Source: Marsupella aquatica (Eukaryota > Plantae > Marchantiophyta). From it: a stretch of 41,000 nucleotides of DNA. The stretch lies in NCBI GenBank assembly GCA_973895155.1, contig OZ316891.1, forward strand, positions 32,086,008 through 32,127,007. Direction: 5' to 3'. Positions 1-41,000 of the stretch are shown here, piece after piece. Each line of letters starts with the position of its first letter. Within the stretch, counting starts at the first letter, position 1. Below the pieces are notes generated by a model. The model ran no database searches and was not told where the DNA came from. It saw nothing but the letters and a program-made list of their open reading frames with translations. The position numbers were made by a program, and so were the translations under genes.

Positions 1-1235
1 TGCTTCTCTCTCTGTGGTGGAGTAGTTCCGTTCGGCATCGGCAAGCTGACGGCTTGCGAAGTATATGGGATGGTCCCTTCCTTTCTCATCCAACTGACTT
101 AGTACTGAGCCGATACAGAAGCCCGAGACATCTACAAAAACATGAAAATCTTTGTTCCAGTCCGGTGCTATCATGACTGGGGCCTCTACTAACATCTGCT
201 TCAATTCTACCACCGCTGTGACTCGTTCGGGTGTGGGTTCGAAGTCTGCTCCTGCCTTGAGCATGTTGGTTAATGGTAAAGCTAGCTTGGCAAAATCCTT
301 GATGAACCGGCGATAGTAACCAATGCATCCCAAGAAGGATCTTACATCCTTTATGTTCTTAGGTTGCATGATATCTAGCCATACTGCTAGCTTACCTTTG
401 TCAATCTCAATGCCCTTCCTTGATACCTTGTGACCTAGTAGCACCCCCTCGGTTACTGCAAAGAAACATTTATCTGGGTGTAACTTGAGACCCACCTCTC
501 TACATCTCATGAAGGTTTTCCTGAGGTATTTAGCATGTTTCGATGCCTTCCCGAATACTGCAAAGTCATCAATGAAGATTTCCATGAACTTTCTCAAGTA
601 ATCATGAAAAATGTTCACCATTAATCGTTGAAACATAGCTGGTGCGTTGCAGAGTCCAAACGGCATACGATTGAAGACATAGATCCCCCATTCCGTGATG
701 AAGGCCGTCTTGATTTGGTCTTCCTGCCGAATCCTGATTTGGTTATAACCAGAGTACCCATCCATGAATGAATATAGTTCATGACTGGCTACCATGTCTA
801 GTACCATATCAGTAAATGGTAAAAGAAAATGGTCTTTTAATGTTGCTTCATTCAGCTTCCTGTAATCCTGACAAACCCGGATCTTGGGTTTACCATCGGG
901 TCCAGCTTTCTTGGGAACTATCACAATTGGAGACACCCAGTCTGAATGCAGGACTGGAGTGATGAATCCAGCTTCCACTAGTTTGTCGATTTCTGTTTTG
1001 ACCAGCAGGGAATACTTCGGGTTCATCCTTCGAATTGGTTGTCGAAATGATTTGGCTCCTAACATGAGATCAATTCGATGTTCCCCTAGTGTTGGATCTA
1101 CTCCCTTTAGATCTTGGTGACTCCATGCAAACACATCCTGAAATTCAATCAATAAGTCACTGATCTCTTTCTCGAGCTCAGGTGCTAGGTTTCTCCCTAA
1201 GTTCAGTTCTCTTCCCTCTCCTAAGTCGAGCTTCC
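1..1235 (-). pseudogene. pol: pol fragment: reverse transcriptase and start of RNase H
   Basis: Minus-strand translation gives VFAWSHQDLKG...WVSPIVIVPKK...RVCQDYRKLN...MDGYSGYNQI...RMPFGLCNAP...IFIDDF. No gag or protease lies upstream because of the deletion at ~1235. Confidence 0.93.
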
Positions 1236-2518
1236 CCACACATCTCACCATACATCTCACACATCTCACCATACTCCATGGCTCTATTCTTAGCGTAGGT
1301 GGAGTAAGTAGAAGTGATCGGCATCGCCCATCGCGGCCTCTGCTCCCAAGCCGTCCTGCGGATCTCTTCAATCGTGGCTAGAGGTTTGCTTCCTTTTTTG
1401 GCTAGCCGCCTGATGTCCTCCGGCCAATCTCCTCCTGGTAAATCCTTTTCCTTAGCCAGGGCTGCCTCCTCCTCCTGCTTGATTCGCTCCTGAAATTCCT
1501 GCACCGTCTGTTTTATGCCGTCGAAACTCGGGGGAGCAACATCTGGTGGGGGAGACTCAGGGCTACTCTGCTGGTTGGGGTCCCCTCGCACTACCCTTGG
1601 AAGTGTGGGGACAAACCGGCCACAGGTCCTTACTCCTGGAACGTGATGGTCCGACCCATAGCCGGAATTATCATGGCTGCAGTCCTCCACTGCCTCCTCT
1701 ACCTCTTGGACGTCCGGCTTCTCCCTCTCCTCTTCGTCGGTAGGAGCTTCAGGCAATTCTGCCTCAGATTCGGAGCTTGAGGTTCCCACGTACATTCGAA
1801 CACCTGGCTTGGATTCCGGTCTGATTCTCTCCTTGTCTCCAGCAAAGGGGTTTTCTCTTGTGAGCCGGTGTAGGCCTACCTCTGTAGTAGTGTCCTGCAT
1901 TGTTGCCGTTGCCGTTGTTGTTGCCGATGCCGATTTCTTTTCTTTCTCCAGTAGTTTCAGCAGACTCTGCATGCCTGGTTGCTGCATCGGCAAGTCCTCC
2001 TTCCTGGGCCTAAACACCTACTCGATCGTAGGGCTAACAGGTGGTTGAGGCTTCTCAGCCAACGGCCTCGGCGTTGGAGCTTCCTCGAGTGCCCTTACCT
2101 GCAGGGGAAGTACCGGGGCAAAAGTCTGACCTCTGGCATACCGGCACAATAGCGGCATGTGATAGCCAAGCCGCGACATGCTCCCCATGCCGATTACCTG
2201 CTGCTCCTCCTTTAAGATCTTCTTCAATTGGTTGAGGAGGTACCCGTTGTAGTCCCGGCTTGGGTCTGGCCTTTCTGCCAGATAGACCTGTGCCTTGCCG
2301 ATCTCTGCCCTCGGCAAGTTACAATGCATGGTCACCCGCAAGAAGTCGATCATCTCTCCTATGTGCGGGTTGGTGCAGGTGTTCCGGAAGAAGCCATTCT
2401 TCGTTGATGGCCCGGGGAACGACCGGAACTCCTTGTCAGGCAAGGTCTTCCTGGTATCAACTTTGGTCTTATTGCCTATCGACAAGCCAAACACTTTGGC
2501 AATTACCTTGGGAGTAAG
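1232..2518 (-). pseudogene. Fragment of the family-B LTR-embedded accessory ORF (within the 5' LTR of B')
   Basis: ORF-track pieces 1178-2017 and 2018-2536 are near-identical to the 30981-34604 protein. There is an in-frame TAG at 2018-2020 where element B has CAG. Confidence 0.88.
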
Positions 2519-3629
2519 TGTCACTTGCCTCTCCAACGGTTAATACGTGCAAACCGCACTTTTCTTCGCTTAAACCGTTGGTATCGTATTACGGGGTCGT
2601 GGAGGGACGCTATTTGGATTCTTTTCACACCAGGATGAGTATTTTGGTTTCCGCTCCCGGAAATGTAGGTTTTGATCAAGTCTACCGACTACCCTCACCC
2701 CACAGCTTTTGATCAAGTCCTGCCGACTACCCCACTACACCTTCACTCGGAGTCACCCAAAGAGTGCTGTCACCACCCCTACTCACAAGGCCGACTCAAA
2801 CCAAGCAAGTTTCTTCAAATCATAGAACGGGAGAACACAATTCGGAAAGCGAAAAAGGGAGAAGGAACACACAACAAAAGCCCATCAAGTCAAATGTACA
2901 GATCCATATCTCTTGGGAAAAACGATACACATTGCATGAGTAACCCGGCCTCCTGCCGTCTACTCAACTCCTGCCTCTCCGGACAATGAGTATGGCTCCC
3001 CCTCACTACTCTGAACACGCTTTCAAACTCCTCAGGCTCCACTCTATCCCTCCTTGCTAACTTCACACTGAGTCCCCCTAACTACTTCGGGGCTATCCCC
3101 CTAAATACTGAAAAATCACACCAAAGCACCCCTCACAGGGTCACAACGGTGGCGGCTACCCTAGCGGCGCCGCTAAAACCTTGCACTAAGAGAAATCCTT
3201 AAACTGAAGAGGAGCATGCGGCACACACATGCTGCTAAAACCCTAAACCCAAAACAAGGGGGCCGACGGTGCCTTCGACGGCGCCCCAACAGTACACGTG
3301 AACCCTGAAAGTGAGAGGCACCCCAAAATGGCCGAAACTAGGTGCCCTTCCAAGTGCACACCTGAGCTCACCCCTGGATAGCTCTTCTTTTCCTGCTTCC
3401 GAATCACTAAGTCGCTCCCTCAACGGACTTCAGACGCCTGAGTTATGGCCGTTTCCGTACCGCAAAAACATAAGTTCTCCAGGCCATAACTTGCTCATCC
3501 TGGCTCCGTTTGAGGAGCGCCGCCTCTTGTTGGAATCAGCTCCGCGAGCTCATCCCAACAAGCCCATGAGTGACCCCCCACTAAAATGTTGGAAATCTGG
3601 AGGCCGTACACCCACGTCCGTACGCCTAT

Positions 3630-5486
3630 CTAATCCTCCTCTTCTTCTTCGCTCTCGGTGCCCGGACTTGTGCCCCGTGAGTGGTCCTCCTCCTCATCAC
3701 TCACGGGAGTGAGTGCCACCGTACTTTTCTTCTTCTTCGACGGAGTACTCTTAGTGCTGCTGCTCCCGCGCTTCCTCAAAGCAGCCAAGGCCTGCCACGC
3801 CTTGATGTACCCCTCACCAATTGTGTCCTTCCAGAGGGTAGCCTCTTCTCCGGACCGCAACTCCAACGGTAGAACTTGCCCCGTGGCCATGGGAGTCCCG
3901 GGGGTGACAGACCTGGGTGGCATCCCCGTACTGACCTGAGCCTCCCGTAACGATTTCCGTACCTCCCGGAGCTTCTTCTCCAAGCTCTTACTCTTCTCCT
4001 GACTCTTCTTGGCTCCATCCAACAAGGGTCCATACTTCCCACTAACCTCCTTCACCACCATCTCGATAGCTTGGGAGATCACATCCGGGGAAAGTGTGGA
4101 GCCAGGTGTGCCGGGACTCTTCCGTTTCCCTAGACTCAGGGCCTCACTTCTCTTCGCTCGTGTCTCAAAGGCTGCCACCTGACTCCGTAGTGCTCCCACC
4201 TGGTTCCTCCACTCCATCACTTCTCCAGAATTTTGCTTCTCTTTGGCCAATGCTTGCCTCAACGCTCCTACTTCTTCTGCTTCCTTGGCCTTGGTGGACA
4301 AAGCTCCCTTCAAGTTGGTGATCTCTACGTGAGCTGCATTGATGTGCCTGACCTTCTCATGAATGGTCTGCTCCTTGGTCTTGATCACCTCCTTCAGTGA
4401 CAGGATGCTCTGCTCTAACGTCTCTACTTTGACTGTGGCGTGCTTGAGAGACTCCCTCAATGCGTGGACTAGCTTGAGTCCCTCGTGGACTCCCTCTCTG
4501 AAATCCCGTAGCTCTGCCAAGTAAACATCCGGAATGTTGTATTCCAGAGGCTGTTTCGGATCTCCCACGAGTGATTCAAGCCACTCCAATGTGCAATCAT
4601 CCTCCTGGTTCTCTTCTTCTCTATTATCCTCCCCACCAGCAGACAATGATTCCTCCGTGAGCTTCCCTAAAACAGTAGTGGCAATACTCCGGATCTCCGT
4701 GGTGAGAGATGATCCCGTGTCTTCATGCCCCGGAGAACCAATCAACCCTTCTGCCCTGGCCAATACAAATGACCCCATCAAATGTACAGCCCCACCTGGT
4801 TTCACACTCCCGGGCTCAGCGGCCAATAGCTTCTTCAATCCGTAGCACCACCATCCGTACACATGGGCTGGGTAGTTCTTGATGTCCATAGCTACCACGA
4901 AATGCTCCTCATTCAGCACTCCGGATTGCACGTTGCCAAGAACCCGTTGATGCACCTTGGCCAGGAAGCCCTTATACTCAACATCCTTGACAGCAGAAAG
5001 AGGGATGGCGGTGGTGGAGGTAGGATTGGTCACCCAAGTGGCCACCATTTTCAACGTGAGTTCTCCCCTGATATTCCGAGGTGTGAATGAGAATTTCTGA
5101 TTCTCAAGAAACAATAGCTTAGCCAACTCCACATGGGGCACTACACGTTTGAGACATTCAAAGTAGATTCCCTCCGTTCGGAACTCCATCCCGGCCTCAA
5201 TGTCCCAGCTCTTCCCTGAAGGGATGGTAATCTCCACCTTCATGAATTCTGTAAGCCCGGTGGCTTGGAAAATGTTCCGACAATCCTCCATCACCTTGGT
5301 GGAGGTCTTGGGATAAATTCGACGAAAAATCTTCCTACCCACCGGTGAGGAACCCGCTGCCAATCCCGTGCTCATCATAACTTCTCTCTCTTCCCTTTCC
5401 CGTGTAATCCGAGTCTCCACGTAGTCACGGTAAGCAGCCTTGTATCTCCGAATGCGTGACGCACTAAACTCTGGTTGATCTAGCAT
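3630..5486 (-). CDS. 618-aa accessory protein encoded inside LTR A (globular N-part, coiled coil, basic/acidic tail)
   Basis: Long intact ATG ORF, same strand as gag-pol, same translation in both LTRs. Heptad-rich segment at about aa 335-450, with GKRK and SKKKKS basic clusters. Confidence 0.85.
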   Translation of the reverse strand: MLDQPEFSASRIRRYKAAYRDYVETRITREREEREVMMSTGLAAGSSPVGRKIFRRIYPKTSTKVMEDCRNIFQATGLTEFMKVEITIPSGKSWDIEAGMEFRTEGIYFECLKRVVPHVELAKLLFLENQKFSFTPRNIRGELTLKMVATWVTNPTSTTAIPLSAVKDVEYKGFLAKVHQRVLGNVQSGVLNEEHFVVAMDIKNYPAHVYGWWCYGLKKLLAAEPGSVKPGGAVHLMGSFVLARAEGLIGSPGHEDTGSSLTTEIRSIATTVLGKLTEESLSAGGEDNREEENQEDDCTLEWLESLVGDPKQPLEYNIPDVYLAELRDFREGVHEGLKLVHALRESLKHATVKVETLEQSILSLKEVIKTKEQTIHEKVRHINAAHVEITNLKGALSTKAKEAEEVGALRQALAKEKQNSGEVMEWRNQVGALRSQVAAFETRAKRSEALSLGKRKSPGTPGSTLSPDVISQAIEMVVKEVSGKYGPLLDGAKKSQEKSKSLEKKLREVRKSLREAQVSTGMPPRSVTPGTPMATGQVLPLELRSGEEATLWKDTIGEGYIKAWQALAALRKRGSSSTKSTPSKKKKSTVALTPVSDEEEDHSRGTSPGTESEEEEED

Positions 5487-5923
5487 CCATGCATCCCGAA
5501 ATCAATTTCTCAATCACCAATCCCGTCACCCGTGGCAATGTCAATTCCCTGGCCCGAAACAGCCCCCGTAGCCCGATCACTTAAATTCTCTCAATTTCCC
5601 GTCACTACTCCGTGCGGCCGCCACTAATGCCTGGAAGAATGACGCCAGCAAGCCCCACTAATCCACCATGAAAGAGAGAGCTTCAAAAATAATTAGAATC
5701 TGGAGAGAGCTTCCGGCAAGAGAGAGAAGAACCCCGTTTTTGCTTTCGGCAATGAGAGGGTCGTGCAAAAGGAAGAGGGAAAGAAAAAGGAAGGAAAAAA
5801 AAAAAAAAATAGAACCGAAAAAACTCCTGGCGCCTTCGCCATGCGCCCCGGCCCATTTCTCGGGCCTTACCCTTGCGTCCTCCTGCGCGCGGCCCTATGC
5901 AGGGCGCGCGGCCATTCCTCCCG

Positions 5924-6287
5924 GCTCGCGGGAGGCCCTTCAACTCCCCCCCGCTCGCGTGATCCTCCCAGCTCACGGGAGGCCCTTTAACTCCCCCCCG
6001 CTCGCGTGATCCTCCCAGCTCGCGGGAGGCCCTTTAACTCCCCCCCGCTCGCGTGATCCTCCCAGCTCGCGGGAGGCCCTTTAACTCCCCCCCGCTCGCG
6101 TGATCCTCCCAGCTCGCGGGAGGCCCTTTAACTCCCCCCCCCCCGCTCGCTTGCGCTCCTTCAGCTCGCGGAGCCTCATTAATTGCCCGGGCACGCAGCC
6201 CTATGGGCTCGCGAGGCAGCCCCTTCAGCTCGCGGAGCCCCATTAATCGCCCGGGCACGCAGCCCTATGGGCTCGCGAGGCAGCCCC
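5924..6287. repeat. GC-rich tandem arrays in LTR A: ~4.7 x 47 bp then 2 x 64 bp
   Basis: Unit GCTCGCGGGAGGCCCTTTAACTCCCCCCCGCTCGCGTGATCCTCCCA starts at 5924, 5971, 6018, 6065 and 6112. A second unit recurs at 6160 and 6224. Confidence 0.95.
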
Positions 6288-6614
6288 TCTTTCTCTCGGA
6301 CGGCCACTAATGGGACTCGCCCTCCTGAGGAGGGATTTATTTAAAAAAAAACCCCCCCCTCTCCTGACTTTGCAATGGGGGTCTCAACAATAGCTCTTGA
6401 AGCAAAACGGTAAGTCCTATGGGGCTGGTCCTGGCTAGTTTCAAGGTCCCAAAATATTTGCCCACTTAGGTCGCCGCAAATCTTAGAACTATTATGAGAG
6501 AAAGAATATAAAGTCACCTGGGGCATCATCAACCTATAATGACGGAATTAACTAAAAATTAAAAAATGGCTTATTTACATTGACTATTAACAAGGTATCG
6601 GCCTTTGCAACCAG

Positions 6615-9600
6615 TTATGTGTGACTTCCCGTGACGGGGTACCCGTCACATAGCTCCTCTCTTAATTGCGAAGCGCCCCCGCGAGCACCATACTCTTCCT
6701 CCGTGTAGTACTTCTTTAGGCGCTCTTGATTGATCCGTGTGTTGAGTAGTTGCCCCTCCAATGTCTTGAGTTGAACCGAGCCGTTGGAGTAGACGGCATC
6801 CACTACGTAGGGTCCCATCCACCGTGTATGCAACTTCCCGGGGAAATGCATGAAGCGGCTATCGTAGAGGAGCACCAAATCTCCCTCCTCAATGGACACA
6901 CGACGGAGACGGGAATCGTAATGTGACTTGCGTTTGCCTTGCTCCTGCTCCGTATGTGTCAAAGCCTCTTCTCGTGTCTCCGTGAGTTGCTCCAACTGTT
7001 GGATCCGTGAAGCGACACTTTCTTCTGCCCCTTCCCTTTCCCGTGTTAGGATTCGAATGGTTGGAACCTCAAATTCCACCGGCACAAGAGAGTGTTGTCC
7101 AAACACAAGGAAATAGGGGCTGTGGCCCGTGGTAGTCTTGTGAGCCAGGTTGTAAGCGTAAGTGGCAGCCAACAACTTCAAATCCCAATCGGTCTTGTGA
7201 GCGGATACCGTTTTGTTGAGGATCTTGCCCATGATCCCGTTGGCTCTCTCAGTGAGCCCGTTGGCTCGAGGGTGGTACGGAGTGGTCTTCCTATGTGAGA
7301 TCAAGTAGTTCTCCGTCAAACGTTCAATCGTATGATTGAGGAAGTGAGTACCCCTGTCACTTACCAACTCCAATGGTGGACCAAATCGTGTAAAAATCTG
7401 CTCATACAAAAAACGTGCCGTGGTGTTGGCATCATCCTTGGCAGTAGCTCGGGCCTCCACCCACTTGGTGGCATAGTCCGTTGCAAGAATGATGTAGCGC
7501 TTCCTCCCTCTTCGTGTGATGGGAGTGAAAGGGCCAATGAAGTCCACCCCCCACTTCTCAAAGGGTGCAAGAGGAAGTATGGGCACCAATGGGTGTCGTG
7601 AGGAGGGCCCTGGTTTGCCTTGACGCTGGCACGGATCACATCGCTGGATGTACCGGTGTACATCCCGAAAGAGAGTTGGCCACCAATATCCAGCATCTAG
7701 TATTTTCCTTGCGGTGGTCTCCCGTGCAAAGTGGCCACCAGCTTCCTCCTCATGTAATGCTGCCATGACTGTACGTATCTCCGCTTCCTCCAAACAACGA
7801 CGAAGTCGGCCATCCATGCCGTACTTGTGAAGTACTCCCTTCACAAGCAAGTAGGGACCTGTCTTACGCAAAAACACTGCTGCTCTCTCCGGGCCCAAAC
7901 GTGAGGGAACTCTAGCCGTGCGGAGAAATTCCAAAATTTCTCCATACCAAGTAGTGGCCTCTGTATTCACGCTGAACACTTCCTCATCCGGGAACCGATC
8001 ATCAATCTCCTGGGAGTCAGATGCTCCCTCAATACGGGAGAAGAAGTCTGCATTGCTATGACTCTTCCCCGATCTTACTCTCACCTCATAGTTGAACTCT
8101 TGTAGCAACAAAACCCAACGTGCAATTCTCCCGGACAGATCTGGCTTGTTGACCATGTATTTCAAGCTGTTGTGATCCGTGTGGAACACAACCTTGTACC
8201 CCAACAAATAATGACGATACTTCTTACAAGCGTAGATGATACCAAGTGCCTCCCTATCGGTGGGTGAGTAGTTTTTCTCTGCCGGGGCCAACTGCCTACT
8301 GGCAAAGTAGATGGGATGGTCTCTTCCATCATCATCTAACTGACTCAAAACGGCACCGATGCAAAATCCTGATACGTCTACGTAAACATGGAATTCCTTA
8401 TTCCAATTGGGCGTAATGAGCACGGGGGCCTCTAGCAATCGTTTCTTCAATTCATCAAAAGCAGCCTGACGGGAAGGAGTAGGTTCAAACTCACTTCCTT
8501 TTTTCAACATGGAAGTGAGTGGCATGGCTACCTTGGCAAAGTCTTTGATGAAGCGTCGGTAGTAGCCAACACACCCCAAGAACCCTCTCACTTCCTTCAC
8601 ATTCTTGGGAAATGAGACTGCTACCCACACGGCGACCTTCTCACGATCAACTTCAATCCCTCGTGCAGACACTTTGTGGCCCAATAGGATTCCCTCCTCA
8701 ATTCCAAAGAAACATTTCTCCGGATGCAGCTTCAGGCAAGTCTCCCGGCACCGCTGAAAAGTCAACCGTAAGTGTTCCGGATGCTTGACTCGTTTGCCGT
8801 AGACAGCAAAGTCATCAATAAAGATCTCCAAGAACCTGCGTAAAAAGTCATGAAATATATTCATCATGAGCCGTTGGAACATGCCAGGGGCATTGCACAA
8901 CCCAAAAGGCATTCTCCGGAATGCAAAAATCCCCCACTCTGTTGTGAAAGCCGTCTTGAGTTGGTCCTCCTCCCGTATCCAGATTTGGTTGTACCCAGAG
9001 TAGCCATCCAAGAAGCTGTATATCTCCCAACCTGCTACCATGTCCAACACGATATCCGTGAACGGTAGCGGGTAGTGATCCTTCTTGGTCGCATCATTCA
9101 ACTTTCGAAAATCTTGGCACACCCGTATTTTCACCTTCCCGTCTGGCCCCTTTTTCTTGGGCACGATTACGATGGGTGACACCCACTCACTATGCATGAC
9201 CGGATAAATGAATCCTGCATCCAACAAACGGTCAATCTCCTCCTTCACCATGAGTGAGTATTTGGGGTTGAGGCGGTATTGGCGTTGCCTCACAGGTCGT
9301 GCTCCTGACATCAGGTCAATGCTGTGCTCACCAAACTCAGGTGGCACTCCTTTCAAATCTTGGTGGCTCCACGCAAATACGTCTTGGTACTCTTTCAACA
9401 ATTCCTGAATCGTGCGTTGCTCCGTAGCATCCAACTTACTACCAATGTTGAGTGTCTTGCCCTCACCCACTTCCACCTTTGTGTACTGCTCCGGCCTGAT
9501 CACGTCCAACTTGTTGCGTGTCTCCTCATCAAAGGTTTCTTCCAACCGTGCGAGCCTCATCCCTCCATACACCGGTGCATCACTCTCCTCCTGGTCTGGT

Positions 9601-12600
9601 CGGGATGGAGGTGGATCCTTTGTCACATGGGCCATTATTTCTTCAACGTCAGATTCTTTGTAATGTGACAATAGCTCCTCTCTAAAGTCATCATCCAGGA
9701 TGTCATTCAAAAACTGCTCTCTTTGCTCATCATCAAACATGATCGTGTGGGCTTGCATTTCCACCTCCTCGGGGTGATCCTCTGCCTCCCTATCATGAAT
9801 CTCTAGAGGTTCAGCCTCCACAATTTTGCTTCGCTCGTCTTCCATCTCTTCTAGAACAGCGTGCACTTGGCTAACTGATTCCTCTACTGCATGCTCTTGA
9901 GTAGCAACTCCGGGGCCAAAAACATCTTCCTCCGTGAGGTGAGAAATCAGTTTCACCATGTATACTTCATCCTCGTCTTCATCTGAGGTGACCTCTGAAT
10001 CATATTCCTCCTCCATAGTCGTAGTCTCCCCGTGAGGTGACTCCGCTGACCATGGAATAGTGATAGTGGGGATACCAAACCGAAACTGCCGTTTGCCCCA
10101 ATCACTTGTGACCTTGGCCACATACAACCATGGCCTGCCAATTAAAATGGGAAAACCGTACGGCCGAACGGGTCGCATCACCAAATAGTTGAGGGGGAAA
10201 GATTTTCCCCCAATCATTGTTGGAATCTTGGTGAGACACCCCAACGGCACCACCCGTGCACCATCAGCCAACCTCATGGCACGTGCCGGTGGTTCTAACT
10301 CTGTATACCCCAACCGGTTTGCCGTCTCCTCAGTCATGATGTTGACTCCCGAGCCCCCGTCCACCGGTACAAACCGTATTGCACATCCATTGATGTCCAC
10401 CGTGAGTTCTGGGGCACCCAAATCCTCCGTGACCCAGTTGACTTGTATGGGGTCAGCCCCAACTTTGGGTAACCTTCTTCTACGTCTCCTCCTCATGAGA
10501 ATCTCCTTGACTTGGCGACGGTATAGGGAGCTATCCCGTAATAGTTGACCAATTGTGGCACTGACTGGGCAATCCAGAATGTCTTGAGCAATGTTGTACG
10601 CGGTTGCAGGAGGTATGGGTGGGATGACCTCTTCTCCCGGTTTCCAACGAACAACCCTCTCCTCCGCTTTCTTTCTGGCCTTTGCCTCCTCCATGTCTTT
10701 GTCAATGGCCGCTTGCATGGCTTGTGCTTCTAGCTCCTCCAACTGCTTACGTACCTCTTCTCCCACCTTCGGATAGAACAACTTGGGGTTGTCCCGATCA
10801 AAGTCACTATCCTCCATGGGTGGCACCTCCGGTTCGTGTGAGGTACCCGATGTGGAAGCTTGATGCACCTCCTTGTACTTCTGCTTGAGCTCGGACTTGC
10901 CCTTCTTTTTGCCGGATCGAGTGGAGACTCGGTAACAAGAGTAATGCCTTCTCTCCTCGTCGCTGTCTTCCTCCGGTAGATTCTCAGCATGAGTCCACTC
11001 ATGACTTGGGGGTGAGGGGTTAGCAACTTCAACTTCCGTAGATGTTGCAACAACAACCACCGGTATCTCAACAACTGGAGATACTACAACGACTAGCGGT
11101 ACCACCTCCTCCGTTATGGTGGTCATCCTTTGCTTGGGAATGTTCACTACGGTTTCTTCTCTTCTAGTGATTAGAGGGGTGTCGACTGCTTCCGTGGTGA
11201 GAAAGTTGACGCTAGCTTCTTTCAGAGGAGGTGGCGGCCCCTTCTTCTCTTGTGCCCCAATCGGTTGAGCCTTGAACGCCTCCAAGGTTGGGCAGTGTGG
11301 TGCAAGATGACCCTCCCCCTTGCATAGTTGACACAGCCGGGCAAAATCTCCATTGCCTTGACGGGTGGGCTCTGGGCACACATTAGCGTAGTGGCCCGCC
11401 ACTCTACAATTGTAACAAATAGGGATCTTCCTCACTCCAGGGTACGGTGGTCGATTCCCTGGGTTAGCGTTGGGATAGTTGGAGTATGCGGGTGCTCCGG
11501 CGTTTGTTGAAACTCCATGAATGCTCCGTGGTCCCGGGTTGAGAGGTTGTACACTATACACGTTGGCCTCTGGTGGCTCCTCCATGAAGTACTCTATTGG
11601 CCCTTCCGCTGCATATGAAGGATTTGAGTAGCTTGCCCCCTCAACATCCTCCTCCCGTACTTGGAAAACCTTGGCTGGTTCTCCCGCTGGGCACTCCTTC
11701 GGGGCATGACCAAACTTCATGCACTTGGTGCACCACACATTGGCTCTCTCCACCGGAACTTTTCTCCTCTCAGGTTTGAGTCCGGCAAAATGTACTTTCA
11801 ACGCTTTCATTTGCTCCGTCAGCTCATCATATCTGGCCTCTTGCTCCTTCAGGCGTCTTGCCGTAGACAATGGTGTAACGGCCACCGTGGGTAGTATCAC
11901 TTCACGGTGAGAGGACTTCTTGACTTTCTTTGACAACTTCTTCTTCTTCCTCCTTCGTCTTTCAGCTTCTGACTCCGTAGTGTCTGACTCTGTAGTACTC
12001 TCAGAATCCTCAGATTCATCACTACTATCTGAATCAGATCCACTCGACTCCTCACTGGAGGAACTGTCAACCGGCTTCAGCTTCTTTCTTTGGCAACGCT
12101 TGCTTGTGGCATCAGCTGCGGTGTATGACTCCGCTGCTGCAATAGCTTCAGCCAATGTGGTTGGCTTGGCTTGACGTACAAAGAACCCCATCTTGCTTGG
12201 TAGGGCAGCCACAAACCAGGCTTGACGCATAGCATCATCGGTACGGGCTTGGATCCGACGTACCAGCTTTTGGAACCTTTGCAAAAACCTCCGTAATGAC
12301 TCCTTCTTCTTCATCCTGAGTTGGCCCACCTTTAATAGTGAGGTGGCCTCCACTCCTATGGATCTGAACTCCTTCAAGAAGGCTTGCTTGAACAGAGCCC
12401 AATCAGCTTTCACGTTGGCCAACAACGAAATGAACCATGGACCTGCCTCCCCTCTCATCATTCCAGGAATGATAGTGAGCTTATGTGCAGACTCCCCATT
12501 AGCTTCGGCAATCCCTTCAAACTCCTCAATCCATTCGTCTGGATCATCCTTTGGTCTCCCCTTGAAGGGTACGTACTGAACACGGGTACGTTGTGCAGCT

Positions 12601-13013
12601 GCCATCGGTGCAGCCGGTGCCTGTATCAACACAGGTGGTAATGGCGCTTGTTGGGCCACCGGTAACAGCACCGATGATAGGTGTGAGATGATTTGTGGCA
12701 ATGCAGTGAGCTCTGGGATCAGATTTTGTAACTCAGACTGCACCAACACAAAGGGCTCTCCTTCTTCTCGCTCGTGATCTATGTCTGGCTCTTCGTCTGG
12801 GCATATGGCCTCATTACGTTGAGCCTCTTCCTGTTGCACACCAACTTGTTCTTCCAGCACCAGTGGCAACCTCCTCTCTTCTGCAAGCCGTAAGCGTTCT
12901 TCGGCAGCAACTCGTCGTCTGGTCCCAATCCAAGAGGGCCCCCCTTCTAGCTCTGATCTTGGGGTACGTGTGTGTTGGGGACTTCCTCTACCTCCCCTTC
13001 TCCCTCTCGGCAT
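6615..13013 (-). CDS. gag-pol: Gag-Pol polyprotein, 2132 aa, intact
   Basis: Gag capsid-like region, three CCHC knuckles, protease VDGGSG, RT (LDGYSGYNQI, MPFGL, FIDD), RNase H (VDVS...DREAL...TDH) and integrase (HHCC, VDFIGP, SDRG, NGLTER) in Gypsy order. Confidence 0.98.
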   Translation of the reverse strand: MPRGRRGGRGSPQHTRTPRSELEGGPSWIGTRRRVAAEERLRLAEERRLPLVLEEQVGVQQEEAQRNEAICPDEEPDIDHEREEGEPFVLVQSELQNLIPELTALPQIISHLSSVLLPVAQQAPLPPVLIQAPAAPMAAAQRTRVQYVPFKGRPKDDPDEWIEEFEGIAEANGESAHKLTIIPGMMRGEAGPWFISLLANVKADWALFKQAFLKEFRSIGVEATSLLKVGQLRMKKKESLRRFLQRFQKLVRRIQARTDDAMRQAWFVAALPSKMGFFVRQAKPTTLAEAIAAAESYTAADATSKRCQRKKLKPVDSSSSEESSGSDSDSSDESEDSESTTESDTTESEAERRRRKKKKLSKKVKKSSHREVILPTVAVTPLSTARRLKEQEARYDELTEQMKALKVHFAGLKPERRKVPVERANVWCTKCMKFGHAPKECPAGEPAKVFQVREEDVEGASYSNPSYAAEGPIEYFMEEPPEANVYSVQPLNPGPRSIHGVSTNAGAPAYSNYPNANPGNRPPYPGVRKIPICYNCRVAGHYANVCPEPTRQGNGDFARLCQLCKGEGHLAPHCPTLEAFKAQPIGAQEKKGPPPPLKEASVNFLTTEAVDTPLITRREETVVNIPKQRMTTITEEVVPLVVVVSPVVEIPVVVVATSTEVEVANPSPPSHEWTHAENLPEEDSDEERRHYSCYRVSTRSGKKKGKSELKQKYKEVHQASTSGTSHEPEVPPMEDSDFDRDNPKLFYPKVGEEVRKQLEELEAQAMQAAIDKDMEEAKARKKAEERVVRWKPGEEVIPPIPPATAYNIAQDILDCPVSATIGQLLRDSSLYRRQVKEILMRRRRRRRLPKVGADPIQVNWVTEDLGAPELTVDINGCAIRFVPVDGGSGVNIMTEETANRLGYTELEPPARAMRLADGARVVPLGCLTKIPTMIGGKSFPLNYLVMRPVRPYGFPILIGRPWLYVAKVTSDWGKRQFRFGIPTITIPWSAESPHGETTTMEEEYDSEVTSDEDEDEVYMVKLISHLTEEDVFGPGVATQEHAVEESVSQVHAVLEEMEDERSKIVEAEPLEIHDREAEDHPEEVEMQAHTIMFDDEQREQFLNDILDDDFREELLSHYKESDVEEIMAHVTKDPPPSRPDQEESDAPVYGGMRLARLEETFDEETRNKLDVIRPEQYTKVEVGEGKTLNIGSKLDATEQRTIQELLKEYQDVFAWSHQDLKGVPPEFGEHSIDLMSGARPVRQRQYRLNPKYSLMVKEEIDRLLDAGFIYPVMHSEWVSPIVIVPKKKGPDGKVKIRVCQDFRKLNDATKKDHYPLPFTDIVLDMVAGWEIYSFLDGYSGYNQIWIREEDQLKTAFTTEWGIFAFRRMPFGLCNAPGMFQRLMMNIFHDFLRRFLEIFIDDFAVYGKRVKHPEHLRLTFQRCRETCLKLHPEKCFFGIEEGILLGHKVSARGIEVDREKVAVWVAVSFPKNVKEVRGFLGCVGYYRRFIKDFAKVAMPLTSMLKKGSEFEPTPSRQAAFDELKKRLLEAPVLITPNWNKEFHVYVDVSGFCIGAVLSQLDDDGRDHPIYFASRQLAPAEKNYSPTDREALGIIYACKKYRHYLLGYKVVFHTDHNSLKYMVNKPDLSGRIARWVLLLQEFNYEVRVRSGKSHSNADFFSRIEGASDSQEIDDRFPDEEVFSVNTEATTWYGEILEFLRTARVPSRLGPERAAVFLRKTGPYLLVKGVLHKYGMDGRLRRCLEEAEIRTVMAALHEEEAGGHFARETTARKILDAGYWWPTLFRDVHRYIQRCDPCQRQGKPGPSSRHPLVPILPLAPFEKWGVDFIGPFTPITRRGRKRYIILATDYATKWVEARATAKDDANTTARFLYEQIFTRFGPPLELVSDRGTHFLNHTIERLTENYLISHRKTTPYHPRANGLTERANGIMGKILNKTVSAHKTDWDLKLLAATYAYNLAHKTTTGHSPYFLVFGQHSLVPVEFEVPTIRILTREREGAEESVASRIQQLEQLTETREEALTHTEQEQGKRKSHYDSRLRRVSIEEGDLVLLYDSRFMHFPGKLHTRWMGPYVVDAVYSNGSVQLKTLEGQLLNTRINQERLKKYYTEEEYGARGGASQLREELCDGYPVTGSHT
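6651..6665 (-). promoter_or_regulatory. Polypurine tract of element A
   Basis: Minus strand TTAAGAGAGGAGCTA immediately precedes the TG of the 3' LTR. Confidence 0.88.
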
Positions 13014-13073
13014 CCCATTGAGACCTGCATTCCAAACTTACACCAATGTCTCAGAAAGCAATATTTGTAAACA

Positions 13074-13168
13074 TCAACCGTCGCACGATGCGTTGTGGTT
13101 GACGTACAATAACAAAGTAACCAACAAACTTCTCACGTATCAACCGTCGCAAGTTGCGTTGTGGTTGA
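13074..13168. repeat. Twin 29-nt stem-loops in the leader of element A
   Basis: TCAACCGTCGCA-cga/agt-TGCGTTGTGGTTGA at 13074-13102 and 13140-13168. Confidence 0.75.
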
Positions 13169-13230
13169 TAGGTTTGAACTCCCAATAGACGTAGCTCCCC
13201 TCCTTCGTGTCGTCAAACAAGAAGAAGGAT

Positions 13231-13248
13231 TCCCCGGCAGCGGCGCCA
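13231..13248 (-). promoter_or_regulatory. Primer binding site of element A (tRNA-Asp type, Athila-like)
   Basis: Minus strand TGGCGCCGCTGCCGGGGA differs by one base from the Athila-type TGGCGCCGTTGCCGGGGA and lies 20 nt inside the 5' LTR end. Confidence 0.88.
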
Positions 13249-14379
13249 AAAACAAAAGACCACACTTATGTCACTTGCCTCTCCAACGGTTAATACGTGC
13301 AAACCGCACTTTTCTTCGCTTAAACCGTTGGTATCGTATTACGGGGTCGTGGAGGGACGCTATTTGGATTCTTTTCACACCAGGATGAGTATTTTGGTTT
13401 CCGCTCCCGGAAATGTAGGTTTTGATCAAGTCTACCGACTACCCTCACCCCACAGCTTTTGATCAAGTCCTGCCGACTACCCCACTACACCTTCACTCGG
13501 AGTCACCCAAAGAGTGCTGTCACCACCCCTACTCACAAGGCCGACTCAAACCAAGCAAGTTTCTTCAAATCATAGAACGGGAGAACACAATTCGGAAAGC
13601 GAAAAAGGGAGAAGGAACACACAACAAAAGCCCATCAAGTCAAATGTACAGATCCATATCTCTTGGGAAAAACGATACACATTGCATGAGTAACCCGGCC
13701 TCCTGCCGTCTACTCAACTCCTGCCTCTCCGGACAATGAGTATGGCTCCCCCTCACTACTCTGAACACGCTTTCAAACTCCTCAGGCTCCACTCTATCCC
13801 TCCTTGCTAACTTCACACTGAGTCCCCCTAACTACTTCGGGGCTATCCCCCTAAATACTGAAAAATCACACCAAAGCACCCCTCACAGGGTCACAACGGT
13901 GGCGGCTACCCTAGCGGCGCCGCTAAAACCTTGCACTAAGAGAAATCCTTAAACTGAAGAGGAGCATGCGGCACACACATGCTGCTAAAACCCTAAACCC
14001 AAAACAAGGGGGCCGACGGTGCCTTCGACGGCGCCCCAACAGTACACGTGAACCCTGAAAGTGAGAGGCACCCCAAAATGGCCGAAACTAGGTGCCCTTC
14101 CAAGTGCACACCTGAGCTCACCCCTGGATAGCTCTTCTTTTCCTGCTTCCGAATCACTAAGTCGCTCCCTCAACGGACTTCAGACGCCTGAGTTATGGCC
14201 GTTTCCGTACCGCAAAAACATAAGTTCTCCAGGCCATAACTTGCTCATCCTGGCTCCGTTTGAGGAGCGCCGCCTCTTGTTGGAATCAGCTCCGCGAGCT
14301 CATCCCAACAAGCCCATGAGTGACCCCCCACTAAAATGTTGGAAATCTGGAGGCCGTACACCCACGTCCGTACGCCTAT

Positions 14380-16236
14380 CTAATCCTCCTCTTCTTCTTC
14401 GCTCTCGGTGCCCGGACTTGTGCCCCGTGAGTGGTCCTCCTCCTCATCACTCACGGGAGTGAGTGCCACCGTACTTTTCTTCTTCTTCGACGGAGTACTC
14501 TTAGTGCTGCTGCTCCCGCGCTTCCTCAAAGCAGCCAAGGCCTGCCACGCCTTGATGTACCCCTCACCAATTGTGTCCTTCCAGAGGGTAGCCTCTTCTC
14601 CGGACCGCAACTCCAACGGTAGAACTTGCCCCGTGGCCATGGGAGTCCCGGGGGTGACAGACCTGGGTGGCATCCCCGTACTGACCTGAGCCTCCCGTAA
14701 CGATTTCCGTACCTCCCGGAGCTTCTTCTCCAAGCTCTTACTCTTCTCCTGACTCTTCTTGGCTCCATCCAACAAGGGTCCATACTTCCCACTAACCTCC
14801 TTCACCACCATCTCGATAGCTTGGGAGATCACATCCGGGGAAAGTGTGGAGCCAGGTGTGCCGGGACTCTTCCGTTTCCCTAGACTCAGGGCCTCACTTC
14901 TCTTCGCTCGTGTCTCAAAGGCTGCCACCTGACTCCGTAGTGCTCCCACCTGGTTCCTCCACTCCATCACTTCTCCAGAATTTTGCTTCTCTTTGGCCAA
15001 TGCTTGCCTCAACGCTCCTACTTCTTCTGCTTCCTTGGCCTTGGTGGACAAAGCTCCCTTCAAGTTGGTGATCTCTACGTGAGCTGCATTGATGTGCCTG
15101 ACCTTCTCATGAATGGTCTGCTCCTTGGTCTTGATCACCTCCTTCAGTGACAGGATGCTCTGCTCTAACGTCTCTACTTTGACTGTGGCGTGCTTGAGAG
15201 ACTCCCTCAATGCGTGGACTAGCTTGAGTCCCTCGTGGACTCCCTCTCTGAAATCCCGTAGCTCTGCCAAGTAAACATCCGGAATGTTGTATTCCAGAGG
15301 CTGTTTCGGATCTCCCACGAGTGATTCAAGCCACTCCAATGTGCAATCATCCTCCTGGTTCTCTTCTTCTCTATTATCCTCCCCACCAGCAGACAATGAT
15401 TCCTCCGTGAGCTTCCCTAAAACAGTAGTGGCAATACTCCGGATCTCCGTGGTGAGAGATGATCCCGTGTCTTCATGCCCCGGAGAACCAATCAACCCTT
15501 CTGCCCTGGCCAATACAAATGACCCCATCAAATGTACAGCCCCACCTGGTTTCACACTCCCGGGCTCAGCGGCCAATAGCTTCTTCAATCCGTAGCACCA
15601 CCATCCGTACACATGGGCTGGGTAGTTCTTGATGTCCATAGCTACCACGAAATGCTCCTCATTCAGCACTCCGGATTGCACGTTGCCAAGAACCCGTTGA
15701 TGCACCTTGGCCAGGAAGCCCTTATACTCAACATCCTTGACAGCAGAAAGAGGGATGGCGGTGGTGGAGGTAGGATTGGTCACCCAAGTGGCCACCATTT
15801 TCAACGTGAGTTCTCCCCTGATATTCCGAGGTGTGAATGAGAATTTCTGATTCTCAAGAAACAATAGCTTAGCCAACTCCACATGGGGCACTACACGTTT
15901 GAGACATTCAAAGTAGATTCCCTCCGTTCGGAACTCCATCCCGGCCTCAATGTCCCAGCTCTTCCCTGAAGGGATGGTAATCTCCACCTTCATGAATTCT
16001 GTAAGCCCGGTGGCTTGGAAAATGTTCCGACAATCCTCCATCACCTTGGTGGAGGTCTTGGGATAAATTCGACGAAAAATCTTCCTACCCACCGGTGAGG
16101 AACCCGCTGCCAATCCCGTGCTCATCATAACTTCTCTCTCTTCCCTTTCCCGTGTAATCCGAGTCTCCACGTAGTCACGGTAAGCAGCCTTGTATCTCCG
16201 AATGCGTGACGCACTAAACTCTGGTTGATCTAGCAT
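14380..16236 (-). CDS. 618-aa accessory protein, 5' LTR copy
   Basis: Same translation as 3630-5486. Confidence 0.85.
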   Translation of the reverse strand: MLDQPEFSASRIRRYKAAYRDYVETRITREREEREVMMSTGLAAGSSPVGRKIFRRIYPKTSTKVMEDCRNIFQATGLTEFMKVEITIPSGKSWDIEAGMEFRTEGIYFECLKRVVPHVELAKLLFLENQKFSFTPRNIRGELTLKMVATWVTNPTSTTAIPLSAVKDVEYKGFLAKVHQRVLGNVQSGVLNEEHFVVAMDIKNYPAHVYGWWCYGLKKLLAAEPGSVKPGGAVHLMGSFVLARAEGLIGSPGHEDTGSSLTTEIRSIATTVLGKLTEESLSAGGEDNREEENQEDDCTLEWLESLVGDPKQPLEYNIPDVYLAELRDFREGVHEGLKLVHALRESLKHATVKVETLEQSILSLKEVIKTKEQTIHEKVRHINAAHVEITNLKGALSTKAKEAEEVGALRQALAKEKQNSGEVMEWRNQVGALRSQVAAFETRAKRSEALSLGKRKSPGTPGSTLSPDVISQAIEMVVKEVSGKYGPLLDGAKKSQEKSKSLEKKLREVRKSLREAQVSTGMPPRSVTPGTPMATGQVLPLELRSGEEATLWKDTIGEGYIKAWQALAALRKRGSSSTKSTPSKKKKSTVALTPVSDEEEDHSRGTSPGTESEEEEED

Positions 16237-16673
16237 CCATGCATCCCGAAATCAATTTCTCAATCACCAATCCCGTCACCCGTGGCAATGTCAATTCCCT
16301 GGCCCGAAACAGCCCCCGTAGCCCGATCACTTAAATTCTCTCAATTTCCCGTCACTACTCCGTGCGGCCGCCACTAATGCCTGGAAGAATGACGCCAGCA
16401 AGCCCCACTAATCCACCATGAAAGAGAGAGCTTCAAAAATAATTAGAATCTGGAGAGAGCTTCCGGCAAGAGAGAGAAGAACCCCGTTTTTGCTTTCGGC
16501 AATGAGAGGGTCGTGCAAAAGGAAGAGGGAAAGAAAAAGGAAGGAAAAAAAAAAAAAAATAGAACCGAAAAAACTCCTGGCGCCTTCGCCATGCGCCCCG
16601 GCCCATTTCTCGGGCCTTACCCTTGCGTCCTCCTGCGCGCGGCCCTATGCAGGGCGCGCGGCCATTCCTCCCG

Positions 16674-17037
16674 GCTCGCGGGAGGCCCTTCAACTCCCCC
16701 CCGCTCGCGTGATCCTCCCAGCTCGCGGGAGGCCCTTTAACTCCCCCCCGCTCGCGTGATCCTCCCAGCTCGCGGGAGGCCCTTTAACTCCCCCCCGCTC
16801 GCGTGATCCTCCCAGCTCGCGGGAGGCCCTTTAACTCCCCCCCGCTCGCGTGATCCTCCCAGCTCGCGGGAGGCCCTTTAACTCCCCCCCCCCCGCTCGC
16901 TTGCGCTCCTTCAGCTCGCGGAGCCTCATTAATTGCCCGGGCACGCAGCCCTATGGGCTCGCGAGGCAGCCCCTTCAGCTCGCGGAGCCCCATTAATCGC
17001 CCGGGCACGCAGCCCTATGGGCTCGCGAGGCAGCCCC
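16674..17037. repeat. 47-bp and 64-bp tandem arrays, 5' LTR copy
   Basis: Same arrays as 5924-6287, shifted by 10750. Confidence 0.95.
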
Positions 17038-17400
17038 TCTTTCTCTCGGACGGCCACTAATGGGACTCGCCCTCCTGAGGAGGGATTTATTTAAAAAAAA
17101 ACCCCCCCCTCTCCTGACTTTGCAATGGGGGTCTCAACAATAGCTCTTGAAGCAAAACGGTAAGTCCTATGGGGCTGGTCCTGGCTAGTTTCAAGGTCCC
17201 AAAATATTTGCCCACTTAGGTCGCCGCAAATCTTAGAACTATTATGAGAGAAAGAATATAAAGTCACCTGGGGCATCATCAACCTATAATGACGGAATTA
17301 ACTAAAAATTAAAAAATGGCTTATTTACATTGACTATTAACAAGGTATCGGCCTTTGCAACCAGTTATGTGTGACTTCCCGTGACGGGGTACCCGTCACA

Positions 17401-18368
17401 CACAACCACAGAAAATAATTGAGTCTACGCCAGCCAAAGGAACTCCAGCAACTACGACGGAGACAGCACAAACTACTGCAACAACAACCATGGATAGAGC
17501 GGCAGGGAAGCGAAAGTAGAGGGAGAAGAAGCTTCTGGTTGAGAAACCTACTTCAGTTGAGAAGAAGATCACGGCTCCAGCCGAGAAGAAGAAGCTTCCA
17601 GCCGAGAAGAAGAAGCTTCCAGCCGAGAAGAAGTCGAGGGAGAAGAAGAAACAAAAAACCGACACCGGAGTTGTGAATTCAACTCCTATAGATTTTTCAT
17701 TACATGCTGAAGATGAGGGTGATAGGCCACATGCTCCAGAGGAGAAAGACGTCTTAGAAGGGAATGAAGTTCTTCAACAAATGGAGCAGTACTATACTTT
17801 TGGGATAAACGAAATTTTTCTGATCCCAGTTGAAAGTATTTTTGCCGCACCAGCGAGACTATGCTATCGGATGATGAATTTTGATCATGTGCAAGACATT
17901 GCTGATTCCATGATCAAAACACCTGGGCATGAGCCACATGTCGCTGATTTGATTCCTTTTAACGTCGAGCGAAGAAAGGTACTCCACTTTGAGAATACGG
18001 AGTCGGACCGGAAGGATTTTTTGGCCGGAGTGAAAAAGGGCGAGGTCCAATTTCTAGCCGTTAGTGGTCAGCACTCTGCGAGAGCTGCGAGATGGATTCG
18101 TGATTGGGCAACGAAGGATGCCAAGCTCACCCAGTTGGCCAAGAAGTTAGAATTCAGGAAATCCAGAATATTGTCTGATCGCACACCGTCTTCAATTCTT
18201 GTTGAGCACTCCATGAGATCAAACGCCATCAATAGCACGATGGTGTTTCAATCTTGCTTTAAAGATACAGTTGTCCATGCGAGGCGGCAGTTTGTTGAAT
18301 GTGGAAATCCAGACAAACCAAAACATGGCGACAACAAAACAAATGCTCAAGACAACCAAAAATTTCAG
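17401..18368 (+). CDS. Exon with Lys-rich repeats and a ParB/sulfiredoxin-like (GQH-type) domain
   Basis: The frame of ORF 17673 is open back to the LTR junction except TAG 17517. It contains PAEKKKL repeats and IPVESI...YRMMNFDHVQDIADSM...FLAVSGQHSARAA, and ends at donor CAG|GTAAGA. Confidence 0.7.
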
Positions 18369-18607
18369 GTAAGAAATGTGATTACTTTGTATGCATTTCT
18401 CTACCATAGAGAGTAATTCTATTTTGGATTCGGATGGTCTCAGTCCGACACGATTTGTCAAAGAGTATTGGAACTTTTGGAATGTTTAGTACGAGTTTTC
18501 TTTTTGATTGAGACCATCCGAATCCAATACTATTATCGCACATTAGAATCCTTTTTTTCCAACCCTTGCGTTGGGGATAACTGACTAGCTTTCCTTTTGG
18601 ATTGTAG
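18369..18607 (+). other. Phase-0 GT-AG intron containing a 22-bp inverted repeat
   Basis: GTAAGA donor, CTGAC branch-like site at 18581, pyrimidine tract and TGTAG acceptor. Joins NQKFQ|DWLAL in frame. Confidence 0.8.
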
Positions 18608-20910
18608 GATTGGTTGGCTCTGGCAAGAATGACTATGGGCAGGAAGGACTTGCGAAATGTATACTGGCTACTTTTTGCGGACAACGATCTTTTTGAGTTG
18701 TGGCGGTTAGTCTGTGAGATGTGGTTGCATGGGAAACTTCCTGATGGAGCTGGGATGGAAGGAAATAACAAGTCCGAAAAAGCAATTACCGTTGCCATGT
18801 TTCGTCCCTTTGATGGTGAGTTGATCTCACAGAAAGACATCACAAAAATCCTGACACAAGTGAAGTCAGGAAAGGCATTGCTGAAGAAAGATGCCACAAA
18901 TAAATCTGACATACCCTCAATAGAGGAGCTTGCGAAGGATGTGAAAAAAGTGAGGAAGCTCAAGTCTCTCATTGAGGAGTACTACTTCGGCAAGGATCCA
19001 AGGAATTTCCCTTCGGATACCGATTGGAAGAAAGTTGTAGAGGTTCTGCCATTGTTGAGTGTTGACGCAGAATTCAGTAGATGCAGAAGAGCGGCTGGTG
19101 AAGTTTTTTTGTCAAATTTGTTGAAGCCAAATCATACCAGGGAGAGTGCAATCTTGCCAATAGCTCTGGTGATGCGCCTTGATGACATTTATTGCCAGAA
19201 GTTTGGCGGAGGGACACATTCTCGGAGCCAACCGTGGGTCACGTTCTTTAGTGACAATCTAATGAAAACAGTTGATCCACCAGCAATAGAAGAATCATCT
19301 CCAACGTGCTCACTTGCCATTGTTGACTTCAGTCGAGATCACCAGAAGCTGTGGACGGAAGCAGAAGTTTTGGTCTTTCTGCAATACATTGTGGAGCTAC
19401 CACAAAATCTTACAATCGTTGTAGCCATAACTGTTCATCCGGGGCCTCTTGCAATGAATGTCCTAAGCTCACTTCGAAAATTGGGACAAGAGAAATCTCT
19501 CACCATTCACATTGAGTATGGGAGTTATTCTCGAGAGGATCAACCGCACCCGCTTGATTCGTGTTGGGGAGGCGGAATTGAAGAAGTTATATTCGCAGGA
19601 ATTTCTCGAGATGAAAATGTGAATTGGAATGATGTTTTCAAACCCAATCACCCAAAGCCAAAATTCTTTTTTGGTTCAAAAGATACTGATTTTGAGGTCA
19701 CCAAGATTGACACTGGGAAGGCAAAGGTTGACACAGACGACGTGTCAAAACCTGAAGATCTAAAAATGATGCTGACCCCAGAAGAGGTGACCAAGGTTTT
19801 GCACATGGCCCCTCGATTTGAGATAGTTGGTGCTCGTGGTGGTTGGGTGAATCCACATGCCAAACCCACGCGGATGATACAGAGGATTATTGAATCCTTG
19901 TCAGAAGCTAGAGACTTGATTCTTGATTTTTTCTCGGGTGGTCAAGTGATGAAGACAGCATTCTTGGTGCAACGCGAATGCTTTGTTTATTGTGACTCTC
20001 AAGATGAGAGACACTTTGTGGAAGCGTATGCTTCATTCCTTTGCGAGAGGGTCCCCTCAATCAAGGAAAATTGGGATCCTCGTGGTGGGAGTTCTAGGCA
20101 TTGGAAACCCACTATTGCGGATGTTTCTACCGAACATGAATCAGCTGATAATTCCAAAGAAGTGGGCGCTAAGTCAGTCAAAGATGATGGGGCATCAGAG
20201 GTGGCGTATGCAAAGAATTTGGATGACCGTGTAGGTCAAAGTGAAAGCATAGAACCCTACGATGTTGATGATAACGTTGGTCTTGCACCACGCCCTTCAT
20301 CACGTGCAGATGACGTCCCTTTGGAACCCTATGAAGTTGAGGTTGATGACAACTTGGACAAGGATGGTCTCAATCCAAATGTGGTGCAACGAGAAACGGA
20401 CGGAATTGGTGATCCGATTGACATTGATACATTTGAAAATCGTTCGTCAACCAATTTGGTCGCGGATGGTGGAGACAGACAGGTCAATTCGAATGAAGCT
20501 GACACCCAAAATTTGATTCCCGGGACGGCTGTCGAAGTACGTGAGATTCCCATGACCCCAGAAGCCCGTGCATCAGCGACTGTTGACAACCAGGCAGGTG
20601 CTTCAATTTGTCCTGACACACTCTTTTCAGCTTCTGATGACAAATTGGTTTTTGTTCGTTCACACTCGGGAAGTCCAGTTGTCCTTCCTCTCTCAAAGAA
20701 AAAAGGGAATAGAGTTGGATCAACCGGATGGAGGTCACTTGAACGTGATGCACGATGTTATGTGTGGAAAAGTGGGCCAAATAGAGGCCAAGAAGTTTCA
20801 TTGGATGCTGCTCCATCGATTCTTAACAGGAAGGAGTATAAGAGAGGAGAATTGGGATTGATAACTCCTGTTTGGACGTCACCTTATTGGGTAGAACAAA
20901 GTACTTCAGA
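18608..20910 (+). CDS. Exon with a beta-class N6/N4 DNA-methyltransferase-like domain and an acidic linker, interrupted by element C
   Basis: NPHAKPTRMIQRIIESLSEARDLILDFFSGG (19850-19942) fits HPxxKP..LI...S..GD.VLDPFxGSG. SLAIVDFSR (~19310-19336) sits at the expected DPPY position. Confidence 0.7.
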
Positions 20911-22301
20911 TGTGGTATGGGTGTCCCTGCAATTTTTTCTGGAAACTTGTTTATTTTTAGCATATCACAAGATTTACTTACACTTTAGACACCTTCCGGC
21001 CAACATTTACTTGTTCTGGACACTTATAGAAATATTTGACATCTCCGGCTTTCCTGACGATTCCTAGTGTACTTTGCCCGACGCTGTGACCAGCGCCCGT
21101 TTCTTTTACTCAAGACGCTGCGGAAGCGTCCAACCTCCTCATGACGCTTTTGGCAGCGCCCGACCGCCACCAAGACTCTATGAGGATTTCGACCGACGCT
21201 GTGGAAAGCGTCAGCTTCAACACACGACGTTGTGAGCAGCGTCCACCCTAGTATTGACGCTGTGAGCAGTGTGAGCAGCGTCCGTTGGTTTTACTTAAGA
21301 CGCTTCTAGCAGCGTCCAGATTCTCCCGACGCTTCTAGCAGCGTCCGCTCAACACTTAGTTTTTGAAGTAGATTACTAGTAAAGTAGTATTCTACCACCC
21401 TTGTTGAAGTACTTATGTTGTGCTTCTCCCTTGTTTAGTTTTAAGCTTGGAAAGGCACGACTGTTCTTACCTCCTCCATTTTAGGATTCCAACACTTATA
21501 AGACAGAGTAGAATGCTCATTTGAAGTAGAGAGAAATAGAGTTAATACTGTATTCAGAATTGAGTCTTCTGAATAGTTTTCTCCTCCTTCCATTGTAACA
21601 AGGCATGCTGTGAGTGTTTTGTATGGAAGTAAAGCTATATTGATTGAAGTTAAGATTGAATTCAAGAGATTCCTGTGGTGATTGAATTCAGTTGCAGATT
21701 TCTGAAACTCGTATTGAATTCACTGCTAGGCTTGCTTGCAGAGTCGGGATTCGCTAGCCAATTCAAGAATAGTTAATGATAAATGAGAAGTAAATTCTGA
21801 TTCTCAGAGTAGTTAGTACTGTTGCTTTGATTCTGGAATATGGTTTAGAGTTTGACTGAATTGTGTATCGCTGATGTCAAACCATGTTGACGGCATTTTA
21901 AATCATATCATTCATTTGCAATCAGAAAGCTTCTGCTTCATCAGATTGAGAATTCCATTATCATTAACCTTTGTGTTTTGAAGAGTGAGATGGATGAATT
22001 ATGAGATAGATTTCATGTCTATACTGAGCCCAAATCCTTTCTGAAGGAGTGGCAGTAGCAGCTTGTAGTCTCTAAATCCTTACTCATTTCTTCTCTAATT
22101 CATAAATCAGAAGTTCAGTTACTTTGTTGTTTGTTTATTCGATTTTTTTTATTGAGAAGTGAAGTCAACATAGAGCTCAAGACTCTAAATCACTCGGAGT
22201 GATAAAAGTTATACAATTCATTCTGAAATCTGTTCTTAAAGGGATCGAAACCCTGGTTTTAGGTGAGAAGAGTCACTTTTGATACTTAGCACTATACGAC
22301 A
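20911..22301 (+). repeat. 5' LTR of element C
   Basis: TGTGGTATGG...TACGACA, a direct repeat of 26044-27434. I saw three substitutions between the copies. Confidence 0.96.
21080..21345. repeat. Array of 8 GACGCT-N5/6-AGCGTC palindromic boxes in LTR C (also 26213-26478)
   Basis: Boxes start at 21080, 21114, 21143, 21195, 21226, 21256, 21299 and 21328. Confidence 0.9.
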
Positions 22302-22307
22302 TCTTTT

Positions 22308-22325
22308 TGGCGCCGCTGCCGGGGA
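22308..22325 (+). promoter_or_regulatory. Primer binding site of element C (tRNA-Asp type)
   Basis: TGGCGCCGCTGCCGGGGA after a 6-nt spacer from the LTR, identical to the PBS of A. Confidence 0.9.
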
Positions 22326-23296
22326 ACGAATTTAAGATTGAATTGACGTACAGGCAGTGTATGCCAGAAGGAGCTAGACGGGAGAGGAATTCACGTTCTA
22401 CTATAATTGTGAAGATGCGTCATCACTCCAGTTAAAAAGATGAAGAGCTTCCATTTCGAGGTGATGCCGTACTCTATCCAAAGCGCCCCGGAAGCTCTCT
22501 TAAGAGTATTGGAAAAATTTGTGGTGCCAAACTTAAGAGAAGAAACCGCCCTCCCACCAGAAAAGGCCTCACAGAGAGGAGCTGTTGCTCGTCAAGTTGC
22601 TTTGGAGATAGTCGAAGACACCAAAGACACTTTGAGTGACAAGTGAAGTTATTCTAACATTGCTCGGGACGTATGATTTGTAAAATTGTCCAACCATCCT
22701 GGTTCGTATGACCGATGCCACCTATCCGATCTTTGGGAACATTAAGAATTAGGAATTTGAGGAATCGTTATGTTAATTCTTGGGTTCTGAGCCTGAGAGG
22801 GAGGAATGGCATACATTGGTTAACTATCACCTGGTGGGAAGATGAAAGTTTGCATTTAGTAATATTAAGGCTGAATGGTAGGATCACACAGGAGAGATAT
22901 TTAGTCATTTCCATTCGGGAGTTAGCGGAAAGAATCATGCACCAGGAATTGCGTAGAAGATTAGGAAGGAGTTAGACGTCTGATTAGTAGGATGGCCTAG
23001 TGTAGCGTACCATGTGGTAAAGAAATTTCAGGGTGAAGGAAGTCGGAGATTATGGGGAACGCCCGGTTCCAGTAATCGCCACCGTAAAGGAGATAAGGAA
23101 GGACGCCGCGAAGAGCGTCCAATGCGATTCGTCCCAGAAGATTCCGCAAGTCAGGACGCTTCGAGTAGCGTCCGATCCCAGTGGACGCTGTGAGCAGCGT
23201 CCGGTGGAATCTGTGACGAACCAACGTGCGCAACGCTTCTGGTGTGCCTTTTCGCGTCTCAACCTGAAGGACGCACCAGAGAAAACGAGGTTTTAG

Positions 23297-25477
23297 AATC
23301 TCGGCTGGTCACTGAAGGGAAGTATTAGCTACGGGATAGCAAGGGGGAGGAATCATGCAAGGGATGTAGAACAGACGCAGTCTATCAATTGGACGAAGGT
23401 TTTGCACCGAGTAATTCATACTCAGGTCAAAAATTTTCGTAGCAGGCTGAAAACGGGGAAAATAAGGTGTACCTACTTGGCCCCTTATTTAGCTCACATT
23501 TACCATAAGTATGACTGTCTGATTGTCTTGGAAAAAGATTTTTATCGCAACAATCAGAGAGCATCTACCGGTGAAGCAAATTATATGCCTGAAGTACGAG
23601 AAGTCCGAGCCAATTCCACAGTGGTAGAGCTATGTGCAATACTCGACTGTGAGGAACCTGAACTGGTGGGTGAAGTTCGGAAATTGAAAGAGACAAGAGC
23701 ATCAGCTGAAGGGAGTGACGATCCGATTCTTCACCAACCAAGAGAGGCTCAAGTTGCCGAAGATGTTCCTTCAGCAATGCCAACAGGGTTGGAGCATTCT
23801 ATGTCACCTCGACTCTCGTGTTCACCTTGTGCTGCCGAGCCTATTTATGATGTTGATCAGGATAATTCTGCTTCTCGGATGAATGTTGAAGATGAGGTGA
23901 GGGTGGATGAAGAAGGTTTTTCAGGGGAACCTCTTCAACATTCTACTGCTGAGGACGAGTATGATGGATTTACTTCTACCCCTGTTTTGGTTCCCATAGA
24001 GGCAAATAGTGATGCTTTGCAGGCTTTACAGGAGTATGATTCGTCCGACTCTCTTAGTTCTAGCCCAAATATAGGTGAAATCCCTCTGGTCCAGGAGTCA
24101 GAAATATTAAGCTCAGAAATTGTGAAGCTGGTTAAAGTTGATTCGGAGGATGCAATTGTGGATATAGACGAAGTAGGTGAACCAGTGACTTCTCCCCAAT
24201 CTGTCGCAAGATACCCTGCCTGGTCTACACCTGGTTCACTCATATCGATTCCTTTGGATATAACTAAGGAATTAGATGAGGCAATAGCCGCGATAGGAGC
24301 TCCTTCATTTCCGCCTGTAAAATGGGTTTCTCCTGAAGATGAGTTGATTGAAGGAGGCTCTGCTGGTTTTCCGAGTCGCAATCAGGTATCTGGTAATATG
24401 GGTATATCTGTACCCATATTGGTACCCGAGACACCCGCTTCGACAACCAGCTCAGCACCAGTTTCATTGGCTACAAACGAGGATAAAAACATTCGGGAGG
24501 AGTTTTCAGTGACGTATACTCGAAAATCTTGGAAACGGTTGCGCCATGCTATCAGTCGACAGATCTTTCCTGAAGCATCTTCCCAGGATTTTGAACAGGG
24601 AGAAGCACCTATCGGAACAGACGAGCTACCCCTTCCTGTACTTTTGGCAGATCGAACTAACCAGGAAGTCTCTTTACCTAGCGATAATTTTAAAGAAGAA
24701 CTTCCTGTTTTAGTACCAATGCATCCCACTGCAGATCAACCAGCTACTGTTGCAAGAGAAGAATTTGAACCACTGGAGCCCGAACCTTCTGCTCCTTCGT
24801 CTCCTGTTACATTGCCAATTCGACCAGTTAAGGAGTCAGTGATTCCTTCCGCTATGCCAGATGTAATTTTCCGTTGGATAGGAGCACCAAGTGATGGAGA
24901 AGAAGACGAAGACCCTCGCATTATCAGAGTACCTCCTCGACTTCGGCATACAGTGGATTTGCCACCCCGAAATCCTATCCCTAATTTGGCTTCAATTCAC
25001 AGGTGGGAGAAGAAACATTTTCGAGTAGCTTTTCGACATCTGGAGATGGAGAGCATTTTGCAGCAGCAGCAGATTTTGCCAATGACATCCCATCCGAGGA
25101 TTCGTAGTTTGATTCGCACATATGAACCTGGGAAGGCGGTTCCTCCCATTGATAAGGACAGACGACATAAGTTTTCGGAGTTCGAAATTTGGTGTTGGGT
25201 GTATATGCTTCGACGAGCTCAAGCTCCATTTCCGCCCCTTGTGCCGGAAATTCCATGGCCCTATCCATACTATGTTTGGGTTTGTCCTGGTGGGTTTGCT
25301 ATTCCAATTAAATATGAGAAGAAGCTTGTTAAGCTAAGGGAGCAGTTGATTACAAAACAATGTATGCTACCGGCTTCCCAAGGGTTCAAGTCGCTTAGGT
25401 GTTTAGCGTTCCTACCTATTATTCCTTCTTATCCGGATGTGATTATTCAAGGTGTTTTATCTAGGACACAGATTTGA
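23297..25477 (+). CDS. Element C accessory ORF (>=691 aa, acidic/Pro-rich), 5' part probably decayed
   Basis: ORF 23402-25477 has no ATG at its start. The frame is open from 23297 and continues through TAG 23294-23296 into ORF 23033. Contains the motif INWTKVLH...YLAPYLAHIY. Confidence 0.65.
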   Translation, partial: NLGWSLKGSISYGIARGRNHARDVEQTQSINWTKVLHRVIHTQVKNFRSRLKTGKIRCTYLAPYLAHIYHKYDCLIVLEKDFYRNNQRASTGEANYMPEVREVRANSTVVELCAILDCEEPELVGEVRKLKETRASAEGSDDPILHQPREAQVAEDVPSAMPTGLEHSMSPRLSCSPCAAEPIYDVDQDNSASRMNVEDEVRVDEEGFSGEPLQHSTAEDEYDGFTSTPVLVPIEANSDALQALQEYDSSDSLSSSPNIGEIPLVQESEILSSEIVKLVKVDSEDAIVDIDEVGEPVTSPQSVARYPAWSTPGSLISIPLDITKELDEAIAAIGAPSFPPVKWVSPEDELIEGGSAGFPSRNQVSGNMGISVPILVPETPASTTSSAPVSLATNEDKNIREEFSVTYTRKSWKRLRHAISRQIFPEASSQDFEQGEAPIGTDELPLPVLLADRTNQEVSLPSDNFKEELPVLVPMHPTADQPATVAREEFEPLEPEPSAPSSPVTLPIRPVKESVIPSAMPDVIFRWIGAPSDGEEDEDPRIIRVPPRLRHTVDLPPRNPIPNLASIHRWEKKHFRVAFRHLEMESILQQQQILPMTSHPRIRSLIRTYEPGKAVPPIDKDRRHKFSEFEIWCWVYMLRRAQAPFPPLVPEIPWPYPYYVWVCPGGFAIPIKYEKKLVKLREQLITKQCMLPASQGFKSLRCLAFLPIIPSYPDVIIQGVLSRTQI

Positions 25478-25489
25478 AGGACACCATTT

Positions 25490-25966
25490 ATGAGAGATAT
25501 CAAACGGTGTTGTCATTTATATGTATATAAGCCGTTACTTTTGCAGCATCCTGCAATTGTTTCCTTCTTTCTCCTTCGAATTGATATTTATCTGCTCATG
25601 TGGGACATCAAAGCTACTATGGATTGTTGGAATTCTTTACCCCGTGCTTTCCAACATTCCTTTGAAGGCAAGATCAAACTGGGAGGACATGCTATTCAAC
25701 ACTTTGTTATTGATCCAGGCTCTCGAATTAATTTCCTCTCCCACAGACTGTGCCAGCAATTTGTTCATCAAGAAGTACAACCGATATCTGCTCAGATATC
25801 AATCGATGGACGAATCATTAATCTTTGGGGAAGAGTTAAAGGAGTCCCAATACAGATCGGAGAAGAATTCCATGACCTCGATTTTTATATTCTGGATTCG
25901 GATATCTCCCAACTCCCGTCAATGATTTTGAGCACTACTTGGATTATTAAGCCAGAATATTATTAA
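25490..25966 (+). CDS. Retroviral-type aspartic-protease-like ORF (158 aa)
   Basis: FVIDPGSRINFLS...IDGR...GRVKGVPIQIG...DFYILD...MILSTTWI follows the retropepsin pattern with DPG in place of D[ST]G. Confidence 0.7.
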   Translation: MRDIKRCCHLYVYKPLLLQHPAIVSFFLLRIDIYLLMWDIKATMDCWNSLPRAFQHSFEGKIKLGGHAIQHFVIDPGSRINFLSHRLCQQFVHQEVQPISAQISIDGRIINLWGRVKGVPIQIGEEFHDLDFYILDSDISQLPSMILSTTWIIKPEYY

Positions 25967-26028
25967 TGAAGAACATGTCACTCGCTTCTGATTCAATTCG
26001 GTCATGTCTTGTGGGGACACGGCGAAAT

Positions 26029-26043
26029 TTAAGTGGAGGGCTA
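26029..26043 (+). promoter_or_regulatory. Polypurine tract of element C
   Basis: TTAAGTGGAGGGCTA directly before the 3' LTR TG. Confidence 0.85.
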
Positions 26044-27434
26044 TGTGGTATGGGTGTCCCTGCAATTTTTTCTGGAAACTTGTTTATTTTTAGCATATCA
26101 CAAGATTTACTTACACTTTAGACACCTTCCGGCCAACATTTACTTGTTCTGGACACTTATAGAAATATTTGACATCTCCGGCTTTCCTGACGATTCCTAG
26201 TGTACTTTGCCCGACGCTGTGACCAGCGCCCGTTTCTTTTACTCAAGACGCTGCGGAAGCGTCCAACCTCCTCATGACGCTTTTGGCAGCGCCCGACCGC
26301 CACCAAGACTCTATGAGGATTTCGACCGACGCTGTGGAAAGCGTCAGCTTCAACACACGACGCTGTGAGCAGCGTCCACCCTAGTATTGACGCTGTGAGC
26401 AGTGTGAGCAGCGTCCGTTGGTTTTACTTAAGACGCTTCTAGCAGCGTCCAGATTCTCCCGACGCTTCTAGCAGCATCCGCTCAACACTTAGTTTTTGAA
26501 GTAGATTACTAGTAAAGTAGTATTCTACCACCCTTGTTGAAGTACTTATGCTGTGCTTCTCCCTTGTTTAGTTTTAAGCTTGGAAAGGCACGACTGTTCT
26601 TACCTCCTCCATTTTAGGATTCCAACACTTATAAGACAGAGTAGAATGCTCATTTGAAGTAGAGAGAAATAGAGTTAATACTGTATTCAGAATTGAGTCT
26701 TCTGAATAGTTTTCTCCTCCTTCCATTGTAACAAGGCATGCTGTGAGTGTTTTGTATGGAAGTAAAGCTATATTGATTGAAGTTAAGATTGAATTCAAGA
26801 GATTCCTGTGGTGATTGAATTCAGTTGCAGATTTCTGAAACTCGTATTGAATTCACTGCTAGGCTTGCTTGCAGAGTCGGGATTCGCTAGCCAATTCAAG
26901 AATAGTTAATGATAAATGAGAAGTAAATTCTGATTCTCAGAGTAGTTAGTACTGTTGCTTTGATTCTGGAATATGGTTTAGAGTTTGACTGAATTGTGTA
27001 TCGCTGATGTCAAACCATGTTGACGGCATTTTAAATCATATCATTCATTTGCAATCAGAAAGCTTCTGCTTCATCAGATTGAGAATTCCATTATCATTAA
27101 CCTTTGTGTTTTGAAGAGTGAGATGGATGAATTATGAGATAGATTTCATGTCTATACTGAGCCCAAATCCTTTCTGAAGGAGTGGCAGTAGCAGCTTGTA
27201 GTCTCTAAATCCTTACTCATTTCTTCTCTAATTCATAAATCAGAAGTTCAGTTACTTTGTTGTTTGTTTATTCGATTTTTTTTATTGAGAAGTGAAGTCA
27301 ACATAGAGCTCAAGACTCTAAATCACTCGGAGTGATAAAAGTTATACAATTCATTCTGAAATCTGTTCTTAAAGGGATCGAAACCCTGGTTTTAGGTGAG
27401 AAGAGTCACTTTTGATACTTAGCACTATACGACA
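26044..27434 (+). repeat. 3' LTR of element C
   Basis: Direct repeat of 20911-22301, followed by TSD TCAGA. Confidence 0.96.
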
Positions 27435-27573
27435 TCAGATGTCAATTTTGAAATCCAAGAGGAGCTGGGTGTTGACATTATTGATGAATACGGATCTCTT
27501 TTTTCAGACTGAGATCAAACCGTCTGACTTTCCATTTTTTCATACCAATCTAAAATACTTCTCGGTCTCACAG

Positions 27574-27633
27574 AATGCGGTCAGCAATTAGAGCCTCGAT
27601 ATCCACCTACGCTCTTTGGGGCTTCTAAAAATG
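27574..27633 (+). CDS. Putative 60-nt internal exon (ECGQQLEPRYPPTLFGASKN)
   Basis: Flanked by TCTCACAG| and |GTATGT, phase 1 on both sides, compatible with both neighbours. Confidence 0.5.
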
Positions 27634-27748
27634 GTATGTAGGTTTTCTTTGTTGTTAGTCATTGTCTTGTATTTTTGGACTGAGACAATCTCAGTCCAAA
27701 GTTCAAATTTGGTTTTCTTTCTAAGAGTTGTATTTGTTGCACTTGCAG

Positions 27749-28785
27749 AATCGAGACCTTGTCCCATCAAGCGGAAGTTGCTGATTTTGGATCTTAACAA
27801 AATACTTTGGGATTCACTTGAATTCCAAAGCAAGGGCAAATCCAGAAACATTGTGACCCCAAATGGAGTGCATTGGGATAGATCAAATGGAACTAGTCGC
27901 ATGTATACACAGAGGCCAGGGTTCCATGAGTTTCTAAAGTTGGTTTTTGACCGGTTTGACGTTGCAATTTGGACATGTGCTGGGATGCCGCGGACAGTGA
28001 AAATGTTGAACATGATGTTCACTGTTGAGGAGCGGTTGAAACTGAAGTTTGTATTCACACAGGTGGAAGCCTTTGACACAGGCATTCAAAGGCGTGACAT
28101 TACAAATGGAAAGGCAAATGTGCTATTGAAGGATTTTCGGGTGGTATGGAGTGCATTTGGAAATCTATATGATGAAACCAACACACTCCTTGTGGATGAC
28201 TCCCCCTTGAAGGCATTTGCCAACCCAGACATGACCGGACTATTTCCAGTGCCCTACACGCATGCCAATCGTGGAGACAATTTTCTTCTAACAATTCTTT
28301 GGCCATGTCTTGAGAAACTGTCACATGCAAGTGACATTCGTTGTTATCTTCTCCTAAACTCTCCAAAGTGGTCTCTATTGCACATTAAGAGAGACAAGGC
28401 AAAAAATGAGATTACTTATGATCAACTTAGTAAGAGATGTGCAGCAAAAATTTGGAAGTCACAGTATAGGCATAGTGTGTTGGACCTCAATAGCAATGAG
28501 ATTCCTTGGGCTGTGAAGCACCGTATATGTAGCTTACGTCCTGAGGTGGAACTTGACGATGCACTTGTCACCTCACTTGCTAGATCATTTGTAGGACGGG
28601 AATATTCAGGTCTTTATAGAGAAAATCCCAGACACTTTTTGCGGGAGATTATAGCAGTTAGGAACAACACCACCAAATTTCATCTCCCTGAAGATAAAGG
28701 GAGTTGCAACCGTGACATTAGGGTAGATAGTAAAGGAGACAAGGGCACGTGCTCAAATAAATATTGTAAGGAGCACTTTGTTTAG
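27749..28785 (+). CDS. Terminal exon: FCP1/SCP (NIF) HAD-superfamily phosphatase-like domain
   Basis: KLLILDLNKIL...RPGFHEFLKLVFDRFDVAIWT...LLKD...NTLLVDDSP. The acceptor TTGCAG ends at 27748. Confidence 0.85.
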
Positions 28786-29044
28786 AGATCTGACTCATGT
28801 TAAGCCCATTAGATAGTAAAAATGGGTGCCAGCCCTGGATATTCATTGTAAGTTTGGACACAATTGTATATAATTATTTCACACATTATCAATCAATGGT
28901 CCTTGCTTAGGCTTCTTTGTGCGTAAATGTTTTTACAAGTATGATCTCTATCCCATGGTTCTTTGTGAACTAATAAGTAATATAATACTATTATAATTAA
29001 TATAAGATAATATATTAATATAATACTAATAAGATTTGGCCTAT

Positions 29045-29123
29045 AAAGTGTACATTTAGGTATCAAAAAGTGTACATTTGGGCTTCTTAAAGTGTACATT
29101 TGGGGACATAAAAGTGTACATTT
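29045..29123. repeat. Four AAAGTGTACATTT boxes at exact 22-bp period
   Basis: Copies at 29045, 29067, 29089 and 29111, with variable 9-bp spacers. Confidence 0.93.
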
Positions 29124-29176
29124 CAGGACTGATTTGTGAACAAAAGAAAATACACTTTTAATGAATAGGCTGATAT

Positions 29177-30059
29177 ATGGCCACCTCAGCCCCGGGTAAT
29201 GTCACCCCCGCCCCAGAGGAGGCAACCCCGACTACGCGGACTACTGTCCCTCGGACAAACCCCGAGCCGGAAGCCCCGACTAATACTCCGCAACCGCCCC
29301 CTGTGGAAATTCCACCGCCTCCTTCCGTTGAGCCTCCGCTACCTGCAGTACAACCACCCCCAATCCCTCCACCACCTGAAGAAACCTTCCCCTCCCCAGC
29401 GCTGACTACGGAGGAGCTCATTGCCCCTGCCGAGGAACCACCGGTACCCGAGAGGATGGAGGACTACCAAGTAGCCCCGGGGACCATGGCCTACGACCTG
29501 GTCCAGAAGTTTAGCCAGACTATGTCTGGGGAGTTGGCGACATACATCGGACAACAAGTCTCGGCGTACTTTCAGCCAGCCTTCTTCATGTTAGAGCACC
29601 AACCACGGATCGTCAGCCGCTTGGAAGAAGAACTCATGGCGAAGGGGAATGAGATCGGGCGTCTCCAGATGCTGGTAGAGCACCTCGAGGAGGAGGCAAC
29701 GACCCGCCGCGAGGATTTAGTCCGCACTGTCGAACAGAGGGACGGACTAACCCAGGAGTTAAGCGGAGCGCAGGCCCAACTCAAGAAGCTGGACGACACC
29801 ATGCTTCAATTACGCTCAGAATCTTCGGCTCGGGTTACCAGCCTGACTGACCTCAACAAACAATTCCTGCAGGCAGCACAGCAGGTGGCTAGTCTCTCCG
29901 CCGAACGAGATAAATTGCTAGCGCAAGACCAGGTCCATCGCGATGCCATCGACCAGCTCAACTTGGAGGTGGCGCGGCTCCAGACTGAAGCCGACGAAGC
30001 TGCAAACGAGGCGGAGGAAGCATTACGGGACAACAAGGCTTTGCAGGACCGCGTCACCC
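29177..30059 (+). pseudogene. Pro-rich + coiled-coil ORF fragment (D), probably another retroelement accessory ORF, interrupted by element B
   Basis: GC-rich ORF starting abruptly after AT-rich DNA. Its last ~38 aa are read-through into LTR B, which starts at 30060. Confidence 0.55.
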
Positions 30060-33000
30060 TGTGGTGCGTCCCATGGCTCCCTAAACCCAAGAAACCCCCC
30101 AGCTCAAGCCGATTCCCGCAGGTTTCGTGCTTGGCGAGGCCGTTTCCGCGGCTTAGCGGCATGGGACGCTGCTAACCTTCTACTACTACTATTAACATTT
30201 TACACACATATACTGGACAGATCCTTCATCGGGTCATGAGATACGTAGCCGGCCTAATATAGGCCTTCCCCTGTCTTCCCCTGTCTTCCCCTCCGTCTTG
30301 TTAGGTATGTTTGGATTCCGCCGCCGGAATGATCCCCAATAGGCTTGGTTAAGCCGCTAAGACCTCTCTCAGCTCGACACATCCAACTCTCACTCCCCTG
30401 CTTACTTTCCTTCCTTCTGTTGATGTGGGCACTCTTCACACAAGTTAATGCGACACACAAATAGCAAAATGACTCATTCTGACTGAGTCATACCATGCAC
30501 TTGCCATACAAACAGTACATCTCATACACAAGTTCTGCGAACTAAGCCGTGAGGCCAACTCTATTCAGCTCTTAGGCATGAGGAAACATGAATATACACA
30601 AGGGTCACTGTATGACTAACCGAGAGCTTCTCGTACTACTTGATCCCAGCCCGGCTGGTGCAAACTAAAAACTTGCTAAAGAAGAGGCCCTGAGCTCCCC
30701 GCTGCCCAGGTACTTATCCTGGTAGTGGATCCACCATTCTTTGCATCGTAAGCCTAATCTACTTAATAGTAATCTACTTGCCCGAATCTACCTATGTACA
30801 ACAAGGCAGGAGCACAAGTGTTGCTCCTACCAGTGGGACCGCGATCCCACTAAGCTAAGTGTCAGGGCCGCTCCTGGTTCTGATCCTAATCCTAAACGTG
30901 GAGATCCGCGCCCGCCCTGCCCACTCACGCCTCCTCCCTCCACGTCCGCCCTCCCTAAAAGGAACGGCGCCCTTGCACCGTCACGACACCGGTGGTGGAT
31001 CCTTAATGGACGCCCCCAACGCTTCCTCCTCAGCCACTGCCGTAGGTTCATTCTCTGAAAGATTACCTGCCCTTGACTGAGTCAACTCTCCATCGGCCTC
31101 ACTGGGTCCACCTTCGGCTTCAGCCTCGACACCGGCCTCGGCAATACCCACGGCTTCGGCCTCAGCCACTCCCACGGCTTCGGCTTCAGCCACTCCCTCG
31201 GCTTCGGCCTCCCCTTCCCCTAGGGTAGTTGGATCCTTAGCCGTGACCCTGTCTGGGGTCGGTGCTGGGTCTACCTCCTTGATCACCACGGCCTGTGAAG
31301 TCGTATTACTCCTTGACCCTGAAGGTTTCCGCTTCTTCTTCGTTGGTGGCTCGACAGCTGGTCCCTTCCCCTTCCCACTTACTTCCGGCACTGGTGTAGT
31401 TGGCGCGGCTTGTCCTTCGGCAATTACCACCCCTGGTAACTGGTTTGTCCCAACGGGAGATGGACCTGCTGCAGCTAAGCATTTAAATACTGCGGCTTGT
31501 TTCTTCAGCCGCTCTGTTTGGTTGTCGGCCCGCCGCTGTAGGTTCTCCATCTTCCTCGTGATTTCCTCCAACTCCTCTTGGGTTTCATCCAGGTCCTTAC
31601 GTGCCCCCTCCAGCTCGTTTTTGGCCTCCTCCTGCTCCCTGTGGGCTTCCTCCAATTCCTTCTTCAAGGTAGCCCTCTCCTCCTGGGTTGCTCTTAGCTC
31701 CTTGTCGAGCTCTGCAATGATGACAGACTCCATCTGGTTCATCTTGGCGTAAGTCTGTTCGAGCATCTCGTCCTTCTCCCTTAGGTCGGCCTTGAAGCTG
31801 GCCGTCAGGGACGCAAGCTCCTGCTGCAGCGCCATAATCCCTTGATAGGATTTCCCTAACTCGACCTCCTTCTGCTCAAGGGCTCCGCGGATTTTCTCGA
31901 GCTCCCCTTTCAACGCCCATTCCTTTCTTTGGGTCTCCGCCATGGCCCGGCTGTTGGCTGTTATGTGGGCCTCCTCTGTATTCTTCAGCTCTTGCTTCCA
32001 CTTCTCCCTCTCTTTGATCGTGTCGGCCAACTCTCCTTGCGTCTGAGTTAGTTTATCCTTGATATTCTGATTATCAGCCTGCGCGGTGTCCAACTGCCCT
32101 TGCATGATGTTCAGCTCATGTCGTTTAATCCGCAGTTCATCTTGGGCTTTCTTGGCCGCCCTTAGATCTTCAATCTCGGCTTCCATCCTCCTAAGCCGCC
32201 GAATGACCTCGTCCTTCTTGCTTCTCTCTAAAGCCACCGCTTCTTCTAATTGGTGCTTCTCCAACTGCTCCCTATGGAAAAAGGGTCCTACCTCCAACTC
32301 CTCTCCAAAGATGCCGAGCGCAAGTTCCCCACACATCTCACCATACTCCATGGCTCTATTCTTAGCGTAGGTGGAGTAAGTAGAAGTGATCGGCATCGCC
32401 CATCGTGGCCTCTGCTCCCAAGCCGTCCTGCGGATCTCTTCAATCGTGGCTAGAGGTTTGCTTCCTTTTTCGGCTAGCCGCCTGATGTCCTCCGGCCAAT
32501 CTCCTCCTGGTAAATCCTTTTCCTTAGCCAGGGCGGCCTCTTCCTCCTGCTTGATTCGCTCCTGAAATTCCTGCACCGTCTATTTTATGCCGTCGAAGCT
32601 CGGGGGAGCAACATCTGGTGGGGGAGACTCAGGGCTACTCTGCTGGTTGGGGTCCCCTCGCACTACCCTTGGAAGTGTGGGGACAAACCGGCCACAGGTC
32701 CTTACTCCTGGAACGTGATGGTCCGACCCATAGCCGGAATTATCATGGCTGCAGTCCTCCACTGCCTCCTCTACCTCTTGGACGTCCAGCTTCTCCCTCT
32801 CCTCTTCGTCGGTAGGAGCTTCAGGCAATTCTGCCTCAGATTCGGAGCTTGAGGTTCCCACGTACATTCGAACACCTGGCTTGGATTCCGGCCTGATTCT
32901 CTCCTTGTCTCCAGCAAAGGGGTTTTCTCTTGTGAGCCGGTGTAGGCCTACCTCTGTAGTAGTGTCCTGCATTGTTGCCGTTGCCGTTGTTGTTGCCGAT

Positions 33001-34719
33001 GCCGATTTCTTTTCTTTCTCCAGTAGTTTCAGCAGACTCTGCATGCCTGGTTGCTGCATCGGCAAGTCTTCCTTCCTGGGCCTAAACACCTGCTCGATCA
33101 TAGGACTAACAGGTGGTTGAGGCTTCTCAGCCAACGGCCTCGGCGTTGGAGCTTCCTCGGGTGCCCTTACCTGCAGGGGAAGTACCGGGGCAAAAGTCTG
33201 ACCTCTGGCATACCGGCACAACAGCGGCATGTGATAGCCAAGCCGCGACACGCTCCCCATGCCGATTACCTGCTGTTCCTCCTTTAAGATCTTCTTCAAT
33301 TGGTTGAGGAGGTACCCGTTGTAGTCCCGGCTTGGGTCTGGCCTTTCTGCCAGATAGACCTGTGCCTTGCCGATCTCTGCCCTCGGCAAGTTACAATGCA
33401 TGGTCACCCGCAAGAAGTCGATCATCTCTCCTATGTGCGGGTTGGTGCAGGTGTTCCGGAAGAAGCCATTCTTCGTTGATGGCCCGGGGAACGACCGGAA
33501 CTCCTTGTCAGGCAGGGTCTTCCTGGTATCAACTTTGGTCTTATTGCCTATCGGCAAGCCAAACACTTCGGCAATTACCTTGGGAGTAAGATAGAAATCC
33601 TTCCCATATATCCTCGTGCAATTGGTCTCGGGTTCCCATGACCCCACGAATTCTAATAGGTCTGACTCCGGTACCTCCGGCTTCAGCCATGGTAATCTTA
33701 CAAAGGCCTCCAAGTCGGATCCGGCCATGAAGCCTTGGTACTTCTTGGTCTGCATGGCCGTAAAGCATGCATCCTCCTCCCGTGCAAAATGTAGTTGCAC
33801 CTCCACCGGTAGGGTTGCCGCCCAGCCCTTCCAGGTGTCATCCCTGGTTGGAATGGCCTTGATGGGATCGACCTCCTCCTCTTCGGCTTCTCCCTGCCTC
33901 CTGCTCTGCTGCTCGGCTGGCCTCTTTGGTGCCGCCGACCTCGTTCTTTTTGCCGGGGTGGCTTCATCGTTGACGGCCCCCTTCCTCTTCATCTCTGCTG
34001 CCGTGGAGGTTTCTCCTAGCACCGTTGCCTGGGTCCACCTTTCCGTGCTACCCTTTAATTCCCAGTGTATGTCGTTGCAGTTCTTGATGGCCCCTCGGAT
34101 GCCGACGACGCTGTCTTTGCAAAACAGAAGATCGTCGAGTTGATTGGAAGTAGGCGTCCACAGGAACTCATCCTTGATGAGTTCGCCTCCTAAGAAAGCC
34201 GTCTTCTGCAGCTCCCACAATCGAGCGAGCTCCTGCCGTTCTCGAGCTGCCCTTTCTGACTCCTCGTCCTCGTAAGTCTTGATGTACTCAGTTGCCCGTT
34301 CGAACAGGCATCCCCAGAAATGTGCCGCTTGATTGACGTTGCTCATACCCTCCTTAGGTCGATCGTCGGTATCTACTCTCTCCCCGAGTGCTTGCCTAAG
34401 CAGCTGACAGTAGTTGGCCTCCCGTAGTTGTCTGCCTAGTTCGTGCTCGCAAATGAGCCACCATCTCCTGCAAGCGCTCCTTACCCCTCTCCTCTGCCGG
34501 TCCTTCTTCCCGTTGATCCTTCCTAGCCGCCGACGCTTAACGCGCCCTAACCCTAATCGGGTTTTCACCCTCAGCCTTACCTCCGGCCTCTGCCCGGGTT
34601 CCATGGTTGCCCCTAATTGTTTATATTTTCCTTGTTTTGTCCCTATACTAAGGTGTTCCTAGGGTGCCTTCCTGCTTTACCCACTTAACCGGCCGAGTGA
34701 TTCCTATCTAGGCATCACA
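30060..34719 (-). repeat. 3' LTR of element B (4660 bp)
   Basis: Minus strand starts TGTGAT at 34719 right after the PPT and ends CCACA at 30060. Only 632 bp of the partner LTR are visible, so the inner boundary rests on the PPT. Confidence 0.85.
30981..34604 (-). pseudogene. ~1207-codon accessory ORF inside LTR B, split by one TAG
   Basis: ORFs 32580-34604 and 30981-32576 are in frame, and TAG 32580-32582 is CAG in B'. Contains GKDFYLTPKVIAEVFGLPIG and a ~250-aa coiled coil. Confidence 0.85.
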
Positions 34720-37700
34720 TAGCTCCCCACTTAATTGTGAAGCGTCCTCGCGAACAACTTCATCTTCGTCCATATAGTATTTCTTGAGGCGGTCATAATG
34801 GATGCGAACTGGATATACCTCTCCCGTAATGTTGGCCAATTGTACGGAGCCATTGGGGAACATCATGGTTACTCTAAAGGGTCCTAACCAGCGAGTGTAA
34901 AGCTTTCCTGGAAACCTACTATACCTACTGTCATAAAGTAGCACAAGATCACCGGTATGAATACTAACTACTGTTAACCTTTTATCATACTGCTGCTTCA
35001 TGATATTCTGTCTATATTCTACTCTCTCGGCTGAAATCATTCTCGCTTCCTCTAAAGCTTCTAACCTATATTCTCGCTCCTTTAGGCTCTCCTCCGCTGA
35101 GGCTCTTTCCTCAATTGTAACTTGAAATGTCGGTATCTCAAGTTGCATGGGTACCAGGGCTTCTTGTCCAAAGGTTAAGAAGAAGGGTGTATGACCGGTA
35201 GTGGATTTATAGGCAAGATTGTAAGCAAAAACAGCAGCAAACAATTTATCATCCCAATCGAGTTTGTTCTGAGCTACTGTCTTGTTCAATATCTTTCCTA
35301 TGATTCCGTTTGCTCGTTCTGTCAACCCGTTTGCCTTTGGATGGTAGGGAGTAGTAGGCCTATGTTTAACTAAATACTACTCATTTAAACGACTAATTAT
35401 ATCATTCAAAAAATGGGTTCCTCTATCACTAACTAATTCTAGGGGTGCTCCATACCTGGTGAAGATCTGCTCATACATGAATCTAGCCGTAGTAATTGCA
35501 TCATCCTTCGTTGTTGGTCTGGCCTCTACCCATTTAGTTGCATAATCCGTAGCCAGGATTATGTACTTGTTCCGTCGAGGGTGGGTCAGTGGTTTCAGAG
35601 GTCCAATGTAATCAATACCCCACTTCTCGAATGGTGCCAGAGGTAGAATAGGGTGCAGTGGATGCCTGGTGGACGCCCTTGGTCCTCCCGCTCGTTGACA
35701 AGGATCGCATTGTTTGATAAACTGATAGACATCTTTGTGCAAGGTGGGCCACCAGTAACCGGCATTTAATATCTTCTTAGACGTGGTTACTAGGGAAAAA
35801 TGTCCTCCGGCCTCCTCTCCATGCATGGCCCGTAGGACTCGTTTTACCTCTCTCTTTTCCAAACATCTTTGAATCGTGCCGTTGATTCCATGCTTGTGCA
35901 GTATGCCTTTAATGCACTGATACTGTCTGACCTTCCGCACAAAGACTGCGGCTTGCTCTCGGCTTAATCCTGGCTGTAATCTGGAAGTGCTGAGAAATTG
36001 TAAAATCTCAGGGTACCATGTACCAGCTATTTCCACAACGAATAGCTCCTCGTCGGGGAATCGATCATCGATGCAATCCGTGGCAGGTTTACCTGTGATC
36101 CTTGAAAAGAAGTCGGCATTGGCATGTAACTTTCCCGGCTTGATCCTCAGCTCATAGTCAAACTCCTGTAATAGCAAAATCCATCTTGCTACTCTGCCTG
36201 TAAGGTCCGGCTTATTGACTAGGTACTTCAAACTTTCATGATCAGTATGAAAGATTACCTTGTACCCTAGTAAATAATGCCTAAAATTTTTACAAGAATA
36301 AATGACTCCTAATGCTTCTCTTTCCGTGGTAGAGTAGTTCCGTTCGGCATCGGCAAGCTGACGGCTTGCGAAGTATATGGGATGGTCCCTTCCTTTCTCA
36401 TCCAACTGACTTAGTACTGAGCCAATACAGAAGCCCAAGACATCTACAAAAACATGAAAATCTTTGTTCCAGTCCGGTGCTATCATGACTGGGGCCTCTA
36501 CTAACATCTGCTTCAATTCTACCACCGCTGTGACTCGTTCGGGCGTGGGTTCGAAGTCTGCTCCTGCCTTGAGCATATTGGTTAATGGTAAAGCCAGCTT
36601 GGAAAAATCCTTGATGAACCGGCGATAGTAACCAATGCATCCCAAGAAGGATCTTACATCCTTTATGTTCTTAGGTTGCATGATATCTAGCCATACTGCT
36701 AGCTTACCTTTGTCAATCTCAATGCCCTTCCTTGATACCTTGTGACCTAGTAGCACCCCCTCGGTTACTGCAAAAAAACATTTATCTGGGTGTAACTTGA
36801 GACCCACCTCTCTACATCTCATGAAGGTTTTCCTGAGGTATTTAGCATGTTTGGTGACTCCATGCAAACACATCCTGAAATTCAATCAATAAGTCACTGA
36901 TCTCTTTCTCGAGCTCAGGTGCTAGGTTTCTCCCTAAGTTCAGTTCTCTTCCCTCTCCTAAGTCGAGCTTCCGATATTGCCGTGCTTGGATCATATTAAT
37001 CTGCTTCTTCAAATTTGGGTCCAGTTCGGCTTCCAGTCTCTCTAATCTCATACCTCCATAAACTGGGATCTCGGCTGGACTAGCCGAGTCGGTCCCTTCC
37101 TTGGTGTCCATAGATTGTCCCCTTACCGGTCTATTTGGTTTTGAATTAGTGGTCGGCTCCCCTTCCTGCCTTGGCTCTGGATCGTGTCTGTCCATCTCAT
37201 CCACTTCTTGCTCCTGAGAGTTAGGCCGCTGTGCTCTCTCGGCTTCTAATAGGGCCTCAATTTGTTCTGCCCTCGTAATCGGCTTGTATGCCGATCCCTT
37301 GGTATTTAATTCCTTGCCGATGATCGATGGCGTTGTGGACCCCGTCGGCTCTGCCACAACGCCTGCAGAAAATCCACTGTCCCTGCTACTGCTCCCCACT
37401 TAGCCGTTTCATCCAATTGGTCTACATCCTTTACTTCCTCCGGAATTGCAGCTAAAAAGGTGGATTCTATTGTAAAGCAGTCCTCGACCTCTTCGTCTTC
37501 TTCTTCCAAGTCACCTTCCATTGGTTCTTGCCATAATCCGCTGGGGGGTACCTCTGGTCCAAAGACACCTTCTTCGGTTAGGTTAGTGAGGCATTCTACC
37601 CAACGTACTTCATCGGCTGACTCCAGTCCACTATCGTACCCATCTACTTCCCTTATGCTTTTCCTACGGTCATCCTTAGTGTCCCAGGATACCGTGATAG

Positions 37701-40299
37701 AGGGGGTCCCGAAAGTGAACTGCTTTTTACCCCAATCTTCTATTACCTCGGCTAGGTACAGCCATGGCCTACCAATCAATAGCCGGAATGACGTAGGATT
37801 TACCGGCTTCATTACTACATAGTTAATGCTAAAGAAGATACCTCCTATCTCTGTCTTGATGCCGGTTAACACTCCCGTCGGAATGACCTGATATCCATTG
37901 GCCATGTTCAACACTCTTCCAGTCATCTCCGGTGTTAGACCCCACCCTTTTGCTGTTGAATCAATCATAATACATACCCCTGATCCTCCATCGATGGGTA
38001 CCCATAGTAATAATTCTCCTTGAATCATTAATGGTAATGCTGGGGCTCCTTGATCTTCTTCTATCATTAGTACGTCGGATCTGGTTGCTACCTTGGGTAA
38101 TCTCGGCTTGCCGAGAATAGCCTTCCTTAATTGCTTCCGGAAGTACGGGCTATTTTTCAATAGTTGACCTACTGTTGCCGAGACTCTAGATTCTAGTACA
38201 TCTTTAGCCAGGTCATAGGGAACAATCGGCTTCTCTTCTGGTGGTGTTTCCGTCTTGGATTCGGCCAGTTTTGCCACGCTAGTCTCCACAGCTGTTGGGT
38301 CTTCCGAAGCAAACAATGCTTTTGCTCATTTTACATCCTTGGCAATGGCTTCGGTATTCTCCAGGGTTTCTAATTCTCTTAGTTGTTCCTTAACACTAGC
38401 CGTAACAGAGGGGTAGAACAACTTAGGATGATCTCGATTGAAGTCGCTATCTTGTGAAGGATTGGTTTCACTGGTGGGCTCATGGCTTACCTGTATTGCC
38501 GGAGCCCTCCCTTCTCCTTCTGTTGATGTTGACGAAGAGTCGATCCTTTCCTCCGTAACCTTCCCTTTATTTTTGGCCAGCCCATCCCACCTTTCCTTCC
38601 TTCTGGTAGATCGAGTAGAGACCCGGTAGCAATCATGATCTAAATCCTCCTCTGAGAAGGTTGATAGGGCTTCGGCCTCATCATCAGATGGTACGAACTC
38701 TGCCTCGGCATCCTCTTGCCATCCTAGTTCGATGTGGTTGATTTGAACTCCTCCGGGGGTAGTACCTGGCGGTAAGATCTTGATCGGCAAAAGCTTATGA
38801 TTTGCGGCCAGGCCTGCCAACCAAGTAGGACATTGCCCTAGCATATGACCTTCCTGTCGGCATCCCATACATAGCTGAGCTGGTTGTCCATCACCCTGTT
38901 TGCGTGCATTCGGGCATTCTCTAGCAAAATGGCCAGGTTGACCACAATTATAGCACGCCGCAAATCTTTGCACATTCGGCCTAGGAGGTACTGACGGGTT
39001 CTGAATAATCCGAGGATACATCTCTACTGGATTGTTCCTTAACCCTGACCACAGAGATGCAGGTCTGTTGGATAGGTCTCGTGCTCCAGTCTCACTGATG
39101 CCGAAAACACTATCAGCGGCATCTCCCAAAAAGTACTCTACTTCTCCCTGACATGGTCTGATCTCGGCCACATGCCGAACATGATTAGTATTAAGCTTAG
39201 GACACGCATCTTTATGGTGTCCGGTTTTATAACATAAGGCACACCATACAGAGCTATCCTCCTGTACTACCTTCTTCTTTGGTTTTACCTCTGCAATGAT
39301 AGCCTTAAGTTGCTCGGTAAGGGCTACGATGTTATCTGGTGGCTTAGCCTCCATCTTGACTTTCGTCTTCCCTCTCCTTCTGCCCTTCCTTTTCCTAGTT
39401 TTTTCTTCTTCAGAACTAGAAGATGACTCACTCTTGCTACTCCCACTATCCGAGCTTGACTTATCACTTCTAGACTTCTTGGGATGTTTCTTCTTCTTAT
39501 CTTTTTTCTTATGGGGTGATCCCTCCTCTGATGAGGAACTCTCAGACTTAAGCTGTTTCTTCCGGCTTGTGATATCTGCATTAATGTATAATTGAATATC
39601 CTTAATTGCTTCGGCTAAAGTCTCCGGGTTCTCCTTCCTAATTGCAAAACTCATCTTCTGTGGCAAAGCATTCACCAACCATTGAAGTTGCATACCTTCA
39701 GATGCATTGGTCTTTGTACGTCTTACCAGTTTCTGAAAGCGTTGCAAGAACTTCCTGAAGGATTTGTTCTCCTTGAACCGAAGTTGTCCCAACTTCAGCA
39801 CTGCTAGTTCTGAAGTTCCAATGGGTCGAAACTCCTTAACAAAGAGTGTTTTGAAGATATCCCAGATGGCTTGATCTTCCACATCTAATGCTCTGTACCA
39901 AGGCCTAGCCTCACCCTTGAACAGGCCGGGAAGAATCTGCATCTTGATGGCCGATTCTCCATTTGCTGCAGCGGTTCCCTCGAAATCATCCAACCATTCG
40001 TCCGGATCCTCATCTCCTCTCCCATGAAATGCCTTGTAATGTATGCGCGACCGCTGGCTCAATCTGGTCCCTGGCCTCTCGTCTGGCCGTGCCTCTGGTT
40101 CCCCCATGTCGGTTGGAGACTCACTTCTCCTTACCGACTCTTCTTCTGGTATGTCTTCTTCGACGCCACTTCCAGTTTCGGAGCTACCAGCTCTTTCTGC
40201 CCCTCTCAGTCGCTGTGTATCATGCCACCCGGCGAGCTGCTGCAGTCGAGCTCTCTCCCGTTGAATCACTCTTTCTTCCCTCGGCGTAAGGTCAGTCAT
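34708..40299 (-). pseudogene. gag-pol: Decayed gag-pol of element B
   Basis: Gag with three CCHC knuckles, in-frame TGA 38326, protease IDGGSG, frameshift near 37310-37400, RT core deleted at 36852, RNase H, and integrase with in-frame TAG 35377. Confidence 0.93.
34720..34734 (-). promoter_or_regulatory. Polypurine tract of element B
   Basis: Minus strand TTAAGTGGGGAGCTA then TG, in the same position at the integrase end as in A. Confidence 0.85.
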
Positions 40300-40345
40300 T
40301 ACCTACGCTTCCGTTCTAACTTCATATCTCACGGCTTAAGAAATG

Positions 40346-40364
40346 CCCCCTCCATCTAGCGCCA
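40346..40364 (-). promoter_or_regulatory. Primer binding site of element B (primer unassigned)
   Basis: Minus strand TGGCGCTAGATGGAGGGGG after a 4-nt spacer from the LTR end. Confidence 0.7.
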
Positions 40365-40368
40365 AAAA

Positions 40369-41000
40369 TGTGGTGCGTCCCATGGCTCCCTAAACCCAAG
40401 AAACCCCCCAGCTCAAGCCGATTCCCGCAAGTTTCGTGCTTGGCGAGGCCGTTTCCGCGGCTTAGCGGCATGGGACGCTGCTAACCTTCTACTACTACTA
40501 TTAACATTTTACACACATATACTGGACAGATCCTTCATCGGGTCATGAGATACGTAGCCGGCCTAATATAGGCCTTCCCCTGTCTTCCCCTGTCTTCCCC
40601 TCCGTCTTGTTAGGTATGTTTGGATTCCGTCGCCGGAATGATCCCCAATAGGCTTGGTTAAGCCGCTAAGACCTCTCTCAGCTCGACACATCCAACTCTC
40701 ACTCCCCTGCTTACTTTCCTTCCTTCTGTTGATGTGGGCACTCTTCACACAAGTTAATGCGACACACAAATAGCAAAATGACTCATTCTGACTGAGTCAT
40801 ACCATGCACTTGCCATACAAACAGTACATCTCATACACAAGTTCTGCGAACTAAGCCGTGAGGCCAACTCTATTCAGCTCTTAGGCATGAGGAAACATGA
40901 ATATACACAAGGGTCACTGTATGACTAACCGAGAGCTTCTCGTACTACTTGATCCCAGCCCGGCTGGTGCAAACTAAAAACTTGCTAAAGAAGAGGCCCT
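40369..41000 (-). repeat. 5' LTR of element B (partial)
   Basis: Matches 30060-30691, with two substitutions seen. Confidence 0.93.

Follow-up and report, generated by a model that had tools for sequence, protein, structure and literature searches.

In the 41,000-nucleotide stretch of Marsupella aquatica DNA analysed here (the window), a young bryophyte Gypsy element, element 1, carries in both of its LTRs an intact 618-codon open reading frame (ORF618) whose predicted kinship is with the ATHILA-ORF1/Transposase_32/PMD group. The reading that we favour, with a probability of roughly 0.6, is that ORF618 entered the LTRs through a shift of plus-strand priming to a pol-end PPT. Plant LTRs are usually assumed to encode nothing, and solo LTRs to be inert scars. 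Should a bryophyte clade carry whole accessory genes in its LTRs, annotation would miss these genes or file them as host hypothetical genes, and recombination between LTRs, the host's usual means of element removal, would leave an intact gene behind.

Element 1 and its LTRs

The main features of element 1 are as follows.

2519..6650, minus strand: 3' LTR, 4132 bp, TG...CA, with the PPT abutting at 6651
6651..6668, minus strand: PPT, a purine tract next to the 3' LTR that overlaps the last pol codons
6615..13013, minus strand: gag-pol, a single frame of 2132 aa (gag, CCHC, PR, RT, RH, INT)
13231..13248, minus strand: PBS, an 18-mer sharing 17 of 18 nt with the PBS of the fetched Athila loci
13269..17400, minus strand: 5' LTR, 4132 bp, one mismatch with the 3' LTR
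3630..5486, minus strand: ORF618, 3' LTR copy (start 5486, end 3630); the start codon is backed by the relative P0121, which has the same first residue
14380..16236, minus strand: ORF618, 5' LTR copy, identical to the other

Element 1 is a very young Ty3/Gypsy element with a total length of 14.9 kb. In its 2132-aa frame, Pfam recovered the gag-PR-RT-RH-INT order of Ty3/Gypsy. This polyprotein accounts for 6399 of the 6618 bp of the internal region, and its frame runs across the PPT to a stop 36 nt inside the 3' LTR. Pfam detected no chromodomain, pol stopping about 30 aa past the integrase C-terminal motif, and a second (archaeal-type) RNase H (aRH) gave no family match at E 0.1. Sequence comparison places element 1 in a bryophyte clade of non-chromovirus Gypsy elements: in a rapidly built 39-row tree its pol, 42-43% identical to that of angiosperm Athila, falls in a separate bryophyte clade outside the latter, with element 2 of the same window as its sister (SH-aLRT 99). 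No relatives of element 1 pol were found in viral contigs.

The two LTRs align without gaps, and their sole mismatch (5975/16725) lies in a tandem array outside ORF618. On the minus strand both copies start with TGTGAC and end with GTGACA. The PPT context at 6651 has the top score within element 1 (24.5, with a matrix trained on four other elements), and the PBS common to element 1 and the Athila loci is presumably of the tRNA-Asp type. The repeats of 4132 bp with their TG...CA ends, the PPT at 6651 and the PBS confirm a sequence-only reading of this DNA that had put ORF618 wholly within both LTRs. That each full insertion brings two copies of the gene was also correct, the frames at 5486 to 3630 and 16236 to 14380 being identical.

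No TSD was found at this insertion (GTAAG versus CACAA), and the two flanks are different host sequences. Lacking a TSD, the LTR pair probably derives from two separate insertions, by recombination between copies, or from a mis-join. The missing TSD and unlike flanks would also suit a 4.1-kb repeat that is not an LTR, produced by recombination, tandem duplication or mis-assembly of a short-LTR element with an internal ORF. The near-identity of the repeats, the single locus and the spacer of 20 nt between PBS and LTR (CA), where elements 2 and 3 have 4-6 nt and the related locus L001 has 11 nt, point the same way. We nevertheless regard this origin as very improbable. Each repeat has a TG start, which directly follows the best PPT in one copy and adjoins foreign sequence in the other, and a CA end, which precedes the PBS in one copy and forms a clean junction within element 2 sequence in the other. 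Moreover, the 5' repeat begins 36 nt ahead of the position of the pol stop codon with no more pol outside it, and element 2 has the same layout, plus a second copy in which the ORF precedes pol. No short terminal repeat pair was found within the 4.1-kb repeat, which rules out both a nested smaller element and a tandem of short LTRs. A search of region 2400-13400 against Rfam gave no match.

ORF618 and its relatives

ORF618 lies in the sense orientation to gag-pol, begins at LTR base 1165 and stops 1111 nt short of the LTR end. Judged by sequence it is a real coding sequence, because a search among 1.84 billion representatives yielded six relatives at 30-59% identity, one of them a full-length 596-aa protein of the liverwort Calypogeia fissa with the same domain order. 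No frame of 618 codons appeared in 300 order-2 Markov shuffles (longest, 261 codons). A word-index protein search gave no hit among 7994 candidates, no loci of ORF618 relatives were found in metagenome and viral contigs, and an ORF618-family profile run on 8353 peptides (160 loci and the window) matched only the window's own two copies. Two regions can be delimited within the protein.

4764..5318, minus strand: N-terminal domain, aa 57-241, conserved, 28% identical to P0125, the Calypogeia relative; predicted ATHILA-ORF1/Transposase_32/PMD-like fold
4137..4529, minus strand: predicted coiled coil, aa ~320-450, heptad-like windows, partly kept in P0125

Neither ORF618 nor its relatives matched PMD, ATHILA or Transposase_32 above the Pfam cut-off, and the only Pfam matches on ORF618 were weak coiled-coil ones. 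A 120-sequence profile of the ORF family of L001 and a further locus, L017, missed ORF618 (-1.4 bits, a score that 64 of 500 shuffles and 155 of 751 decoys also attained); profiles built from just 3, 4 or 7 ORFs could not tell it apart from shuffles (46, 19 and 7 of 300). With hhalign, E was 0.57 against the L017/L001 family; against 10 Athila ORF pieces it reached only 0.03 (1 of 30 shuffles), and a profile comparison with the element 2 ORF gave E=0.18. PDB sequences gave one chance match (E 0.85). AlphaFold2 models, with pLDDT of 36 from the single sequence and 44 from 8 sequences, were too poor for fold search, and a search made with them returned no viral match at E 0.001.

As a lead only, Atlas features of ORF618 aa 1-320 gave 0.78 for ATHILA and 0.76 for Transposase_32 clusters; those of P0125 aa 10-205 gave 0.90-0.91, including a cluster with 14% PMD. 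Compared model to model, P0125 reached TM 0.68/0.65 over 186 residues with a Transposase_32 cluster, 0.70/0.60 with a 73% ATHILA cluster and 0.65/0.58 with the 14% PMD cluster. TM by query was at least 0.59 in 8 of 10 rows, and TM was 0.65-0.70 over 175-186 residues, scores that Atlas flags as below its family-naming bar and that come from a weak model (whole-protein pLDDT 0.51). Given this resemblance in predicted structure, ORF618 is probably not a new kind of gene but a remote version of the 3' extra ORF of Athila type, unusually located. Of the retroviral parallel drawn earlier, the location in the LTR stands, but the protein itself is probably no novelty of retroviral style and would belong to the ATHILA-ORF1/Transposase_32/PMD group. 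The basic clusters (aa 454, 571 and 584) and the coiled coil (heptad-like windows at aa 323-450) reported from the sequence alone are both present. The protein has no transmembrane segment, its hydropathy over 19 residues nowhere exceeding 1.09, and an env-like membrane protein was ruled out on this ground.

Position of the ORF in related elements

The other elements of the window provide comparisons.

30060..34719, minus strand: element 2, putative 3' LTR, 4660 bp; best PPT context at 34720, then TG; ends complementary at 8 of 10 positions
30981..34604, minus strand: element 2 LTR frame, 1207 codons with one internal stop (ORFs of 674 and 471 aa), within the putative LTR
1..2518, minus strand: deleted element 2 copy, with LTR-ORF sequence (1258-2518) upstream of pol; it hosts the left junction of element 1
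20911..27434, plus strand: element 3, non-autonomous, 1391-bp LTRs, TSD TCAGA

Element 2, of whose 5' LTR the window holds just 632 bp (40369-41000), very likely has its 1207-codon frame inside a 4.66-kb LTR. This frame, whose first ATG is 116 nt into the LTR, is related to the L017/L001 ORF family (E=6e-4), and 10 of the 19 codons changed between its two copies are synonymous (P 0.005-0.06). In contrast to elements 1 and 2, element 3 has its related extra ORF (23297-25477) between its LTRs. L001, with a pol 59% identical to that of element 1 and the same PBS, shows the order pol, PPT-like 18-mer without TG, 742-aa ORF, true PPT and 991-bp LTR. Its upstream 18-mer agrees with the true PPT at 16 of 18 nt, a motif that is not significant by leave-own-out score (84 of 500 shuffles). 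L017 has a PPT followed by TG at the end of pol, then a 606-aa ORF that shares its family with the L001 ORF (E=2.6e-29), with a TATATAAA box upstream; its LTR end lies outside the contig. The L017-family profile found nothing in viral contigs, species-genome contigs or three contaminated MAGs. Sister elements whose ORF lies inside in one case and outside the LTR in another provide a natural experiment on the movement of LTR boundaries.

Features of the 4.1-kb LTR and its proposed origin

Four features accompany ORF618 in the LTR.

5916..6288, minus strand: tandem arrays (47 bp x4.8 and 64 bp x2) between LTR start and ORF618; candidate enhancer
5660..5815, minus strand: pyrimidine-rich tract upstream of ORF618; candidate core promoter or 5' UTR
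3571..3588, minus strand: PPT-like relic, 42-59 nt past the ORF618 stop, with no TG after it
6631..6649, no strand assigned: palindrome at the beginning of the LTR; the 8-mer GTGACGGG from it is found again at 5605 and 5529, in the leader of ORF618

The 8-mer GTGACGGG occurs four times against 0.19 expected (0 of 300 shuffles) and is absent from 30.1 kb elsewhere. With an 18-nt matrix, the relic ranks first of 4115 positions and is equalled in 8 of 500 shuffles, a post hoc score since the site was first spotted by eye; the 40-nt matrix does not list it among its top six sites. Beyond the relic, 1052 bp of LTR remain, about the size of the short LTRs of relatives such as L001 (991 bp). In element 2, no relic was found past the ORF, a candidate seen by eye being unsupported by scoring.

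We propose that plus-strand priming moved to the PPT at the pol end and that the LTR boundary thereby took in the extra ORF. Reverse transcription would copy the whole stretch from the PPT being used to the polyA site into both LTRs, so that the former interval from pol to PPT, with tandem arrays and extra ORF, would become U3 and the last 1.05 kb would correspond to the old LTR. The sequence layout of L001, the pol-end PPT and TG of L017, the relic past ORF618 and the tandem arrays make this shift likely; intervals between pol and 3' LTR typically carry tandem arrays, according to PMC11963269. The model is weakened by element 2, which has no relic past its ORF and whose first ATG comes as early as 116 nt into the LTR, by the non-significant score of the upstream motif of L001, and by L017, whose contig does not reach the LTR end.

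A different history, which we find possible but doubtful, dispenses with the PPT switch: U3 would have acquired the ORF from another element, through recombination or capture, or the place in the LTR would be ancestral in the bryophyte clade and the internal one (L001, element 3) derived. Sequence comparison indeed failed to connect ORF618 with the ORFs of the elements nearest to it in pol (E=0.18 for element 2), and the 39-row pol tree leaves the direction of the change in ORF position unsettled. Furthermore, 5 of 46 related polyproteins end in [RS][EG]DAHG, like the codons preceding the PPT of element 2, so that many members of the clade may have their PPT at the end of pol; the internal part of Phygy and Selgy is likewise described as filled by pol (PMC6317226). 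The relic, the leftover of 1052 bp so close to the L001 LTR, and the fetched Athila loci, which have their ORF downstream of pol, argue against this history.

Possible expression and role of ORF618

ORF618 would be transcribed from its own promoter, formed by the arrays and the pyrimidine tract, to the polyA site of the LTR, and genomic RNA would start downstream of its stop codon. It is unlikely, in our view, that ORF618 instead occupies R or U5, with a sole promoter upstream, genomic RNA opening with ORF618, gag-pol expressed via splicing or re-initiation, and strong-stop DNA of more than 3 kb. The clearest promoter-like features do lie upstream of ORF618, as does the TATATAAA box of the L017 ORF, and the only TATA-like hexamer downstream is a weak one at 3107. 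The start of the element 2 frame 116 nt into its LTR, which we count against such an arrangement, would leave little room for U3. A multi-kb R/U5 would also be unusual, and T-rich, 3'-end-like sequence at about 2950-2780 fits a short R past ORF618.

The weakest step of our model concerns function. ORF618 may be a nuclear coiled-coil factor that binds DNA or chromatin and keeps its own family transcribed, possibly through the repeated motifs of its own LTR; solo LTRs would then go on supplying the protein in trans. This role is suggested by analogy with Arabidopsis PMD-C proteins, described as associated with DNA motifs and countering H3K27me3 (10.1101/2024.09.27.615353), and with bryophyte TEs, described as under PRC2 repression (10.1101/2022.10.24.513474). 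Host PMD proteins are also reported to favour TE silencing (PMC5418596), so the effect of ORF618 could have either sign. A passenger or structural helper (env-like protein, movement protein or particle chaperone) is a tentative alternative to a transcription regulator. The label env-like has been given to sense 3' extra ORFs, for which roles as chaperones or at plasmodesmata were suggested (PMC7264820), and a long coiled coil suits a scaffold; the absence of a transmembrane segment, the several basic clusters and the predicted nuclear location of a sunflower Athila Transposase_32 ORF (PMC11728184) speak against this alternative. More speculative, and in our opinion unlikely, is an extension to the whole bryophyte Gypsy clade, in which the PPT shift would have brought into U3 a DNA-binding factor of PMD type together with its promoter and binding motifs. 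Every LTR, solo ones included, would then work autonomously as an anti-Polycomb module and maintain the activity of the family and of the chromatin around it. Since gene, putative promoter and candidate target motifs share one 4-kb unit, the element 1 LTR offers a handle on the function of Athila-type extra ORFs.

Comparison with known systems

The closest parallels are the sense 3' extra ORFs of Athila-type non-chromovirus Gypsy elements (ATHILA ORF1, PF03078; Transposase_32, PF20167). ORF618 shares with them its sense orientation, its place downstream of pol, a similar size, a near-identical PBS and basic clusters, and its N-terminal domain is predicted, at scores below the family-naming bar, to have the same fold. 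In Athila, however, the extra ORF lies between pol and PPT, whereas in element 1 it follows the PPT, inside both LTRs, and is thus duplicated. The two also differ in that no Pfam-level match links the ORFs and element 1 pol groups apart from angiosperm Athila. Both PMC7264820 and PMC6317226 place the extra ORFs of plant elements in the internal region, as the sequence-only reading had stated.

Phygy and Selgy resemble element 1 as non-chromovirus elements of non-seed plants with a polyprotein that fills nearly the whole internal region, and with neither aRH nor chromodomain (PMC6317226). This likeness is by description, our tree containing no Phygy or Selgy references, and the same source calls them rather short, whereas element 1 reaches 14.9 kb because of its two coding 4.1-kb LTRs. 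The grass elements Retrosat2, RIRE3 and RIRE8, of another lineage, have LTRs of more than 3 kb and an extra ORF (ORF0) with no function assigned in PMC3485330, but there ORF0 lies upstream of gag-pol and apart from the LTR. Tat elements (Ogre, Retand, TatI-III) possess an aRH, for which element 1 has no match. The PMD proteins (PMD-A of Ogre/Tat; MAIN, MAIL1 and MAIL2 of the host) are approached through the predicted structure of the Calypogeia relative (TM 0.65/0.58 to the 14% PMD cluster), without a match at the sequence level; host PMDs both silence TEs and oppose Polycomb.

Among retroviruses, HIV nef and foamy bel extend partly into U3, and ORF618 is about twice as long as MMTV Sag. The latter is an unrelated protein, and the element with ORF618 is a plant retrotransposon without env in which the U3 position is putative. 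MMTV was the sole match for a whole gene in an LTR in the literature excerpts searched, and its sag/naf, driven by the U3 promoter, has in common with ORF618 a coding frame that lies in the LTR and occurs at either end of the integrated element (PMC9412291).

LTR retroelements of the window and the ORF within the LTRs of element 1

The following LTR elements were delimited.

2519–17400, minus strand: Ty3/Gypsy element (element 1), with repeats and gag-pol
30060 to beyond 41000, minus strand: member of a sister Gypsy family (element 2), with a deleted copy at 1–2518
20911–27434: young non-autonomous LTR element (element 3), with 1391-bp LTRs differing by 3 mismatches, the TSD TCAGA and the same PBS

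The two repeats of element 1 (2519–6650 and 13269–17400) are 4132 bp each and align without gaps, with a single mismatch located in a tandem array that leaves ORF618, the 618-codon ORF of the LTR, unaffected. Both start with TGTGAC and end with GTGACA. The 3′ repeat is adjoined by a purine tract that is the top PPT context in the element (matrix from four other elements), and a PBS-like 18-mer matches the PBS of the fetched Athila loci at 17 of 18 nt. With LTR limits set by TG...CA, PPT and PBS, the claim of the sequence-only reading that the whole ORF lies inside both LTRs was borne out: identical copies, sense to pol, begin at LTR base 1165 and stop 1111 nt short of the LTR end. No smaller repeat pair was found within the LTR, and none of 300 shuffles gave an ORF of this length by chance.

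The PBS-like 18-mer begins 20 nt past the 5′ repeat (spacer at 13249–13268). The spacer measures 4–6 nt in elements 2 and 3 and 11 nt in L001 (7565–7575), a metagenome locus with related pol, and is therefore variable within the clade. Spacers of element 1 and L001 exceed the 0–5 nt of standard searches; with a long spacer, integrase would have to trim a long overhang. No TSD was found for element 1, whose flanks are two different host sequences, while element 3 has one in the same window. Both outer ends of element 1 still look integrase-made, and the missing TSD is most simply read as the result of two near-identical insertions having recombined, or of a mis-join.

The gag-pol of element 1 is one 2132-aa frame covering 6399 of 6618 internal bases and terminating 36 nt within the 3′ LTR. 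The pol frame runs through the PPT into the LTR in both element 1 (6615–6668) and element 2 (34708–34737). Its ELCD ending is shared by none of 46 related polyproteins inspected, five of which terminate in a motif resembling the codons directly before the PPT.

Lineage of the elements

Among the matches listed, the named proteins closest to element 1 pol come from Riccia sorocarpa (58%) and Marchantia polymorpha (47%). Within the best 120 of 2162 matches, angiosperm Athila-type proteins showed 42–43% identity and unnamed metagenome proteins up to 74% across the entire region. A quick tree was built on RT-end, RH and INT sequence (39 rows, after one of the 26 proteins and 7 of the 19 loci chosen had been dropped for short coverage). 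It grouped elements 1 and 2 with two pol relatives, P0001 and P0002 (SH-aLRT 99), within a clade of L001, a second metagenome locus (L017) and the Riccia protein, Athila being separate. Neither a chromodomain nor an additional RNase H was matched in element 1. These affinities point to a bryophyte host, likely a liverwort. Eukaryotic LTR-retrotransposon contigs, plant-type included, occur in many GTDB species genomes, mostly MAGs (L081–L160), as probable contamination.

The ORF618 protein and its family

ORF618 is a genuine coding sequence. When 1.84 billion representatives were scanned in full by HMMER with aa 1–320, six relatives at 30–59% identity emerged; five are short Logan fragments, and the sixth, P0125, is a Calypogeia fissa protein of 596 aa. 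The start codon is supported because the relative P0121 begins at the same residue. Pairwise, P0125 matched the N-terminal domain (aa 57–241, 28% identity, E=1e-19) and a second block running into the coiled coil (aa 302–437, E=0.003). The N-terminus of ORF618 is basic, its linker and tail are acidic, and no transmembrane segment was found. The basic clusters and coiled coil noticed in the sequence-only reading were recovered, at 454, 571 and 584 and as heptad-like windows at aa 323–450.

Ahead of testing, the motif pattern of ORF618 was taken, as a guess, to point to the Athila-ORF1/Transposase_32/plant mobile domain (PMD) group. Pfam gave nothing specific. Atlas feature scores for aa 1–320 were 0.78 (ATHILA clusters) and 0.76 (Transposase_32 clusters), both below the 0.9 bar; P0125 aa 10–205 scored 0.90–0.91, one of the clusters concerned being 14% PMD, and 0.89 for DUF1985. 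The predicted structure of P0125, a weak model, gave TM by query of 0.59–0.70 over 169–186 residues in 8 of 10 rows, Transposase_32, ATHILA, PMD and DUF1985 clusters included, values flagged by Atlas as too low for family naming. Profile tests did not confirm membership of the group: comparison with the L017 family (120 sequences) showed no signal, and comparison with 10 pieces of Athila ORFs gave E=0.03. Both ORF618 models made here are of poor quality; the second nevertheless places a helix, a beta-hairpin (aa 108–117) and a helix where the motif pattern predicts. ORF618 quite probably belongs to this group.

Extra ORFs on either side of the PPT

Two of 80 metagenome loci, L001 and L017, combined pol near 60% identity with a downstream region. 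L017 carries a PPT followed by TG where pol ends. Repeats, a TATA box and an ORF of 606 aa come next; the LTR end falls off the contig. In L001, a 742-aa ORF homologous to that of L017 (E=2.6e-29) separates pol from the true PPT, after which come a 991-bp LTR, the same PBS and gag. At least 209 members belong to this family (L017 3158–4978; P0128–P0247); the 120 listed have no Pfam domain and almost no names. It is an undescribed bryophyte retrotransposon accessory family. Element 3, in which gag and RT are absent, carries a 158-aa protease-like ORF and, between its TSD-verified LTRs, an ORF of this family (E=1.6e-6) whose C-terminal part is 32% identical to the L001 ORF. The extra ORF thus lies past the pol-end PPT in elements 1, 2 and L017 and before the PPT in L001 and element 3, on either side within the clade.

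In element 2, the best PPT context (34720) lies at the pol end, followed by TG, with ends 8/10 complementary; we therefore infer a 4660-bp 3′ LTR. Within it, a frame of 1207 codons, interrupted by a single stop, has a PMD-like domain, a coiled coil and an acidic tail. Stops or deletions disrupt each of the two copies in the window, and only 632 bp of the 5′ LTR of element 2 fall inside the window. In the deleted copy, LTR-ORF sequence lies upstream of pol, joined via short microhomology, which is what an additional copy of the ORF in the 5′ LTR would predict. Compared over 420 codons, the two ORF copies show 19 differences, of which 10 are synonymous, 7 are non-synonymous and 2 involve stops (P 0.005 unweighted and 0.02–0.06 once transition bias is included); in the pol control, 8 of 10 changes are synonymous. 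The N-terminal domain matched the L017 family (E=6e-4) and, weakly, Athila ORFs (E=0.01), each with 0/30 shuffles, and showed no link with ORF618 (E=0.18). The LTR-borne layout is seen in at least one of the two sister families of elements 1 and 2, and very likely in both.

The host sequence that element 3 interrupts (17480–20910, resuming at 27435) contains ORFs of no clear family, an 812-aa frame weakly matching N6/N4 DNA methylases (E 3e-5) and, at 27631–28785, an ORF of 384 aa resembling NIF phosphatases (E 3e-15). It may be cargo carried by a large DNA transposon. A proline-rich coiled-coil ORF (29177–30059, plus strand) is severed by the element 2 insertion; upstream of it lie AT-rich DNA and a tandem repeat of 22 bp (29045–29123). 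This ORF may be an accessory gene of another element.

Origin and possible function

During LTR replication, the PPT in use sets the U3 start. Were priming to move to the pol-end PPT, an extra ORF would be swallowed into the LTR; we give such a switch, as read from the sequence, a probability of roughly 0.55. In L001, a second PPT-like 18-mer directly after pol matches the true PPT at 16 of 18 nt, without TG, and is non-significant by leave-own-out score (84/500 shuffles). In element 1, a PPT-like 18-mer without TG lies 42–59 nt past the ORF618 stop; spotted by eye beforehand, it is the top of 4115 LTR sites (8/500 shuffles), and the LTR remainder after it, 1052 bp, is near the short-LTR size of relatives. 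Element 1 thus mirrors L001, with the pol-end PPT in use and the PPT-like 18-mer after the ORF idle. Tandem arrays occur in the first 1.1 kb of its LTR, a known trait of pol-3′LTR intervals in the accessible text of PMC11963269. Against a switch, no PPT relic was found after the element 2 ORF, a 40-nt PPT matrix missed the element 1 relic and the tree gives no direction of change in ORF position. The model predicts ORF618 in U3 with a separate promoter, and the origin of the LTR-borne ORF is open to testing.

By analogy, ORF618 might, tentatively, be a nuclear factor sustaining transcription of its own family. According to the portions available, PMD-C proteins are associated with DNA motifs and counteract H3K27me3 (10.1101/2024.09.27.615353), and PRC2 represses TEs in bryophytes (10.1101/2022.10.24.513474). 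Host PMD proteins also help TE silencing (PMC5418596, in part), so the effect could go in either direction. An 8-mer of the LTR-terminal palindrome recurs twice in the ORF618 leader (4 copies, two being the palindrome arms, versus 0.19 expected) and is a candidate site for the protein.

Comparison with known elements

The sequence-only reading held that extra ORFs of plant elements lie in the internal region, in agreement with the sections available of three reviews (PMC7264820, PMC6317226, PMC11728184). The literature searched, partly in extract, with subscription papers mostly outside coverage and Repbase excluded, yielded no plant case of an ORF within an LTR or of PPT switching. Element 1 probably carries an accessory protein of a known class, in an LTR position that we have not found described for plant elements. 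Judged by published description only, in the part available, the internal-region layout of Phygy/Selgy (PMC6317226) is like that of element 1; Phygy and Selgy domains are reported in a liverwort, with no such ORFs described in the accessible part of that paper (PMC12885004). Retrosat2 has LTRs above 3 kb, but its ORF0 lies upstream of gag-pol (PMC3485330, in extract). In MMTV, a U3 ORF encodes Sag and Naf and has its own U3 promoter (PMC9412291, in extract).

What the first reader, a model, noticed from the sequence alone, without database searches (positions are those of the whole stretch)
17401..28785. Hidden spliced gene fusing ParB/Srx-like, DNA amino-methyltransferase-like and FCP1-type phosphatase domains
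Seen: removing element C with one TSD, plus introns 18369-18607, 27469-27573 and 27634-27748, leaves one stop-free frame of 1425 aa from 17520 to 28785, with splice phases 0, 1, 1 all compatible. Known: ParB-N + N6_N4_Mtase fusions are typical of phages and bacterial mobile elements, eukaryotic members of this MTase family are rare (bdelloid N4CMT, Marchantia DN4MT1), and FCP1/NIF domains are eukaryotic HAD phosphatases. Inference: a prokaryote-derived DNA-binding/modification module has gained introns and been coupled to a phosphatase-like domain, perhaps as transposon cargo acting on chromatin or transcription. I know no described protein with this architecture. The weakest link is the donor G|GTGTTG at 27469. 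Without it the MTase part stops at TGA 27510.
Basis: partly seen in the sequence, partly recalled or inferred. Interest (0 to 1): 0.9.

Follow-up and report, generated by a model that had tools for sequence, protein, structure and literature searches.

The report
Dead liverwort ParB–pseudomethylase–pseudophosphatase transposon cargo
This is a broken copy of a multi-copy gene, whose named relatives come from liverworts, that splices a bacterial-type ParB-like domain to a DNA-methylase fold lacking its usual catalytic motif and is followed by a phosphatase-like exon; it likely rides on a large transposon and would bind palindromes inside its own DNA, much as has been proposed for similar genes of algal transposons.

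Summary
The geometry is right: removing LTR element C plus one TSD and the three introns gives 1425 stop-free codons. The three domains are real: ParB/Srx-like, beta-class amino-methyltransferase fold (Z 18 to CcrM), and NIF/FCP1. Intron 1 is conserved in a 33%-identical homolog, and copies without element C exist.

The donor at 27469 lies inside a conserved coding motif, and 33 of 34 homologs reaching that motif stop within 21 residues, as this copy does at TGA 27510. The NIF exon still needs a phase-1 upstream donor. Four Riccia gene models join MTase and NIF, so an alternatively spliced fusion from an earlier donor stays plausible but unproven.

Both enzyme folds look dead: no (D/N/S)PP(Y/F/W) in 163 homologs, and no DxDx(T/V). 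This copy is a pseudogene, with a 5' LTR truncation, a TAG and insertion C. The family is dispersed in Calypogeia and Riccia. A 25-bp palindrome recurs four times inside the gene.

ParB+MTase accessory genes are already described from algal giant transposons. The liverwort range, the dead enzymes and the phosphatase link are new. No transposase was seen.

The parts
13269..17400 (-). LTR of Ty3 element B; cuts off the 5' coding region of the gene; its flanks carry no matching TSD
   Evidence: homologs have a longer N-terminus
17403..17519 (+). Remnant of the upstream coding linker, ending in an in-frame TAG (17517-17519); ATG at 17490
17520..18368 (+). Exon with Lys-rich linker and ParB/Srx-like domain (about 17800-18190; motif AVSGQHS)
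   Evidence: fold from homolog P0185 (39% identical here): PadC Z 7.0, KorB Z 5.7
18369..18607 (+). Intron 1, phase 0; holds two copies of the 25-bp palindrome (18424-18448, 18503-18527)
18608..20910 (+). Exon 2 up to insertion C: helical region, beta-class MTase fold (about 19235-20060), unconserved linker, first part of the C-terminal domain
19325..19336 (+). Degenerate catalytic motif IV position (DFSR in place of D/S-P-P-Y); assignment by position is inferred
19925..19945 (+). Conserved SAM-binding motif I-like loop DFFSGGQ
20354..20378 (.). Third copy of the 25-bp palindrome, in the unconserved linker
20595..20603 (+). Candidate phase-1 alternative donor CAG|GTGCTT at the conserved (E/Q/K)AGA motif; untested
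20911..27434 (+). Element C: recent LTR element with no RT/integrase match, inserted in the C-terminal domain; TSD TCAGA
27440..27512 (+). End of exon 2: conserved C-terminal motif (LGx..IDEYGS) and likely true stop TGA 27510-27512
27574..27633 (+). Possible 60-nt symmetric phase-1 exon; no homolog support found
27634..27748 (+). Likely intron ending in a phase-1 acceptor; holds the perfect palindrome TTGGACTGAGA-N3-TCTCAGTCCAA (27675-27699)
27749..28785 (+). NIF/FCP1-like HAD-fold exon (domain about 27775-28341) with degenerate motif I (DLNKIL) and a C-terminal Cys cluster (28705-28776)
29045..29123 (.). Four exact copies of AAAGTGTACATTT at 22-bp spacing, plus a partial inverted copy near 29151-29160; subterminal-repeat-like
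29160..29174 (.). Edge of the module against an unrelated repeat that begins at 29175; whether it is a true terminus is unknown
   Evidence: loose ends in 3 of 4 runs

Best explanation
This is a broken copy of a dispersed multi-copy gene, with named relatives in liverworts, that splices a ParB-like domain to a beta-class methyltransferase fold lacking the usual catalytic motif and likely ends at TGA 27510, followed by a phosphatase-like exon that is likely added only by alternative splicing from an earlier donor; it is likely accessory cargo of a large DNA transposon. Proposed working (inferred): in intact copies the ParB-like and helical region would bind the 25-bp palindromes inside the element. 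The methyltransferase fold and the HAD fold would act as non-catalytic binding surfaces (DNA or SAM for the first, phospho-peptides such as the RNA polymerase II tail for the second). The protein would thus mark the element's own copies for transcription or shield them from silencing. Shown: splicing of ParB-like to MTase-like parts, the folds, loss of both catalytic motifs, dispersal, the palindromes, and the damage to this copy. Inferred: transposon host, DNA binding, alternative splicing and function.
For: Intron 1 conserved. Natural 1009-aa single ORF P0185 holds ParB-like + MTase-like parts and ends 4 residues after EYGS, without NIF. Fold matches: CcrM Z 18.0, rmsd 3.6, 221 aligned; PadC Z 7.0, rmsd 3.2, 97 aligned. 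The top viral match is a 494-aa phage ParB/Srx protein aligned over 700 columns, E 1.4e-8. Motif IV position reads D(F/L)(S/T/A/G)R in 47 aligned rows, and 0 of 163 proteins hold (D/N/S)PP(Y/F/W). NIF motif I reads DLNK, DLEK, EVEK or DVEG in all 7 sequences that show it. 33 of 34 homologs reaching the last motif stop within 21 residues. Three NIF homolog clusters begin with unconserved, intron-like text ending at a phase-1-type xA-G or xT-G. Four Riccia models join MTase and NIF, and none of them hits the C-terminal-domain HMM. 15 Riccia models lie on 6 chromosome-size contigs and 6 Calypogeia models on 5. Three further palindrome copies have at most 5 mismatches, against a shuffle mean of 0.04 and a maximum of 1 in 200. 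Precedent: Sola1-1_Ec32 and Plavaka accessory genes.
Against: No transposase, TIR pair or TSD of a host element is in the window; the left end is lost to element B. No protein found holds all three domains. Most homologs are unspliced ORF calls on contigs and cannot show splicing. The Riccia joins are gene models from a mixed transcript and ab initio pipeline, and they join at different places. The ParB Z-scores are under 8, the range the tool calls middling, and there is no Pfam ParB hit (best: DndB E 0.052 in 1 of 7). The motif-IV Asp (45 of 47) and motif I (Gly in 56 of 56) are strongly kept, which allows an unusual activity. ATG 27631 is in frame with NIF through the unspliced intron. The palindrome was not found in L001.
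Confidence: 0.5

Rival explanations
1. One reading: one 1425-aa protein made by splicing at G|GTGTTG 27469.
For: The frame stays open and the phases fit. Three close paralog reads also have GGT at this Gly. NIF needs a phase-1 donor.
Against: The donor lies in the middle of a motif conserved down to about 30% identity. 6 of 29 homologs cannot have this donor. It ranks 22 of 42. A paralog indel at 27476 is 3 bp and frame-preserving, whereas one at 27524, past the stop, is 1 bp (one event each).
Confidence: 0.1
2. The NIF exon is a separate, co-travelling gene, started at ATG 27631 (no intron 3) or at its own 5' exon.
For: ATG 27631 opens a 384-codon frame through NIF. One X3 contig has a 3-bp insertion at 27644. 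P0185 and the spliced Calypogeia model P0008 end without NIF.
Against: That N-terminus is T-rich, has intron signals and is not conserved in homologs. Only 236 bp separate the stop from the NIF exon. No ATG in 27440-27630 can feed either acceptor. Riccia models join the two parts.
Confidence: 0.35
3. The MTase fold is an active enzyme with a non-canonical motif IV that methylates the element's own DNA.
For: The Asp at motif IV, the Lys of NPxxKP and motif I are kept across deep subfamilies. Active eukaryotic relatives of this fold exist (N4CMT, DN4MT1).
Against: No PP(Y/F/W) in 163 proteins. The N4CMT SPPY-to-APPA mutant loses activity (PMC8885841). Inactive MTase domains in transposons are precedented (DIRS1; PMC4738411).
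Confidence: 0.15
4. The gene is a host gene family or an endogenous-virus remnant, not DNA-transposon cargo.
For: No transposase was seen. Giant-virus MTases are among the fold matches. The family is old and intron-bearing.
Against: No relative in viral contigs, phage records or prokaryote genomes. Many divergent, often broken, dispersed copies in several deep subfamilies. Repeat array at the 3' edge.
Confidence: 0.2

Closest known systems
ParB-like + N4C/N6A MTase accessory protein of Ectocarpus Sola1-1_Ec32 (PMC12477816; passages read)
   Same: ParB-like domain and amino-MTase domain in one eukaryotic protein of about 1100 aa; proposed to bind its own transposon
   Different: Brown alga; MTase is predicted to be active; transposase is present; no phosphatase-like part is mentioned. 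Direct homology was not tested.
Plavaka accessory genes PAG2 (PF01555 + SET) and PAG3 (ParB-like + 2OG oxygenase) of red algae (bioRxiv 10.1101/2025.02.11.637652; passages and section 8 read)
   Same: Same two prokaryote-type domains as cargo of giant DNA transposons, with inverted-repeat arrays beside the ParB-like gene
   Different: Domains lie on separate genes with other partners; no NIF; host element is defined there
Phage ParB-N + N6_N4 MTase fusions and beta-class MTases CcrM, M.RsrI, M.PvuII
   Same: Domain order and folds
   Different: Spliced; about 250-aa helical insert; catalytic motif lost; extra N- and C-terminal domains; 10-14% identity
Bdelloid N4CMT and Marchantia DN4MT1 (PMC8885841; bioRxiv 10.1101/2021.02.12.428880; passages read)
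   Same: Permuted PF01555 fold in a eukaryote; N4CMT is matched at Z 15.6
   Different: Those keep SPPY/TSPPY, are active host genes in low copy, and lack ParB
FCP1/SCP/UBLCP1 HAD phosphatases (PF03031)
   Same: Full-length Pfam match, E 3e-15; UBLCP1 E 7e-10
   Different: DxDx(T/V) is lost; added helical tail and Cys cluster

Membership tests
Beta-class N4C/N6A DNA methyltransferases (PF01555) | Permuted Rossmann fold, catalytic region before the SAM-binding region | tested here: met
   Model of homolog P0185: Z 14-18 to 11 beta-class chains; Foldseek E 9e-7
Beta-class N4C/N6A DNA methyltransferases (PF01555) | Catalytic motif IV (D/N/S)PP(Y/F/W) | tested here: not met
   DFSR in the window; 0 of 163 homologs carry the motif
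Beta-class N4C/N6A DNA methyltransferases (PF01555) | SAM-binding motif I (canonical FxGxG, recalled) | tested here: inconclusive
   DFFSGG(Q/V) is highly conserved and aligns to M.RsrI DFFAGSG, but it is variant
Beta-class N4C/N6A DNA methyltransferases (PF01555) | Methyl transfer to DNA | not testable with these tools
   Needs an assay
ParB/Srx (ParB-CTPase fold) | ParB-N fold | tested here: met
   PadC Z 7.0, KorB 5.7, Pnob8 ParB-N 5.4, SerK 5.1, Srx 4.6 on residues about 70-220 of P0185; phage ParB fusions top the viral list. Z is moderate.
ParB/Srx (ParB-CTPase fold) | Arg-rich nucleotide-binding box (GxxR / GERR, recalled) | tested here: not met
   SGQHS or SGAHS in place of GxRR in the 14 rows aligned, which were picked by that motif
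ParB/Srx (ParB-CTPase fold) | Binding to a palindromic site | not testable with these tools
   Candidate sites found; binding untested
FCP1/SCP HAD phosphatases (PF03031) | Pfam match above the cut-off | tested here: met
   56.7 bits against 21.8
FCP1/SCP HAD phosphatases (PF03031) | DxDx(T/V) catalytic motif (recalled) | tested here: not met
   DLNKIL in the window; 7 of 7 sequences lack it; motif IV DD is kept only in the window, 1 of 9
Giant DNA transposons with accessory genes (Sola, EnSpm/Plavaka, KDZ) | Transposase gene, terminal inverted repeats, TSD | tested here: inconclusive
   None in the window; the left end is lost; no genome is held
Giant DNA transposons with accessory genes (Sola, EnSpm/Plavaka, KDZ) | Dispersed multi-copy distribution | tested here: met
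   Overlapping divergent contigs in each of 4 runs; Riccia and Calypogeia models on 6 and 5 contigs

The most novel reading that the evidence does not exclude
Giant liverwort transposons carry a self-targeting triple pseudo-enzyme. A phage-derived ParB clamp loads on palindromes planted in the element's own introns and carries a dead methyltransferase. Alternative splicing swaps its tail for a captured dead Pol II-CTD-phosphatase domain. The result is an anti-silencing or transcription-recruiting system independent of VANDAL, kept in both simple-bodied leafy and complex thalloid liverworts.
Probability: 0.2. Interest if true: 0.8.

Novelty: new variant of a known kind. Interest (0 to 1): 0.48.

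Why it matters
ParB-like/methylase accessory genes have been proposed to let algal giant transposons bind and mark their own DNA, but the papers read offer this as a proposal. This family extends the idea to land plants related to the model Marchantia. It shows that the module persists after losing its catalytic motif, adds a phosphatase-like partner, and supplies a concrete candidate binding site. That makes the self-binding hypothesis directly testable. The copy in this window is itself dead.

Tried and rejected
No genome is held, so element ends and the transposase could not be sought. No RNA holder was listed; this says nothing on expression. The model of exon 1 alone was poor (pLDDT 38.7) and gave nothing in Foldseek or VIA. 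Alignment A3, used for the good model, had the 7 exon-1-only rows misplaced over the MTase region, so the ParB part rests on about 8 rows; the ParB motif counts were discarded and redone. The window row in the tree was out of frame and was redone. No relatives were found in metagenome contigs with the single query, viral contigs (47, 48), prokaryote genomes (62) or phage records (73); one with the alignment (29). The Atlas gave no usable hit for the N-terminal domain (103). Pfam gave nothing for the C-terminal domain in 12 proteins. The 10-nt pattern was drawn from the sites themselves, so its chance estimate is not used; one search is. A Helitron-like reading of the 29174 edge rests on recalled end motifs and does not fit the empty-site read; it was dropped. 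An alternative donor at 20598 ties for first of 42, but the G-A dipeptide after it fits protein-level conservation as well; it is kept as a lead only (an AG[A/G/S] motif in 12 of 20 scored rows; 11 rows were missed by the pattern). Literature searches listed no paper whose title or abstract start describes a liverwort ParB-MTase or a ParB/MTase-NIF combination (108: 0 papers); subscription papers and bioRxiv supplements were not seen, and Iyer et al. 2011 (ref. 50 of PMC12477816) was not read.
Full report
1. Setting. The window is a nest of LTR retrotransposons. Positions 17401-29174 stand out by lower GC and reversed skew. The closest named homologs are Calypogeia fissa models, 58% identical in exon 1, then Riccia sorocarpa. 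The source is therefore likely a liverwort (inference). No genome is held.

2. Geometry. Element C (20911-27434) has 1391-bp LTRs differing at 3 sites and the TSD TCAGA. With one TSD and the three proposed introns removed, 17520-28785 is 1425 codons plus stop. Copies without C exist. Loose ends at 20913 in 2 of 4 runs continue like the sequence after C, and one X1 contig spans 27439-28748 with 32 letters left over that do not lie on the LTR. The copy has two further lesions. There is an in-frame TAG at 17517-17519. Element B (LTRs 4132 bp, 1 mismatch, flanks GTAAG and CACAA, so no TSD) cuts the frame at 17400. All 6 exon-1 homologs extend further upstream, and 5 of them share a conserved N-terminal domain missing here. 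This copy is a pseudogene.

3. ParB-like plus MTase-like fusion: shown. L001 (33% identical) has a GT..AG intron at the same codon and phase as intron 1. Calypogeia models P0008 and P0039 read across it. P0185 is a natural 1009-aa ORF holding both parts. By strict motifs, 4 proteins hold both parts. A model of P0185 (mean pLDDT 71) matches beta-class MTases (CcrM Z 18.0, rmsd 3.6, 221 aligned). Its N-terminal part matches ParB-fold proteins (PadC Z 7.0, rmsd 3.2, 97 aligned; KorB 5.7; Pnob8 ParB-N 5.4; SerK 5.1), which fill 4 of the 6 ranks right after the MTases. Among viral models the best match is a phage ParB/Srx protein aligned over both domains (E 1.4e-8). The ParB scores are moderate, and Pfam gives no ParB hit.

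4. The enzymes look dead. At the end of the strand where motif IV is expected (placement inferred from the model and the aligned ranges), 47 rows read mostly D(F/L)(S/T/A/G)R. None of 163 proteins has (D/N/S)PP(Y/F/W). Motif I is kept as DFFSGG(Q/V) in most of 56 rows. N4CMT needs SPPY (PMC8885841, passages), and DN4MT1 has TSPPY (bioRxiv 10.1101/2021.02.12.428880, passages). The NIF domain is real (E 3e-15; UBLCP1 E 7e-10), but motif I is DLNK, DLEK, EVEK or DVEG in 7 of 7, and the motif-IV DD survives in 1 of 9. A Cys cluster at the C-terminus is shared by the window and the 5 close homologs.

5. The junction at 27469 fails. The exon-2 profile found 234 proteins, of which the best 150 were listed. 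An HMM of the C-terminal 95 residues of 25 homologs, without the window, hits 37 of the stored proteins. 34 of them reach the last motif, and 33 of these end within 21 residues of E(Y/F/H)G(S/T) (29 tabulated: median 5). P0160 reads on into unconserved text, and none continues into NIF. P0159, a Riccia model not hit by this HMM, has an internal DEFGS followed by about 110 residues. The HMM matches the window's 27441-27509 across the proposed donor (E 1.9e-8). Six of 29 lack the Gly needed for G|GT. On a crude consensus count the site ranks 22 of 42. Most of these homologs are unspliced ORF calls and cannot show introns, but the conserved motif shows that 27469-27500 is coding.

6. How NIF may be expressed. 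The acceptor at 27748 is phase 1. Three NIF homolog clusters start with unconserved, intron-like text ending in xA-G or xT-G a few residues before (I/L)KRKLL, the signature of a phase-1 acceptor (inference). No ATG in 27440-27630 can feed it, but ATG 27631 is in frame if intron 3 is not spliced. Four Riccia models put NIF after the MTase fold: P0052 and P0135 (both Pfam families), P0111 (NIF by Pfam, MTase by profile) and P0063 (start of NIF only). Three of them fall in one subfamily of the tree (P0135 was not in it), and none has the C-terminal domain. These models come from a mixed transcript and ab initio pipeline (PMC11735767, passages). A candidate donor CAG|GT at 20598 lies at a conserved AGA motif just before the C-terminal domain. 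Three ORF calls begin with intron-like text ending at that place, so it is a phase-1 boundary in part of the family. My odds: alternative fusion about 0.45 (of which about 0.1 via 27469), separate gene 0.35, other 0.2. No protein with all three domains was found.

7. Element-like features. In each of 4 runs, 97-1499 contigs were laid on 3.8 kb at identities from under 90% to over 99%, overlapping at the same places. That shows many divergent copies, though not their number. Of the models looked up, 15 Riccia models lie on 6 contigs and 6 Calypogeia models on 5, in several deep subfamilies. The perfect palindrome at 27675-27699 has three more copies with at most 5 of 22 mismatches, at 18424, 18503 and 20354. 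All lie in introns or the linker of this gene, against a mean of 0.04 and a maximum of 1 in 200 shuffles. It was not found in L001. A second array, four copies of AAAGTGTACATTT, lies at 29045-29123, just inside an edge at 29174/29175 seen in 3 of 4 runs. No transposase is in the window.

8. Comparison. A 1104-aa ParB-like plus N4C/N6A MTase protein is described on Ectocarpus Sola1-1_Ec32 and proposed to bind and modify its own element (PMC12477816, passages). Red algal Plavaka elements carry PF01555+SET and ParB+2OG genes with inverted-repeat arrays (bioRxiv 10.1101/2025.02.11.637652, section 8). Iyer et al. describe ParB-HTH-fused MTases and inactive MTases of DIRS1 elements (PMC4738411, passages). 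The gene therefore works like these accessory genes by inference, but it fails the catalytic-motif tests for both enzyme families. Searches listed nothing on a liverwort family or a NIF link. Earlier scan notes pointed to the Ectocarpus paper and to palindromes in introns; both leads were checked here, and they are not independent support.

9. Verdict. A real, ancient, dispersed liverwort gene family, seen here as a dead copy. It is a new variant of a recently described kind. Interest 0.48.

Noticed in passing
window 2519-17400: Ty3 element B has 4132-bp LTRs (1 mismatch), each holding a 623-codon coiled-coil ORF and a 47-bp tandem array; its two flanks come from different loci (no TSD), which suggests ectopic recombination or a misjoin.
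   Followed up: partly
window 20911-27434: Element C is a recent LTR element with a TGGCGCC primer site but no RT or integrase match; it carries a 726-codon ORF without a Pfam match and a protease-like remnant.
   Followed up: partly
P0002, P0004, P0005, P0006 (N-terminal ~200 aa): A conserved N-terminal domain of the family, lost from this copy, has no Pfam or Atlas match.
   Followed up: partly
window 20700-20910 + 27440-27509: A small C-terminal domain (Y.W..GP.KG ... EYGS), confidently modelled in P0185 (about 940-985), has no Pfam match; it was not fold-searched alone.
   Followed up: partly
window 27488-27507: The codons of IDEYGSLFS also read like a branch point, pyrimidine tract and CAG acceptor; splicing to it would stay in frame and meet TGA at once.
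   Followed up: partly
window 27505-27529: A degenerate, one-base-shorter version of the palindrome overlaps the stop codon; it is not counted.
   Followed up: no
window 29175-30059: Start of a 333-codon coiled-coil ORF of another repeat, interrupted at 30060 by a further LTR element.
   Followed up: no

Follow-up and report, generated by a model that had tools for sequence, protein, structure and literature searches.

Plant LTRs are regarded as non-coding regulatory DNA. Among animal retroviruses, the ORFs of MMTV sag, HIV nef and foamy-virus bel2 lie in or overlap U3 and are copied into both LTRs, and the LTRs of the viruses with such ORFs are under about 2 kb. Two PPTs have reportedly been described in Athila by Wright and Voytas in 2002. 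The extra ORFs of plant elements are placed upstream or downstream of gag-pol in two surveys (PMC7264820 and the available sections of PMC6317226), and no plant LTR-borne accessory ORF was found in the literature searched. A PF20167 domain and a predicted NLS occur in the 3' ORF of sunflower Athila, according to the accessible part of PMC11728184. Phygy elements are given in the available text of PMC6317226 as 7.7-10 kb in length, with a 4-bp NCGN TSD, mostly a tRNA-Trp PBS, and no extra ORF listed.

The window analysed here is a stretch of 41,000 nt from the Marsupella aquatica assembly GCA_973895155.1 (contig OZ316891.1, positions 32,086,008-32,127,007, forward strand). Element A, on the minus strand, is 14,882 bp long, and its 3' LTR (2519-6650) and 5' LTR (13269-17400) are each 4132 bp with a single difference between them. 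An intact 618-codon ORF is located at 3630-5486 in the 3' LTR, and the same ORF is found at 14380-16236 in the 5' LTR, which is followed by a PBS at 13248. The LTR-borne ORF design is thus directly shown in A, where the ORF is present in both LTRs. The internal region carries a single gag-pol frame encoding a 2132-aa polyprotein; pol of A reaches into its LTR, as that of a second element, B, would also do, and the ORF lies within the LTR rather than between pol and the LTR. The flanks of A, the sole direct example of such an ORF, form no TSD.

Element B, also on the minus strand, has a 3' LTR of 4660 bp at 30060-34719, the 3' end of which is given by a repeat while its 5' start is predicted. 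This is adjoined by a decayed gag-PR-RT-RH-INT region (34708-40299) containing stops and frame changes and lacking 573 nt of RT relative to a second partial copy, B'. The primer binding site (PBS; 40347-40364) lies 4 nt past the 5' LTR, of which the final 632 bp (40369-41000) are visible before it leaves the window; the predicted full length is 14,969 bp. Pfam domains occur in the order gag-PR-RT-RH-INT in the pieces of B and in A, and neither an additional RNase H nor a chromodomain was matched by Pfam in the A polyprotein or the B pieces. Element B is a decayed non-chromovirus Ty3/gypsy LTR retrotransposon, and this copy is dead. It interrupts a plus-strand frame starting at 29177. Read on the minus strand, the 30060-34719 segment starts with TGTGATG and finishes with CACCACA, which are near-inverted termini, and is then followed by GGGTG; this flank, CACCC on the plus strand (30055-30059), is the expected half of a 5-bp TSD. 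The pol proteins of A and B are 64% identical across RT-RH-INT, whereas blastn of the two LTRs gave no sense-strand match at E<=0.1 and one antisense match of 25 nt (E 0.056), in agreement with the initial annotation, which had noted homologous gag-pol proteins beside LTRs with no obvious common sequence. It had also described the two elements as having the same design. This holds for the position of the ORF in the LTR but not for its product, since homology between the A and B LTR proteins was undetected by BLASTP, shuffles, HMM or hhalign.

A third element, C, is located on the plus strand (20911-27434) and has 1391-bp LTRs at 20911-22301 and 26044-27434 with the TSD TCAGA. Its PBS is as in A, and it carries a polypurine tract (PPT) motif common to A and B. 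The LTRs of C contain no frame longer than 92 codons, no RT or INT was found in the element, and its internal frame (23297-25477) contains part of the domain family of the B protein.

For B, bases 30060-30691 and 40369-41000 are identical at 630 of 632 positions (2 differences), after which the repeat reaches the window edge at 41000; the second TSD copy would fall past this point. The LTR start was scored with a matrix of 24 columns trained without B, using just A and C, each of which has its two LTRs inside the window (C also has a TSD). Position 34719 scored 31.2 bits, as high as the sites used for training, and the next best of 81,952 positions scored 13.1 bits. Around the LTR start A and B are identical at 27 of 31 nt, compared with 66% for pol DNA overall, and 34719 is homologous in position to the proven LTR start of A. 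The pre-LTR motif, or PPT, is found at 34720-34739 in B and in a looser form in a metagenome relative, L001; the purine tract ahead of 34719 is modest and was identified through homology rather than purine content. With the integrase frame of B terminating 12 nt within the predicted LTR (34708), the PPT does lie at the integrase end, as had been proposed. Judged by these comparisons, the B LTR very likely comprises 34719-30060, a length of 4660 bp. An Athila-like arrangement, in which the 3' extra ORF is simply internal and the LTR consists of only the last 0.7-0.9 kb (from behind 30981 to 30060), would agree with a visible repeat of just 632 bp, with a purine-rich stretch followed by TG at 30927/30923 directly behind the ORF, and with the internal position of homologous ORFs in element C and in two other loci, L002 and L007. 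We consider it improbable, as the matrix gives no more than 7.5 bits anywhere within 34718-30060 and the start at 34719 has its counterpart in A.

Further evidence had been drawn from B', which comprises a second copy of B codons 339-758 (1258-2518, minus strand; 98.5% identical to B 32330-33590) joined to a pol piece (1-1235) by a 22-nt filler (1236-1257). The initial annotation held that the ORF lies on the 5' side of pol in B', as expected if it were part of both LTRs. That order is seen, but it carries less weight than was assigned to it, since two tandem elements that suffered a deletion would show an identical junction, and B' could also arise from such a pair if the B LTR is short.

It had been suggested as well that LTR-borne accessory genes characterize an entire Gypsy lineage. 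They are shown in A and predicted in B, and L001 is suggestive as another LTR-borne case: a similar motif and TGTGG occur about 50 nt past its pol stop, followed by TATAAA and a 606-codon ORF. The motif of L001 lies outside the pol frame, which points to a cis signal. The claim nevertheless overreaches, since C has the same primer signals with short, ORF-free LTRs and an internal remnant of the domain. Locus L002, a caution for the reading of B, was rejected as a third LTR-borne case; its terminal repeat of 6190 bp holds a 1267-codon ORF, but has no TG..CA and no PBS behind it, and the real LTR is about 1.4 kb and follows the ORF, the termini, PPT and PBS being those of a normal internal ORF. 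L001 was the only close relative among at least 80 metagenome loci listed, 14 of 80 having been inspected for ORFs and repeats. Viral contigs gave no match for the B domain or A pol; the pol alignment recovered 8 distant loci in them. Prokaryote genome contigs gave no match in two scans.

The accessory frame of B (30981-34604, minus strand) runs from an ATG at 34604 to a TGA at 30981 and comprises 1207 codons plus stop, or 3624 nt. Given a start at 34719, this ATG is 115 nt into the LTR and the frame occupies 77.8% of it, so that the frame and arithmetic of the initial annotation (115 nt, and about 78% of 4.66 kb) are exact. The length of about 1207 codons and the coordinates were also correct, but the frame is not open, because a single in-frame stop at codon 675 (32580-32582), which had been overlooked, interrupts it and leaves two stop-free stretches, 692 and 532 codons long. 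Dinucleotide shuffling of the 4660 bp, repeated 500 times, never gave 532 stop-free codons (maximum 363), and the other five frames contain 23-58 stops each compared with the 1 internal stop here. The B frame exceeds what chance would give and very likely represents a once-functional gene. B' carries its own stop at codon 505, and each of the two copies is open where the other is stopped. Of the differences between them in the accessory frame, 10 are synonymous, 7 are non-synonymous and 2 are stops; the synonymous excess is not significant (p 0.07-0.11 counting all 19 and allowing for transitions), whereas in pol 8 of 10 differences are synonymous (p 0.004). Purifying selection on the accessory gene, at first suggested by this comparison, was no longer indicated after the transition correction.

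A second in-frame ATG at 34346 (codon 87) may be the true start of the gene. The sole exact TATAAA in the B LTR (34620-34625, minus strand), 95 nt into the LTR, is a possible promoter for the accessory gene; it is too close to the ATG at 34604 but suits the one at 34346, and so fits the later start. A TATA-like word (30255-30262, minus strand), some 200 nt short of the LTR end, is a candidate promoter for the genomic RNA; both words are consensus matches only. Were transcription instead to begin near the start of a 4.66-kb LTR, the ORF would lie in R or U5 and would come first in the genomic RNA, comparable to the extra ORFs on the 5' side in Ogre and Retrosat2, and gag would be reached via splicing or reinitiation. 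The position of the TATAAA, a TATAAA 461 nt after the putative LTR start of L001, and the absence of AATAAA from the B LTR are consistent with this. Such an arrangement is rather unlikely, however, as it would require minus-strand strong-stop DNA of more than 4 kb, a TATA-like word is also present near the LTR end, and the relatives of the domain sit 3' of pol in Athila. Location of the accessory gene in U3 is reasonably probable.

The protein contains a conserved globular domain at residues 248-471 (33192-33863, minus strand), a predicted coiled coil at about residues 806-1050 (31455-32189, minus strand; heptad power 6.0-9.5 times background and almost no proline), and a basic cluster, KKKRK, at residues 1089-1093 (31326-31340, minus strand) that is a possible nuclear localisation signal. 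Three relatives that are 39-42% identical to the domain (41% for the best match; lowest E 1e-56) were found by a full HMMER scan with a profile that included B, and the domain family numbers at least 405 proteins at E<=0.001. No relatives were obtained by word-based searches using B residues 60-500 (protein lengths 663-2113) or the A+B domain alignment (lengths 423-2000). A profile built from L001 and 139 matches chosen by L001 alone scored B at 9.9 bits, compared with 3.5 or less in 200 shuffles, and hhalign aligned the B and L001 families over 109 columns (probability 89%, E 2.3e-6). The L001 family was aligned in turn with three 3' ORFs of seed-plant Athila elements over 155 columns (E 5.7e-4), and the 3' ORF of L007 matches PF20167 at E 3.2e-7 and 30.9 bits, below the curated cut-off of 45. 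In the Atlas, the L001 domain adjoins PF20167 clusters (22 of 30 matches, 0.90) and a PF03078 cluster (0.89). Direct comparison of B with the Athila profile was weak (E 0.014-0.048), 1 of 117 L001-family members matched PF20167 (E 0.005), the Atlas returned no usable match for the B domain, and no Pfam family, PF20167 and PF03078 included, was matched by the complete protein at E<=1 or by its domain at E<=10. Taken together, the profile comparisons, through links that are sub-threshold, favour kinship, and the B domain is probably a remote relative of the PF20167/ATHILA ORF-1 group.

The motif EFVGSW, quoted when likeness to plant-mobile-domain and plant transposon proteins was first proposed, is present in the B protein. 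The transposon-protein part of that proposal is supported for PF20167 by the chain of profiles, not by a direct match, while PF10536 was absent for B, for 40 of 150 search matches at E<=0.01, and among 25 of 86 families listed for 117 members. An SMC-like coiled coil had been named too; the heptad signal argues for a coiled coil, with nothing specific to SMC. An SMC protein was rejected, there being no ATPase head or hinge and only the heptad signal with sub-threshold coiled-coil Pfam matches. An env-like protein was rejected for lack of a transmembrane helix, the highest 19-residue Kyte-Doolittle mean being 0.98 in B and 1.09 in A. With 6 sequences, AlphaFold modelled the B domain poorly (pLDDT 45.6), making a fold search on it meaningless. 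The L001 domain was modelled confidently (pLDDT 96.5); neither PDB nor BFVD returned a match to it at E<=0.001, and a PDB sequence search gave matches to the coiled-coil region only. As no structural relative was found, function is assigned by analogy. The frame might also be a relic or captured passenger that does nothing for the element, given that both visible copies are broken, that the synonymous excess is not significant and that the LTR ORF of A has no detectable relation to that of B. This is highly unlikely in view of relatives about 40% identical over the whole domain, the size of the family, the confident fold of its L001 member, and the fact that B and B' are each intact where the other is interrupted.

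On balance, we favour the reading that in the decayed Ty3/gypsy element B the 3' LTR, very likely beginning at 34719, holds a once-functional gene that is probably of the PF20167/ATHILA ORF-1 group. The plus-strand primer site would lie upstream, not downstream, of an Athila-type 3' accessory gene, so that reverse transcription would copy the gene into both LTRs. The genomic RNA would be gag-pol-ORF, as in an ordinary Athila with a sense 3' extra ORF, the priming site alone being different. Plus-strand strong-stop DNA would be 4.7 kb, and the whole gene would be present in each integrated copy and each solo LTR. Expression could be driven by a promoter situated within a few hundred bases of the LTR start, or could rely on spliced or read-through RNA. 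The protein might target the chromatin or LTR of the element itself, most likely to relieve silencing or boost transcription, and might be supplied in trans, including from solo LTRs. Tentatively, by analogy, it may be a soluble nuclear factor acting on the element's chromatin or LTR, as suggested by the lack of a hydrophobic helix, the basic clusters, and a globular domain combined with a coiled-coil oligomeriser.

The LTR-borne gene could alternatively encode a structural or transport factor, such as a particle chaperone, a cell-to-cell or nuclear import helper or an env-like protein, and not a chromatin regulator. A long coiled coil suits a scaffold, and such roles have been suggested for sense 3' ORFs (PMC7264820). 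Against it, the protein has several basic clusters and no transmembrane segment, and in host genes the plant mobile domain acts in silencing, according to the available part of PMC5418596, although B gave no PF10536 match. We regard this alternative as doubtful. A bolder extension of the favoured reading, also questionable, is that these elements form an undescribed non-seed-plant Ty3/gypsy branch in which the primer site has moved to the integrase end and the LTR has become a gene cassette with promoter, 600-1200-codon Athila-ORF1-like regulator and terminator. Its solo LTRs would be dispersed trans-acting anti-silencing or transactivator genes that outlive the element and aid non-autonomous relatives, the proteins in this slot being different or fast-diverging between families.

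If the favoured reading is true, a known Athila-type accessory gene resides inside the LTR in a non-seed-plant lineage, and a mere relocation of the priming site, with RNA content unchanged, accounts for LTRs of 4-5 kb. Solo LTRs, which are what removal of an element usually leaves behind, would then carry a full gene, and reverse transcription would be capable of strong-stop DNA of more than 4 kb. It would also offer a clean route to the role of PF20167/ATHILA ORF-1, the gene arriving with its own boundaries, although the value of this copy is limited in that it is dead and its function is assigned by analogy.

Placement was examined with a quick tree of 51 rows (35 of 120 listed pol matches, 13 of 88 loci, A, B and B'; P0065 was dropped as too short). 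Seed-plant Athila-type rows formed a clade (100) excluding A and B, which grouped with L001 (99) and Riccia rows (95-97), the backbone being open. The nearest named relative is a protein of the liverwort Riccia sorocarpa at 58% identity. The PBS of A and C, which we take to be of the tRNA-Asp type, that of B being presumably tRNA-Asn, is one base from those of L002, L007 and L008, which are seed-plant Athila-type loci. In REXdb, Athila is characterised by a tRNA-Asp or tRNA-Asn PBS together with a 5-bp TSD.

In comparison with known systems, Athila (available parts of PMC6317226 and PMC11728184) is resembled in the lack of an additional RNase H and of a chromodomain match, in the single gag-pol frame of A, in the 5-bp TSD, seen in C alone, in the PBS of A, which is one base from that of the seed-plant Athila-type loci, and in a sense ORF that follows pol and carries a domain of remote kinship. 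The extra ORF of Athila, however, lies between pol and the 3' LTR, whereas the primer site of A, and very likely that of B, is upstream of the ORF, placing it inside the LTR and leaving an internal region that is nearly gag-pol alone; A and B also fall outside the seed-plant Athila clade in the quick tree. Tat I-III, Ogre and Retand were excluded by the lack here of any Pfam match to an additional RNase H domain. Tat Z1/Z2 are likewise non-chromovirus elements of non-flowering land plants with no additional RNase H, and the available portion of PMC10508981 does not mention an LTR-borne ORF. Phygy is also a non-seed-plant non-chromovirus whose polyprotein spans almost the whole internal part (available sections of PMC6317226), and was rejected on a length here of about 15 kb (14,882 bp in A and a predicted 14,969 bp in B), the 5-bp TSD in C and the presence of an extra ORF. 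LTRs of more than 3 kb with a large extra ORF are shared with Retrosat2/RIRE3 ORF0 (PMC3485330) and with Ogre, whose extra ORFs carry PF10536 (PMC6317226), but in the accessible parts of these sources the ORF is described upstream or downstream of gag-pol and not in the LTR, and no PF10536 match was found here; Retrosat2 is moreover a chromovirus, whereas A and B are not. The ORFs of MMTV, HIV and foamy virus show no sequence relation to those described here, in which 3.6 kb of coding sequence makes up 78% of the LTR.

Several nested elements were present in the window. Of the 5' LTR of element B, a decayed minus-strand Ty3/gypsy retrotransposon, the last 632 bp (41000-40369) are inside the window, whose end cuts it. 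A primer binding site (PBS; 40364), a decayed gag-pol region (40299-34708) and a 3' LTR segment with an inferred extent of 4660 bp (34719-30060) follow in the same orientation. Over its final 632 bases this segment differs from the 5' LTR piece at just 2 positions; it starts with TGTGATG and ends with CACCACA, followed by GGGTG. The pol contains stops and shifts of frame, and it lacks 573 nt of RT that are present in B', a second copy of part of B's ORF (1258-2518, minus strand) joined to a pol piece (1-1235). The B insertion splits a plus strand frame (29177-30059; proline-rich, then coiled-coil) that has a GC3 of 0.64, like the LTR ORFs, and could belong to a further element as its accessory gene.

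Element A, a minus-strand relative, has two 4132-bp repeats (2519-6650 and 13269-17400) with 1 difference, which start with TGTGAC directly behind the integrase end, end with GTGACA before a PBS, and each contain an intact 618-codon ORF. Alignment of A's pol end with that of B places 6650 on 34719, and 27 of 31 bases are identical at the junction. The motif preceding these LTRs, the polypurine tract (PPT) region (34720-34739 in B), also precedes the 3' LTR of element C (20911-27434, plus strand; 1391-bp LTRs, TSD TCAGA). Using an LTR-start matrix built from the A and C sites alone, with B excluded, position 34719 scored 31.2 bits, equal to the training sites; the runner-up among 81,952 positions scored 13.1 bits, and the best position inside B's segment 7.5. 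The initial annotation had placed the PPT at the integrase end of B, and this score for the lineage motif at the junction supports that. Based on A's design, the junction identity and the matrix score, it is very probable that B's LTR is 4.66 kb long with the ORF inside. L002, a seed-plant Athila-type locus, cautions that an ORF within a long terminal repeat does not make that repeat an LTR: its 6190-bp terminal repeat (1-6190, 12557-18746; 1267-codon ORF) was rejected as an LTR because its termini, PPT and PBS mark the ORF as internal, and it probably reflects Athila-type elements in tandem or overlap in the assembly.

The ORF sequence in B' does lie 5' of pol, as had been reported in favour of an ORF in both LTRs. 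The two are joined by a 22 nt filler (1236-1257) of locally repeated 12-nt units, as expected of break repair, and a deletion in two tandem elements explains the junction equally as well as a deletion from a 5' LTR. In L001, a metagenome locus whose pol is 58% identical to that of A, a similar motif and TGTGG lie outside the reading frame and are followed by TATAAA and by a sense ORF of 606 codons; the contig stops short of any LTR end.

B's frame extends 1207 codons from ATG 34604 to TGA 30981, beginning 115 nt into the 4660-bp segment and making up 77.8% of it, as first described (~1207 codons, ~78%), but a stop in frame at codon 675, absent from that description, interrupts it. The observation of a 4.66-kb LTR with an ORF was thus confirmed in part, with a broken frame and an inferred LTR extent. 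The frame is a real gene, given that 532 stop-free codons were reached by none of 500 dinucleotide shuffles (maximum 363), that the other five frames of the segment contain 23-58 stops, and that relatives exist at 39-42% identity. Over 420 codons, B and B' show 10 synonymous, 7 non-synonymous and 2 stop differences; since 18 of the 19 changes are transitions, the synonymous excess is not significant (p 0.07-0.11). In pol, 8 of 10 differences are synonymous, a significant excess (p 0.004). Where one ORF copy is stopped the other is open, suggesting that an earlier form of the frame was probably continuous. Translation may actually begin at ATG 34346 (codon 87), as the base pattern is atypical across the first 100 codons and a TATAAA lies just 21 nt upstream of ATG 34604, which is too near; ATG 34604 does, however, have a favourable context. 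Telo-box-like words are found near the start of B's LTR (34549-34555 and 33810-33816, minus strand).

B's protein opens with ~250 residues for which no relatives were found. Behind them come a conserved globular domain (residues 248-471) and a linker of low complexity; the coiled coil follows at about residues 806-1050, and then a cluster of basic residues and an acidic tail of repeats. A membrane helix was not found. Of the layout originally suggested, a plant-mobile-domain or putative plant transposon protein domain followed by an SMC-like coiled coil, the coiled coil was recovered, with nothing specific to SMC proteins. A full HMMER scan using a two-sequence profile (B and L001 domains) identified 405 proteins at E<=0.001, and among the 150 matches listed 147 lie nearer to L001 and 3 nearer to B. 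The 39-42% identities come from these three B-side relatives, the best of which covers residues 248-471 (E 1e-56). Most of the 405 matches belong to a large unnamed family represented by L001 3158-3820, with no Pfam model at cut-off.

B's protein had no real match in Pfam or in the Atlas. A profile of L001 and 139 matches picked by L001 alone gave B's domain 9.9 bits (200 shuffles, <=3.5), and profile-profile comparison of the B and L001 families gave a probability of 89% (E 2.3e-6). In three seed-plant loci of Athila type, the internal ORFs on the 3' side aligned with the L001 family (155 columns, E 5.7e-4), and one of these ORFs matches PF20167 under the cut-off (E 3.2e-7). In the Atlas, where scores are uncalibrated for protein parts, the L001 domain lies beside PF20167 (22 of 30 matches, 0.90) and PF03078 clusters; 1 of 117 L001-family members matched PF20167 directly. 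Through these sub-threshold links, B's domain is likely akin to PF20167/ATHILA ORF-1. The suggested relationship to PF20167 therefore survives as a chain of profile links with no direct Pfam match, and that to PF10536 (plant mobile domain) found no support. The predicted fold of the L001-family domain is confident (pLDDT 96.5), with no match in PDB or BFVD. A's LTR protein is similar to B's in layout, with no detectable link between them.

An LTR-borne ORF is present in A, inferred in B and suggested by L001. Element C, a young non-autonomous element with LTRs differing at 3 of 1391 bases, carries A's PBS and the lineage PPT; its LTRs have no frame >92 codons, and residues 26-88 of its internal 726-codon frame match the L001-family profile (28.7 bits). 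The lineage thus has no fixed position for the accessory gene, and the proposal of LTR-borne genes throughout an entire Gypsy lineage is only partly supported. An antisense frame inside C (25478-25966) may, by eye, be a retroviral-type protease piece, and C splits frame 18629-21067. Two frames of an unrelated unit, possibly the cargo of a DNA transposon, occupy 17520-21067 (plus strand), the second with a weak DNA-methylase match (PF01555, E 3.3e-5, under cut-off). An intronless NIF-type phosphatase-like frame (27631-28785, plus strand; PF03031, E 3.1e-15) lies amid repeat-rich DNA.

Despite its near-identical LTRs, element A is without a TSD (flanks TTGTG and CTTAC; 2514-2518, 17401-17405), and B' adjoins one side with unrelated DNA on the other, indicating that A is probably a recombinant of two A insertions. 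Upstream of the ORF, A's LTRs contain GC-rich 47-bp and 64-bp tandem arrays (5822-6311 and 16572-17061), followed by a pyrimidine-rich stretch; the arrays are candidate binding sites or a candidate promoter of the LTR gene.

ORFs in U3 occur in retroviruses, and extra ORFs are reportedly surveyed chiefly in Steinbauerova et al. 2011. The literature searched, which covered a minority of subscription papers and does not establish absence from print, contained no plant element whose LTR encloses an ORF. This covers parts of PMC6317226 outside its single-element lists (files 1 and 3), which could themselves include such cases, PMC7264820 and PMC10508981, and passages of PMC3485330, PMC7466625, PMC11656987, PMC12885004 and PMC11728184.

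In the Athila-type loci L002 and L007 the order is pol, ORF, PPT and a short LTR, whereas A and B have pol, then the PPT, then the ORF within a long LTR. B's ORF probably lies in U3, with R/U5 as the rival placement, judging by a TATA-like word that precedes the LTR end by ~200 nt and by where the ORFs sit in the Athila relatives. If the ORF lies in U3, both designs would have the same RNA content, and the sole change would be the plus-strand priming site. Both LTRs would then receive the gene by reverse transcription, and it would persist whole in solo LTRs. B's ORF is probably an accessory gene of Athila type that has shifted into the LTR, and the initial interpretation is supported in part; that solo LTRs are dispersed regulator genes across an undescribed lineage is rather unlikely. 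As the favoured but tentative reading of its function, B's protein may act in the nucleus as a soluble factor that regulates the chromatin or transcription of its own element, given that it has no membrane helix and carries basic clusters, that a nuclear location is predicted for an Athila ORF bearing PF20167 (in passages of PMC11728184) and, by analogy, that host plant-mobile-domain proteins act in silencing (in part of PMC5418596).

Among the matches listed, the closest relatives of pol were metagenome proteins (<=81% over part, 74% over all), and the closest named relative covering most of the query was from Riccia sorocarpa (58%). The host of the elements in the window is probably a non-seed land plant. 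A quick tree, open in its backbone, placed A and B with the metagenome/Riccia relatives and the clade of L001, away from that of the seed-plant Athila-type elements. No additional RNase H domain was found in the element. The PBS of these elements, putatively for tRNA-Asp in A and C and for tRNA-Asn in B, and the 5-bp TSD of C resemble the Athila pattern in PMC6317226 additional file 5, in which the extra-ORF columns seem shifted for Athila. Tat Z1/Z2, as described in part of PMC10508981, is a candidate lineage. A B-type element appears to work like an Athila and might be a member of that lineage.
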